Part shown: piece after piece, positions 1 to 64,000 of the stretch | Layout: every line of letters starts with the position of its first letter | How positions within the stretch are numbered: the stretch's first letter is position 1 | Assembly (NCBI GenBank): GCA_965112735.1 | Contig: OZ218959.1 | Coordinates: 1,116,001-1,180,000, forward strand | DNA: 64,000 nt | From: Phaeosaccion multiseriatum | Taxonomy: Eukaryota; Protista; Ochrophyta, other classes | Direction of reading: 5' to 3' | Notes under the pieces: model-generated | What the model was told of the DNA's origin: nothing | Seen by the model: only the letters and a program-made list of their open reading frames with translations | The model's database searches: none | Position numbers and translations under genes: made by a program

Positions 1-560
1 GGTAGACGAACAGCGCTTTGCAACACAGTATCGGCTGCTTTCTTAGCTCAGGCGACTTTGATGCGCCGCTGGGGGGGGGGAGGTGGCGATGGCACGGGAT
101 GGATCCGGTTTACGGTTGTCGAATCAGGCCCAGGGGGGTAGTACGATCATACATGGAGGGCGTATGTATGTATGTATGAGCACTGAGCAAGAGACGATTC
201 GTACAAACGTGTCGGGCTCGCTCATGCCCAGGAGTGGGCCTGCCAGCGGCTGCTGGTCTCTCTCTCTCTCTCTCTCTCTATCCCTCTCCCCCTCTCTCTC
301 TTTCTCTTTTCTTTCTTATCTGTCTCGCGCCGCTTATTCGTGCCTGAGACAAATCATCCTTGCGCCAAGAGATAGCGACGTCGGCTGAAGCCCCTCTCTC
401 GCCCCCCAGGCGCCCCTCTCGAGGGTTACCCCCAATGTTTTTTTGCAAAGAGTAAAATGTATTTCTCAGTGCAACAACTGAGGTGCTCACAATCCCGCAA
501 CGTGCAGATACATTTTCAGAACGTCAAAGGTCTCTCCTTGCCCCTCAAAAGTTGGCTTTT

Positions 561-2645
561 TTATTTTTTATGATTATATTTTCGGTGCTCATCCGTCCTC
601 ACGCCGCCCCCCCTTCGCTGAAGCATGTGCTGCTGGTGGAGGTACTGCAATCCTTCTTGGCCGTTGCTGTGGTGCTGTTGGTGTTGCTCCTGGGCCGGCA
701 TGGCTGTTGCAACAAAGAATTCCCGCGCTGCTTCCTTGAGCACCTGAGACGAGGGTTTGAGCACACGTGCATGGCATGTCAGTGATACATTTTAGAGCCG
801 CGCTGAAAGCAAGGCACTCACTAACTCACTCACTCCGCCTCCTGCAAAATTAAGCTATTGTGATTGTGTAGAGAAGGAAGGAGCGCAAGCAAAATGAAGC
901 TTGTGTTCGTCAAGAGAAAGGAACGCGGTGCCGTAGTCGTAGGAGGTGGAGCGAGCGTCACAAAGAGCAGGCGAAAGGGAGCGAGATGCGATGTCCTCAA
1001 AACACAAGCGATTTGAGTAAGGCAAGCAAAGAGAGGTTTCAACTTGTCGACAAAGGAGCACAGACACGTTCGTGGGGCTTCGGGCGTGAAGCGAAACAGT
1101 GGCGCGAGTATTGAGGGTTTCTGCTGCTGCTACTGCTGCTGCTGCTGCTCGTCTGTTCCAGCTACTAACCTGACTACTCGAGGCCATGGAGGTCCTGCTC
1201 TCCTCGAGCTCCCTCTTGAGCTGCTCCACCACCGCCCCCGACTCAAAGTCCTGCAGAATCGCCTCCATCCCTCCCATCCGCCGCGCCTCCGCCTTCTCTC
1301 GCCTGCTGGGCCCCATGGACATCTCAGCGGGGCTGCCTGCGGGGACTGATGTATCACCAACTGCTGCTGAGGTCACCCTTCCTTTCGTGCCACCAACACC
1401 ACTGCCGCCGCCTCTCGGCCCTATCCCTTGCTTTTGTGGCGGCTGCTGCTGCTGCTTTCGCCTCTGCCCGTGCTTCTCGTCTTGAGCACCACCAACAGCA
1501 GCAGCAGCAGTAGTACCAGCACCAGCAGCATCTGTGTGACAGTAGCCGCGGGTCGCAGAGGCAGAGGCGGAGGCGAAGGCACGTTCTCCCCCACTCCGCG
1601 TGGAGATGGGTGCTGACCGGCTCCCCCGTGGCCCTCTAGTGGTGGCCTTGCTGCCGTTTGTACCTCCTGTAGAGACTTCCCTCCCGCCTCTCCCACCGCC
1701 ATCTCTCGACGTGCCTGCCAATGAGCTTCCTTCTACTGGCGCTACAGCCGACCCTAGCATTGGTCCTCCATCTCTCATTCTTCGTCGATCCTTCGTGCTA
1801 CGCACCCCTCCGCCATCGTCATCCTCCCCCCCCCGCCTCGCTGCCATTGCTCGAGCTCCTTTCCAGCCCACTACTGATGCGTCCGAATTCGAACGACGAT
1901 ATTGCTGTTGTCTCATCACAGCCCCATTCCTCCCTGGCGGCTCCTGCTGTCTCCGCCGTTGTCGCTGTTGCGTCTCAAAGTGTATCCTCTGTTCGTCGTC
2001 TTCTTCTCCTTCATCCTCCACACCGCCCGACTGAGCGATCCGGTCACAGTATGCCATGGCCTGTGCGAGGAGATTGTTATCGATTCTATTCCTGCCACTC
2101 AATCCACCGCCCTTACCACCACTGCAGCTACTAACGTGTCTGCCTTTAAGCGAGCCTCCAGATACTCCTCGCCCCAACGCGGGTCTGTACGCATCCCCTG
2201 CCCCCCTCCTGCTCACCTCCTCCGCTAAGCCTCTCTCAATGTCTTGGAGGGAAGGTGGCGCCATGGAGAGGAGGGACTCAATCCCCTGCAGGATCTCTCT
2301 CGAGTCCTCGTCATCACCCACTGCTCCTCTTCGCTCTGGAATCTTCCCACTCTCGTCAGCCTGACGCCTCCACCCATCCATCTCCCCATCCGCCTCTGCT
2401 AGCCCCTGTCTAGAGCCACCGGCACTTTCACTTGCAGTCTCTGTCCACAGCAAGTGCTGCTGTTGCTGCTCTTGGCTCGTCGGCAAATTACTCTGTTGAG
2501 AGCGAGGTATTTTTTCTTCCTCGTCCTGCGAATACTTCCTCCCGCAAGCTCCGCTGCTGCTTCTATTACTGCTGCTACTGCTGCTGCTGCTGCTGCTGCC
2601 TCTACTACGGAACGACCCTGCCGACACTGGGGGAAACGAGGCCAT
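561..2645 (-). CDS. Uncharacterised low-complexity protein with short C-terminal coiled-coil; 2 exons, join(2645..1170, 743..561)
   Basis: A long ORF starts at ATG 2645. Phase-0 donor CAG|GTTAGT at 1170/1169 and acceptor TCTCAG|GTG at 744/743 join LKRELEESRTSMASSSQ to VLKEAAREFF. Stop TAA at 563-561. No family recognised. Confidence 0.6.
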
Positions 2646-2764
2646 CCGACACTCAGCAGAGATGGAAATTGTGGGGGGCCGTTACGTGCATACATCAGCA
2701 CGGAAACCATTCCGTTCAAACCGGAATTTCCCCGGCGGCCACCGGGCTGATAGGGCTATTTTGA

Positions 2765-2869
2765 CGTAAGGTCGTCCCGACGCCTATATATTAATCAAGT
2801 CAAACAGGATTTCCGCGTCGAGACATGAGGGGTCTTCACGTAAGGTCGTCCCGAGGCACGTAAGGTCGT
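2765..2869. repeat. Three copies of ACGTAAGGTCGT(CCCGA) in the divergent intergenic gap
   Basis: Direct repeats near 2765, 2838 and 2858, between the ATG at 2645 (-) and the ATG at 2918 (+). Confidence 0.7.
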
Positions 2870-2917
2870 TCAAACTACATGGCAATGAGGACGGCCTCCT
2901 AGACGCTACCTTGAGAG

Positions 2918-5061
2918 ATGAGAGGCATGGAGGCCGAACTAGAAGGCCAAGAGCCAGATACCTCTGGTGATACCCTTGAAAGCCGCGACAGGGACAGTCC
3001 TCTTGCGGATGAGGATGTTGAAAAGAGCAGACAAAGCACAAAAAAGCATGAAGCAATCCATGCTTTAGAGGGCTCTACAGGACCACCAGCACCCGTTGCA
3101 GCAGCGGGTATCATCGGTGACAGCATCACCATCAGTATCAGCAGCAGAAGCAGCAGCACGGGGGTCTATTAACCCCTACATCGCACGCACTGCTATTTTT
3201 GCTGCTGCTGTAGCTGCTGCTCCTGCTGCTGCTTTTCCTACAGTTCCTCCTGCGAAGAAAGAGAGGGGGCGAGGACGTCCCCGAGGGAGCAAGGACACTT
3301 CCGCCAAGTTGGATGGAGCTGCAGCGCCAGCAAAGAAGGCTGCTGGGCCAGTAAAGAGAGGGCGAGGAGGACCCCCAGGGAGCAAGAGCGCGAAGGGAAG
3401 TGCAAAGCCAGGTCCTGTACGCCAGGAAACGGTCGACAGAAATCGGGGTAATTGGGCCAAGATGGGATTTGTAGTTCCAGGCAGCTTTGAGGAGAGAGAG
3501 GGCACAGTTCTGGGCTCTCCACTACCATCTGTAGCACCAGCAAAGACGTCTTCTCCGGCCCTCCCACGCGCCGAAGCAGCTGCTGCTTGCACCAAGGAAG
3601 CATCAGCAAGAGGGACACCGGCAGATAGCTCAGGAGGAGAGGAACAGCTGCGGCTGGCGCCAAGGGAGGGCAGGCGTCTGCAGGAGAGGCATCGCGTCAC
3701 GCAGCTCGTCATGCAGGTGGGTGGGTGAGAGAGAGAGAGAGAGAGTCCTTCGGGGAGGGGAGGGAGCATAGAAGAGGAGCATGGGAAGAGAGGCATAGGA
3801 GAAAGTGGAAGATGACCGTAGGAGTTGATGTGCTCCCTCTCTCCCTCCCCCGTCCGTCCCTCCGTCCCTCCAGCAGAAAGCTCCGCAGAAGCAGCTGCCG
3901 AGACAGCAGCAGCAGCAGCATCTCCAGGAGGAGGTATCACATCACGCCGCTCGTCATGTCATGCAGGTGGGTAGGTGAGAGAGGGAGAGAGTCCTTTGGG
4001 GAGGGGAGGGAGCATAGAAGGGGGGCATGGGAAGAGAGGCATAGGAGAAAAGCAGAAGATGCCCGTAGGAATTGATGCGCTCCCTCTCTCCCTCCCCCCT
4101 CCGTCCCTCCGGCTCAAAGCTCCGCAGAGGCAGCGCCGAGACAGCAGCAGCAGCAGCAGCAGCATCTGCAGGAGAGGCATCACATCACGCCGCTCGTCAT
4201 GTCATGCAGGTGGGTTGGTGAGAGAGGGAGAGTCCTTTGGGGTGCGGAGGGAGCATAGAAGAGGAGCATGGGACGAGAGGCGTAGGAGAGAAGTAGAAGA
4301 CGCCCGTAGGAATTGATGGAGTGAGGGAGTCCTCGGTGGACAGAGGTGCGGCAGCCGGGCGACCACCAGAGAGGGGAGAGTTGTTAGCGAATTGTGCGAT
4401 CGACTTTGACCGCTGGGCTTGCGTCTGGAACGAGGGCTGCAGTGACGAAAGGACTCGGCAAGACGAGTGCACATCTGCGCCAGTACCACGACCTGCTGAA
4501 GAGGAGGATGAACACGAAGGCCACTATGAAGCCGATTCTTCAACAGGGGGCCAGCCTGACAGCAGACTTGTGGCGACCGGCTCCTGGGGAGGAGTTCACC
4601 ACTCCGTCTTAGAGCCACAGCCGACGTGCCCATCGCCAGGACAGCTCGAGCAGCTGAGGCTGAGGGAGGAGCCTATGTCTTTGGTAGCAGCAACTGCTGC
4701 GACTGCGGCTGCGAGTAGCGCCGAGGCGTGCATCCTGCGGGAGCAAGCCCCCTCCCTCTCTACTCAGGGTGGAAGCGTGCTTAAATAGCGGTGCTAGTGG
4801 TCGACCGGCCACACTTCGCGCTAAATCACAGCGGAAGAGGGCCTGTAAGATGTGCGAGAAGTGTGGGCATTAGCAGGAGGTTGGGAGGGGTGGCGTGAGC
4901 GTGCACACAGGGAAGGAGAAGACTTGTTGCATACCGACAAGCGGACCTGGAAGCGCAATCGCAATGGCGAGCTCATTCGAGAGACCCAGTCCGCCAGCAA
5001 GATGTATGGTGGGCCCTGTGAGTGTGTATTCTGCAGTTCATTCGCAGCTTCTAAGCCATAG
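2918..5061 (+). pseudogene. AT-hook-containing gene, apparently disrupted (frameshifts and internal triplication)
   Basis: RGRGRPRGSK and KRGRGGPPGSK AT-hook-like motifs lie in ORF 3096..3728. The frame changes between 2918..3172 and 3096..3728. There is a donor-like CAG|GTGGGT at about 3717. Downstream ORFs are fragmented. Confidence 0.4.
3680..4320 (+). repeat. About 240-bp tandem triplication of an exon end plus intron start
   Basis: The block tcacgc(c/a)gctcgtcatg...caggtggg...gagtcctt...gggagcatagaag...cgtagga(g/a)ttgatg recurs at about 3695, 3940 and 4185. Confidence 0.85.
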
Positions 5062-5180
5062 AAAGGCCAATACAGGGCCAAAAAAGGGGGGCAAAGTCTC
5101 TTCGCTTGTTGTAATCCACTAGCCAGTCGCCAGTTGTGGTGGGGGAATTTGAAATTAACTTAGGACGATATTCGCCATTT

Positions 5181-5296
5181 CCCCCCTGACACAGTATCGC
5201 CCACATTCTCGATAGCGCGCTATCGGGCATCGGCTAGCGCGCGGCCGATAGCGGATAGCGTGGCGCCGGCGATAGCGGATAGTGCGTCAGGGGTCG
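5181..5296. mobile_element. Small hairpin/MITE-like element, copy 1
   Basis: Imperfect terminal inverted repeats CCCCTGACACAGTATC ... GATAGTGCGTCAGGGG with internal GATAGCG/CGCTATC repeats. A second copy lies at 38881. No target-site duplication recognised. Confidence 0.55.
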
Positions 5297-5410
5297 AATA
5301 GAGGACGCGAGAACACACACCTTTGGAAACCTTTTTTTAATTTTTCTTTTAATTTAATTAAAAAAAAAAAAAACATAAATTGGAGAGTGATATTGAAGCA
5401 TCTAAGGAAA

Positions 5411-8400
5411 TCAGAGCTCATCTGAGTACGTGCCTCGCAACCTTTGTTCACTTTCCTTCACCCTTGCTCGGGCCCCGCCCCCCCCCTCGCTGCCCGCCCC
5501 TCCGCCCAAGCTACCCATGGTCTTACCCTCGGGGCCGCTAACTCCTCCTCCACTCCCTGCTGCGAGCCCCCCCATCACCTTCCCCTCGGGCCCGCTGACA
5601 TTGCTCCCCATCGCGTCAGGCCCTGACCCGAGATACCCCATGGTCTTACCCTCAGGGCCGCTAATGCTCTGGCCACTCTGACCACTCTGCATCCCTCCTC
5701 CTCCTCCTCCTCCTCCTCCTCCACTCGCTCCTGCCAGCACCCCCATCATCACCCCCCCGGGGCCGCTGAGAGTGCTCCCCCCCATCGACGTCAAGTTAGT
5801 ACCCGACCCGAGGCTCCCCATCACGACACCATCGGGGCCGCTGATGCTCTGGCCACTCTGACCACTCTGGATACTCTGCATCCCCTCTCCTCCTTCGCTT
5901 ACTGCTGCGAGCCCCCCCATCATCATCCCCCCTGGGCCACTGACATTGCTCTCCATCGGCCCTGACCCCGACCCGAGAGTCCCCATTACCATTCCATCCG
6001 GTCCCTTGACCCTGCTGCCGCGGCGACCACTACGCTCCAGAGACATAGGAATGAGAGATTCGCTCACCCGACTGCCCCGCAGAGAAAATGACGAGCGGTA
6101 GGAAGCAAAGCGCTTGGAGCTAAGGACGCGTCGCTGGATCCTGGAGCCGGCATTGCACATTTGATAGACCGCAGCTGAGATCAGAGAAACGTTCATGAGA
6201 ATGAGCAAGTAGCCGAAGATTTTTTGACACTGCTCGCCTTCCTCTGAAACGTCCACCTGTATCGACGACGAGGAGGAGAAGGGTGTAGGGGGGGGGGGGA
6301 GAGTGGGCCCATGTATGTCAAGGAAGGAAGAAAAGAAAGAAAGAGGAAGGAAGGAAGGAAGGAAGGAAGGAAGGAGGTGCTCCTCGCCGCTCACCTTTGT
6401 CGCGAAGGTCAGGAACATGGACAGGAAGATGATGGCCGCCCCGCTGAGGTACAGCTTGGTGTCTGCGGGGTCGGCGAAGGGTTGCACCGCGGCTGCGATT
6501 ACCATTGTCGCCACGCTGAACAAGCACGCCACACCCGCCTGTCCGGCCGTTCCGGCGAGCACAAAGACGAGCACTCCGGTGAGGAGGAGACGTCGAGCGC
6601 ACTCGCAGAGCTCCCAGTAGAAGTGCTTCTCGCGGTCTGTAGTAGTAGGTATGGAGTGGGGCAAGGGTCAGAAGCGTCCAGCCACGCAAGGAGCCGAGGT
6701 AAAGGGGGTGAGAGGAGGACATCAGAGTTAGAGCTCGCCTACAAAATGGGATTCTCTCTCTTCTCTTGCCCCAGCTACGTGCGCAGCCCAAGGGAGGAGG
6801 AGGGTTGGAGGGAAGAGAGAAGGAGAAGGGAGAGAGGGGAAGAAGAAGGGCCCGTGTGCACACAACACAACGGTTTCCGTTTGGTTGCTCCAGAGGTGCA
6901 AGCACGCTTCCCACTTACAGGCATTCCATAAGAACCCCGAGGACTGGACTTCCTTCTTCCTGGTCCGCCCTGCCGCCCCCGTGCTCCTCGTCCCCGCTTC
7001 CTCCCCACCACCCTGTGACACCTCAGCCCCGTCCGTGGCAGCATCGGCACCGACTGTGCCGTCAACCGCCACCCCGGCATGGGCAGGGTTGGTCTCCACA
7101 CCAGCGCCATCTTCGTCCTCTCCATCCACTCGTCCCTCGCGCAACAGCTGCTCCTCCTCCTGCTCCTTTCCGCTGCTGCGAGGTCTGCATTCTCTGCTCC
7201 TTCTCCGCAGCTCCGTCGCGAACATGTACGGTATGCCCATGGGGTACAGCAGAATCATGCAAGCGGCGTACACGCGGAAAGCCGTGTGGCGAGGGGTATA
7301 ACACTCGATGGCGTAGTCCGCGCGCAGGTAAGATGTGTCGCTTTCGTCGCGTAGGGAGTTGTCACACGCGAAGGTTTGAAAGACGACGGTACTTGTGCTG
7401 GAGTCTGAGGAGGAGGCATGCAGACAGACAAAGAGACAGACAGACAGACACACAGGTAGGCAGTTAGACAGGGGAGGGAGGAGAGAACCTAATGCAAAAG
7501 CGGGGACTAATGCATTGATCACCCCTGCCCTCCCTCTCTCTCTTCTCCTTCCTGACCCCCTGCCGGGCACTCACAGATGAGGAAGGCGAACACCAGCATG
7601 CCGTTCCAGAGCTTTTCTTTCACCGCTGCATCCCACTCCTGGACGCGACGTCTCTCCTTCTCTGCCTCCTCTGCCTCCCTGCGCCCCTCGTTCGATGCTT
7701 CGCCCGAAGACTGGCTCCTGGATGGGCGGCGGAGTGGGGCCGTTACGGATGACGTAGATGGGTGCTCCTCGAGTGCCGGTGGATTGGGGGTGTCGATAGA
7801 CGATTGGCCCTCAAGAAGCGGCGGAGTGGGGGCGTCCATTGAGTCACGACCGAACGCTCCCACGCCTCTCTCGTCCCCTGCCCTGCCCAGAGCAGTCGTG
7901 CCATCAGAAAACACAGAGGAGGGCTTGTTGGTGTTGTTCTTCTTCTTCTTTCTTCTACCCGTTTTCGTCACCACCACCAGCCGGAAAAGGTAGGTGAAGA
8001 GCAACACCAACAGCACAAGCGCGAAGGGCGCGAGTGTGGTGGCGAGCAAACGGTCGTAAAAGCCATCCACCCCGTCAAAGGCGCAGCCGACCGACAGCAG
8101 GCGACCAATATCCAGATCCAGCAGCGATATCCACCTCAAGAAGCGCTCGTAGGAGATTGGCAAGCGCAGGCCGGTGATGGCGAGGTACTGAGTGAGGATC
8201 TGGATCATGACCACGGGCGTGCGCAGCTTGCGCAAGGGCAGTGCTCGCACGCTCGCGCCTGCAGAGAGAAGCAGCTTGCCGAGTGTCGAGGCGGACTTGT
8301 CAACGTCCATGAGGGCTGCGTTGGTCTCGTCGACGAGCAGCGCCGACTGCAACGCGCGGTACAGCAGCCACAGAAGCAGCGCCAGGACGAGCGCAATCGC

Positions 8401-11400
8401 TAGCAGCAGGGGCACAGCGGCGCGAGTGGAGCTCCTGGATGGACATTCGTTACACTGGTGGCCGTTGAAGCTGTAGTAGCCGCTCGAGCATACGGCGCAG
8501 TCTGTGCGTGGGTGTGCGTGCGTGCGTGTGTGTGTGAGTTTGTGTGAGAGAGAGAGAGAATGTGTGTGTGGGCGTGAGATAGGGGGAAGATGGCACCGAA
8601 GGTTTCTCTACATGTTCTACTTTTTGAGGGCGAGTTTACACAAGGATGACACTCGCTCACCCACTCTCTCCCTCAGTCAGTCACCCAGGTCAACCACTCC
8701 CTCACTTCCTCACTCAATCACTCACTCTCACTCACCCACCCACTCACTCACTCATTCACTTCAACCATTCACGGATCCAACGCTCCCTTCCTTCCTTCCA
8801 TCCACTCACATGGTCCCTCGTACCCCGCGTTGCAGTACTCGCCCGTCTCTCTCGCAGCCACACCGCCCTTACACGCACCAGTGCCAAGGCACTCGCGCAC
8901 GTCTACAGACTGCAGAGAGACTCTCCAGTGCCCCGGCAGGAGGGGAATGTCCCGTGGGGTGGTGCCCACGCCGAAGCTGCTGCAAGCCATGGTGTCTGCG
9001 TCACACACGTCGCACATCTGCGCGTGGGTGTGGGTGCGTGTGCGGGGACAAGAGGGAGGGCAGGGAGGGGGCTGAGAGAGAGAACAGAGTGCGACAATGA
9101 TGAGCGAAGAGGCAAGGCTGTAGTCGCAAAGAAGCCTCCTCCTCCTTGAGTGAGTGCTGCCCCGCTCTTACGGAGTGACCTCAAGGTACGCACTGTGCGA
9201 TGACTCCTCTCACTGAGCCCATCGTTCGCCGCCTCCCCTCCCTCCTCCTCCTCCTCTTCTTCCTCCTCCTCCTCCTCTTCTTCCTCCTCCTCCTCCTCCT
9301 CCTCCTCCTCTTCCTCCTCCCCTCCTCCTCCTCCTCCTCCTCCTCCTCCTGCTGCTGCTCCTGCTGCCCTTCTCTCGTACCTCGTTACGAGGGGACCAGA
9401 ACTCGCCAATTCGGCAGCATGTTGTGTCGTCGTCTCCCAAGCTGATGTCCTCGCATGAGCAGGAGGAAAGGGCAGAAGCACACACCCCTGCGTCTCCTTC
9501 GCTCTCGTCGCTGCCACACAAACCCAAGATGTCAAAGTTCCCGTAGCAGCAGCCCGCGCTGTTCCCATGAAAGGCTATTGGAGTATCAGCAACCGCCACA
9601 TCAAGACCGCGATGGCGTTGCCCCTCCTCTCGACGAGCAGGGCCATCTGTGATTGTGATCGAGGCAGATGACAGTCCGCCGATGCCCCCCCCGCTCCGCA
9701 GACACTCATTGTTGGCGACGAGGGTTCCATCCCCAATGGAGAGATCGGAATCGCCGCCCAAGTAAAGGGCACCTCCGTAGGCCCCTGCCGAGTTGTTCGT
9801 AACGGTCGTCGCCAACAAGCGGAGGCTACTGACGGGGGCCACGAACAGGGCTCCGCCTGGTGAGAGGAAACGGGGGAGCGGAAACGGGGGGGGAGATTGA
9901 TGGAGCCAGCATTAAGGCCAGGGACATTAACGTGAGCCCGTCTGTGAGTGAGCCCAAAAAGAAATGATACACGTACGTACCATTGTCCGCCGCCGCATTG
10001 AGGTGAAAATCGCAGTTCTCAATTTCAGGAGTAGTCCCTCCGTCAAAGCCCGCGATAAACACGCCTCCTCCTCTGCGGGCGGTGTTGTTGACCACTTCAG
10101 AGTCCCGCAGCGAGCCGAGGCCCTCCAGGTACGCCACGTGCAGGGCTCCTCCGTCTCCGCTGGCCAAATTGTCTCGGAAGACGCAATTGTCGGCCGTCAG
10201 GTTCAAACTCTGAAACGATATTCCCGCTCCAGTGAAGGCGCGGTTCTTCGTAATGCTGATGACGTCCGAAGGGTTGGCGGGAGTGCCACCATCGAGGTAG
10301 AGCTTGCACTCCGCGCCCGAGAAGATGGCACCCCCCTTGGAAGCTTCATTGGAGTCGAAGGTGACGTTGCCCGTGATGTTGGTCGTGATCCCTTCGTGCA
10401 TACAGAGCGCTCCACCCTCCGCGATGGCCACGTTGTTTCTGAACACAGCGTCGTCGGAGATGTTAACGGTGACAGTGTCTGCAAACCGCACCGCGCCGCC
10501 GTATCTAATGGGGTCCCGCATCGGTCGGGGCATGCGAAGAAAGTCGAGAGGCAGGGAGGGAGGGAGGGAGGGAGGGAGGGAGGGAGGGAGGGAGGGAAGG
10601 AGGGAGGGAGGGAGGGAGGGAGGGGATGAGCTGATGACGTGATGCGAGGCCGCCATATTGCTTGACTTGTTGGCGGGTGCGAAACAGCACCCTCTTCTGA
10701 CAATCAAGTGGTGCAAGACGTGACACAGCCCCCACTCTCCGTCGCCACTCACCTCGCTTTGTTGTCCACAAACGAAGCTTCGTCTGAAACGTCGAGGATG
10801 CATTTGTCCTTCATGAACACTGCCCCTCCGTACAGCCCTGCCTCGTTCTCACAGAAGGTGGCTCTGCCGGTAAGTGTCAAATTGCTAAAGCTCTCGATGT
10901 GGACGCCGCCTCCTCCGGCGTTGCGTTCGATGACCTTGTTGCGGCACAACCACGCGTTATCTTGCATGACCATAGCAGTTTCAAAAGCGATAAAGACGGC
11001 TCCGCCTGCCAGGAGGGATACACACTGTTGTTTCGAGGAGATTACGAAGGGGTAGAGAAAGGCAGATCCATGTGGGCGGGTCGAGGGGGAGAGAGACGAA
11101 GGAAGCAAACCGTTACGGAGTGGGGGTGGGGAGGGGGAGGGGCTCGCAGAAAGGCAAGAGCAATAAAGGCCCTTCGCCGCAGGCCGAGTCTTGGCCAACG
11201 AGGAGGGCATCGGCCAGCCCATCCCGTCCGCTCCCGGGGAGAGGGCGCGGCTCACAGTGCAACCCTCCCGTCAATATACACCCACCACACGGACACACAC
11301 GGACATATACACCTGGCTGCTTGCTTACCGACTCTATGAAGCTGTCGTCGCTCATCTCCAGGGATCCCTCCGATACAAAGATCCCTCCGCCCACCAAGCT

Positions 11401-12065
11401 TGAACTGCAGTTCGTGATGGAGGCGGTGTCGTTCATCACCAGCACTGCGTTCTTCGCCCATATGCAACCCCCTACACTGGCATCAGAGGAGGTGAGCACA
11501 GTCGTACCCAACATCTCGACACGACCAATTGAGGGCGTGGCCTGGGTAGGTGGGTGAGTGATTGAGTGAAGGGCAGTGGCGGACGTCACTAGAGGCCGAG
11601 GAAAACAAACAGGTGGCAACCACGTCTCACCTTAGGGTCCCCTGTACCAACCCGTATGGCTCCGCCGTGGCCGTCGGTGTGCCCGTTCGCGAGCGTGATG
11701 TCCCTTAGGATAAGCACCGCCCCCTCAAGCACACTGAACAGCGTCGAGTTCCATCCCCCATCTATCTGCGACGTTGCTGCATCCGCCCCTGTGATGGCCA
11801 GAGTAGTGGTGTTCCCGACCACCGCGATCTCCTCGGTTACCAGAATGTTCGCCTCCCATGCCACCTCTATCCGCACAGGTGACTCAAACGAGGAGGAGGC
11901 GCTGCTATTTAGCAGGGCCTCCCGCAGCCGCGACACATCCTCCGCAGAGGTCACAGTCAGGGACACGACCTCTTGGCCACATACGGGTAGCAATAGCATC
12001 GGCAGCAGCAGGAGCACCAACAGCAGCTCCTGCTGCAACCGGAACAGCCTAAGTCTGACTTTCAT
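5411..12065 (-). CDS. Pmp-like beta-helix multi-TM surface receptor, paralog A; 10 exons: 12065..11631, 11541..11329, 11024..10753, 10504..9981, 9856..9381, 9017..8810, 8501..7575, 7404..6919, 6636..6395, 6256..5411
   Basis: Signal peptide (LLLVLLLLPMLLLPVCG|QE), repeated GGA[IVL]...FxxN motifs and a Cys-rich linker (CDVCDAD...CLGTGACKGG...CNAGYEGPYCAVC). About 9 hydrophobic segments follow, with motifs FQTFAC...YLRADYAIEC...YPMGIP...FYWELCECARRLLL...QPF typical of protist GPCR-related/TRP-like membrane proteins. All junctions are GT-AG and in phase. Confidence 0.85.
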
Positions 12066-13942
12066 TTCTCCCTCCTTGATGTCCCGAGAAGCTCTCACTC
12101 TCCTCTTCTCCCTTGTCTTCTGGCACTCTGCTCACTGCTCCAGCCTGGCTTGCTGTGAAGCCCCCCGTCCCCTGCGGAGGTTCGAAAGCCTCGCCACTGG
12201 TTGCGCCCCTCAGGTCCTTGAAACCATCATGCGCCGACCATCTCTTCCCACAGATGCTTAGGTGCCTTGCCAGGCCCTGCGCCCCCTCTTCGACTCTACT
12301 CTACTGCTGGTGCTCTCGCTGCTGCACTTCCGCCCGTCTTAATTTGGGCACAGCAGCCGGACCTCCTCCCGCAAGACAAAACCAGGCAGAAGAAGGGCTT
12401 CAAGCTTCTCTGTTAGCCTTTGCCTCAGCATGCTCCGCTGATTGATGAGGCAGATCCCTGGCCCAACTAGTAATTGTAGTAGCTGGCCCTCCTCTCGTCC
12501 CTCCTGCAACGTTGGCTACTTGCCTGGTGGCTCTACCACCTCGGCAGATAGAAAATTTCGGGAAATCCGGAAATCGGATTTTTCCGACGTCGGGGTCGGC
12601 TGTCACTGTACACACCTAGACTTACTACGCGCCCCCACAAGCAGTCATGCCACTGAGTGTGCGACGTGTGACACTGGGGCGATCAGGATGTACCCTTTTA
12701 AAGAAGGGACGAACGCAACCGTTCGCTTCCCTCTCACTTCTTCTTCCCAAAGCAAAAGCATTTGACTAGGCACTTCCCATACTAAGTGAACAGACAGCGG
12801 CATGGACTTCCTCCGCTGTGCGTGGAACGTTTCCTCGACCTCTACAAGTTCTGGGCGGGATTGCTGGCCTCTTTTAGTGCCGCGTCGTTGAGAGCATGTG
12901 CAAAGCCTAATTAGGCGGTCAGTGAGAACAACGCACACGGAGTTGCTGCAAGGGGAAAGGGAAAGTCGTCGGCACTTGCAAGGCTTTATGCTGCCGCCGG
13001 GCACCGTGAGGTCACATCATCAGGAGAGAGAGAACAGGGAAGGAAGAAGAGGAGGAGAGAGAAGTAATAGACCAGCACCAGCACCCGCGGACGAGAAGTC
13101 AAAAGAGCCTGGGGAGCAGGAGCGATGATGGCTGAGCGACTGGGGCTTGAGGCCCTCTGTGTGGACCGAACAAGACGACTTCCCCGCATCTACCTTAATC
13201 GTGTCATCCCCACCAGCGGGTCGACATGTCGCCAGAGCAGCAATCGGGAGTGGTCTCAACCTTGCCCCCCCTGGCTGCGGCGAATGCCCTTCCCCAGCAG
13301 CTCGCGGCGAGATGGCTCGCACACAGCGTGATGATGACACCGGTCTAAGCTGCAGGACTCACCGATCTCCAACACACCTTGCGAGCTGAAAAGAGCGCTG
13401 CTCAGAGTCTCGTTACCCGGGACTATGCCCGCCCGTTTGGACTCTTCGGTGTAGTATTGGCCGAACGAAACGGGGGGTGGGGGGGGAGCTTCGGGAAGGG
13501 CAGAGGAGGGCAGCAGCAAAAGTGGGTCGAGGCGCAAAAGGAGCAGAGGCACGCAGAGGCCAAGAACGGACAAGTTGGAGAGGACGTGAACGGGGCAATA
13601 CTGTAGTGGGGTGGCCCCGACCAAGAGAGAGACAGAGAAAGCGCAGAATTCCAGGGGTAACGCCGCAGCAGAGAGCGAGAGGCAAGAAAGAGAAAGCTGA
13701 GAGAAAAAGGGTCAGAGTGAACCGCCATGTGATACAGTTCTTCTTGATCCTTCAAGTATCGGGAGGTGATTCACTGGAATACCCAACGCGTCCAATCCAT
13801 GAGTCTTTGTTTCCCCGCACTGCACTCTCTTGTGTAAATGAAGCACTTTGGGAGTGCTGCAAGCTTGCTTTCAATCAGAAAATATTAACATGACTCTACA
13901 GTCTTAAGCGAATACCCCCCAACGGTACCCACCCCGACCATC

Positions 13943-15530
13943 CTAACCACTCTGGTCGCTCTGCATCCCCCCTCCTCCTCCTCCTCCTCCTCCTCCTCCT
14001 CCTCCTCCTCCTCCTCCTCCACTCCCTGCTGCGAGCCCCCCCATCACCTTCCCCTCGGGGCCGCTGACATTGCTCCCCATCGCGTCAGGCCCTGACCCGA
14101 GATACCCCATGGTCTTACCCTCAGGGCCGCTTATGCTCTGGCCACTCTGACCACTCTGCATCCCTCCTCCTCCTCCTCCTCCTCCTCCTCCTCCTCCACT
14201 CCCTGCTGCGAGCCCCCCCATCACCTTCCCCTCGGGCCCGCTGACATTGCTCCCCATCGCGTCAGGCCCTGACCCGAGATACCCCATGGTCTTACCCTCA
14301 GGGCCGCTTATGCTCTGGCCACTCTGACCACTCTGCATCCCTCCTCCTCCTCCTCCTCCTCCTCCTCCTCCTCCTCCTCCACTCCCTGCTGCGAGCCCCC
14401 CCATCACCTTCCCCACGGGCCCGCTGACATTGCTCCCCATCGCGTCAGGCCCTGACCCGAGATACCCCATGGTCTTACCCTCAGGGCCGCTTATGCTCTG
14501 GCCACTCTGACCACTCTGCATCCCTCCTCCTCCTCCTCCTCCTCCTCCTCCTCCTCCACTCCCTGCTGCGAGCCCCCCCATCACCTTCCCCTCGGGCCCG
14601 CTGACATTGCTCCCCATCGCGTCAGGCCCTGACCCGAGATACCCCATGGTCTTACCCTCAGGGCCGCTTATGCTCTGGCCACTCTGACCCCTCTGCATTC
14701 CTCGTCCTCCTCCTCCTCCTCCACTCGCTCCTGCCAGCACCCCCATCATCACCCCCCCGGGGCCGCTGAGAGTGCTCCCCCCCATCGACGTCAAGTTAGT
14801 ACCCGACCCGAGGCTCCCCATCACGACACCATCGGGGCCGCTGATGCTCTGGCCACTCTGACCACTCTGGATACTCTGCATCCCTCCTCCTCCTCCACTC
14901 CCTGCTGCGAGCCCCCCCATCACCTTCCCCTCGGGCCCGCTGACATTGCTCCCCATCGCGTCAGGCCCTGACCCGAGATACCCCATGGTCTTACCCTCAG
15001 GGCCGCTTATGCTCTGGCCACTCTGACCACTCTGCATCCCTCCTCCTCCTCCTCCTCCTCCTCCTCCTCCTCCTCCACTCCCTGCTGCGAGCCCCCCCAT
15101 CACCTTCCCCTCGGGCCCGCTGACATTGCTCCCCATCGCGTCAGGCCCTGACCCGAGATACCCCATGGTCTTACCCTCAGGGCCGCTTATGCTCTGGCCA
15201 CTCTGACCCCTCTGCATCCCTCGTCCTCCTCCTCCTCCTCCACTCGCTCCTGCCAGCACCCCCATCATCACCCCCCCGGGGCCGCTGAGAGTGCTCCCCC
15301 CCATCGACGTCAGGTTAGTACCCGACCCGAGGCTCCCCATCACGACACCATCGGGGCCGCTGATGCTCTGGCCACTCTGACCACTCTGGATACTCTGCAT
15401 CCCTCCTCCTCCTTCGCTTCCTGCTGCGACCCCCCCCATCATCACCCCCCCGGAGCCGCTGACAGTGCTCTCCTCCGGCCCTGACCCCGACCCGAGAGTC
15501 CCCATTACCACTCCATCCGGTCCCTCGACC
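13943..15530 (-). repeat. Coding tandem repeat, about 180-bp (60-aa) unit SGPEGKTMGYLGSGPDAMGSNVSGPEGKVMGGLAAGS(G)nMQSGQSGQSI, 9 units
   Basis: Directly visible. The same unit occurs about 3.5 times at 5490-6010 and 4-5 times at 22640-23610. Confidence 0.95.
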
Positions 15531-15790
15531 CTGCTGTCGCGGCGGCGATCACTACGCTCCAGAGACATAGGAATGAGAGATTCGCTCACCCGACTGCCCC
15601 GCAGAGAAAATGACGAGCGGTAGGAAGCAAAGCGCTTGGAGCTAAGGATACTTCGCTGGATCCTGGAGCCGGCATTGCACATTTGATAGACCGCAACTGA
15701 GACCAGGGAAACGTTCATGAGCACAAGGAAGTAACCGAACACGTCTTGACTCTGCTCGTCTTCCTCTGAAACGTCCACCTGTATCGACAC

Positions 15791-15824
<34 letters not shown>

Positions 15825-16058
15825 GAGGAGGAGGAGGAGGAGGAGGTCAGAGTGGTCAGAGCACATTCGTCAAGGAAGGAAGAAAGGACGAAGGAGGGAG
15901 GGAAGGAAGCAAGCAAGGAAGGAAAGAAAGTCGGCAGGCTGGAAGGAGGGAAGGAAGGAAGGAAGGAAGGAAGGAGGGAGGGAAGGAAGGGAGGGAGGGA
16001 GGAAGGAAGGAAGGAGGGAAGGAGGGAGGAAGGAAGGGAGGGAGGAAGGAAGGAAGGA

Positions 16059-16098
<40 letters not shown>

Positions 16099-17296
16099 AC
16101 GAACGAAAGAAAGAAAGAACGAAAGAAAGAAAGAAAGAACGAAAGAAAGGAAGGAAAAACCAAGGAGGGGAAGGAAGGAAGCAAGCAAGCAAGCAAGCAA
16201 GCAACAAGGAACGAAGGAAGGAAGGAAGGAAGGAAGGAAGGAAGGAAGGAAGGAAGGAAGGAAGGAAGGAAGGAAGGAAGGAGGTGCTCCTCGCCGCTCA
16301 CCTTTGTCGCGAAGGTCAGGAACATGGACAGGAAGATGATGGTCGCCCCGCTGAGGTACAGCTTGGTGTCCGCGGGGTCGGCGAAGGGTTGCACCGCGGC
16401 TGCGATTACCATTGTCGCCACGCTGAACACACAGGCAATACCCGCCTGTCCGGCCGTTCCGGCGAGCACAAAGACGAGCACTCCGGTGAGGAGGAGACGT
16501 CGAGCGCACTCGCAGAGCTCCCAGTAGAAGTGCTTCTCGCGGTCTGTAGTAGGTATGGAGTGGGGCAAGGGTCAGCAGCGTCCAGCCACGCAAGGAGCCG
16601 AGGTAAAGGGGGTGAGAGGAGGACATCAGAGTTAGAGCTCGCCTACAAAATGGGATTCTCTCTCTCTTCTCTTGAATCAGCTGCTTGCTGCCCGGCATAG
16701 CACAGGAGAGGAGGCATGGACAACAGGGAAGGAGACCGGAGGGGAGGAGAGCCAACAATACTTACAGGCATTCCATAAGAACCCCGAGGACTGGACTCTC
16801 TTCTTCCTGCTCTGCCCTGCCGCCCCCGCGCCGCCACCGCTGCTGCTGCTCCTCGTCCCCGCTTCCTCCCCACCACCCTGTGACACCTCAGCCCCGTCCG
16901 TGGCAGCATCGGCACCGACTGCGCCGTCAACCGTCACCCCGGCATGGGCAGGGTTGGTCTCCACAGCATCACCATATTCAGCTACTCCGACCACTCCGCC
17001 CTCGCGCAACAGCTGCTCCTCCTCCTGCTCCTTTCCGCTGCTGCGAGGTCTGCATTCTCTGCTCCTTCTCCGCAGCTCCGTCGCGAACATGTATGGTATG
17101 CCCATGGGGTACAGCAGAATCATGCAAGCGGCGTACACGCGGAAAGCCGTGTGGCGAGGGGTATAACACTCGATGGCGTAGTCCGCGCGCAGATAAGATG
17201 CGTCGCTTTCGTCGCGTAGGGAGTGATCGCACGCGAAGGTCTGAAAGACGACAGTACTTGTGCTGGAGTCTGAGGAGGAGGCATGCAGACAGACAA

Positions 17297-17327
<31 letters not shown>

Positions 17328-20300
17328 CACAGGTAGGCAGTTAGACAGGGGAGGGAGGAGAGAACCTAATGCAAAAGCGGGGACCAATGCATTGATCACC
17401 CCTGCCCTCCCTCTCTCTCTTCTCCTCCCTGACCCCCTCCCGGGCACTCACAGATGAGGAAGGCGAACACCAGCATGCCGTTCCGGAGCTTTTCTTTCAC
17501 CGCTGCATCCCACTCCTGGACACCACTGTCCTCCTCCTCGTCGTCGTCCTCCTCTTCCTCCTCCTCATCCTGCTCTTCCTCCTCCTCCTCCTCCTCCTCC
17601 TCCTCCTCCTCCTCCTCCTCCTCCTCCTCCTCCTCCTTCTCCTCCTCCTCCTCCTCCTCCTCCTCCTCCTCCTCCCTGCGCCCCTCGTTCGCTGCTTCGA
17701 CCGACGACGTCGGCGCGCGCGACGCCGTTACGGATGACGTAGATGGGTGCTCCTCGAGGGTCGATGGAGTTGGATTGTCGACAGACGATTGGCCCTCGAA
17801 CATCGGCGGAGTGGGGGCGTCCTTTGAGTCACGACCGAACGCTCCCACGCCTCTCTCGTCCCCTGCCCTGCCCAGAGCAGTCGTGCCATCAGAAAACACA
17901 GAGGAGGGCTTGTTGGTGTTGTTCTTCTTCTTCTTCTTTCTTCTACCCGTTTTCGTCACCACCACCAGCCGGAAAAGGTAGGTGAAGAGCAACACCAACA
18001 GCACAAGCGCGAAGGGCGCGAGTGTGGTGGCGAGCAAACGGTTGTAAAAGCCATCCACCCCGTCAAAGGCGCAGCCGACCGACAGCAGGCGACCAACATC
18101 CAGATCCAGCAGCGACATCCACCCCAAGAAGCGCTCGTAGGAGTGCGGCAGGCGCAGGCCGGTGATGGCGAGGTACTGAGTTAGGATCTGGAACATGACC
18201 ACGGGCGTGCGCAGCTTGCCCAAGGGGAGGGCTCGCACGCTCGCGCCTGCAGAGAGAAGCAACTTGCCGAGTGTAGAGGTGGACTTGCCAACGTCCAGGA
18301 GGGCTGCGTTGGTCTCGTCGACGAGCAGCGCCGACTGCAACGCGCGGTACAGCAGCCACAGAAGCAGCACCAGGACGAGCGCAATCGCTAGCAGCAGGGG
18401 CACAGCGGCGCGAGTGGAGCTCCTGGATGGACATTCGTTACACTGGTGGCCGTTGAAGTTGTAGTAGCCGCTCGAGCATACGGCGCAGTCTGTGCGTGGG
18501 TGTGCGTGCGTGCATGTGTGTGTGAGTTTGTGTGAGAGAGAGAATGTGTGTGTGGGCGTGAGATAGGGGGAAGATGGCACCGAAGGTTTCTCTACATGTT
18601 CTACTTTTTGAGGGCGAGTTTACACAAGGATAACACTCGCTCACCCACTCTCTCCCTCAGTCAGTCACCCAGGTCAACCACTCCCTCACTCACTCACTCA
18701 CTCACTTCCTCACTCAATCACTCACTCTCACTCACCCACCCACTCACTCACTCATTCATTCACTTCAACCATTCACGGATCCAACGCTCCCTCCCTTCCT
18801 TCCATCCACTCACATGGTCCCTCGTACCCCGCGTTGCAGTACTCGCCCGTCTCTCTCGCAGCCACACCGCCCTTACACGCACCAGTGCCAAGGCACTCGC
18901 GCACGTCTACAGACTGCAGAGAGACTCTCCAGTGCCCCGGCAGGAGGGGAATGTCCCGTGGGGTGGTGCCCACGCCGAAGCTGCTGCAAGCCATGGTGTC
19001 TGCGTCACACACGTCGCACATCTGCGCGTGGGTGTGGGTGCGTGTGCGGGGACAAGAGGGAGGGCAGGGAGGGGGCTGAGAGAGAGAACAAAGTGCAGCA
19101 ATGATGAGCGAAGAGGCAAGGCTGTAGTCGCAAAGAAGCCTCCTCCTCCTTGAGTGAGTGCTGCCCCGCTCTTACGGAGTGACCTCAAGGTACGCACTGT
19201 GCGATGACTCCTCTCACTGAGCCCATCGTTCGCCGCCTCCCCTCCCTCCTCCTCCTCCTCTTCCTCCTCCTCCTCCTCTTCTTCCTCCTCCTCCTCCTCC
19301 TCCTCCTCCTCCTCCTCTTCCTCCTCCCCTCCTCCTCCTCCTCCTCCTCCTCCTCCTCCTCCTCCTCCTCCTCCTCCTGCTGCTGCTGCTCCTGCTGCCC
19401 TTCTCTCGTACCTCGTTACGAGGGGACCAGAACTCGCCAATTCGGCAGCATGTTGTGTCGTCGTCTCCCAAGCTGATGTCCTCGCATGAGCAGGAGGAAA
19501 GGGCAGAAGCACACACCCCTGCGTCTCCTTCGCTCTCGTCGCCGCCGCACAAACCCAAGATGTCAAAGTTCCCGTGGCAGCAGCCCGCGCTGTTCCCATG
19601 AAAGGCTATTGGAGTATCAGTAACCGCCACATCAAGACCGCGACGGCGCTGCCCCTCCTCTCGACCAGCAGGGCCATCTGTGATTGTGATCGAGGCAGAT
19701 GACAGTCCGCCGATGCCCCCCCCGCTCCGCAGACACTCATTGTTGGCGACGAGGGTTCCATCCCCAATGGAGAGATCGGAATCGCCGCCCAAGTAAATGG
19801 CACCTCCGTAGGCCCCTGCCGAGTTGTTCGTAACGGTCGTCGCCAACAAGCGGAGGCTACTGACGGGGGCCACGAACAGGGCTCCGCCTGGTGAGAGGAA
19901 ACGGAGGACCGGAAACGGGGGGGAGAATGTGAAACTTATTTACTTGCTCCCGCAGCCACATGAGTGAGGGAAAGAGAGGGACATGCCATTAAAACAAGAT
20001 ACTTCGAAGTAGTAAAGAAGCCATCTCTTTGAAGGCTCTACTAAACGCGTGGCTGTACGTACGTACCATCTTCCGCCGCCGCATTGAGGTGAAAGTCGCA
20101 GTTCTCAATGACTGGAATTCCTCCCTCAACAAAGCCCGCGAGAAACACGCCTCCTCCTCTGCGGGCGGTGTTGTTGACCACTTCAGAGTCCCGCAGCGAG
20201 CCGAGGCCCTCCAGGTACGCCACGTGCAGGGCTCCTCCGTCGCCCTTGGCCATATTATCTCGGAAGAGGCAATTCGAGGTAGTCAGATCCGTACTCTGAA

Positions 20301-21977
20301 ACGCTATGCCCGCTCCATTGACTGCGCGGCTGTTCTCAATGGTGATGATGTCCGTGGGGGTGGCTGGAGTGCCACCATGTATGTATAGACTGCACTCTGG
20401 GCCCGAGAAGATGCCACCCCCCCAATTTGCTTCGTTGGAGTCGAAGGTGACATTACCCGTGATGTTTGCATCGCATCCGTCGTTCAGGAAGAGCCCTCCA
20501 CCTTGACCGAGGGCCATGTTACCCCTGAACTGAGCGTTGCCGGAGATGTTAGCGACGACAGTGTCTGAAAGTAGCACCCCACCGCCGTAACTATTCAGAG
20601 CAAGCAAAGAAGAGACGGAGGGAGGGAGGGAGGGGGCGGTCCACGTGATGGTGTGATGCGAGGCCGGTATAAGGCTTGACTGGCGGATGCAAACGAACAT
20701 CGTTTCACAGGCGAAGGCAGGAGGTGACACAGCCCCCACTCTCCGTCTCCACTCACCTCGCTTTGTTGTCCACAAACGAAGCTTCGTCCGAAACGTTGAG
20801 GAAGCACTTGTTATTTATGAACACCCCCCCTCCGTACAGCCCTGCCTCGTTCTCGCAGAAGTTGGCTCTGCCGCTGAGTGTCAACTTGCTCATTATCTCA
20901 ATGTGGACACCGCCTCCTCCGCCGTTGCGTTGGATAACTTTGTTGCGGCACATCGAGGCGTCATGTTGCATGATTATGGAAGCTTCTTGTGAACAAAAGA
21001 CAGCGCCGCCTCCCTTGAGGGACACACACTTTTGTTTCGGGGGGGGGCGGGGGGGCATACAGGCAAAAGATGCGCGGAGGGGGAGAGACGAAGGAAGCAA
21101 ACCGTTACGGAGTGGGGGTGGGGAGGGGGAGGGGGAGGGGCTCGCAGAAAGGCAAGAGCAATAAAGGCCCTTCGCCGCAGGCCGAGTCTTAGCCGCCGAG
21201 GAGGGCATCGGCCAGCCCATCCCGTCCGCTCCCGGGGAGAGGGCGCGGCTCACAGTGCAACCCTCCCGTCAATATACACCCACCACACGGACACACATGG
21301 ACATATGCACCTGGCTGCTTGCTTACCGATTCAATCGAGGACTCGTCCCTCATCTCCAGGGAAGACCCAAATCCATACATGAAGATCGCTCCGCCCACAT
21401 TCGATGAGTTGCAGTGGGTGATGGAGGCGCTGTCGTTCATAACCAGCTCTGCGTGAATCGCCCATATGGCCCCGCCATCAAGGGCGTTATTCGAGGTGAG
21501 CACACTCTCGCCCACAATCTCCACGCGACCCCCCAGCACCAATATGGCTCCACCGCCACCTCTACCCTCCCTTTTGCCAGTCAACAACAAAATGCCCCCA
21601 TCTTTGTCTGCGATGCTCGACCCGTTGGCGAGCGTCATGTCCCTCAGGATCAGCACCGCCTCTGCACCCACACGGAATAGTCTTGTGGTCCCTCCTCCAT
21701 CTATCTGCGACGTTGCGGCATCAACCCCTGTGATGGCCAGGATCGTGTTGCTCACGTCGAGCTGCTCGGTTAGCGGGATGGTCCCGTCCCATGCCACCTC
21801 AACCCGGCGCTGCTGAGCCTGTGTGGTATTCAGGATCTCACGCAGCCGCACCACGTCCTCCGTGGAGTTCACAGTCAGGGACACGACGTCTTGGCCGGAG
21901 ACGAGCGGCAGCAGCAGCAGCAGCTGCTGCAATCCATGCAGGACGAGCCACCAGAGAACACTTTGCCTGCCTTCCAT
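13943..21977 (-). CDS. Pmp-like beta-helix multi-TM surface receptor, paralog B (about 9 exons; 9 tail repeat units)
   Basis: Collinear with paralog A exon by exon. ATG at 21977 with signal peptide (LQQLLLLLPLVSG|QD). Poly-Glu loop near 17540-17670. Stop TAG at 13945-13943. Confidence 0.85.
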
Positions 21978-22892
21978 CCTGGAAGCAGCAAGTCAACAGC
22001 AGATCTTTGACCATAGAAACTCTCCTCTTCTCCCTTCTCCCTCCTACAGCTCTGCTGAGGCGGATGCACCGGCCAAGAAGATGCCTGAGGCGGAGGTCCC
22101 TCAGCGTGACGTCCAACCACTTGAGCACCTAAGCCGCTGGTTCAAGCAATGCGAGGCCTCGCTCACGCCACCCCCCGCCCCTCGCTCCTCGGTCAGCAGC
22201 TCCTCGAAGCAACAACGTCACCGCAACCAGCCACTTGTGTTGTTGTTTGGCCCCTCTTCGCCTTCTGGACCTAGCCGCCGCTCCTCCCCTTCCTCTTACA
22301 TTCTTCTTCTTCTATCTCTTCAACTATTTTATGATGGACCTCCACAAAGGTCCCCTTTATTTTCTCTAGACAACGGCTCCACTACTGTGATGAGGCAGAC
22401 CTCTTTTACCTGTATGATAACGCGCTCTCTCTCTCTCTCTCTCTCTGTATGATCACGCTCTCTCTGTGTGACCCCTGCTGAGGGAGCTCGGAGGAAAGGA
22501 TACAAAACAAAAAGGAATCCAAAAATGCGTGCAGAGAACCCCACGGAGAGGTTATCCGACGGCAAATTAAAGCCCTTCAATTGGGTAGTGAAGCATTGTA
22601 CCTTCGCTCTCAGCGTTGACCGACGGGAGAATTCCCATGACCTTTCCCTCGGGGCCGCTTATACTCTAGCCACTAGCCATCCTAACCACTCTGGTCACTC
22701 TGCCCCCCCCCCCCCCCCTCCTCCTCCCCCTCCTCCTCCTCGCTCCTCCTCCCCTCCTCCTCCTCCTCCTCCTCCTCCTCCTCCTCCTCCTCCTCCTCCT
22801 CCTCCACTCCCTGCTGCGAGCCCCCCCATCACCTTCCCCTCGGGCCCGCTGACATTGCTCCCCATCGCGTCAGGCCCTGACCCCCCATGGTC

Positions 22893-25800
22893 TTAGCTAC
22901 CCTCAGGGCCGCTGATGCTCTGACCACTCTGCATCCCTCCTCCTCCTCCTCCTCCTCCTCCTCCTCCTCCTCCTCCTCCTCCTCCTCCACTCCCTGCTGC
23001 GAGCCCCCCCATCACCTTCCCCTCGGGCCCGCTGACATTGCTCCCCATCGCGTCAGGCCCTGACCCGAGATACCCCATGGTCTTACCCTCAGGGCCGCTG
23101 ATGCTCTGGCCACTCTGACCCCTCTGCATCCCTCCTCCTCCTCCTCCTCCTCCTCCTCCTCCACTCCCTGCTGCGAGCCCCCCCATCACCTTCCCCTCGG
23201 GCCCGCTGACATTGCTCCCCATCGCGTCCGGCCCTGACCCGAGATACCCCATGGTCTTACCCTCAGGGCCGCTTATGCTCTGGCCGCTCTGACCACTCTG
23301 CATCCCTCGTCCTCCTCCTCCTCCTCCTCCTCCACTCGCTCCTGCCAGCACCCCCATCACCTTCCCCTCGGGCCCGCTGACATTGCTCCCCATCGCGTCA
23401 GGCCCTGACCCGAGATACCCCATGGTCTTACCCTCAGGGCCGCTGATGCTCTGGTCACTCTGACCACTCTGGATACTCCTCTGCATCCCTCCTCCTCCTT
23501 CGCTTCCTGCTGCGAGTCCCCCCATCATCACCCCCCCGGGGCCGCTGACAGTGCTCTCCATCGGCCCTGACCCCGACCCGAGAGTCCCCATTACCATTCC
23601 ATCCGGTCCCTTGACCCTGCTGCTGCCGCGGCCACTGCGGCTAGCAACAAGGCCAGAGGAGTGCCGCGGAAGCGGGTGTTCGTTCACCCGACTGCCCTGC
23701 ATAGAAAAGGACTTGCTGCGGTAGGAAGCGAAGCGCTTGGAGTTACGGACACTTCGCTGGATCCTGGAGCCGGCATTGCACATTTGATAGACCGCAGCTG
23801 AGATCAGAGAAACGTTCATGAGAATGAGGAAGAAGCCGAACACATCTTGACTCTGCTCATCTTCGTCTGATACGTCCACCTGGGAGGAGAAGGAGGAGGA
23901 GGAGGGGACGGGCGTGTGTGTCAAGGGCGGGTCATGTGGACCACACCCAGCAGAAGGAGGAGAGGGGCAGGGAGGAAAGAATGAATGAAAAACCAAGGAG
24001 GGGAAGGGAAAAAGGAAGGAAGGAAGGAAGGAAGGAAGGAAGGAAGGAAGGAAGGAAGGAGGGAAGGAAGGAAGGAAGGAAGGAAGGAAGGAAGGAAGGA
24101 AGGCCCTTCTCCTCCCCGCTCACCTTTGTCGCGAAGGTCAGGAACATGGACAGGAAGATGATGGCCGCCCCGCTGAGGTACAGCTTGGTGTCCGCGGGGT
24201 CGGCGAAGGGTTGCACCGCGGCTGCGATTACCATGGTCCCTGCACTGAACACACAGGCAATACCCGCCTGTCCGGCCGTTCCGGCGAGCACAAAGACGAG
24301 CACTCCGGTGAGGAGGAGACGTCGAGCGCACTCGCAGAGCTCCCAGTAGAAGTGCTTCTCGCGGTCTGTAGTAGGTATGGAGTGGGGCAAGGGTCAGCAG
24401 CGTCCAGCCACGCAAGGAGCCGAGGTAAAGGGGGTGAGAGGAGGACATCAGAGTTAGAGCTCGCCTACAAAATGGGATTCTCTCTCTCTTCTCTTGACCC
24501 AGCTACGTGCCCAGACCAAGGAAGGAGGAGGGTTGGAGGGAAGAGAGAAGGAGAAGGGAGAGAGGGGAAGGAGGAGGGCCCGTGTCCACACAACACAACG
24601 GTTTCCATTTGGTTGCTCCAGAGGTGCAAGCACGCTTCCCACTTACAGGCATTCCATAAGAACCCCGAGGACTGGACTTCCTTCTTCCTGGTCCGCCCTG
24701 CCGCCCCCGTGCTCCTCGTCCCCGCTTCCTCCCCACCACCCTGTGACACCTCAGCCCCGTCCGTGGCAGCATCGGCACCGACTGTGCCGTCAACCGCCAC
24801 CCCGGCATGGGCAGGGTTGGTCTCCACACCAGCGCCATCTTCGTCCTCTCCATCCACTCGTCCCTCGCGCAACAGCTGCTGCTCCTCCTGCTCCTTTCCG
24901 CTGCTGCGAGGTCTGCATTCTCTGCTCCTTCTCCGCAGCTCCGTCGCGAACATGTACGGTATGCCCATGGGGTACAGCAGAATCATGCAAGCGGCGTACA
25001 CGCGGAAAGCCGTGTGGCGAGGGGTATAACACTCGATGGCGTAGTCCGCGCGCAGGTAAGATGTGTCGCTTTCGTCGCGTAGGGAGTTGTCACACGCGAA
25101 GGTTTGAAAGACGACGGTACTTGTGCTGGAGTCTGAGGAGGAGGCATGCAGACAGACAAAGAGACAGACAGACAGACAGGCAGGCAGGCAGTCAGTCAGT
25201 TAGACAGGGGATGGAGGAAGGCACGAGAGAACCCAATGCAAAAGCGGGGACTAGCTGGAGCATTGATCGATCACGTTCTCCCTTCCTCTGTCACTCCCTC
25301 CTCCTTCCTGACCCCCTCCCGGGCACTCACAGATGAGGAAGGCGAACACCAGCATGCCGTTCCAGAGCTTTTCTTTCACTGCTGTATCCCACCGCTGCCT
25401 GACGAGACCCTCCTCCTCCTCCCCCTCCTTTTCCTCCCCCCGCTCTTTCTCTTCCTCCACCCCCTCCTCCTCCTCCTCCTCCTCCTCCTCCTCCTCCTCC
25501 TCCTCCTCCTCCTCCCTCTCCCTTCGCCCCGCGTCCACTGGTCCGACCGAAGCAGTAGGTGCAGCTGACAAAGAAGCTTCGACCACAGACATTGAGGAAG
25601 ATTGACCCTCGAGGACGGGTGGAGTGGGAGGGTCGAAGGACCCGCTGAAGGGTCCCACGCCTCCTCCTGCCCCTGCGCTAGGCAGCGGTGTTGCATTCAC
25701 CTTGCCGGCTTCGCCACCAACGTCCCCGTTGCCATCACTCAGGCCAGACTGCTGACTGTGCTGCTGCCGCCACCCACCCCCGCTCGTCCGTCCCCGCCAG

Positions 25801-26395
25801 AGCTTATTGTTGTTGTTCTTCTTCTTTCTTCTATCCCTCTTCGTCACCACCACCAGCCGGAAAAGGTAGGTGAAGAGCAACACCAACAGCACAAGCGCGA
25901 AGGGCGCGAGTGTGGTGGCGAGCAAACGGTTGTAAAAGCCATCCACCCCGTCAAAGGCGCAGCCGACCGACAGCAGGCGACCAACATTCAGATCCAGCAG
26001 CGACATCCACCCCAAGAAGCGCTCGTAGGAGTGCGGCAGGCGCAGGCCGGTGATGGCGAGGTACTGAGTGAGGATCTGGATCATGACCACGGGCGTGCGC
26101 AGCTTGCCCAAGGGCAGTGCTCGCACGCTCGCGCCTGCAGACAGAAGCAACTTGCCGAGTGTCGAGGCGGACTTGTCAACGTCCATGAGGGCTGCGTTGG
26201 TCTCGTCGACGAGCAGCGCCGACTGCAACGCGCGGTACAGCAGCCACAGGCCCAGCAGCACAAAGAGCGCAAGCCCCAGCAGCAGGGGCACAACGGCACG
26301 AGCGGAGGCGTTGCCCCCGGGGGGACAGCCGTTGCATTCGCGGCCGTTGAAGCGGAAGTAGTCGCTCGAGCATACCGCACAGTCTGTGCATGTGC

Positions 26396-26432
<37 letters not shown>

Positions 26433-29400
26433 CGTGAGATGGGGGGGGGGGAGGAAGAAGCACCACAGATGTGCTCTCTTTAAGGTATAGTTTTCGACGC
26501 AGTGCCGAGCAGACAGGAGAGTTCAACTACTTCGCACATGACAGAGCAAAAGGCACCGCTTCTCAAGCCATTCGAAGCATTATCGGAGCTGCCTCACTCA
26601 ATCACTCACTCATTCAGTCATCAAGGTCCATCGCTCCGTCACTTACTCATTCACTCACTCACTCCCTCACCCACTCACCACCTCACCCACTCAGCCATTC
26701 ATCGACCCACCCACGACTCCTTCCCTCCTTCTCTCCCTTCTCCCTCCGCCGCTCGACTCGCTCCCTTCCTTCCTTCCATCCACTCACATGGTCCCTCGTA
26801 CCCCGCGTTGCAGTACTCGTCCGTCTCTCTCGCAGCCACACCGCCCTTACACGCACCAGTGCCAAGGCACTCGCGCACGTCTACAGACTGCAGAGAGACT
26901 CTCCAGTGCCCCGGCAGGAGGGGAATGTCCCGTGGGGTGGTGCCCACGCCGAAGCTGCTGCAAGCCATGGTGTCTGCGTCACACACGTCGCACATCTGCG
27001 CGTGGGTGTGGGTGCGTGTGCGGGGACAAGAGGGAGGGCAGGGAGGGGGCTGAGAGAGAGAACAGAGTGCAGCAATGATGAGCGAAGAGGCAAGGCTGTA
27101 GTCGCAAAGAAGCCTCCTCCTCCTTGAGTGAGCGCTGCACCGCTCTTACGGAGTGACCTCAAGGTACGCACTGTGCGATGACTCCTCTCACTGAGCCCAT
27201 CGTTCGCCGCCTCCCCTCCCTCCTCCTCCTCCTCCTCCTCCTCCTCCTCCTCCTCCTCCTCCTCCTCCTCCTCTTTCTCCTCCTCCTCCTCCTCCTCCTC
27301 CTCCTCCTCCTCCTCCTCCTCCTCCTCCTCCTCCTGCTGCTGCTGCTGCTGCCCTCCTCTCGTACCTCGTTACGAGGGGACCAGAACTCGCCAATTCGGC
27401 AGCATGTTGTGTCGTCGTCTCCCAAGCTGATGTCCTCGCATGAGCAGGAGGAAAGGGCAGAAGCACACACCCCTGCGTCTCCTTCGCTCTCGTCGCCGCC
27501 GCACAAACCCAAGATGTCAAAGTTCCCGTAGCAGCAGCCCGCGCTGTTCCCATGAAAGGCTATTGGAGTATCAGTAACCGCCACATCAAGACCGCGACGG
27601 CGCTGCCCCTCCTCTCGACCAGCAGGGCCATCTGTGATTGTGATCGAGGCAGATGACAGTCCGCCGATGCCCCCCCCGCTCCGCTGACACTCGTTGTTGG
27701 CGACGAGGGTTCCATCCCCAATGGAGAGATCGGAATCGCCGCCCAAGTAAATGGCACCTCCGTAGGCCCCTGCCGAGTTGTTCATAACGGTCGTCGCCAA
27801 CAAGCGGAGGCTACTGACGGGGGCCACGAACAGGGCTCCGCCTGGTGAGAGGAAACGGAGGACCGGAAACGGGGGGGAGAATGTGAAACTTATTCCTTGC
27901 TCCCGCAGCCACATGAGTGAGGGAAAGAGAGGGACATGCCATTAAAACAAGATAGTAAAGAAGCCATCTCTTCGCAAGCTCAACAGAAGGCTTGGCTGTA
28001 CGTACCATTGTCCGCCGCCGCATTGAGTTGGAAGTCGCAGTTCTCAATGACTGGAACCCCTCCGTCAAAGCCCGCGATAAACACGCCTCCTCCTCTGCGG
28101 GCGGTGTTGTTGACCACTTCAGAGTCCCGCAGCGAGCCGAGGCCCTGCAAATACGCCACGTGCAGGGCTCCTCCGTCTCCGCTGGCCAAGTTGTCTCGGA
28201 AGAGGCAATTCGAGGCCGTCAGACTGATGCTCTCAAACGCTATTCCCGCTCCAGTGGAGGCGCGGTTCTTCTCAATGGTGATGACGTCCGTGGGGGTGGT
28301 GGGAGTGCCACCGTCGATGTAGAGCTCACACTCTGGGCCCGAGAAGATGCCACCCCCCGAGGTTGAAGCTTCGTTGGAGTCGAAGGTGACATTGCCCGTG
28401 ATGTTTGCATCGGATCCGTCGTTCAGGAAGAGCCCTCCACCTTTCGCGAGGGCCACGTTGCCCCTGAACTGAGCGCTGCCGGAGATGGTAGCGGTGATGA
28501 CGTCCGAAAGCAGAACCCCACCGCCGTACCTAATGGGGGCATCCGAAGGCAAGAGGGAGGGAGGGAGGGAGGGAGGGAGGGAGGGAGGGAGGGGGTGAGC
28601 TGATGACGTGATGCGAGGCCGCCATATTGTTTGACTTGTTGGCGGGTGCGAAACAACACCCTCTTCTAACAATCAAGTGGTGCAAGACGTGACACAGCCC
28701 CCACTCTCCGTCGCCATTCACCTCGCTTTGTTGTCCACAAACGAAGCTTCGTCCGAAACGTTGAGGAAGCATTTATCCACCATGAATACTGCCCCTCCGT
28801 ACAGCCCTGCGTCGTTCTCGCAGAAGGTGGCCCTCTCGCTGAGTGCCAAGGAGCTAAAGCTCTCGATGTGGACGCCGCCTCCTCCCCCGTTGGAACGGCT
28901 CACTCTATTGCGGCACATCGAGGAGTCGTCCTGCATGACGATGGAACACTTGTCCACACCGAAGACGGCGCCCCCTCCCAAGAGGGATACACACTGTTGT
29001 TTCGAGGAGCGCCCCCGGCGCAGCCCGGTGGGGGCGTGGACGGAGGGGGAAGAGCGAAGCAAAGAGAGAGAAGGACCACACATTGAGAGGCAGTCAAGGG
29101 AAGAGGTATACAGACAAGGCAAGAGCATTTCGTAGCCTTCGCTTTAGCCCGAGCCTTGGCCGCCGAGGAGGGGTTGGACGGCCAGTTCAGCCCCGGTCTG
29201 CTCTCAACCGGCGGGTAGCTACACACACGCGATCATAGGCGGATAGGTACACACCCTGCTCACCGATTCGATCGAGGACTCGCCTCTCATCTCCAGGGAG
29301 GATCCCTCCCCGGCCATGAAGACCCCTCCGCCCACACCCGATGAATTGCTGTGCGTGATGGAGGCGGTGTCGTTCATCACCAGCACTGAGCCGAACACAG

Positions 29401-29884
29401 CCATGGCACCCCCGTTCACCGCCTGGCTCGACGTGAGCACACTCGCACCCACAAGTTCCACGCGACTCCCCACCGTCCGTATGGCTCCACCATTGCTGTC
29501 GCCCTTCCCGTTGGCCATCGTCACATCCCGCAGCACCAGCACGGCCCCCTCACTCACGTCGAACAGCGTCGAGTTGTCCCCTCCATCTATCCGCGACGTT
29601 GCTGCATCCGCCCCTGTGATGGTGAGGGTGGTGTTGCCGACCACGTCGAGCTTCTCCGTTAGAAGGATATCTGCCTCCCATGCCACCTCTACTCGGACAG
29701 GTGATAGAGACGAGGCGCTCACGTTCAAAGCCTCCCGCAGCTGCGCCACATCCTCCACAGAACTCACGGTCAGGGACACGTCACCCTCGGAGTCTTGGCC
29801 ACAGACGAGTGGGAGTAGTAGGCCTAGCAGCAGCAGCAGCAGTAGCAGCAGCTGCTGCAGTCCGTGCAGCAACCTGACCCTCAT
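22893..29884 (-). CDS. Pmp-like beta-helix multi-TM surface receptor, paralog C (about 9 exons; an upstream in-frame ATG at 30121 is also possible)
   Basis: Collinear with A and B. Signal peptide MRVRLLHGLQQLLLLLLLLLGLLLPLVCG|QD from ATG 29884. The tail ends at a stop created by a 4-bp insertion. Confidence 0.85.
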
Positions 29885-31129
29885 GCTGGCGCGGGGAGCA
29901 GCACCAGCCCAGCAACCAGGCAGGTCCCGCGTGCCAGCGAAGACGCGAACCCCCCCCCCCCCCCCAAAGCCCTTACTATTCCTTGCTCCTCCACTCTTTG
30001 CTCCTCCTCTTACTCCTTTCTCCTCCTTCCTGCTCTCCTCTTCCAATATTTGGTATCTTTCTACAGTTTTCATTTCGTTCAGTGGCACCTCGCTCGTCTT
30101 TTTTCTAGCTGGTGCCATCATCTCCCCCTTTTTAGTACACTCCGCTTCTCCTCTCCCGCCGCTGTTCTGCTGTCGTCCTCCAATACATGTAATGCAGGTA
30201 GGAAGGTGTTTTTAGCCACATGATTCCACTGAGAGTTTGAGACCCTTTTCAATGGAGCCCCCCGTTATCTGACGTTGTCTCGTTTGTGTTTTCCCCCTCA
30301 AATAGGTAAGGGGGCACTGATTCGGGCACTTCCATTTTGGTTATCGTAATTGGATTCTTGGCCAACTTCTGGCCACTTTGGCTGGAATCTGCGCACAGCA
30401 GTATACCAAGTCCCTCAGCCAAGGATGCATGGGCAAAACGCCTATTGAGCTACACACCAACAAGCCGCAAGCCCTCTGGAAACGATCCTCATCGCTCGTC
30501 GCCCTGCCTGGGTATGCAACTTGCTTCACCAACTATTGTTGGAAGTACCAAGCCAACTGGGGAATTAAAGGGTTCTGACAGAATATATAGGACGACGTGT
30601 ATCGTACATAAGGCTCATAACCTGTTGAAGCTGCTCGATCTCCGTCGCTGGATGTAGATGATGCGAAGGAGAGGTAGGTAGGTAGAGATTATGTGCGTAT
30701 GTGTCAGTCGGCAGTCGTGTGAGACTAGCAAAGACTGGGGCAAGAATACGATGCTGCTACGGTCAGTTGATAGCGTACAGCAATGGGGAGCTTGAGGCTC
30801 GTAAGACGCCAGTGGACGAGGCGAATGACAAACAGAGGGCAAGCGATGGAACCGAAGAGGGGAAGGCGACACTAGATAGTGCAACCTTACCTCGAGTCCA
30901 TGTCGATGAGAGAGAGATGTTGAATCTGTTTATCTGGTTGTGAGCACTAGCTGTGCCCCTAGTCCCCGAGGGGGGAGGATAAGCGTGGCATGATTGACTG
31001 CAAGTTGCAGGCCATGTCATCACAGTGTGGTCGCAGAAGGCGCGTCCACAGAACATGAGTCTAAGCAATGTAGGCAGGGACATTTTTCCAACATTATGGT
31101 ATGCGCCCACCACAATCAGCAATCAGGCC

Positions 31130-32071
31130 TGGCGCCGGCCATAGTCGGGCCCAGGGCAGCCGGCCATACGCAGTATTCAGAAGTATCTAGAGGATGCTGG
31201 GGCCCCCTGCTGCCGACTTGTCGGTCCCGCTTTCTTTTCCTCCGTCATTCCCTCCTCTTTGCTTCTCCTCCCTCTTCTTCTTGGCCTCTTGCCGCCTCTT
31301 GTCCTTGGCCTGCTGCAGCCTCTGCCGCTCGCGCTCGTCCGCGCTGCTCAGGGGAGCTTCCATCCGTGCTGCGCTTCATCATGTCGACTGCTCTCCAGCT
31401 CCTGCAGCGCTGCTCCCCTGAGCTGCCATCCCTGCGTTTGATGAAGGCCCCTGCTCACTTCACCCCCTGCTCTTGCGCTCTGGCTGGTCTCCCGTGCCGG
31501 CCCGCTGTCGTGGTGGCTGTGTCCATGGTGGCGGCCAGGCCAGTGCGGGGGCAAGGGTGGCGGGGAGCTTTTACTACTCAGAGTCGGGCCTCTCCTGGGG
31601 GATGCGGCCGGCCTTCTTTCGTCAGGGGCATCGGCAGCAGAGCTGTTAGCGGCAACGAAGTCAGGCGGGAGGCACCACGACTTGATATGACCCTGACCCT
31701 GTCAACGGTACCCACGTTGCCGGCCCCTGAAAACTCAACTCGTAAGCCACTACGACAGATATCCCTCCTCCTTCTTCCCCTCCTTCCCTTCTTCTCTCGT
31801 TGCCCATAGTACTAGCCGAGGGACTCAGACGGGGCGCTGGCGAGTCGTGGAACTCCTGGTGCTGATGCTGCTCTCCGTGCCCTCCATCATCTAGCTCCTC
31901 CTCCAGCAGTTTGGGGGGGGGGTGGAAGGAGTGGTGGTGGTTCGCCGCGCCCCCGCCGGCCTCTGACCCTGAGCTGCCCCCCCCCCCCAAAACGGCCGAG
32001 CCCCCTCTGCGCCCTGCTTCCATTACGGTGGCTGTCCTCTCGGTGGAGTCTTCTTGATTGTCCTTTGCCAT
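31130..32071 (-). pseudogene. Degenerate coding-like remnant between the divergent Pmp-like genes
   Basis: ORF 31661..32071 is followed by charged helical fragments in shifting frames (ERQRLQQAKDKRRQEAKKKREEK). No intact reading frame or family recognised. Confidence 0.25.
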
Positions 32072-32312
32072 CCCAAGACAGAGTGGGGTGTCGTCGGATT
32101 TTTACCAGTGAAGGCAATGATTTCCAGGGGGGAGGCCGCGCAATTCGGGTTAACAGAAACCGTGATCCTCCTCTTTCCAACACAAAATGCTTGTTGGCTG
32201 TAGCGCCCGCAGAGCAGACGAATAGTTTAGGAGACAGCGAGGACAGGGGCTTTCGAGAACGAGATCTGCGGCTTTCGAGAACGAAATCCGAAGTCGGACG
32301 GAGCAAAAAAGC

Positions 32313-35300
32313 ATGTTTTCTTTTGTCTCCAAAGCGGGCTGCTGCTGGGGATCCTTGCTCATTGCCGTGCTGATTGGCCCCTGTGCGGTGGATGGGCAGG
32401 AGGCACTGACTTGCACGTCTTCGATATCCAACACGACAAGTAGTGCGTCGTTTTCCCTGGACGGAGACCTCAGCTGCGGAAGCCAAAGCACCACCAGCTC
32501 TGGAGATGAGAACTTCTACAGCGACGTATTTGTTGTCCCCGACGGAGTGGAGTGCACCCTTGTGATGTCTGCCGACTCAGGTGGGGAACTGCTGTTGCTT
32601 GTTGTAGTAGTTTTTTGCTTCGCCCCATGAATGGCTCCTGCCTGCGCGCCTGCCTGCCATCGCCCGACAGTGTTGAGCGCGCTTCACTTCTACGTAGGGC
32701 CTGGTGCAAGCCTGACGGCCGAGAGCAACGGCTTCACGCTGTCCATGGTCGATAACGTGGCCTTGCTGGAGGCGGACCCTCTACTAGGGGAGGATCAGGA
32801 CACAGATGACCTTCCCTTTTACATCAGCGATTTTACGGGACATGCCATCAACACGGGAACAGGCAGCACTTTGACCTTCGATGGAGATGTGGAGTTTCGA
32901 GGGAACACCGGTGCGGAGGTGAGAAGCCAAGCCGGCCTTCACTAGAGCGAGATGGATTTGGACAAGAAAACTAATGCTGTCCTGCCTGTTGTATCTTCCC
33001 TGGCTGGCGTCTGTCTCCTCCTCGCTCCGGCACTTGCCTGGGAGGCTCCATGCCCTGCTGCTGGCTAATGCGTGGGCCATTCTAACCATCGTTCGTCGGG
33101 ACTCAGTATGTAAGTGGAGGAGAGAGGAGGGTGTACATGCATGCAGAACCAATTCCCCTGCCAAACTCCTTTATTGATTCCCTTGTCCCCTCCTGCTCAT
33201 CCACGTCACTGACAGGGAGGGGCAGTGCATGCTGGCGTACGGAGCACGGTCACTTTCGGAGGTAACACGGTCTTTTCGGGAAACGAAGCCTCGGAGGTAC
33301 GTCTGTGCCCTTGCTTGCTGTGCCCTCTTATGTCATGGGTGGTGGGCTCGCTTGGCTGAGTCCACCGCTTCCCTTTCACCTTTCTCTTCCTGCCCAGCCA
33401 TACTTTGCTTTTAGGAGAAGCGCTCTTCCTCCTGTCCATCCATGCGCTGAATACCTCTCCGCTTTGACCAATTGAGCCGCTGCAAGCTTGGCTGCCCACG
33501 ACTCGAATGTTCTTTCTTCTCTCCAAGCGGGCGCCGATTCGCCCCCACCTTTTTTTACCCATTCCTTTCCTTCTGCTCCCGCCTTGTGTCTGATCCGTTT
33601 CTTTCCTTTTGTTCCTTTCGTTCTGCTGCCGCCTTTTTCTAACGCATTCCTTTCCTTCTGTTCCCTTCTCCCCTTCTTTCTCCTTCTGTTCGCAACAATA
33701 GTTCGGCTACGTAAGTGGCTAAGCCGCAGGAGCTGATGTGCAGACTGTTCTTTGTCCTTCTGTCTTTGTTGCACTGCCCTTGACCAGCGTGTGGTCCCTC
33801 TAGTAGTGATGCCCTTTGCTGCCTTCTACAGCCCACCTCTCACGCCACTTGTTCGAATCCGCACGGGCGCTTCATCCATTCGCGAACCCAGGCGGGAGCC
33901 GTCCTCGCCAGCCCAAACAGCTCTGTTACTTTTGAAGCCGATGCAACCTTCTCAAACAATGTGGGCCCGGTAAGGCGAGGAGGGGAGGGGAGCTTGTTAC
34001 CTGTGGAATGACATGACGAGCGTGGGAGCGCTTACTGTTTGCAAGCCGCCATTGGCCACCGTGCTGCACTTGACACGACAAGAGGGTGTGCGCGCGCGTG
34101 TGTGTGTATGTGGGTGTGGGGGTGGGTGGGTGTGGGTGTGTGCGTGTGTGTGGGGGGGTGGGTGTGGGTGCGAATGTGTGTTCTGCCGCCGTGCTCGCTT
34201 CTCCCCTGGCGTACCCTGACCCCCCGCCCCCCCCCCCCTGTGTCACCCCCCTCTCTCCTACCTACTCTGCCCCCCCTCACTCGTGTCGTCCGCTTGCCCT
34301 GCGTGCCACACCATCGGGTGCCGTCGAGCAGAACGTAAGAGTGCTGGTGATGGCTAGCGCACACGGTTTACGGTTTCCGCTTCCGCCCCCTCCCCCCCAT
34401 TGCAAAAACTATCTCTCTCTACGCCCAGTGTGCTCGCGAAAAGGAACGGCAAAACTCACGTCTGGACACGTTGCTTGCTCTTTCGTCTTGTTGGGCGTCT
34501 TGTTGGGGGTCTTGTGTTGACAGGGAGCAGGGGCTCTGTGGCTCTACGAGGAGAGCGCCGTGACTTTTGAAGGGACTGCAAGCTTCTCGGATAACAACTC
34601 CGGCAACTATGTACGTCAAGGGGTGGAGCAAAGTAGTGAGCCTTCCGTTCTTCGAATGACTCACGTCTTAACGTGACCCCTCCTGACCCCCCGACACCTT
34701 TCATGTGCCCCTATCGATGGAATGGCCTCACTTCCCGGGCGCGCTTTGAACCTGCTTCTGTCTCCGGCGCTTCATCACCTTACGGTGGCACTTCACGATG
34801 CTTGGGCACGACGCTCAGAACGTAAGTGGAAGCCTCTTGGCCGTGATTGTGCCTGGAAGGCAGAGAGGTTAGCCCCCTTGCAGTCTTGGGGCCGGCCTCC
34901 GCACGCTGAGCAAGGGAAGTAGATGGGAAAATTGTTCGCTAGCGCTGTTCATGCATGCTTGGCTGAGGAGATAGCCCAACTTCTGACATGACTCCTTGCC
35001 TAACCACCTCCTCGATCGTTCTCGCTCGGCCGACCCTCTGGACTTTCATCAGGGAGGGGCGGTGCTCGTCTGGGCTGGTGCCAGTCTGACCTTTGCGGCA
35101 GACGCCACCTTCTCCAACTGCCAGGGTGACTGGGTACGTGCAAAGTGTTGATCTCCGTCGAAAAGAGCTTCCAGAGTCCGTCTCTCTGTCCGTGCAGTGG
35201 AGCTGCTGACGCACCGTCACCACCAGCAAGAGATGCTCGGGGGGAAGAGCTTGGCAACCGACGCTCGCGCGTCTGCGTCACGTCACAGCGGGGGCGGGGA

Positions 35301-38300
35301 GGAAGAGAGGCAGCGGTGTCTTATCACTGTTCCGTCTATCGAGACTGCCGTCAACGTTGGTGTCTTCTTTCCCCCTCTCTCCTCGCTCCTTTCGCTGTCC
35401 TCTTCTGCTCTGTTCTACCCTCTCCAACAGGGAGGCGCCATCTACGCTGAAAGCGCCACAGTCGTATTCGCTGGAGAGAGCTCCTTCTCCGAGAACGTCG
35501 CCCAAACGGTGCGTGGCCGTATTTAGCAGTTATTCAACGGGTGGTCGGAAGGCGATTGGGGAAGACGGGAGGGGTGCTGCAGGCAGTCACGTGGCTGGGT
35601 AGGCCAGGTCGGCTCGCGCGGCTCGTTGTCGGTTTTGCTCGTCTTGCTTGTCAGGCGGCTTGGCTCTTTGGCCCATTGTTGCGCTAATGCCCATGAGTCC
35701 CCCTTCTTGTTTGTCACAACCGCCGGTTCTCCACCCCCGGCCCTTCATGGTGCACGCATATCCTCCTTAGTGGGTAAGTCATGAAAGAGGGCTCCTCTCT
35801 TGAGAGGGAGAGGAAGAGGGGAGAGAGGGTAACTGAAGGAGAGGCAGGGTGGAGGTCGCACGGTCGTCCCTTTACTCGCTCGGCCAGTCGGAAGTGTGTC
35901 TGACGAAAGCTGATGAATCACGTGCGTGTTGCGCCGTGCCATCAACAGGGAGGAGCGGTGTACGGAGAGTCGTCCACCTTCATCTTCGACGGAAGCGCGA
36001 CCTTCACGGCGAACGAGGCCGGGGTGAGTACACGCATATGGTACAAGTACAGGTGCATTTCTGCGCTTGACGGCCTCAGTGAAGCACCACTCCGCCTGGT
36101 GGTATTCCCTTCTTCTCCTTTACCGTCTGCTTTATGCCTTTCTCACTTGCAATCGACGCTCTTTGCTCTCTCTCTGGTCGTCTGTCTTCTTTTGCTCCCA
36201 TGACCGGCCATGTCATCCTCACGTCCCTCCCCGCGCTCCCCTGTCGCTCTGCTTTTTCCTTGTCTGTTGCATCTGACAGGATGTAAGTGTGGCAGTGAGG
36301 CAAGCACCGCTCCCCTTTTCTTGGCGCGGGGGGGGCACCAAGGCGCTGAGCTTCACATGCTTGCCGTGGAGAAGGGGCTCATACACAGCGGGCCATGGCC
36401 ATGCTCTTGTTGGCTTTTAGCAGCCCTGACGTCGTGTCCTTTTCCTTGTTTGCACATTGATAACCGCATGATAACCGCAGGGAGGTGCGCTCCTGCTGGA
36501 CGGGTGCAATGCAGCCTTCAGAGGAGAGACGACTGCTTTCGACGGAAACACGGCTGTGTCGGTGAGTGTGGCACGCGTGGCCGTCGGAGAGGGCAGGACA
36601 GGGATGGCACCAAAAGCGGAGCGGCTATCCTGGCTTTGGTAGCCAAGAGGCTAGCCCCTCGTATGATGCGTGATGGACCAAAGGGAGTGAGCCAAAGCCA
36701 AAGAGATCGAGAGAGGTCCTGCACGCTCTCCTTTGAAACGAGTGACTCCGTTCTCGCCCCCCCTTCGCTGCTGCGGTCTTTACGCATGAGATGCACAACA
36801 GCTCTGGCGCTCCTTGTTACGCCATCATCACCCACGTTGGTGCTCTAGCACCGGACACACCTCGAATCTGATGCCGCTCCGCCGTGTCCCCATGCCTTGC
36901 CTTGCTTGTCGCTCTGTCGTATCTCTTTCTCTTGCGTCGTCTGCCCGGCGCTCCTGCTGTGGGGTGTCGACACCTCGTTCATGTCCTCTTTCTCGTGCCT
37001 ACCAAGGCTGGGAGCGGGGGGGGTCTCCTCGTACGAGCGGACGGCCTGGTCACCTTTACCGACGTTAGCTTCACGGGGAATTCTGCCGGCTATGTAAGCG
37101 AGGTTGCCTTCTTCCCGCCCTACCCCTCCTCAACCCGCGAATCGTCCTCCATGTCTGTGTGCGAATGGCCCGCACGTAATGCGTGAGGAGGTGCTGGAAA
37201 GAGGTGTCTAACTGATCTAACGGTACTGCCCTTTGCTTGCGACCGGAGCAGCGAGGTGCTGCTTCTCTTCTAATGCGCACCACCGCTGTCGGACACTCCT
37301 TTGCGATGCTTTGCGATGGCATACTATTGATCGCGGCGTGGCCCATTTTCGTCTCACTCTTTGCCTCTCCTTTCGCCCCTCGTCTCCCCGGACTGGCTGG
37401 GTGCCCCTGCGCTCGGCCCGCCTTTTTGTGGTCGCCGTGACTTCGGCCAATCATTAGTATGTAAGTAGCAAGGGCAACTGGCTTTGCATGCACATGATCT
37501 GAGAGGAGGGTAGGAGGGAACGACGGAAACCCATTGCCTGGGAGGAGGGAACATGGCGTGTGTGGAGAGGCCCACAGGCCATTGCTTGTAGCAGCCGTTC
37601 GCTGCCGCCCGTTCCCGACCCCACACTCCTCCCCCCCCCCCCCGCGCCTCCCCATCCTCGTCGCTGCCTTACGGGGGCGCCATTCGGCTGCCTTCCTCTC
37701 TATAGGGCGGGGCACTCTCCGTGGATTACAGTACCAACGTTACCTTCCTGGAGCCCGCGACCTTCACTCAGAACAGCGGCGGCTACGGAGGGGCGGTGGG
37801 GGTGTCAGGCGAGGTGGGCGCCCTGTTTGCCAAGGGAGCCCTGTTTACGGACAACTCGGCTGGTGACGACGGCGGCGCCGTTTATGTAGATGACGACGCG
37901 CGTGTTCGATTCGGCTCCGGGGGAGACACCATCTTTCGGGAGAACCAAGCCGAGGAGGATGGTGGGGCCATTGGCGGCAACTTTAATAGCCTTGTCGACT
38001 TTGAGGGAGATGTATCGTTCGAGTCCAACACGGCACGCAACGATGGGGGCGCAGTGAGTGCCGGATATCGCAGTATCTTCACCTTTGACGGAGACGCCAA
38101 CTTCGTCGGCAACGAGGCCACCTTCAACGGCGGAGCGGTGTACGTTTCCGAAGGGCGCGTGTTGTTCCAGGGCGACACCACGGAGTTTTCGGACAATTCC
38201 GCCACCTCGGGCGGCGATGCCATCTTCGTTGAAACGACTGGGAACCCGCTGGTCAGGTTGTGCGGCACGGTGGGAGGCTCGGACTCCCTGCAGGATTCGT

Positions 38301-38740
38301 CGGACTTCGCCAACGTCAACTCCGATACCACGTCCACGTCTTGCGACGGCGAGGACGGTGGAGAGCCTGTTGGAGACGACAATCGCGACGGGGGCGGAGG
38401 AGATAGCGGTGATGAAGATGGCGAGGACGGTGGAGAGCCTGTTGGAGACGACAGTCCCGATGGTGGGGGCGGAGGAGGTAGCGGTGATGAAGATGGCGAG
38501 GACAGTGGAGACCCCGTTGGAGGCGACAGTCCCGATGGTGGAGGAGATGGAGGCGATGTAGATGGCGAGGACGGTGGAGACCCCGTTGGAGGCGACAGTC
38601 GCGACGGGGGCGATGTTGATGTAGGGACCCAAGAAGACGGGGCTGGCATGAGGGCCCCCCGCGGCGCCTTTGCCGTGCTAGTGGCGGTAGCAGCAAGCCT
38701 GCTGCTGCTGTGCAATGGTGGTGCTTCTCTCTCGGTGTGA
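32313..38740 (+). CDS. Secreted, probably GPI-anchored Pmp-like beta-helix protein. Exons 32313..32580, 32671..32918, [33107..33109], 33216..33296, [33702..33710], 33892..33969, [34332..34334], 34524..34610, [34819..34821], 35053..35133, 35431..35508, [35771..35773], 35949..36023, [36280..36282], 36481..36561, 37007..37093, [37458..37460], 37706..38740 (brackets = microexons)
   Basis: Signal peptide (GSLLIAVLIGPCAVDG|QE), about 15 GGA...FxxN rungs, an acidic D/G stalk and a C-terminal hydrophobic tail AFAVLVAVAASLLLLCNGGASLSV. Every listed exon is bounded by AG and GT, and all junctions after exon 2 are phase 0. Confidence 0.85.
38346..38625 (+). repeat. Coding repeat, 4 x DGEDGG(E/D)PVG(D/G)D(S/N)xDGG acidic stalk
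   Basis: Four imperfect units of about 70 bp within ORF 37721..38740. Confidence 0.85.
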
Positions 38741-38880
38741 GGCATGACGTAGTAGGTGCTTTTGAGGAGGGAGGTGTTTCGATTTGAATAGGCCAAGTAG
38801 TAGTAGCAGCAGCAGCAGCAGTAGCAGGTCAGGGCGGGTTGCGGGTTGCTGCACGCTTAGAACTCTGGACTAGGGGTAAC

Positions 38881-38999
38881 CGACCCCTGACGCACTATCG
38901 CCTACATTCTCGATAGCGCGCTATCCGATAGCGGATAGCGGATCGGCTGGCGCCGGCGATAGCGGATAGCGCACGCCGGCTGGCGCCGGCTATACAGGG
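38881..38999. mobile_element. Small hairpin/MITE-like element, copy 2 (right end rearranged)
   Basis: Shares CCCCTGAC...ACATTCTCGATAGCGCGCTATC and TGGCGCCGGCGATAGCGGATAG with 5181..5296. Its first 19 bp are the exact reverse complement of 5278..5296. Confidence 0.55.
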
Positions 39000-39269
39000 C
39001 CCGTGAAGTGCCATCTATGGTTGGCACATAAACTGAAAACTGAAAACTGGAAAACCCACTTCCCCCTCCGAGAGGGAAGGGGAGAATAAAAGAGAGCGAG
39101 CGAGCGAGAAAAAGAGAGAGAGAGAGAGACCGAGAGAGAAAGAGAGCGAGAGAGAGAGAAAGAGAGAGACGACACTAGGGAACCACTTGGGTAAACACCT
39201 GGAGGAGGGAGGAGACTGCGTCTTGAGAGTAATGAGCTGAGGGGGGGGGAGGTGACGCGTGGAACAAAC

Positions 39270-41000
39270 ATGTCGGGCGGCTTTAACGCCAAGAACCCGG
39301 CCATCAAGCGCATTCATGCCGACGTGCGCGAGCTTCATATCGATCCCAGCGACCAGTACTCGGCTGCGCCTTTCGAGGACAACCTGTTTGAGTGGCACTT
39401 CACTATCAGAGGTACGATATAAGAGGAAGGGGAAGTTTTTTTTCTCTTTTGCAAGCTGCCCGCCCCCCCGGTCTGGCTAAAGGTACCCCTCCCCCCAACC
39501 TTTCACTCTCTCTCCGTGTCCCCATCCTTGCTCGTCCCGCAACCCTCTCCTCCAGGACCCCCCGCCACCGCTTTTGAGGGCGGTGTGTACCACGGTCGCA
39601 TCTTGCTTCCCAGCGACTACCCCTTCAAGCCGCCGCACATCATGTTTCTCACCCCCAATGGCCGCTTTCAGGTGAGAATCGTCTCTTTGTCTCTTATTAC
39701 GGATATTGAAACGCCTTGGGGAGGGGCACAGTTGTGCTGAAAGTCCTGTGCCTCGCCTTGGCCCCCATCTCTCCATCGCTTTCAGGTGGGGAAGAAGATC
39801 TGCCTGAGCATCTCGGCACACCATCCCGAACAGTGGCAGGTGAGCCTCGTGCGTCAAGTAGTAGGGCAGGAGGAAGGCCGCTCCTGTGTTGTCGTCCTGT
39901 GTGGAGGGAAGACGAAAGAAGGCCTGACCAGCCCCCCTCCCGTGCTGTCGTGTCTGTGTCTTTGCTTGGTTTGATTTGCTTTCATGGAACGCCTTTTCTC
40001 CGCATCCACTCCTCTGCACGGCAGCCTGCCTGGGGGCTGCGGCTAATCCTCGAGGCCCTCATCAGTTTCTTCCCAACCGAGGCGGCGGGGGCAATAGGTA
40101 GGTCGTCCCGTCATGTTGGATTAACTTGGCCTCACGCCTGTGACAGTTACACTCCACGAAAGTACGAGTGCGGCGTCATCATCCTTTCCCCTGTCTCCAC
40201 AGACCATCTCTCGCCTTTCTCTCCCACAGCAGGAGCTCAACCCATCACTGCCCCTGTCACCTTCGCGGAACCACGGAACCACGGCACCAGAACCTCCGCT
40301 GCCTGTTCTCTTCTGTTTTCTCTGCCCCTCCCAAACCTACCCTTCGCCGGAATGTACCAACGCTTTCGTCTGCGACCCTACTGCTCTATCTGTGCCTCCC
40401 ATCCCCCCCAGGTGGTTTGGATTGGACCAAGGAGGAGAGGGAGCGATTAGCGCGTTTGTCGCACAAGTGGAAGTGCCCCCGCTGCGGCTTGGCCTCAGCC
40501 TTGCTCCCGGAGGAGAAGAAGAAGACCGCTACAGGGGATGACGAGGAAGGGGAGCAGAAGGAAGGGGCTGGGCCTGGGGTATCACCATCAGGAGCAGGAG
40601 CAGCAGGAGGGACGGGCGTCTCTGCCAGGAACAAATACGCCGAGCAGCTGAAGGGGTTGCACTTGCACCGGCTGAGCAGCGGGGATCAGGCCAATGCAGC
40701 GGCGGCTGCTGCCAAGGCCAATGCTGCTGCGGAGAGTGGGGCGCAGAGCGGTGATGCCGGCGGAGCACAACCACCAGCAGTTGGTGGTACAGCACCTGTA
40801 GTTGGTGGTACGGCAGCAACAGCAGCGACAACGGATGGGGCACGGGAACGTGGAAGTGGAGGGGGAGAAGGAGCTCAAACCCGCCCAGCATTAGAGTCTG
40901 CAAGGGCAAGTGACGGACCACAGCCGACAGAGTCTGTCGATGATGAGGGAGTGAGCAGACGAAGGAACGCGCACGGACGGACTCCGGAGCAGGTGGTGGT

Positions 41001-41049
<49 letters not shown>

Positions 41050-41208
41050 CAGCGGCGGAGGCAGCAGGAGCAGGAGGAACGGCAGCGGCAGCAAGAGCAG
41101 CAGCAGGAGGAGCCAGACGTGCTCATGTATGTCGCCATTGCCATTGTCTTGGCCATTGCGGCCGTTCTTTGGAGAAAAGTCACCAGGAGCAGCGATTTTG
41201 ACGTTTGA
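39270..41208 (+). CDS. UBE2J1: ER tail-anchored ubiquitin-conjugating enzyme E2 (Ubc6/UBE2J1 type); join(39270..39411, 39556..39671, 39786..39839, 40025..40097, 40412..41208)
   Basis: NPAIKRI...DNLFEWHFTIRGP...FEGGVYHGRILLPSDYPFKPP...TPNGRF...KICLSIS.HHPEQWQPAW...GAIGGLD matches the E2-J signature with the catalytic Cys. C-terminal TM helix VLMYVAIAIVLAIAAVLW. Confidence 0.93.
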
Positions 41209-41430
41209 CACTGGGGGCGCTCAGTGTCAGTTTCTCTGTATTCGGCCGGCATTGACGCCCTCGAGGGAGAGCGACTAGAGGAGAGCGAGGAGGGAAGAGA
41301 CAGGGAGAGGGGCCCTGGACAAAACACGGCCCTTCAAAGCCGCAAGTGTGTCTTCTCCTCCCCCCCGTACGTGTATATACTCTAACCCCATCTTCTCTCT
41401 GGTTCGTGTGCTTGATGAAGATTAATTAAT

Positions 41431-43664
41431 TCATGTTTCACATTGTCTTTTCGGCTTTGTCCATCTCTTTTTGTCGAGATTGTATACCAAGCCTCGTGCG
41501 AATTGCTCGGCTAGCGTGGATGCCTTGCCTTTGTAGGGCGGGCAGCAGGCCACGTACTCTGCCTCGGTGAGCAAGATGCGATCCATATTACTAGTACGGC
41601 TGCTGCTGTCGCTGCTGCCGCTGCTGCTCTCCTTCCTACTCCTACTGCTGCCGGCATTAGAGCCCCCCTCTTCATCTCTAGGCAACGGCGACAGGGCTGC
41701 GGAAGGCTCGTCCCCGGCAGATGTAGACACGATGCGTGACGGCGGGCTTGGGGGAGCGCCGAAACCTGTGGCCCAATTCTGGAAAGACAGCCCTCCGCCG
41801 CTGCTGCTGCTCAGCCCCCCCAAGGCCTCCTCGGCTCTCGGAGCAGCACCATTGCGGGCCTCGCCGTGACCAGTGCCAGTGCCACCAGTGCCGCTGTCGT
41901 TGCCGTTGTCGTTGTCATTGCCTTGTGCCCTCTCCTCCACAACCCATGTGCCGTCCGAGACGCCACCATCGTCGAGATTAGACGTTAATGCTGCTGCTGC
42001 TGCTGCTGCAGCTGCTCCTCTCTCTGCCTGCTTCGTCTGTTCGGCCTTTCCCTGCTGCACCTGCTTCTTGCTCCTCTCCTCCTTCTCCTCCTTTCCCTGC
42101 TGCACCTGCTGCTTGATGTGCGTCTGCGAGGTGGGAGCGTTGGTTCTTTGAGGAGCGTGCTTGTCCACAATTCCCTTCAGGATCAGCTTCAGAGCATTCG
42201 ACTTTACTTTTGAGCCCCCCCTTTCTCTCCCTCCTCCTGCTGCTGCTGTCTCCGATCTCGCCCCAGTCTGTTTTCCCTCTCCTTTGCCAAAAGGTGCTGC
42301 CGTCACCACCTCTGTGGATGACATCATCTCCTCCTCCTCCTCCTCCTCCTCCTCCTCCTCCTCCTCCTCCTCCTCCTCCTCCTCTTCCTCCTCCCCCTGC
42401 TCCTCCTCCTGTCCTATCGTAAGTGGCCGCCTTCGGATCCCTACCCCCTCTCTCAGAGCCTCGGCGTTTCTCCGCCTGGCCGACAGGACAAGGGTTTGGT
42501 TGGCGGCGGCTGGTACCGTGTGGCGGGCCCAATGCTCTCTGCCTTCGGTGGCAATGATGGAGCGACGCAGGCCCTGGAAAACCTGGATGAGGTCCACCAC
42601 TTCCGACGAGGCAGAGATAAGCTTTGAGGCAAAGAAACAAGAGTAGATGTGTAAAGGTATGAGGAGGAGGGGGTGAGAGAAGGGTCAGGGAGCGGCGAGG
42701 ATGGGGGGGGGGGGGGGTTGCACGGAATCATCCAGCTCCTCCTAATTCTCGAAATGAGTACCTTTGCATCGAGCTCTGCAGGCTCAGAGGCCCAGCCCGA
42801 AGCTGCCGTCCTGCCTCCTCCTCTCTGTACATAGGTTGCCTTCAGCTTGGCAAGATCACGCTCGGGCCTGAGCTGCTTCTGCTTCTGCTGCGTCTCCTTG
42901 CCGTTGGACCTCGCCCCACCACCGCGCAATGCCTTCTCTTCGGCGGCTTTAACGCGCAGTTCCAGATCTAACTCTGCGATGTCCACCACCCCCCGCACTT
43001 CTTGCAGCCCTACCAAGCCGGGGTGGGCACGCAGGAGAGCGCTCAGGTCGGAGCGCAGGTTGAGGCCGACTTTGGTCACGCTTGGGTCTTTCAGGAGCCC
43101 ACTCACGGTCTGGCCAACCAGCAGTTGGTGGTCCTCAGCGAACTGGCCCAGATCCACTATGTACGCTCGGGCCTTCCTCACCATGGAGCCGCGTCCGGCC
43201 ATCTGATACAACAAGATACGGGAGGTGAGGTTCGCGTGGCGGTAGCAGCAGTTAGCAGCAGGAGTTCAGGAAAGGGAGAAAGTCAGAGCAGGTGGCAGTT
43301 GGGCGGGCGTGGGTTGTGCGACTCGGCTCACCTGCAAAATCATCGCCTTGGAACCGTCGGGCCCCAGCAACTCGCTGGCCTTCACAGCTACAACATGGCA
43401 CTTCCTCAAGGATTGCACCATCTCTCTCAAGAGCTGCGTATGGTTTACGATCATTGTCGCACCAGCAGCAGCACCAGGGTCCCTGAATGGCTTGGGGGCC
43501 TCGTGTATTCCCCATGACGGTGGGTTATGCACTGACGGGAGGTGCTCACTCTGGGCTGTGGAGGACAAGCGGGAAGAGGCGCAGAGCGCGCTGTGGCCAC
43601 CGCTGCTCCACCCCGAAGGCGCACCCCTTAGCAGCAGCCTGCGTCCTCCGTTCCGCAATAGCAT
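41431..43664 (-). CDS. 3'-5' exonuclease (DEDDy/EXD-like) fold protein, catalytically degenerate, probably organelle-targeted; join(43664..43332, 43202..42762, 42621..41431)
   Basis: The pattern LQ...AYIVDL...LLKDPSVTKVGLNLRSDLSAL...VVDIAEL...SGWA is typical of the DNA_pol_A_exo1 family. The N-terminus is Arg/Ser/Leu-rich. Confidence 0.65.
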
Positions 43665-43825
43665 GGGGTGGGGGGGGGTGGGGGGGGTGAATCAAGGGTG
43701 TTTACTTCTTTCTTCTTCCTGATTACTAAAAGCCACTAAGTAGAAATTTTCCACAGATTTTTTTTTTTTTAGCGGCCCCAGTCGACCTGTCGAGGAAAGA
43801 GGAGTTTACGTAGGTATATACAATC

Positions 43826-43859
<34 letters not shown>

Positions 43860-43961
43860 ACTCCTACACCACAAAAGGTATTGTGCTTCCCAAGGCTTGT
43901 AGCACCCTCAGTAATTCACGGCCTACCTAAGAACACTACCAAAGAACACACAACAGCGAAC

Positions 43962-45239
43962 ATGGCCGCGATGACGGAGGCGACCCCCACCAGCAAGCCT
44001 AAGGTCGCCCTGGTGACCGGCATCACGGGCCAGGACGGCTCCTACCTCGCAGAGTTACTGCTGGAGAAGGGCTACGTGGTGCACGGCATCATTCGCAGGT
44101 CGTCTTCTTTCAACACGTCGCGCATCGACCACCTGTACCAGGATCGCCACATTAAGGACGCTAAGCTCTTCCTGCATTACGGCGACTTGACCGACTCCAC
44201 CAACCTCGTACACATCATCTACGAGACGCAGCCGGACGAGATCTACAACCTGGGCGCAATGTCCCATGTGAAGGTAAGCGTGGTGCATGAAGAGTTTCGG
44301 AGGGGGGGGTGGAGAGAGAACGTGGAAGGAAGAGGTGAGGGGAGGAAAACACACTGCATTGCTGTACATGCATGCTGTGTAACTCATGTCGAATTGTTTG
44401 TTCTTTCCTGTTGTTGCTCAACCACACTTGCTTTGCTTTTGCTCATGTCAAAGGTGTCCTTTGAGATGTCCGAGTACACCGCTGAGGCTGATGGCGTGGG
44501 CTGCCTGCGCCTGCTCAACGCCATACGCTCCGCGGGCCTGGAGAAGAAGTGCCGCTTCTACCAAGCCTCCACCTCGGAGCTGTACGGAAAGGTGCAGGAG
44601 ATCCCCCAGAAGGAGACCACGCCCTTCTACCCTCGCTCCCCCTACGGAGTGGCCAAGCAGTACGCCTTTTGGATGCTCATCAACTACCGAGAGGCCTACG
44701 GCATGCACCTCACCAACGGCATTCTCTTCAACCACGAGAGCCCCCGCCGCGGCCCAACCTTCGTCACGAGGAAAATCACTCGGGCGGTGGCTCGCATCCA
44801 CCGCGGCCAGCAGGACTGCCTCTTCCTGGGCAACCTCGACGCCAAGCGAGACTGGGGACACGCTCGCGACTATGTCAAGGGCATGTGGCTCATGGTGCAG
44901 AGGGACACGCCGGAGGACTACGTGCTCGCCACGGGAGAGTGCCACGAGGTGCGCGAGTTCGTAGACAAGGCCTTCGCCTACGTGGGCACTACCATCGTGT
45001 GGGAGGGCAAGGGCGTGGACGAGAAGGGCTACAACGCCACCGATGTCGACAAGAAGAATCCTCTCGTGCAGGTGGATGCAGAGTACTTTAGGCCTACGGA
45101 GGTGGAGCTGCTTGTGGGCGACCCTGCCAAGGCCAAGCGCGAGTTGGGGTGGGAGCCCGAGGTGACTTTCCAAGAGCTCGTCAACGATATGATGAAGTCG
45201 GACTTGGAGCTTGTGGACAAGGGCGACAGGCACTCGTAA
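43962..45239 (+). CDS. GMD: GDP-mannose 4,6-dehydratase; join(43962..44273, 44454..45239)
   Basis: [72 protein letters not shown] and [15 protein letters not shown] are all present. One GT-AG intron at 44274..44453. Confidence 0.97.
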
Positions 45240-46084
45240 AGAGAGAGAGAGAGGGGAGAGCCGAGGGGAGGGGGGGGGGGTGGTACGGGGTTGCGAGGGT
45301 GGACGGCGGGGGGGGGGGGGTTGCTGCAAAGAGTAGGTGTCGCACGTGGCTCTTGAGGACATGGGGCGACAACTACTCGTAGAGAGAGAGAAGAGCGGGG
45401 CTGCGGGGGCTAGGCTACTTACTGCAGTTGTGGAGTTGGAGTCGGAGGAGGGGGGGGGGCAGCTTGGGCTGAAAGAAATCAGGAATCACCCCATGTGTGC
45501 CAGGCCACGTGCTGCTGCTGAGGGAGAACTAATTTTCATTGAAGCAATCGAAACAAGAGCTTCTGATCTTCTGTGCGCCTCACTGGGTCATCTCACGGGG
45601 TTGCTCACTCTGCAGAATCTGCCTGAATAGAGCAATTGCGCCTCGCCTCCCCCCACCTCCTCTGGGTTGGGTTGTACGCACGCACGCACACGCTTCGAGC
45701 TCTTCTGGTAGGTGCCGTAAGGTGCCATACTGTGGGGGGGTTATGGAATGGACGGCTGTGGAGAGGTGTCGTATATGTATGGATTGGGCGCTGGAGTGGA
45801 CTGGAGTGGACTGCCTCGTTCGCTCTGGTCACACACACACACAAAGACAGAGAGAGGGAACTCTCGCGGGGTCTCCCCCGTCTGTCCTTTTCCTTTCTCC
45901 CCTCTCCCCGACACATTGCACCCCTCCCCTCTATCGTCTGCCTCCCCCCCCTCCACCTCCACCGATTGACTCCAACGGGCCAATGGGTGCGCCGTCAGAT
46001 CGATAGAGAGCGAACAGAGCAACCACGTGTTGTGTGGCCGTATCTCCCGTGTGGCAGGCAGCGTGGCGTTGGCGCCGCTGCAGC

Positions 46085-46762
46085 GCAGATGTATCATAAA
46101 TTGCTGCTGTGCCCTCAGCTGCAGGTGTATCACCAACTGTTGCTGTGCCCTCAGCTGCAGGTGTATCACCAACTGTTGCTGTGCCCTCAGCTGCAGGTGT
46201 ATCACTAATGCTGCTGTGCCCTCAGCTGCAGATGTATCACCAACTGTTGCTGTGCCCTCAGCTGCAGGTGTATCACTAATGCTGCTGTGTGCTCTCAGCT
46301 GCAGGTGTATCACCAACTGTTGCTGTGCCCTCAGCTGCAGGTGTATCACTAATGCTGCTGTGCTCTCAGCTGCAGGTGTATCACCAACTGTTGCTGTGCC
46401 CTCAGCTGCAGGTGTATCACTAACTGCTGCTGTGCCCTCAGCTGCACATGTATCACCAACTGTTGCTGTGCCCTCAGCTGCAGGTGTATCACTAATGCTG
46501 CTGTGCTCTCAGCTGCAGGTGTATCACCAACTGTTGCTGTGCCCTCAGCTGCAGGTGTATCACTAATGCTGCTGTGTGCTCTCAGCTGCAGGTGTATCAC
46601 CAACTGTTGCTGTGCCCTCAGCTGCAGGTGTATCACCAACTGTTGCTGTGCCCTCAGCTGCAGGTGTATCACCAACTGTTGCTGTGCTCTCAGCTGCAGG
46701 TGTGTCACCAACTGCTGCTGTGCCCTCAGCTGCACATGTATCACTAACTGCTGCTGTGCGCT
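46085..46762. repeat. Minisatellite, about 18-19 units of 35-37 bp (GTATCACCAACTGTTGCTGTGCCCTCAGCTGCAGGT)
   Basis: Head-to-tail units without spacers, including 35- and 37-bp variants (GTATCACTAATGCTGCTGTG...). Lies between the convergent GMD and glycosyltransferase genes. Confidence 0.95.
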
Positions 46763-46844
46763 CAGGCACGGCAAAGCAGGGTTTTGCGTGCCTGTGTGCG
46801 TGCGTGCGTGAGTGAGTGAGAGGCTCGGTTGGGGCAAGGCTCTG

Positions 46845-47005
46845 CCTCTCTGTAACAGCCGCCTCTCCCCTTGTGTACAGCTGCCTCTCCCTTTCTGTAA
46901 CAGCTGCTTCTCCCTTTCTGTAACAGCTGCCTCTCCCTTTCTGTAACAGCCGTCTCTCCCTTTCTCAGCTGCCTCTCCCCTTCTGTAACAGCTGCCTCTC
47001 CCCTT
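46845..47005. repeat. Second minisatellite, about 7-8 units of about 23 bp (CTCTCCCTTTCTGTAACAGCTGC)
   Basis: Directly visible tandem units. Confidence 0.85.
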
Positions 47006-47156
47006 TTCCGCCATCACCCCCCTCGACAAGGAAGGATGACTCCGTCGGTCGGTCTCTCTGTCTCCCCTCTGACAAGTGAGCACGACTTTTGTCTCTCGAC
47101 TGGGGCTTGCGTGGTGCTTTCCTTTCTCAACTAGACCTCTCTTGCCCTGCTCCCCA

Positions 47157-50100
47157 TCATGCCTCCTCTCTCTCGGCTCTCTCCTCCTCCTCCTCCTCCT
47201 CCTCCTCCTCCTCCTCCTCCTCCTTCTCCTGCTCCACCCCTCGCAGTACCATGCGCAACACCTCTCTAAAGGCCGAGTCAAGAAGCAAGTCAAGTCCATC
47301 CGACTCCTCGAGGAGAGGGGCGTTGGCCTCCATCAAGTGCCCCTCTGCGTCGGTAGTCGTAACGAGGCTCACCTAAAGAAGGAAGGAAGGAAGGAAAGAA
47401 GGAACGGAAAGAAGGAAGGAAAGAAGGAAGGAAGGAAGGAAGGAAGGAAGGAAGGAAGGAAGGAAGGAAGGAAGGAAGGAAGGAAGGAAGGAAGGAAAGA
47501 AGGAACGAAGGAAAGAAGGAAGGAAGGAAAAAAAGAACGAACAATGAAACGAAAGAAGGAAAGAAGGAAGGAAGGAAAGGAAAGGAAAAAAGGAAAGAAG
47601 CTAGCAAGCAAGCAAGCCAGCCAGCCAGGAAGGGAGTGAAGGAGGGGGGTAGGGGGGGCTGGGAGGCGGGAGGGAGCACACTCCACTTACGAAGCTGTCG
47701 TCGAGGGCGAAGGCGTCGGTGCTGCTCGCAGCCCAGCCCCGAGGCATTCTTCTCGGAGCCCCCCCGGAGGAGGAGGAGGAGGAGGAGGAGGAGGAGGAGG
47801 GGGACAGCATTCCGGCGACGTCCAGGGCAGAGGGACACGCGGCAGTGCGGGGCAGAGATGAGTACAAGGCGCGCAGGGGGTGATCCGGGGGGGCTGCATC
47901 AGCGGTGTCTTGTTGATCCAAGGGCTTCTCGTCGTCGCCCTCATCCCCCCAGGAGTCTCTGCGTGTGTGTGTACGTGTGCATGTGTGGTGTGTGTGAATG
48001 GGGGGGGGTGGAGTGTATATGAGCGTCGAATGTACAAGTGGGAGGGGGTGCGAAAAGGGGTGTGAGACTCATTGCGAGAGTGCCCAGGACAGAAGGTCAA
48101 AGAAGCAAGGAGGTAGATAGAGGGAGAGGCACAGAGAGAGAGAGAGAGAGAGATGCCTGCCCAGACAGCCCAAACTGTGGAGAGCCTGACTGAGAAGCGA
48201 CCTCTTCTTCCTTCCCTCCTCCCCTATCAACACTAGACTCCTTCTCCTCCCCTCCCCTCCCCTCCCCTGCTCCTTCGCCTCTTCCCACTTACCCCTCACT
48301 CATCACTCTATCGCGCCAGAAGTCGGCAGTGAAGAGCCACGCCCCCGCGCCAATGTGATGCCCTCCTCCTCCTCCTCCTCCTCCTCCTCCTCCTCCTCCT
48401 CCTCCTCCTCCTCCTCCTCCTCCTCCTCCTCCTCCTCCTCCTCCTCCACCACCGCTCCCCTCCCTTCCGTCGCTGCTGGTTGGAGGGGCAAGCTTTCCAC
48501 GGGCAAATCCTTCGGCGTTTGGCAGGCAAATCGCAGGAGGTGCTAGTCTGTTACTGAAACCTCCGATATGTCGCTTTGGAGCCGCCTTCTTCCCACTCTG
48601 CTCCTCCTCCTCTTCCTTCTCCTCCCCCCCCCCCTGCTGTCGCTGCTGCTGCTGCTCCAGCGTCCCCTCCCTTTCTTCTCCACCTGTGTTCGTCACACTG
48701 CTGTCCCCACGATGACTGCTTCCTTCACCGCTCCCTGCGCTTCTCTGTGAAGACCCTTCCCTGTCATTCGACTGCTCAGCGGCGTTTGTCCTCGTGGAAT
48801 CCTCCTCCTCCTCCTCCTCCTCCTCCTTCTCCTTCTCCTTCTCCTCCTCCTCCTGCCAGGGTTCTCTGCTTCCACCATAACTCAGCATGGAAGCGACCTT
48901 GAGCCACACGTAGTAGAGCCAGCTCACTCTTGTATCGGCCTCCAGCAAGAGCATCAAGTGCTGCTCTTCCCCCCTGCGTAGCTCGCCCCGTGGGTGAGCA
49001 TAACGATCCTGCTCGGGAGGAGCAGGGGTCCATGCTTCAGCGGCGAGGGTGGCGTATGTTTGTGGACGAAGCCTCCGGACGACCTTTGGAGGGATATAGA
49101 GAAGATGAGAAGATGGATTTGGAGTGATTGAGACCAGGGAGGGCGGCGCGAGTCAATTCAACCATAAAGAGGAGCGTCGAGGTTATTGAAGGAGCGACCC
49201 CAGATTGATTGATTGACTGACGGATTGACTGACTGACTGGCTGACTGGCTGGCTGGCTGATTGACTGACTGATTGATTGACTGACTGACTCACTGACTGA
49301 CTCACTCACTCACTCATTGACTGACTGACTGTTGACTGACTATGGACCGAGTACTGACTGACTGACTGACTGACTGACTGACTTACTGATTGACTGACTG
49401 ACTGACTGAATATTAACTGACTATGGACCGATTGTTGACTGAGTATTGACTGGCTGAATGACAGACTGACTGGCAGACTTTTGACTGACTTTTGACTGAC
49501 TTTTGACTGACTGACTGACTGACTGACGGACTGACTGACTGACAGACAGACTGACTGACTGACTGACTCACCTGCTTCCTTCCATGCACCCACTCCACCT
49601 CCAGCGCGTGCCAGTGGTCGCTGTCGCGGGCAGCACTGGTGTATCCCCCTGCTGACCTGGCCCTGACACACGGCAGGCAGCGGCAGGAGCAGCGACAGGA
49701 GCAGCGGTAGGAGCAGAGGCAGGGGTAGCAGCAGGGGCAGCAGCAGGGCTTCGTATCAGCATTGATTTAACCAAGCCAGTAGCTTCTCACCGTTGCATTA
49801 TGTCTTCCACTTCACCCCCCCCCCCCCCGCTTCTCCGCTCCTGCCAACCCACCCTCAGCCCACCCCCCTCTCCCCCGCCCTGCCTCTGCCTTCCCTTACT
49901 TGGCAGCCATGACGATCTTAAGGTCCACCTTGTCCCCGAGGTACTCCGCGTCAGTGAGTGAGCGCAGCAGCGAGCGCAGCTGTGCACCAGTGTGCCGCTG
50001 CATCGTCATCGTCATCACAGACACCAGCACAGGTTGGGTAGGAAAGGGGAGGGGAGAGCAGGGTAGGGTTAAAAATACTGTGGGGTTCTGGTGGAAGAAA

Positions 50101-50561
50101 CACCCACCCCCTCCCTCCCTCCCTCCCTCCCTCCCCTCCTCACCCGCTCACTCACTAACTCCCGCCCTCCCTCCCTCCCGGCCTCACTCAATCAATCACC
50201 ATCAACCCCTCCCTCTCTCCCTCCATCCAATCCATCCCTCCCTCCCTCCCTCCCTCTCTTCTTTCCTTCCTCCCTCCCTCCGCCCCTCTCTCCCTCCCTC
50301 CCTCACCCGCGGATCGAAGAGCACGACGACGGTGATTCGAACAACGTCACCTCCCCAGCGCCGCAGGACATCCTCCGGCAGCCATCTGATCCACTGACAC
50401 GCGTCTGCCGCTCTGCTGCTCAGAGCCAAGTAGGGTACATCGCTGGACTTGGCTGCCAGCTCCACGGCCGCTGCTGCTGCGCGGTGATGCTTGGCAGTCA
50501 TCGCGTCGGCAGCATTGCTCTTCTTCCTCTCCTTCTCCCTCTCTTCCCTCTCCTTCTCTGC

Positions 50562-50610
<49 letters not shown>

Positions 50611-51813
50611 CCCCTTTCCGCAGCCTCATCATGTTCCCTTTCCTTCCGTCTTTCCTCCTCCAGGCTCTCCTCCTTCCCTCCGCTCGGACTTACTCTTGTC
50701 GGCTCGCTGCGTTCCTCCTCCTCCTCCTCCCCTGGCACCAGAAGTAGATGGGGGGGTGCAGGGTTGCTAAAGGGCGACGGCAGTCCACCACGCCCCAACC
50801 GTTCGACGCAGTGCTGCCCGTCATCCTGCTGCCGCCACAGCCTCTCCTGAGACGACGCCGAAGACGGCTGCACAGGCCTCCTCCACCCCCAGTCCTCATC
50901 ATCTCTACCCTCCTCCACTCCACCACCAACACCACCACCAATGTTGATGGTATAGTCCGAGGTAATGATCGCAGATGGCGACGTTGCTCGAATGATGGCG
51001 GCAAGGCCGGTGCCCACCACGTCAATCGAGTTGTACAACTCAGAGTGTTGAGAGGGTTGCCAGTCCTTGTTCGACCCCCACATACTGCTGCCCCCCAATC
51101 TATGTCCGATACGGCAGTAGCAGAAGCAGCAGCAGCAGCAGCAGGAGGAGGAGAGATAGTAGGAAAGTAAGTACGAGTGTGTGTGTGTGTGTGTGTGGGA
51201 GGGGGGTAGGGAGGGCGTGGGGGTTACTTCGGTCGAGCATGCAGCGTAGCCCGTGGGTTAAACGAAGGCAAGAGGGAGACAGGGGGGGATGCGATGATGA
51301 CTAGGCAGCGGGGCACACGATCGCTGAGCGACTTGTTGAGGCAACAGACCAAAGATGGGGAGCGAAAGCGACGATATGAAAAGGGCAAATACAACGATCG
51401 ATTTGTCTTCTTCTCTCAGCGCTCTTCTCTCCACGAAGACAGAAGTAAAGCACGCGACGAGAACAGATCAAATCAACCCACCCTTCCCTTCCTTTGTCCT
51501 ACACCCAAGTCAGGTCTGGTCTCTCCCTCCCCCTCCCCCTCTCACCTCCACTCGTGCCCGCGTGTAACGTCGAACACTCCCTCCCTCTGTGCCGTGCACA
51601 AGTCCTCTGCTCTCTGCGCTTCCTCCGGCCGATCGAGTCGGAGCTCCATCAGGACCGTTACAATCTCCAGGCAAATGCTTGTCGCACCCCCCTCACTAGC
51701 ATCAATACCATCACCACCACGGCCGCCGTCATTGGAGGGAGCCCTTCTGGTCTGCCTCCTCCCTTTCTCCTCCTCCTCCTCCTGCTGCTGCTGCTGCTCC
51801 TCCTCCTCCTCCT

Positions 51814-51844
<31 letters not shown>

Positions 51845-52506
51845 TTGTTGTCCTGTAATGACCAGCATGGCGGGGCGGATAGAGTCTTCCCTGGCCAAGC
51901 TCCTCCACACTGGCAGTAACGCCACAGCGTCCAGTGCGCTATGGCATACCACCAACACGGGTGACGCGGGGCGGTATCTGCTTCCAAGGAGAGGAGGAGG
52001 AAGGGATCGACAGAGGAGGGCACAGGCAGAGAAAGGGGAAGAGGGAGGAGAGGAGACGAGAAGATGGGGGAAAGGTGGGACGTGGGGGAGCCTTCAGTCT
52101 ATCGCTCATTGCCTCGGCCGGCCGGACGGACGGTTTGACGACTTGTTTTCCCTCAGTCAGTACATAAAGCGTTTCCAACTCCCCCCAGCAGAGCGCGGGG
52201 TAGCGGGGTAGGGCAAAACAGAGCAGAACAGATCCAGACAGAGTCCAACAGGCAAAGCAAAAGCAAAAGCATGTCCTCGGCACGGCACGCTTTCCGTCCA
52301 GAGGCCCTTTCTTGTCTTCCTCGCCTCGCGTGCCTAACGCACCTGTATCGGAAGAAAGGAGCCGCCCCTCGCTGCACCAGCTGTCTCCAGAGGTCGTTAC
52401 GAACGGTTATCATATCGCCTTTGGTGCTTCCTCCCTGAGAAAATGTATCAGCGGAAGCAGCAGCAACAGCAGCAGCAGCACCACCACCACCACCCGCAGC
52501 ACCAAT

Positions 52507-52560
<54 letters not shown>

Positions 52561-54139
52561 AATATCACTACCTCCACCCGCTGCTCCCCACAGACGCCGT
52601 GATCCATTTTCTCCTCCTGCTCCTCCTCCTCCTCCCCCCCCCCTCCACTTCGGTCTCTCACCTTCACTCCGGCAAGCTGTGTCTCCCACTCCACGTCCGT
52701 GTTTCCCCAGGTCTCACTGGGAACAGCCAAGAGCGAAAAATATCGAACAGCCAAGAACGAAATAATATCGAGCAGCCAAGCAGGAAACAAATCATAATTT
52801 CAGTTTCAGTTGTGGGTTAGTCGTAGTCACCCCCCCGCCCCGCCCCCGTTGAGTCTTCATGCGCTATTTCTATTGGAGTTAGCACAGAAGCTTTCTTCGA
52901 CATCGATCCACTTTGTGTGTATTTATTGGGTAACATCAACTCCCCCCCCCCCCATAAAAAAGGAGCACAACGCCCCAACATCACAGATAGCTAGTGGGAA
53001 GGGCATTTAGATCAGATCCTTCACCCGAGTCTAAGAAATCGAAGCTTCAAGACAAACTGAACCTGAGCACTGAACACTGAGCCACTGAGCCACTGAAACT
53101 CAAACTCAAACTGACCTATCGGTGAGGTCCATGGGCAGCACGTAGGAGGGCAGCCCTTCGTACTTGCGCACCGCGTAGGCAAGCATAAAGTCCTCGCCCG
53201 TGGCGCTCGTCACCCACTTCTCAAGGAACATAGAGGGTATCCAAGCCGTCTGCAAGGGGGGTTGAGGTTGGGGTGAGGGTGGGGTGGGGTGGGTGTGGGG
53301 ATAGAAGAAAGGGCGGGAAGAGGAAGAGAGGGAGAGGGGGAGGGATGAGGGTCCTTGTTCGTCTTCAGAGGAGGATAGAGGTGCTTTCTCGCAGAGAGGG
53401 TCCCACAGGGGACGGCGAGCATCCATCGAGCTGCCCTCTGGAAAGCCACAGAACAAGTGCAAGACAGCGGATCACCAACGTGCTCACCTCCAGGAACCAC
53501 TGACTGCACAGCACGTCCACCTCCTGCAGCTTAACCACGGGGAGGTTGTAGCGCTTGTCCGGCAGGTATAGCCCGCCCTGCTTGCTCTTGTCGCGGTAGG
53601 AGAAGAACGTTCCCGTGTCCTCGTTCACGCCCGGCATCACCCAGCCGATGGATCCTGGAGGGAGTGGGGGGGAGGGAGGGACGGAGGGAGGAAGGGCGGA
53701 AGGGAGGAAGGGAGGAAGGGAGGAGCAGTAAATGCTTAGGTGGGAAAGAGGAAGGCGGGCATCAGTACCCCTCCTATGCCCCGGAGCTTCGGGTGCCATG
53801 CACCGATCCTTGTCCTTCGCCTTCCACCTCACCTTCCTCACCCACCTAACTTGCTCTCCTACCTACTCACCCACCTACCCACTCACGTACCTAACACGCC
53901 CCGCACGACACCCGTCTGGGCGATGTGGTTGAGCTGCTCCAGAAACAGCGCTCCAGGAAGTACGTCATCGTCCACCAGCCATACGTACTTGGTGCGTGCG
54001 AGGGCGGCGATCTGAAACCGTCCGTAGAACTTGAAGTTGAAGTCGCTGCGCATGATGCGCAAAGGCACTCCCCAAGCAGAGAAGTCATCTTGGAAGTCCT
54101 GTGTGAGGGAGGGGGTGTTGTTGCTGTTGTTGCTGCTGC

Positions 54140-54195
<56 letters not shown>

Positions 54196-55802
54196 CCACA
54201 AATAGGCCTTGCCGCCACAGTAATACCTACCTTCCCTTCCCACCCATACCCACCCACCACCCTCCCTCCGTCTCTCCCTCACCCACCCACATACCTGAAC
54301 GATATAGTCGAAGTTGTCCTCGTAGGGGCTGTCAAAGACGCAGACCCACACTCCGCCCCGGGGTCTTACGGAGAAGGTTAGGATCTGGACCAGCTGCTGC
54401 TCGAGGGTGGAGCGGCTCCAATGGTTCAGAATGATGGTCGTGTCGGAAGAGCCTTTCTCCCTGTCGATGGTGGTTCTTCGTCGTTTCCCTGTTGCTCCCG
54501 CCGTGGCACTCGAATACGTCCCCTCTTCCCGTTGCTGCTGCTGTTGCTCCACCCCCTCCTCCTCTTCCTTCTCCTCCACCCCCCCCTCCTCCTCCTCCTC
54601 CTCCTTCTCCCCCACGGGGCGGTACGTGCTGGGTAGGTCCATAAGCTGCGGGAGAGTGTGCTGATGGAGGCCCTGTCGGGCGGCCTCTGCCATCACCTCA
54701 ATGTACAGCTCGCGCTTCTCCGCCGCCTTCCTTGCCTCCGCCGCGCCCCCCCCTGCCAGACCCATCCACGAGTTGTACTGCTTGGGATCAACGAACACCC
54801 TCGCCTTGGGGTCGAGGTGGAACTTAGACATTATCTCGTCTGCGGTCATGCGGCCCAAGTCAATCGCCTCTTGGACTGCTGGCTGCTCGTCAGAGGTGAT
54901 TTTGCCTCGTTTCTCCACAAGAGGCTCACCGCCAGCGTCGCCCTGCTTGCCAACATCCTTGGGGTGCTGCTGCTGCTTTTGCGGTTGCTGTTGCTGCTGT
55001 TGCCACCAAAGTTCTGGAGAGAGTGACAGGGCCAGGTGCTGAATGTGACGCAAGTTGTTCCGCTCCTGTACGAAGAACGATGTCACGATGGGAAGGAGGA
55101 GGGAAATGAGAAGGAGAAAACGGCAGTGTGACAACAACAGAAGGGCAGTAATGATGTCATGGCGGTGGAGGGTTAGGGGCAGAAGAGGCGGCAAGCAAGG
55201 GGCGATGACTGACTGAGCGCAGGCGGAGAAAGCTGTTTGTGCTCATCCACCTTCGTGCCTTCCTCCTCAGAGGCCGGAAGGCAGGCGAGGGGAGAGACAG
55301 GTTCCGTCGTCAGAAAGCGCCCACTCACAGACAAACACAGACCCATGACACGCACTTACGCACTCGCCCACAAACACTTACCCGGTCCTTGTGAACCTTG
55401 TTGAGAGCGCTCAGTCCCAACGCGAAGTTCAAAACCCCAACAGCCACAGCGATGCCTAGCGCCAAGAGAAGGGCATTCCGCAGTCGTCGCTGGCGCCGCC
55501 GAGGCCCCAACGATCCCCCTGCTCCTGCTCCCCCAATTCCTCCTGCCAAAGGAGTAACGTTAGGAAAGAGAAGGGGGGGAGGGTGGGGGAGGAAGGAGGG
55601 TGGATGGGTGGCATATCCACAACTTCGGGAGTGTTTTGCTCCCCTCCTCTTCTTCCCCCTTCTCCTCCTGCTCCTCACACAGCAAGCCAAGAACCATAAT
55701 TGCTGATGCACACCCACCTCGACTGGCATTGCTATCGGCCCCGGGCGATGGTCGTTCCCATCTGTCAAGGCTGCCGCTTCTGGCCCCCAAAAGCGTTGCC
55801 AT
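47157..55802 (-). CDS. Type II membrane glycosyltransferase with two GT-A-like domains (resembles the plant GT2-like protein AT5G60700 family); many exons, boundaries only partly resolved
   Basis: TM anchor near 55410-55480. Collinear motifs recalled from that family: ILNHWSRSTL..QL, FNFKFYGRFQIA, LVDDDVLPG, VLGSIG, GGLYLPD, VDVLCSQWFL, ATGEDFMLAY, ETWG, VRNDLW, LRSLLRSLTDAEYLGD, EWVHGRK, LLLEADTRVSWLYYVWLK, GAWLF..FWRD. Last exon 47372..47157. The family assignment is from memory, not a search. Confidence 0.8.
49204..49568. repeat. Degenerate (TGAC)n intronic microsatellite
   Basis: Visible tetranucleotide array inside a glycosyltransferase intron. Confidence 0.9.
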
Positions 55803-56014
55803 GACCCAGATCGGCCTCAGCTCCTTTGATTAGCACCACGGCAGCACAGGCAAGGGCCGAGTGAAGAGACAGCATCGGCCATCAAGGATTGATTATCATG
55901 GTTGGAATGAAGGATAAAGTTCATGTGTTGGTGCTCCAAGGATATCCTCCAAGAGTCACAGGAGCGACGCGAGCGTTACATTTTCTTTTTTAATTTTTAC
56001 ACTTCCCTTTTTGC

Positions 56015-57602
56015 ATGCCATCCGAGGTAGAGCAGCCGCAGCAGGAGCAGCAGCAGCCTTCCCCGGCAGCAAATGTTTCCACGTTCACTCGAACGGGCGG
56101 AAGCGAGAGCCGTACTGGTGCTCAGATGAAGAGGAGACATACCGCTGTGGTGAGTAGTGTCGCTCTAAAAAAAAAAAAAAGGGGAGAAGATCTTGACGAG
56201 TTCTCCCCCCCCCCTCACCTCCTTTCCTGCCCGGCTCTACTACTCTTCTGCCCCCTCGAGCAGAGCGTCTTTTCGACCACGCGCCCAGCCCCGTGCACAC
56301 TCGAGCACGCCGTACTTTACTTCAAATCGCACCCACTATTCCGCCGCTGCTCTTCTCGTATTCTCACGGACCTGGCCTTCCACTTCAAGGTAAGAAGAAA
56401 AACTTTGCGGGGGAAAGAAAGAAGGGCTTGTCCACTCTCCTCTTGTGTTGAGAGTGCTTGTTCGCCACCCGCCTTCCCTGCCAGATGCTGACCAACCGTC
56501 GGCCTGTGTACCTATTGGGCCTCCTCTCTCCAACGCATGCGTGCCCCCTGTGAACCCCCTCTCCTTCCCCCTCCTCCTCTTGCCTCCCATCACCACAATG
56601 AAAATGCCTCATGCCTCTGTGGAGGCAGTGCTATAGCTTCCCTGGTCACTCCGTTATCTGCACCCAAGGCGAGAAGATTCACCACCTGCTCTTCGTCAAG
56701 ACGGGCCATTGCCGCATGCTGAAGAGACTAGCGCCCAGCAGCAGCCCACACCCTGCTGGCAGTGGGGAGCCGCCATCACCCGTCGTTGTCGAGTTGCACA
56801 CTCTCGAATACAACGACTTCGTCGGGGAGGAGCAGGTGTGTGTATGTGTGCGTACGTGCGTGAAGGTGTGCCTGCGTGCGTGCGCCCGTGTCTCTGTGTG
56901 TACGCAAGAAAGCCTGAAAAAGTAACCCGGGAATGGGGCTCTTACCGATCGACGCTGTGCAAACGGAGGGGAAGAGCGAGCAGGAAGGAAAGCTGACTTA
57001 TTGTGAACAAACACGCTCTGCCAAGTGCTCTATTTGGCCCATTTGTTCATGCACATGATGGAATCTCACGCCCAAGCGTCGATGAGGTGAAGCAAGCAGG
57101 CCTGCCTCCTGTACGAGTGAACCAATGCTCTTCCCGATGATGCTCTGGGCACCCTCCAGCCAGGTCCTACTTGTTCTCTACAAAAAAGTATGTCTTTGCC
57201 TATGTTAACCTCTGTACATCACCCCCCTCCTTCTTCCCTCTCGCCCACCTTGCCGGGCTGAAACGAAATGAAACGCCCTCCTCATAGATGGTGCTGGACC
57301 ACCACACCGTCGCGCACCAGCGCCACAAGGTGTCCGTCCAAACCGGCAAATGGGGCTGCGAAGTGTACGCCGCCCCAATCATGGACCTCCACGCCATCAT
57401 CAACTTCTCCACTCTGCCGAGGGTGTGTGCCACTCTCAAAGCCGTTGCTGACATGAGGCACGACGCGTGGAGCAATGACGCCAGGCTCCTTGCGCAGATC
57501 GCTCGGGAGGAGACGTGGGGGGCTATCAAGAGGGAGATTGTGCTGGAGGAGGTGGATGTGGGTAAGGTGGAGGCCGTGGTCAGGGCTCATGAGGCTGGGT
57601 AG
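56015..57602 (+). CDS. Small cyclic-nucleotide-binding-domain (CAP/CNBD-like) protein; about join(56015..56149, 56264..56389, 56629..56835, 57288..57602)
   Basis: FKSHPLFRRCS..IL.DLA, FPGHSVICTQGEKIHHLLFVKTGHCRM and LEYNDFVGE match the cNMP-binding barrel pattern. Junctions are phase-0 GT-AG. Confidence 0.7.
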
Positions 57603-57759
57603 GAGGGTAGCGTAGGCACTATTCATTGGGGAGCTGATGATCATCGCAGCGCTGGACGCTTGCCCTCGGACGACAGAGGGAAAGAGAGCACGAGAGAGAG
57701 AGAGGGGGGGGGGGGGAGAGAGGGAGAGAGAGGGAGAGAGAGAGAGTGAGGAAGGGGTG

Positions 57760-58600
57760 CAAGAAAGGTCTCATGCCGACGTGCATGGGCACGTACGCCT
57801 TCACCTTGTTCTCCTACTACGGCTTGGCCGAGCACGAGATCGAAGTCGGGGTGAAGAACTGGCACAGTACAACCCCAGTTTTAAGAAATCCAGATGCCCC
57901 GCAGAGGAGGGCGCACGTGCCTCAGCGAGGGCTCCCTCGAGATGATCATGGAAGGGGAGACTTATCACCAAGCCCGGGAGTATCAGCTTGACAAGCTTGA
58001 CACCGGCGGCTCGGTCGGGCCTTCAACAACGTCGGGTCCTGTTAGACCAAGCATGACGTGACTCCTATGATATACAATTGTACCGCCCGACGGACGAGGA
58101 AAAGGGGTTCTGCTCGCAAGTGCAGGCAGTGTCGTCACCTCGAAGAGCGAGGCTCGACATCATCCTTCACCACCAGCAGCCTCGATGCTCTCCACACGTT
58201 GGATGCTCTGGCTGGACATGTTGGAAGCTCGTCTCTCGTCTCCACACGATGGAGCATCGCGAAGGGTGCTCGGTATGGGTTGCCGAGAAGCGTGTTGAGC
58301 GTGGCCTGTTCAACTCCCCCGGCGGCTGGGCCTCCGTCTACATCACCACGCCCTCCTACGCCTTCCGACTACCGCCAGGAGGTCGACCACTGCCACGCCC
58401 ACGTCGTGGGCGCCACCATGGAGTTCTCCCCCATCGACGAGGGCGTGAACAAGTGGAGCGGGGTGCTCCGAAAGACACAAAGTGAGCACAGAGCCGGAAT
58501 GAAGCTCGGCAGCGAACACAGAGCCGGAGTGAAGCTCGGCAGCGACGGCAAGCCCGTGAAGGGGTGGGACGCAACCCTGAGATGTGTAGCTGCGCGACGA
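57760..58600 (+). pseudogene. Frameshifted coding remnant of unknown family
   Basis: Coding-like composition and protein-like fragments in three overlapping frames (YAFTLFSYYGLAEHEIEVGVKNW; GLFNSPGGWASVYITTPSY; DYRQEVDHCHAHVVGATMEFSP). A 30-bp tandem duplication lies at about 58485-58545. Confidence 0.35.
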
Positions 58601-59371
58601 GGATTACTTCGTGGACAGGCCCTGGCGGGCTGCCTTCCGTCCTCCCTTCCTTCATTCCCCGCGCACCTACCTATCGTCTAGCAGGGCGGTACGTGGATTG
58701 TTAAAGGGCGGATGGCGCTGAGGCGTGGGGACACAAAAAGGAAAAAGTTGAGCAGTGCAGAGGTGCGGTGCTGAGGTTTATGGGTGGTGCACTGATTTGA
58801 GGGGGAGAGGAGCAGACGTCACGCTCTCGTCTGTCCTGCCTTGCACTGCCCTGCCCTTGGAAGGCTGGCCGGGTGCTCGCGTTAGATTCAGCGAGTGTCG
58901 GGTATGTCAGCAAAAGGAGGATTAATTAGCGTAAGTTACTATTTGGGGAAGACTGACGGCCCTAGTAAGAGGACAGCAGCAGGGGGGCAGGAGGAGGAGG
59001 ACGAGAGAGGAGGCAGGACCCCACTCATTCACTCACTCACTCAATCACTCACTCACTCGCACTTGAGCCTTGCCCTCATCCGGACCATGCTCCCTTCCAT
59101 GCCCCACCGCCAGCGGGCAAACGACACCCGCGTACCCCTTGCTGCCACAGCACGGGCTCGCCAATTAAATATGAATACCTGAATACCACACCTTCTACAG
59201 GCCTCTTCCCTCGCCCCTCATGGCCCTCCGTTACTGTGCTATATAGCACTAAGGTATCATCCACAGGTTGTCCTCTTGAGTACATGATTGAGTCATCCAT
59301 CCATCCATTGCTGCAGCAGGCAGCAGTCCTCGACAGTCCAACAACAAACAAACGTCCAACACAGAAGCCCC

Positions 59372-59765
59372 CTACAAGCGCAGCGCCGCCCCACTCTTCC
59401 GCTTGTCCTTGATCTCCCCCTGCCCCTTTTTGAGGCCGCTGACCCCCTCCTGCACGCTCTTCTGTAACGCCGAGAAGAACTTGGCTGAGGTGGCGTACTC
59501 CTTGCCACCTCTCTTGCCCTTGCCGCCCCCCCCTGCCCCTTCGTCCATGCCCACGTCAGCACCGGAGATGACGTTCTTTGCGCCCCGAATGTCGTTGAGC
59601 ATCTTGTCCTTCTCGTACCTACGAGTAGAAGTAGTAGTAGTAGAAGAGGAGGAGGAGGAGGAGGAGTAGAAGTAGTAGTAGTAGAAGAGGAGGAGGAGGA
59701 GGAGTAGAAGGTAGTAGTAGGAGTAGTAGTAGTAGGAGGAGGAGGAGGAGGAGTAGAAGTAGTAA

Positions 59766-59798
<33 letters not shown>

Positions 59799-59954
59799 GG
59801 GGAGGAGGAGGACAAGGAGGATGAGAAGCAAGTAACGATAGTAGTAGCAGCAGCAGCAGTAGTAGTAGCAGTAGTAGTAGGAGGAGGAGGAGGACAAGAA
59901 GGATGAGAAGCAAGTAGCAGTAGTAGCAGCAGCAGCAGTAGTAGTAGTAGTAGC

Positions 59955-60001
<47 letters not shown>

Positions 60002-60746
60002 CAGTAGAAGTAGTAGTAGGAGCAGTAGTGGTAGCAGCAGCAGAAGCACCAAGGGCGAGGGAGGTGTCGGGAGAGAGCGGAGTGTGGGACACACACGACA
60101 CCATGCAGCAGTGGCAGCGACAAACGACCACAGCCCCAAACAAACAACGACAAAGCAAAAGCAAGAGCAAACCCAACAACCATGTACTGCTTGTACTGCC
60201 CCCCCCCCCACCCGAACTCTGCTTACTTGTTGCCCAAGCCTGGGTTGATCTTGGATACGAGCTTCTCCTCGGCCTCCGCCCGCCTCCTCTTCTTGCGTCG
60301 GGCCGCCTTGCTCCCTCCCCGTGCTCGCTTCCTCTCCTCCTTGCTTGCCTCCGTGGTCCCCTCAAGCATCTCCCCTTCCCTGCCCCTCTTCTTGGCATAC
60401 ACCTCCTCTGGGGCCAGGGCGTCGCCATCTGCAATAGACATGGGCAGCGCTTCCTCCATGGCGATGGCGGGTACGTCTGCTTGGACTCGGATTTCCGATA
60501 TGGCAGGTTTGGGTGTGAAGTGGAAGTTGCTGAGGGAGTCGAGCTTGTGCGACAGCTTGGCGAAGAGCGCCTTCATCTCCTGTGGAGGGGAGGGAGGAGG
60601 GGGGGCGGGGTGACAAGTTGGAGGGGTGGGGGGGAGGGAAGAGAGGCTTACGCTGAAGGGCGATGGACGACAAAGCCACGCAGGCGGAGGGTCCCGACAC
60701 CGACACGGACACCGACACGGACACAGGTACCAGCACCAATGACAAC

Positions 60747-60790
<44 letters not shown>

Positions 60791-60822
60791 CCACCACCAC
60801 CAATAACAACAACCACAACAAC

Positions 60823-60875
<53 letters not shown>

Positions 60876-63028
60876 AACTGACACCAACCTCCTTGTTGCC
60901 CTTCTGCGGGTCATCCTTCTCTATGCCCATAGTCCTCCTCATGTACTCTTCCTCGTAGATCTGCGCCAGGCCCTCCTTGCTCTTCTCCTCCGACAACGCA
61001 GGGCCGTCACCTTTGTCTCGCTTGTGCTGAGAAGAGAGCTGCGGGGAGAGAGGAGAGGGGGAAGAGGACAAAATACCCACAAGTGATGCGTGATTTCCGT
61101 GGTGCGTGATGCCGTGAGCAGCAGAAAGAGTAAACGAGGGAAGGGACCCGAAGGAGCAGAGAGAGAGAGAAAGAAACATTAGTCACTCCAAACCCCTCCC
61201 ACGACCGAATGAGCAGAGTGTGTGTGCGTGCAGAACTACAGTGATAGCAGTGCCCCATCTGGACCCACCCACTCACACACTCCCCTCGCAAACTCGCTCA
61301 CTCCCTCACCCACCCACTCACTCCCTCGCTAACTCACCAAAATGTGGCGTGGAACGACGTCGTCCCACTTTTCATCGCGACAGCGCTGCCGAATCACGTC
61401 CTCCAGCGACGCCGTCTTCTCCACCGTGATGACCGGCGCCACCCTCGTGGCCCGCTCCACATCGACCGCCGCCTCGAGGAGCGAGTTCTCGGGCCGATCG
61501 GCGCTCTTAATCTCTCCACGCATGTCCCATGGCTTCTCTGCAAGCAGCTCCTGCTCCAGCTCTGTCATTTGACGCCTTAGCCGCTTTTTCGTTGCAGCTA
61601 CCCTCGTTTCGGGCCCCTTCTCTTGCTCCTCCTCCTCCTCCTCCTCCTCCTCCTCCTCCTCCTCCTCCTCCTCCTCCTCCTCTTCCTCTTCCTCTTCCTC
61701 CTCCTCTTCTTCCTCCCCGTCCTCTCCCTCCTCCTCCTCCTCCTCCTCGTCATCATCATCATCATCTTCCTCCTCCTCGTCGTCGGCGAAGAAGTCCGAA
61801 AACCTGGCCTCGCTGGGCCTCACTCCGTACTCCCCTCTCTCTTCCTCGTCACTGCCGTTCTCATCAGCATCATCTCCGTAGAGAATGTCAAGCTCGGTGT
61901 CGGACAGCTCCGCATCGCTGTCCATGTTTCCCTCATCTGCCATTTGCTCCATCTCTTGCTCATCGAAAAAGTCTCGATGCTTCCTGGTCCCGCTTGCGCC
62001 TCCCCCCTCTCTTCTTCTCTTACTGCCGCTGCTCTTTCCTCCACTGCTTCGCCCCCGCAGGCTCTCGTCCTCATCTAACTCACCATCAATGTCGTCTCCC
62101 TCATCGTCGTCTTCTTCTCCCGCCCCGTGGGCATCCAGCATTCTATTCAGTAGAGCCTCCTCTTCCGCCTCTATCTCCTCCTCAGTCTTCTTCCTCTCCT
62201 TGCCCTTGCCCTTGCCCTTGCTCCCTTTTCTACGACCCTTCCGTGCTGCACCTTTCCGCTCGTCAGCGTCCGCTTCTTCTTCTTCTTCTTCTTCTTCTTC
62301 TTCTTCTTCTTCCTCCTCCTCCTTCTCCTCCTCCTCGTCTTCCTCCTCCTCCTCGTCTTCCTCCGCCTCCTCCTCCTTCTCCTCCTCCTCCTCCTCCTCC
62401 TCCTCGAACACCTCTGCTACTAATGACAGATCTTCACTCTGGGCTAAGGTTCTGCAGTTCCGTTTGAGGTACTTAAGCAGAGGCTCGTGCCTCAGCTGCA
62501 TTTGCTGCCATATTGACTCTGTGTCCTGTCCATCTACGTGTAGCTCGTCCAGCTCGGCGCCTGAGCTTTTCCCTCGCCTCGCCCTCTTGCCTTTGTTGTC
62601 CGCAGCGTCCTCTTTCGCAGTGCCATCAACAGACTGAATAGCAGGAGCAGGAGAGCATAACATGGGTTAAGAGGAGGAGGGAAGGTTGGATCGAGAAGGA
62701 AGACGTCGCAAGGCCAGGATGGGGTGGCAGCCAGGCTTGGAATAGTCGCCGCGCTCTCGTGCCTCTCTCCCCATGCCTTGGGCCCCCCGATCGCTGGATT
62801 CGGCCGGGTCCCTTCTCTCCCCACTCATGTTCCAGTGGTGAAGCAAGAGACGAGGAGCTCGCACAGCACCCCCCTAGCCGAGGCGCTCGCCCTCCTCACC
62901 TTGGCGTAGTCGAAGAGAGACTTGAGCACCGATGCGAGCTTGCCTGCCAGCTCCTCCGAGGGCTGACAGAAGTCTTCAGGCCTGCTCGCAATGCCCTCTA
63001 TAGTGGCGAGGCTCTCCTGCAGAGCCAT
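59372..63028 (-). CDS. MPP10: U3 snoRNP protein Mpp10 (multi-exon)
   Basis: L.VDG.D.E.IWQQ, an acidic tracts region, ELEQELLAEKPWDMRGEI...RPENSLLE...PVITVE.T.SLED.IRQR...WDDV, LSEEKSKEGLAQIYEEEY, KLDSLSNFHFTPKP, PAIAMEE..P, LAPEEV and SAKFFSALQ. Confidence 0.93.
59622..60042. repeat. Compound (TAG)n/(GAG)n intronic microsatellite
   Basis: Visible trinucleotide arrays within the last MPP10 intron. Confidence 0.9.
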
Positions 63029-63128
63029 GGCTTCGATGGCTAAAACACGAAGCTTGGAGGGCCAAAGGAGATTGGGGGGCTGGAGGCATACGGGCCAGTT
63101 TTCACTGCTTCATTCTGTCCCATTTCCC

Positions 63129-64000
63129 ATGGCCTTCCTCCTCGCCTCCCGGCAGCAGCAGCACAGGCTCTGTTCCTTCGTATGGACTAGCTCTAGCAGA
63201 GGAGTCTCCTCCTCGCCGCTTGCAGCCAACAGGTACCAGGGCCTCCCGCAGAGTTGGAGGAGGTGCAGCATGAGAAGGCGAACGCTCCAAAGAAGCACCG
63301 CGTCGCCGACGTGGGCCGTGAGAAGCAGCAACAGTAGCAGGAGCAGCGGAAGCAGGAGCAGTAGCAGCAGCAGCGGCAGCAGCGGCAGCAGCGTGCTCGA
63401 GTCGGAGGTGAAGAAGTTCCGCCACCTGCAACACGAGTGGTGGAACACCTCTTCTCGATTGGGCACGGGGCCTCTGCACACAATGAACGCTGCTCGGGTG
63501 TCCTTTGTGCGGGACGAGTGTCTCACACACATTGCCGAGGTGCGCGCTGACGAGGATGGCTTTGCCTTGCCCTTGCAGGGGTTGCGTATTGTGGACGTGG
63601 GGTGTGGAGGGGGCGTTCTCAGCGAATCGCTGTCTCGTCTGGGTGCGTCGGTAGTGGGTGTGGATCCAAGCATAGAGAACATTGCGGTGGCCGCTGCGCA
63701 CAGCCAGACGGACCCTCTCACGAGGGGCATTCACTACAAGGGAGTTACTGTGGAGGAGCTGGCGGAGAGGGGCGAGCAATTCGACGTGGTGGCAGCGCTG
63801 GAGGTCATTGAGCACGTTGACCAGGTGAGTGAGCTTGTACGTATGGATTGCGTGCCCCTTTCCCCCCTTTTGTTGTTTCTTACTCACTTTTGCGTTCACT
63901 GTATTTTTATTTAACATACACGTGTAGGCCAAGGCGTTTGTGGAGTCTCTTACGCGGCTGGTTCGGGTCGGGGGCCTCGTGTTTGTGTCAACCATGAACA
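63129..64000 (+). CDS. COQ3: Ubiquinone biosynthesis O-methyltransferase, mitochondrial, 3'-partial; join(63129..63824, 63928..>64000)
   Basis: EVKKF...EWW...GPLHTMNAARVSFVR, SAM motif IVDVGCGGGVLSESLSRLGA.V.GVD, FDVVAALEVIEHV and GGLVFVSTMN. The N-terminus is R/S-rich and presequence-like. Confidence 0.93.

Follow-up and report, generated by a model that had tools for sequence, protein, structure and literature searches.

Candidate single-codon microexons, one per rung junction, in a PMP-type gene for a predicted beta-helix protein of a free-living alga

Land plants carry small constitutive microexons of 1-15 nt, which are conserved and usually missed by annotation (Yu et al. 2022, PMC8831610). 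The 1-nt forms keep conserved GTRAGT donors, and in some lineages or gene copies microexons are lost by exon fusion or by complete intron loss (PMC8831610). Single 3-nt microexons are described for Drosophila homothorax, for human MAP4K5 and cytohesin-1 and for the dinoflagellate Amphidinium carterae. In Schistosoma, exon skipping in micro-exon genes (MEGs) reportedly yields protein variants, a finding ascribed to DeMarco et al. in 2010. The MEGs hold arrays of symmetric exons of 3-81 bp (10.1101/2023.06.21.545858).

The gene considered here resembles the land-plant cases in its ultra-short coding exons, which lie between ordinary introns and have strong donors; its two fused junctions and intron-free last exon parallel the fusion and intron loss seen in plants (PMC8831610). 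Plants, however, have one microexon or occasionally two adjacent ones, placed in conserved housekeeping domains and backed by RNA-seq (PMC8831610), whereas here a single gene has all seven candidates, each at the equivalent point of a tandem repeat in a lineage-specific algal surface protein, and they are read from genomic DNA. With the MEGs the gene shares symmetric, very short exons in a gene for a secreted or surface protein. The coding sequence of MEGs consists mostly of microexons, with long introns (up to 5 kb). Here, in contrast, the microexons would make up 27 nt of a coding sequence of ~2200 nt, in strict alternation with rung exons of 75-87 nt and between short introns; on this measure of coding sequence a schistosome-type micro-exon gene was rejected. 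The 3-nt microexons of animals and A. carterae are of equal size, preserve the frame and are likewise difficult for standard aligners, but they are isolated and often regulated (neuronal in animals), and for none of them is a periodic arrangement in register with a structural repeat described. The claim of an earlier note, that no such array is described, is somewhat too broad: animals, plants and a dinoflagellate have single 3-nt exons, and schistosomes have arrays of symmetric exons of 3-81 bp.

The gene and its encoded protein

The gene occupies 32313-38740 on the + strand of the window (the whole stretch of 64,000 nucleotides that was analysed). Its protein has a signal peptide and ~15 Chlam_PMP beta-helix rungs, besides a stalk of acidic sequence and a tail that is hydrophobic. 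Splicing leaves an open frame of 733 aa with the cassettes and 724 aa without them; an example of a peptide stretch predicted to hold a cassette codon is ...NTGAEYGGAVHAGVR. Against the Pfam family Chlam_PMP (PF02415) the last exon scores 35.5 bits, above the gathering threshold of 20.6, and a rung exon taken singly covers only half of the profile, since the repeat straddles the exon junction. As in chlamydial Pmp proteins (PF02415), FxxN and GGA[ILV] occur at the usual family spacing; a beta-helix is predicted. Unlike those, the present protein comes from a eukaryotic gene rich in introns and combines a signal peptide with a stalk of acidic repeats and a hydrophobic tail at the C-terminus. 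Pfam finds no autotransporter beta-barrel domain in the protein, the C-terminus consisting of an acidic tandem repeat and then one hydrophobic segment, and a bacterial Pmp autotransporter is ruled out on this ground. Protein collections hold no orthologue above 43% identity, and a metagenome scan for the gene came back blank.

An AlphaFold2 model of the intron-free rungs of the last exon (pLDDT 96.7) shows rungs of ~28 residues with three strands each. In it, the residue that precedes GGA is placed in a non-strand turn that leads from the FxxN strand to the first strand of the next rung. Foldseek returns only weak beta-solenoid matches for this model in the PDB (best E = 0.09). All sequencing runs of this organism are of DNA; those that contain the locus (X1-X3) are genomic, with a flat depth of 70-110 across introns and exons, colinear contigs and no joints, and the single RNA run (X7) holds only a 200-nt piece that is 95% alike to the last exon.

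All features are on the + strand, and slashes mark exon boundaries. According to the ORF list and splice-site table, exon 1 (32313..32580) holds the start codon and a hydrophobic, signal-peptide-like N-terminus and ends in phase 1 at CAG/GTGGGG. Exon 2 (32698..32918) ends in phase 0 with ...FRGNTGAE and GAG/GTGAGA. Candidate microexon 1, TAT (Tyr, 33107..33109), reads CAG/TAT/GTAAGT between introns of 188 and 106 nt, with CTAAC 21 nt upstream, and is followed by a rung exon of 81 nt (33216..33296, GGAVHAG...FSGNEASE). Candidate 2, TTCGGCTAC (Phe-Gly-Tyr, 33702..33710), reads TAG/TTCGGCTAC/GTAAGT between introns of 405 and 181 nt, with CTAAC and a long pyrimidine tract upstream, and leads to a rung exon of 78 nt (33892..33969, AGAVLAS...FSNNVGP). 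Candidate 3, AAC (Asn, 34332..34334, CAG/AAC/GTAAGA), has a tandem acceptor GAG/CAG (34326-34331) by which a 6-nt form encoding Gln-Asn is possible; the next rung exon measures 87 nt (34524..34610, GAGALWL...FSDNNSGNY). Candidate 4, again AAC (Asn, 34819..34821, CAG/AAC/GTAAGT), precedes a rung exon of 81 nt (35053..35133, GGAVLVW...FSNCQGDW) whose last codon, TGG, stands at the position filled by a microexon elsewhere.

This rung exon is followed by a cassette-free gap (35134-35430) and a rung exon of 78 nt (35431..35508, GGAIYAE...FSENVAQT), which gives a partial Chlam_PMP match. Candidate 5, TGG (Trp, 35771..35773, TAG/TGG/GTAAGT), and candidate 6, GAT (Asp, 36280..36282, CAG/GAT/GTAAGT, with a pyrimidine tract upstream), precede rung exons of 75 nt (35949..36023, GGAVYGE...FTANEAG) and 81 nt (36481..36561, GGALLLD...FDGNTAVS). 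After the latter comes a gap without a strong cassette (36562-37006), inside which a weak extra candidate, AAG/GGA/GTGAGC, occurs at 36684-36686. The rung exon beyond it (87 nt, 37007..37093, AGSGGGLL...FTGNSAGY) also matches Chlam_PMP partially. Candidate 7, TAT (Tyr, 37458..37460, TAG/TAT/GTAAGT), stands ahead of the last exon (37706..38740), an ORF with ~6 intron-free rungs and 75-nt acidic tandem repeats (38348-38604), which also holds the hydrophobic tail of the C-terminus and the stop codon. Among its rungs five have a clear GGA[VI], before which stand Y, D, D, D and N, in agreement with the earlier note, besides an opening GGAL and a degenerate SGGDAI.

The two gaps that the earlier note listed as empty do read ...QGDW/GGA and ...TAVS/AGSGGG, and both look like junctions without one flanking intron. 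At the first, the upstream exon ends in ...TGG/GTACGT, with W before GGA; at the second, the exon starts with AGS-GGG, three codons (AGS) that resemble a 9-nt microexon joined directly to the rung.

Cassette placement and fit to the protein family

Reading the sequence bears out all seven AG/short exon/GTAAG cassettes first reported from it, and each has a length divisible by 3, contains no stop and lies in phase 0. In the window the pattern YAGNNNGTAAG has six matches on both strands together, all of them 3-nt cassettes on the coding strand of this gene, which is far more than chance would give. The expectation is 1.95 for the 128 kb searched and ~0.06 for the ~4 kb of intron on the coding strand, and six matches anywhere in the window were reached in 1 of 100 shuffles. 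Between 32919 and 37705, each of the nine GTAAG on the + strand is a proposed donor (seven after a cassette, two after a rung exon). Searching every gap with the pattern AG-N(1-30)-GT[AG]AG yields no second comparable cassette.

Donors are of the GTAAG type in 7/7 cassettes (GTAAGT in 6/7) against 2/10 of the other donors of the gene (Fisher P ~0.002, hand-calculated). CTAAC does occur at 33082 and at 33639, as does the pyrimidine tract at 36240-36270. The pyrimidine content ahead of the cassette acceptors is not enriched (0.61 against an intron background of 0.58). Introns flanking the cassettes measure 106-405 nt, a workable size for the organism, and the gene's other introns 117, 297 and 445 nt. 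When the 17 intron pieces were compared with one another by BLAST, the best E was 0.013 and every match was short and of low complexity. Given that the introns lack mutual similarity, the cassettes are not leftovers of a recent duplication.

The encoded residues agree with the protein family. Six of the seven cassettes end in N, D or Y, residues that account for 4.4% of non-stop intron triplets (binomial P = 5e-8). In 183 homologues, which provided 3037 FxxN...GGA repeats, GGA is preceded by N in 19%, S in 16%, D in 11% and Y in 10%, and Trp is rare there (9/3037); the spacing from N to GGA is 6 in 58% and 5 in 26%. The earlier note placed the encoded residue just before the next GGA-type motif, which is correct for most junctions, but two cassettes are followed by AGA or GAGA instead.

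A repeat HMM based on 1200 repeats of homologues, with this gene left out, scores the protein at 147.5 bits with the cassettes against 133.7 bits without them, a gain of 13.8 bits. Random insertions of the same lengths score 139.2 +/- 3.3 bits, and the observed value is attained in 4 of 400. By junction, the cassette improves the score in 6/7 cases, the junction NY/N/GGA showing a slight preference for skipping (16.8 vs 18.4 bits). Skipping a cassette leaves the frame intact and changes the spacing from N to GGA to 5.

Probable constitutive microexons and competing explanations

We consider it likely that these are true spliceosomal microexons, of which six measure 3 nt and one 9 nt. The main mRNA of this PMP-type surface protein, a predicted beta-helix, is expected to contain them. 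Their predicted status as phase-0 microexons, one per rung junction, has strong statistical and comparative support. Each would give a turn residue (Y, FGY, N, N, W, D and Y, respectively) just ahead of the GGA[VIL] of the next rung. The ancestral unit may have been a codon, an intron, a rung exon and a second intron, amplified in tandem; the introns would later have diverged beyond recognition, with codon and splice signals held by selection. At two junctions one flanking intron would be missing and the codon fused to the neighbouring exon, and from the last exon all introns would be absent.

With flanking introns this short, splicing probably proceeds by intron definition, each intron being recognised as a whole. 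Acceptor and donor complexes cannot sit together on a 3-nt exon, and the two introns are therefore probably removed successively. The near-perfect U1-complementary GTAAGT may compensate for an exon side that is unable to fit the donor consensus. Constitutive inclusion is favoured by the GTAAG(T) donors, which are strong throughout, and by the conserved repeat position that the encoded residue fills.

The earlier note went further and proposed that each of these microexons is included or skipped independently, giving up to 2^7 beta-helix variants that differ in one loop residue per rung. All cassettes are symmetric, so any combination of skipping would stay in frame; both spacings occur in the family, and the encoded residue falls in a turn and not in a strand of the AlphaFold2 model. 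A precedent exists in the symmetric microexons of schistosomes (3-81 bp; 10.1101/2023.06.21.545858), and the tandem acceptor of candidate 3 might yield one more small variant. The donors, however, are uniformly the strongest possible, as for constitutive use, and inclusion fills a conserved family position and scores higher than skipping. Moreover, microexons of 1-15 nt are conserved across the land plants and are described as crucial for gene function (PMC8831610), an argument against reading small size alone as a sign of optional use. We hold independent skipping to be improbable.

It might also be argued that the cassettes are functional intronic signals outside the mRNA, serving as decoy or intermediate splice sites for removal of the inter-rung introns, or giving rise to unproductive transcripts for regulation. 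The frame is indeed intact on skipping, and the non-random placement shows selection on the signals, not by itself translation of the 3 nt. This explanation nevertheless has a low probability: codons for N, D and Y that fit the protein family, and a constant multiple of 3, are unexpected for a pure splicing signal, and the inter-rung introns measure only 297-612 nt if undivided, so stepwise removal is unneeded. As a fallback, recursive-splicing ratchet points had been suggested. In a ratchet site the AG acceptor directly abuts the GT donor. Here TAT, TTCGGCTAC, AAC, AAC, TGG, GAT and TAT separate the two; with 3 or 9 nt in between, none of them starting with GT, no donor would be regenerated after the first step. 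Ratchet points do not fit and were rejected.

Chance matches, or neutral relics of a recently duplicated intron, are a very unlikely explanation of the cassettes. Short motifs do arise randomly at the rates given above, but all six matches lie within ~4 kb of a single strand and no gap has more than one. The introns without detectable similarity leave nothing recently copied, and the codon identities agree with the protein family.

Constitutive inclusion remains the preferred reading. Seven single-codon exons that are independently skipped or included, by which one gene would present up to 128 beta-helix surfaces with one turn residue per rung at stake, are in our view a distinctly unlikely outcome. 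If true, they would mean that a free-living alga diversifies its surface by splicing, in a system that other PMP-like genes of the genome possibly share.

The PMP-type gene and its candidate microexons

Fixing the splice sites base by base places exon 1 of the gene (32313-38740) at 32313-32580, exon 2 at 32698-32918 and the last exon at 37706-38740, all on the plus strand. Between exon 2 and the last exon lie eight rung exons of 75-87 nt each, all in phase 0 and with a length that is a multiple of three. The encoded protein starts with a hydrophobic, signal-peptide-like N-terminus, continues with approximately 15 rungs carrying the motifs FxxN (near the end of a rung) and GGA[VIL] (opening the next one), and ends with an acidic 25-residue tandem repeat followed by a hydrophobic tail. 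In Pfam the last exon matches Chlam_PMP at 35.5 bits, above the cut-off of 20.6. Taken singly, rung exons cover just half of the 19-position profile, since each repeat runs across an exon junction. When the intron-free rungs were modelled with AlphaFold2 using 41 homologue segments, a beta-helix with three strands per rung was predicted (pLDDT 96.7), where the residue before GGA is located in a non-strand turn. Searching the PDB with Foldseek yielded beta-solenoid matches, though weak ones only.

The earlier note had proposed seven cassettes in the gaps between rung exons, each consisting of an AG, a candidate microexon of 3 or 9 nt and a GTAAG donor. Reading the sequence from 32500 to 38500 recovered all seven at the same positions on the plus strand: microexons TAT (33107-33109), TTCGGCTAC (33702-33710), AAC (34332-34334), AAC (34819-34821), TGG (35771-35773), GAT (36280-36282) and TAT (37458-37460). 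Each is directly preceded by CAG or TAG, and six are directly followed by GTAAGT (GTAAGA for the cassette at 34332). The pattern YAGNNNGTAAG is found six times in the 64-kb window, both strands counted together, and every match is a cassette of the gene; shuffles give an expectation of 1.95 for the whole window and approximately 0.06 for the plus strand of the gene's roughly 4 kb of intron. On the plus strand of 32919-37705 all nine GTAAG occurrences coincide with proposed donors, and scanning all inter-exon gaps for AG-N(1-30)-GT[AG]AG returns one strong cassette in seven gaps and none in the other two. The cassette array is thus genuine and beyond chance. Enrichment of polypyrimidine upstream of the cassette acceptors in the gene was looked for, and none was found.

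Some smaller observations concern the same introns. A gap that had been called empty holds a weak extra cassette, AAG/GGA/GTGAGC (Gly, 36684-36686), with purine-rich sequence upstream and a donor weaker than in the cassettes; this is probably a chance match. Before the AAC of the third microexon a tandem acceptor GAG/CAG (34326-34331) offers a NAGNAG-type option, by which the upstream AG would yield a 6-nt exon (Gln-Asn). The intron 5' of this microexon (34086-34290) shows a long G/T-rich run (GTGTGGGTGGG...) just past the donor; ahead of the cassette it has a C-rich run (CCCCGCCCCCCCCC...) complementary to the first.

Indirect evidence for a coding role of the cassettes

The spliced frame is open either way, giving 733 amino acids with the cassettes and 724 without. 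Family statistics were derived from 3037 FxxN...GGA repeats in 183 homologues: 58% of these repeats have an N-to-GGA spacing of 6 and 26% a spacing of 5, and in 56% of them GGA is preceded by N, S, D or Y. With the cassettes included, the residues before GGA at the seven junctions are Y, Y, N, N, W, D and Y; with the cassettes skipped, the residues before the next motif are E, E, P, Y, T, G and Y. N, D and Y account for 4.4% of the non-stop triplets from the GC-rich introns of the gene, and one of them is encoded by the last codon of six of the seven cassettes (P = 5e-8). Scoring inclusion and skipping with an HMM trained on 1200 repeats from homologues gives 147.5 bits with the cassettes versus 133.7 bits without, and inclusion raises the score at six of the seven junctions. 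Random insertions of equal length score 139.2 +/- 3.3 bits, and 4 out of 400 reach the observed value.

The donors point in the same direction: GTAAG follows all seven cassettes but begins only two of the gene's ten other introns. TAT, AAC, TGG and GAT, the bases of the 3-nt cassettes, are unlike the usual (C/A)AG exon side of donors, and strong donors are to be expected for microexons since the exon side cannot help donor recognition. Overall, the microexon reading is well supported by these sequence statistics. The codons of the cassettes are likely spliced in, and inclusion that is mainly constitutive is itself fairly likely.

The two gaps without a strong cassette indeed have the linker in a flanking exon, as the earlier note had stated. 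At 35134-35430 the upstream exon ends in GAC TGG/GTACGT, so that the exon itself encodes the aromatic residue before GGA, and of the two flanking introns only the downstream one is present. At 36562-37006 the downstream exon starts with AGS-GGG, where AGS looks like a counterpart of the 9-nt FGY microexon that has become joined to its rung. The contiguous rungs of the last exon carry Y, D, D, D and N before GGA, also in agreement with the earlier reading. Both fused junctions and the intron-free last exon fit the microexon picture, and they follow the pattern known from plants, where microexons are lost through loss of a flanking intron (PMC8831610).

Neighbouring genes, homologues and sequencing runs

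Three tandem paralogous PMP-like genes are located on the minus strand (9600-30200; GGA motifs at approximately 9776-11666, 19807-21554 and 27761-29491), with several rungs per exon. Their introns near GGA are found at other positions and phases, for instance ...NKAR/YGGAV in phase 2 and ...ADN G/GGAL in phase 1. No 3-nt cassettes were found in these three paralogues, so the one-codon-exon architecture is not general to the PMP-like genes of the window. On the same strand tandem units of 174-177 bp are present in up to approximately 7 copies (13983-15517) and up to approximately 4 copies (22756-23591), each combining a run of GGA triplets with a short piece resembling an exon and with a donor GTAAG. 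These units look like an amplified module of exon plus intron within the stalk region of the PMP-like paralogues.

Elsewhere in the window, a homologue search identifies a GDP-mannose 4,6-dehydratase gene (43881-45239, plus strand) whose single intron is in frame and free of stops. Several ochrophyte algae and a haptophyte have sequences about equally similar to it. An MPP10-like acidic nucleolar protein (60223-62663, minus strand) and a COQ3-like methyltransferase (62991-63914, plus strand) are named from reading the ORF translations only. Positions 46081-46765 hold 19 copies of a 36-bp tandem repeat containing CTGTATCACCAACTG, the reverse complement of the 15-bp word CAGTTGGTGATACAG.

A search for proteins homologous to the last exon reached a best identity of 40%; an exhaustive search of representative proteins reached 43% with no closer orthologue, and a scan of metagenome contigs yielded no relative. 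The sequencing runs X1-X5 have no stated kind of library; X6 is catalogued as probably DNA. Runs X1-X3, which were compared with the locus, are genomic DNA given their flat depth of 70-110 over introns and exons, colinear contigs and zero joints. The metatranscriptome X7, labelled with another organism, has a single 200-nt contig, 95% alike, in the last exon (37884-38083); it shows 10 differences, 7 of which were tabulated, with 3 of those at third codon positions. Consequently a close relative or paralogue is present in this environmental RNA library, a presence that alone does not show transcription.

Probable splicing of the candidate microexons and relation to known cases

The introns flanking the cassettes measure 106-405 nt, so the splicing machinery probably recognises each of them as one unit. 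Most likely the two introns around a microexon would be removed in succession, because on an exon of 3 nt the U1 footprint overlaps the acceptor AG; whichever intron goes first, a normal substrate for the second splicing step would remain. The suggestion that the cassettes are included or skipped independently, with up to 2^7 putative surface variants as a result, has in its favour that skipping is frame-neutral and leads to an N-to-GGA spacing of 5, as in a quarter of the family repeats. However, the uniformly strong cassette donors favour constitutive inclusion, as does the conserved role of the encoded residue; on these grounds it is the better guess, and combinatorial use is unlikely. The idea that the cassettes belong to a mobile element, or to an intron present in several copies, is rejected: the 17 intron pieces of the gene have no mutual similarity that could be found. 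The cassettes were thus kept as their surroundings decayed, which is a further indirect argument for a coding role. Recursive-splicing ratchet points, proposed earlier as a fallback, are ruled out on anatomy, since AG and GT lie 3 or 9 bases apart, these bases never start with GT and no donor is regenerated.

In plants, exons as short as 1-15 nt are a firmly documented class, and one that is widely misannotated (PMC8831610). Single 3-nt exons are known from Drosophila, human and other animals and have been reported in the dinoflagellate Amphidinium carterae; schistosome micro-exon genes are described as arrays of symmetric exons of 3-81 bp (10.1101/2023.06.21.545858). In the literature searched we found no description of single-codon exons that recur periodically and in register with a protein repeat, no report of haptophyte microexons and nothing relevant for brown algae (mentions of Ectocarpus together with microexons were irrelevant). 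The earlier remark that no such regular array of one-codon exons had been described is to be tempered in view of the known single 3-nt exons and the micro-exon arrays of schistosomes.

If transcripts confirm it, this series of single-codon exons (six of 3 nt and one of 9 nt, each keeping register with a structural repeat) would to our knowledge surpass in density and regularity that of any other gene. For annotation it would mean that gene predictors and read aligners connect the rung exons directly to one another, thereby losing one conserved residue per rung. If the reading is true, the spliceosome of this alga would routinely cope with exons too short for both splice-site complexes at once, and the gene would offer a natural test bed for how tiny exons are defined and in which order their flanking introns are removed. 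It would also be a clear example of how an exon-intron module can be amplified along with a protein repeat and then be kept by selection long after all likeness between the introns had gone.

Follow-up and report, generated by a model that had tools for sequence, protein, structure and literature searches.

A beta-helix gene with one coil per exon and candidate micro-exons in the alga Phaeosaccion multiseriatum, a probable relic of cassette duplication

Results

The eight short exons studied here form the middle of a single gene (32313-38740, plus strand) in an ochrophyte stramenopile alga, within a window of 64,000 nucleotides, the whole stretch of DNA that was analyzed. The gene product is likely a secreted, C-terminally anchored protein of the cell surface, with an ectodomain predicted to be a right-handed beta-helix of about 16 Pmp-type coils. 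We are moderately confident, in a reading that takes these points together, that cassette duplication explains the architecture, and that the array in this gene is ancient and stable, a relic of how it was built rather than a working generator of diversity, with nothing to indicate present-day shuffling. Features of the gene are collected in Table 1.

Table 1. Features of the gene (window positions; a slash marks an exon border and lowercase marks intron)
Feature	Position	Strand	Description	Basis
Exon a	32313-32580	+	Start codon, signal-peptide-like hydrophobic N terminus, N-cap; ends in phase 1	Sequence reading, frame translations
Exon b	32671-32918	+	N-cap and first partial Pmp unit; ends ..FRGNTGAE/gtgaga, phase 0	Sequence reading; profile 17.6 bits
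Candidate micro-exon 1	33107-33109	+	TAT (Tyr), cag/TAT/gtaagtgg; N-to-GGA spacing becomes 5	
E1	33216-33296	+	One Pmp unit, 81 nt, phase 0-0	
Candidate micro-exon 2	33702-33710	+	9 nt (Phe-Gly-Tyr), tag/TTCGGCTAC/gtaagtgg, 3′ of pyrimidine-rich tract	
E2	33892-33969	+	One Pmp unit, 78 nt, phase 0-0	
Candidate micro-exon 3	34332-34334	+	AAC (Asn)	
E3	34524-34610	+	One Pmp unit, 87 nt, phase 0-0	
Candidate micro-exon 4	34819-34821	+	AAC (Asn)	
E4	35053-35133	+	One Pmp unit, 81 nt, phase 0-0; own end is already Trp	
E5	35431-35508	+	One Pmp unit, 78 nt, phase 0-0	
Candidate micro-exon 5	35771-35773	+	TGG (Trp)	
E6	35949-36023	+	One Pmp unit, 75 nt, phase 0-0	
Candidate micro-exon 6	36280-36282	+	GAT (Asp); spacing is 3 without it	
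E7	36481-36561	+	One Pmp unit, 81 nt, phase 0-0	
E8	37007-37093	+	One Pmp unit, 87 nt, phase 0-0	
Candidate micro-exon 7	37458-37460	+	TAT (Tyr)	
Terminal exon	37706-38740	+	Six Pmp units, C-cap, acidic repeats, anchor, stop codon	
Six contiguous Pmp units	37706-38212	+	No intron between units	
Four acidic tandem repeats	38318-38608	+	72-75 nt each; acidic stalk	
Hydrophobic anchor	~38666-38713	+	C-terminal	

All eight exons have AG/GT borders, with ..AG on the 5′ side and GT(A/G)(A/C)G on the 3′ side, and each reads through without a stop codon as one unit of the consensus GGAVxxxxxxxVTFxGDAxFxxNxAxx. Every length is divisible by 3, for which the chance expectation is (1/3)^8, about 1.5e-4. 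The acceptor sits directly 5′ of the G/A-G-A motif in six exons, one codon upstream of it in E3 and three codons upstream in E8. An earlier note on this DNA had described eight exons of 75-87 nt, each holding one repeat in phase 0-0, and this is confirmed; the rung-sized exons are supported as real modules. Its stricter wording, exactly one repeat to each exon, fits the 5′ two-thirds of the helix and fails for the terminal exon, where six units follow one another without an intron. The residues following GGA do differ from one exon to the next, but this is uninformative given that overall identity between units is only 24-57%, and the claim that any exon can be skipped in frame stands as arithmetic on multiples of 3 and not as evidence. 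At the 5′ end of the gene, the frame after exon a, which is homologous to the N-cap exon of the paralog on contig C4, is restored by joining donor CAG/GTGGGG with the acceptor at 32670.

The fold of the repeat is modeled with confidence. The terminal exon matches Pfam family PF02415 (Chlam_PMP) at 35.5 bits against a cutoff of 20.6 (E = 6.9e-9), and the consensus of 14 units reads GGAV...VTF...F..N. An AlphaFold2 model of the six contiguous units (pLDDT 96.5) places three strands in every 27-30 residues, and VIA-align of this model with solved right-handed beta-helices gave Z scores of 11-15 and rmsd of 2-3 Å over 150-163 residues; Foldseek against the PDB returned no significant match for it. 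From the family match, the strand period and the structural matches, one repeat is predicted to be one three-strand coil (rung) of a right-handed beta-helix. Like chlamydial and other bacterial Pmp proteins, the protein has alternating GGA[ILV] and FxxN motifs, a Pfam match above cutoff, a predicted right-handed three-strand beta-helix and predicted surface exposure. In contrast to theirs, its gene is eukaryotic and intron-rich, and the sequences nearest to it are only 41-43% identical. Chlamydial Pmp proteins also carry an autotransporter beta-barrel, whereas the algal protein combines a signal peptide with an acidic stalk and one hydrophobic anchor at the C terminus; no C-terminal barrel was found, with PF02415 the only Pfam match and a C terminus made up of the acidic repeat stalk and one hydrophobic segment.

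Similarity searches were run exon by exon. A paralog search with the six-unit block gave nothing above 43% identity, a word-index protein search reached 42% at best with no ortholog, and an exhaustive representative search returned 5,350 relatives at E <=0.001, of which the best was 41% identical among the 150 matches listed, again with no ortholog. No relative was found by a metagenome locus scan. The gene in the window is single-copy, and its relatives reached at most 43% identity in the searches made. Relatives retrieved from other organisms, Laminaria digitata P0010 among them, have contiguous, intron-free repeats, and none of them shows the cassette state. That state is thus derived in the lineage of the alga, with intron gain at least once. 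Our literature search found nothing relevant on Pmp repeats in stramenopile algae.

Seven of the nine introns of the gene contain an in-frame signal of the form AG/3-9 nt/GTAAGT (six of 3 nt and one of 9 nt), which suggests that most rungs comprise an exon and a micro-exon. At these seven junctions the micro-exon, presumably spliced in, probably supplies the last residue or residues of the unit before the next GGA. The candidates have canonical AG/GT flanks, keep the frame and are conserved in position in homologs, and the parts of a cassette are separated by sub-introns of 106-403 nt. On the plus strand of the 64-kb window, AG-NNN-GTAAG occurs six times, all six in different introns of this gene, and on the minus strand four times. 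A stricter motif, CAGNNNGTAAGTGG, was barely enriched across the genome (46 sites against 32 for the control) and was rejected as a genome-wide signal. The 297-nt intron after E4 lacks a micro-exon signal, and no convincing candidate was found in the intron after E7; AG/GGA/GTGAGC in intron 7 (~36682) was judged weak and rejected, since purines predominate in its upstream flank.

A scan of the genome with the Pfam family lacked sensitivity (one match) and was replaced by the profile of 14 units. At least three paralogs in the same genome, on contigs C4, C9 and C13, share exon borders and micro-exons with the gene in the window; the paralogs differ in cassette number. They have the same phase-0 exons (cag/GGA...N-x-A-x/gtgagt) and micro-exons of 3, 6 or 9 nt, and exon tail plus micro-exon make five residues in most cases (e.g., NAA+QVN, NSAG+ED); in C4, the two lengths compensate each other. 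Cassettes in these paralogs have been copied along with their introns. Young duplicates whose introns can be aligned are present in C4, where introns are 70-91% alignable between cassettes, and in C13, where a pair of copies of 438 nt is 89% identical by BLAST and 96-97% over aligned columns (exon 96%, intron 97%). Homology within the C13 pair begins exactly at the exon border despite the fusion of one copy to the upstream repeat, which is the mark left by precise intron loss. The introns of C4 and C13 have a conserved element, GCGTGCGGTCTGCCCAG, upstream of the acceptor. A semi-global table of exon versus intron identity for C4 was discarded because shuffled baselines reached 0.68-0.75.

The array in the window is far from young. 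Its units are 45-64% identical at the DNA level, synonymous differences between them are saturated (pS 0.72), as is dN/dS, and identity within the gene (0.39) is about equal to that between genes (0.35-0.40). Neither recent exon duplicates nor exchange were found among its units. Intron-to-intron BLAST and a repeat search gave only chance-level matches and the micro-exon signal. The profile of 14 units, applied to 32001-39000, recovered only the annotated exons on the plus strand, with no intronic pseudo-repeats, and nothing at >=5 bits on the reverse strand. Units of the one-coil exons and of the terminal exon are equally diverged from one another, and therefore intron loss in the terminal exon is inseparable from its never having had introns.

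Discussion

We propose that a cassette consists of a phase-0 exon of 75-87 nt together with, at seven of nine junctions, a probable micro-exon of 3-9 nt for the residue or residues before the next GGA. The helix would have grown by tandem duplication of this exon-plus-intron unit, a process that automatically gives all introns one position within the repeat and one phase, and the six-coil terminal exon is best accounted for by precise, 3′-biased intron loss. Arrays of one repeat per exon are a classic way in which new binding proteins arise. To our knowledge, the only such arrays previously described in stramenopiles belong to candidate immune receptors with LRR or TPR repeats; in the present gene, a beta-helix would follow this genomic logic, with one exon for one solenoid turn. 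Young and old arrays stand side by side in one genome, so that the life cycle of an array, from duplication with introns through divergence to precise intron loss, can be read directly. More tentatively, we speculate that the family as a whole builds beta-helix surface proteins from rung cassettes, that GCGTGCGGTCTGCCCAG guides micro-exon splicing, and that cassette duplication, precise intron loss and possibly the skipping of cassettes or micro-exons tune the length and surface of the helix. If true, neither a periodic micro-exon architecture nor an exon-per-coil beta-helix would have been described before. Periodic micro-exons of 3-9 nt, if confirmed by RNA, would provide an unusually clean natural test bed for how the spliceosome recognizes exons far below the normal size limit, and would be a warning that gene models of such algae omit residues. 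Ultra-short micro-exons (15 nt or less) are known in plants (PMC8831610). Like those, the algal candidates are only a few nucleotides long, keep the frame, have canonical splice sites and are conserved between homologs, and annotation can easily overlook them; unlike them, they would recur periodically, one per structural repeat within a gene and in four paralogs, and are recognized from sequence. No relevant report of micro-exons in stramenopiles was found in the literature.

An alternative hypothesis is that the AG-NNN-GTAAGT sites serve as decoys or in recursive splicing, or are relics, with the eight exons joined directly. The frame is preserved with or without micro-exons, so reading frame is compatible with this, and direct joining would give N-to-GGA spacings mostly of 4, a value found in 27% of 3,789 junctions from 259 intron-free relatives (spacing 5 in 58%), while two of the micro-exons would yield atypical spacings (7 with Phe-Gly-Tyr, 6 with the Asn after E3). 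However, direct joining would also leave a spacing of 3 between E6 and E7 and of 2-3 in C4, and among those junctions spacing 3 occurs in only 5 and anything shorter in none. The candidate residues (Y, FGY, N, N, W, D, Y) agree with the commonest residues before GGA in the relatives (N, S, D, Y), no stop codon occurs in the seven candidates of the gene or in nine of C4, tail and micro-exon lengths compensate in C4, and the signals are conserved across four paralogs that are otherwise 35-45% identical. We consider noncoding sites unlikely. Introns could also have been gained in parallel, by independent insertion into each repeat at a recurring proto-splice sequence before GGAGG and without duplication of exon-plus-intron units, as might be expected from the intron-free repeats of other organisms, the lack of mutual similarity among introns of the gene, and their absence from the terminal six units. 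This would require paired gains flanking a single codon at seven junctions, repeated in three paralogs. It is also at odds with the homologous introns of different C4 cassettes, which imply duplication of whole cassettes; moreover, no introner-like repeat was found, the motif that introns share being limited to C4 and C13, plus one uninspected match on C3. We consider parallel gain very unlikely.

Cassette duplication as a past building process also has to be weighed against the interpretation of the earlier note, by analogy with Ectocarpus, that the cassettes are a working diversification system in which skipping, duplication and swapping would make surface variants. The modules are real, the precedent exists as cited (PMC3341825; PMC11378527), and the paralogs vary in cassette number, two of them holding young duplicates. 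Cassettes and micro-exons are all multiples of 3, so that any subset stays in frame, and a beta-helix is predicted to tolerate one coil more or fewer. Conservation in the C4 array is lower over the first 30 nt of the exon (0.43) than over its 3′ half (0.59-0.67) or over the stretch of intron before the micro-exon (0.53-0.61). The C4 dN/dS of 1.36, however, is circular, because it holds only for columns chosen post hoc for being variable, and exon and intron have diverged to about the same degree in the young C13 pair, a neutral-like pattern. The gene in the window is single-copy and without close relatives, its synonymous sites are saturated, it has no recent duplicate or intron homology, its exon lengths are unequal, and it lacks the intronic and reverse-strand pseudo-exons that are the hallmark of the Ectocarpus case. 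This absence of recent change concerns one gene of one assembly, in which alternative splicing could still occur. With no sign of shuffling and with skipping a matter of arithmetic, a diversification system is therefore only a possibility here, and one that we judge quite unlikely; ongoing shuffling or skipping in this gene is not supported, and the evidence is negative for an adaptive diversification system.

In Ectocarpus ROCO genes, each LRR is a 72-nt phase-0 exon, pseudo-LRRs lie in introns and on the reverse strand, and positive selection is reported (Zambounis et al. 2012, PMC3341825). Like the LRR-ROCO and NB-ARC-TPR genes of Ectocarpus, the algal gene belongs to the stramenopile lineage and has one structural repeat per small phase-0 exon (8/8 exons, with six further units sharing one exon); in both, exon-plus-intron duplication would build the arrays, and repeat number varies among paralogs. 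Recent duplication or exchange of the Ectocarpus type is seen only in paralogs C4 and C13, whereas the array in the window is ancient, with shuffling undetectable. The repeat is a Pmp beta-helix coil instead of an LRR or TPR, exon length ranges over 75-87 nt and is not fixed at 72 nt, and the ROC-COR or NB-ARC signaling domain of the Ectocarpus genes is absent. Unlike the Ectocarpus genes, the algal gene has an additional candidate micro-exon between most of its cassettes.

Rung exons and the fold of the repeat

The earlier note had proposed that the window gene (32313-38740, plus strand; predicted surface protein) devotes one symmetric phase-0 exon to each rung of a Pmp-type beta-helix. For its eight exons (E1-E8) this holds in borders, lengths, translation and modelled fold. 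All eight are 75-87 nt long and divisible by three, all are bordered by AG upstream and GT(A/G)(A/C)G downstream, and each translates without a stop into a single GGA[VIL]-x7-VTF-x4-F-x2-N-x-A unit. Only short open frames surround them, so that stops lie on both flanks of every exon. The rung-per-exon pattern is genuine and far exceeds what chance would give. Six further units share the terminal exon uninterrupted, however, and one repeat per exon therefore describes no more of the helix than its 5' two-thirds.

The Pfam model of the chlamydial Pmp repeat scores 35.5 bits on the terminal exon (cut-off, 20.6); all sequence searches used single exons as queries. AlphaFold2, given the six contiguous terminal-exon units aligned with 35 homolog segments, produced a model (pLDDT 96.5, pTM 0.92) in which every 27-30 residues contain three beta-strands. 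Foldseek returned no significant match to this model. A structure search independent of Foldseek matched it to right-handed beta-helices (Z 11-15, rmsd 2-3 Å, 150-163 residues), among them phage tailspikes, the Vag8 and pertactin passengers, and alginate and pectate lyases. The predicted strand periodicity and these matches argue for one Pmp repeat as one rung, an equivalence that holds in the model.

Features of the window gene, its neighbors and its paralogs
Feature	Position	Strand	Remarks
Exon a	32313-32580	+	ATG, hydrophobic signal-like N terminus, ends in phase 1
Intron between exons a and b			90 nt
Exon b	32671-32918	+	N-cap and first partial unit
Cassette exons E1-E8	33216-37093	+	Between exon b and terminal exon; one unit each
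Terminal exon	37706-38740	+	Six units without intron, C-cap, four acidic repeats, C-terminal hydrophobic segment, stop codon
GDP-mannose 4,6-dehydratase	43881-45239	+	PF16363, E 6e-151
Mpp10 homolog	61329-62663	-	
Class I methyltransferase	62991-63914	+	
Paralog C4	2925647-2932577	-	
Paralog C9	1821186-1827988		
Paralog C13	127388-134835		

The four acidic tandem repeats (38318-38608; 72-75 nt each, 83-93% identical) encode a Gly/Asp/Glu/Pro stalk directly before the anchor and are the sole recently duplicated module of the gene. Intron 2 contains a GT/G-rich microsatellite (34080-34183) followed by a long poly-C tract (34214-34253), which a C-rich tract in the last intron (37620-37671) resembles.

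Candidate micro-exons

Judged from sequence, a candidate periodic micro-exon would be a more surprising feature than the rung exons. On the plus strand of the 64-kb window, AG-NNN-GTAAG occurs six times, always inside the window gene and in six different introns; the minus strand has four matches in 64 kb. One further intron of the gene offers AG/9 nt/GTAAGT. Together the seven candidates would encode Y, FGY, N, N, W, D and Y, and the residues most frequent before GGA at 3,789 repeat junctions from 259 relatives, all intron-free, are N, S, D and Y. Counted from the conserved N, GGA follows at a spacing of 5 in 58% of these junctions, of 4 in 27% and of 3 in only 5 cases. Without the Asp candidate, the E6/E7 junction would fall to a spacing of 3, almost never seen in the relatives, and E4, which already ends in Trp, is followed by an intron that lacks the micro-exon signal; both fit a coding reading of the candidates. 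Genome-wide, the strict motif is not enriched (46 versus 32 in the control), which suggests that micro-exons are a property of this gene family and not of the genome.

Paralogs with the same architecture

Run against the alga's own 67-Mb assembly, a profile of the window gene's 14 units found further loci with a single unit in a short open frame, three of which were retrieved (C4, C9 and C13, named by contig). All three contain phase-0 exons of the form cag/GGA...N-x-A-x/gtgagt and, between these, candidate micro-exons 3, 6 or 9 nt long. In C4, nine cassettes (rung exon, usually with a micro-exon) are flanked by a signal-peptide/N-cap exon homologous to that of the window gene and by a Pro/Thr stalk with anchor; exon tail and micro-exon length compensate (NAA+QVN, NSAG+ED, NSAE+RD; five residues each). 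C9 and C13 have one to four units per exon, then a long 3' exon. Cassettes of C4 and C13 (copies at about 129146 and 132786 in the latter) share a conserved intronic element, GCGTGCGGTCTGCCCAG, just ahead of the micro-exon acceptor, with GTAAGTGCC downstream; both occur in paralogs from separate contigs. A genome search tolerating 3 mismatches gave only six hits for the conserved element: four on contig C4, one on C13 and one on C3 (715579). Its GGGC...GCCC ends could pair. A 299-nt tandem duplication (94.6% identity; G000:C4:2924365-2924970, or 13031-13636 of reversed L024+L028, two stretches of C4) lies downstream of the C4 array, in or just past the stalk open frame.

Cassette history and current activity

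The C4 cassettes can be aligned with one another through their introns (70-91% identity), and two stretches are conserved most strongly: the exon's 3' half and the 150 nt preceding the micro-exon. In C13, a 438-nt duplicate (L026:3646-4079 versus L026:5977-6386, within a stretch of that contig) is 96% identical in the exon and 97% in the intron. The two copies become homologous precisely at base 1 of the exon; upstream of it, one copy has an intron acceptor and the other continues in frame from the preceding unit. This pair is a textbook signature of an intron lost precisely. Along with the alignable C4 introns, it shows that cassettes of this family have been duplicated together with their introns and that precise intron loss has occurred. 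These two processes are what is needed to explain the eight cassettes and the six-unit terminal exon of the window gene, whose array was probably built by duplication of rung cassettes.

The modular cassette reading of the earlier note thus survives as history. As a diversification system it is not supported for the window gene, given the lack of recent duplicates and pseudo-exons and the saturation of synonymous sites; the C4 and C13 arrays, which are younger, may represent one. Units of the window gene share 45-64% DNA and 24-57% protein identity, the same range for cassette-borne and terminal-exon units, and their synonymous differences are saturated (pS 0.72). Its introns, compared with each other, have nothing significant in common, and no pseudo-repeats were found in them or on the reverse strand. 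Unit identity within the gene (0.39) is about that between genes (0.35-0.40). Nothing exceeded 43% identity to the window gene in the paralog search, 42% in a protein word search, or 41% among the matches listed from 1.84 billion cluster representatives, and a metagenome locus scan found no relative. Outside this alga, the relatives that were retrieved, a Laminaria gene among them, have uninterrupted repeats. By these measures the array is old and quiet.

The Ectocarpus case is defined by 72-nt phase-0 exons of identical length, inactivated repeats in introns and on the reverse strand, tandemly duplicated genes and pseudogenes, exons that intermix in phylogenies, and positive selection (Zambounis et al., PMC3341825). 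Selection aside, the window gene resembles it only in its phase-0 repeat exons: its exon lengths are unequal (75-87 nt), and it has neither pseudo-exons, in introns and reverse strand alike, nor recent duplicates.

Neighboring genes

Three tandem Pmp-repeat paralogs with about 10-kb spacing occupy the minus strand at 5000-30200 (units at 9708, 19739, 27693 and so on), head-to-head with the window gene. They carry several repeats per exon, their open reading frames of 244-325 aa match PF02415 and PF13229, and no close relationship to the window gene was detected. The organism is an ochrophyte stramenopile. Best named matches of the dehydratase at 43881-45239 are from the ochrophyte algae Sphacelaria, Florenciella, Tribonema and Chrysoparadoxa (57-63% identity).
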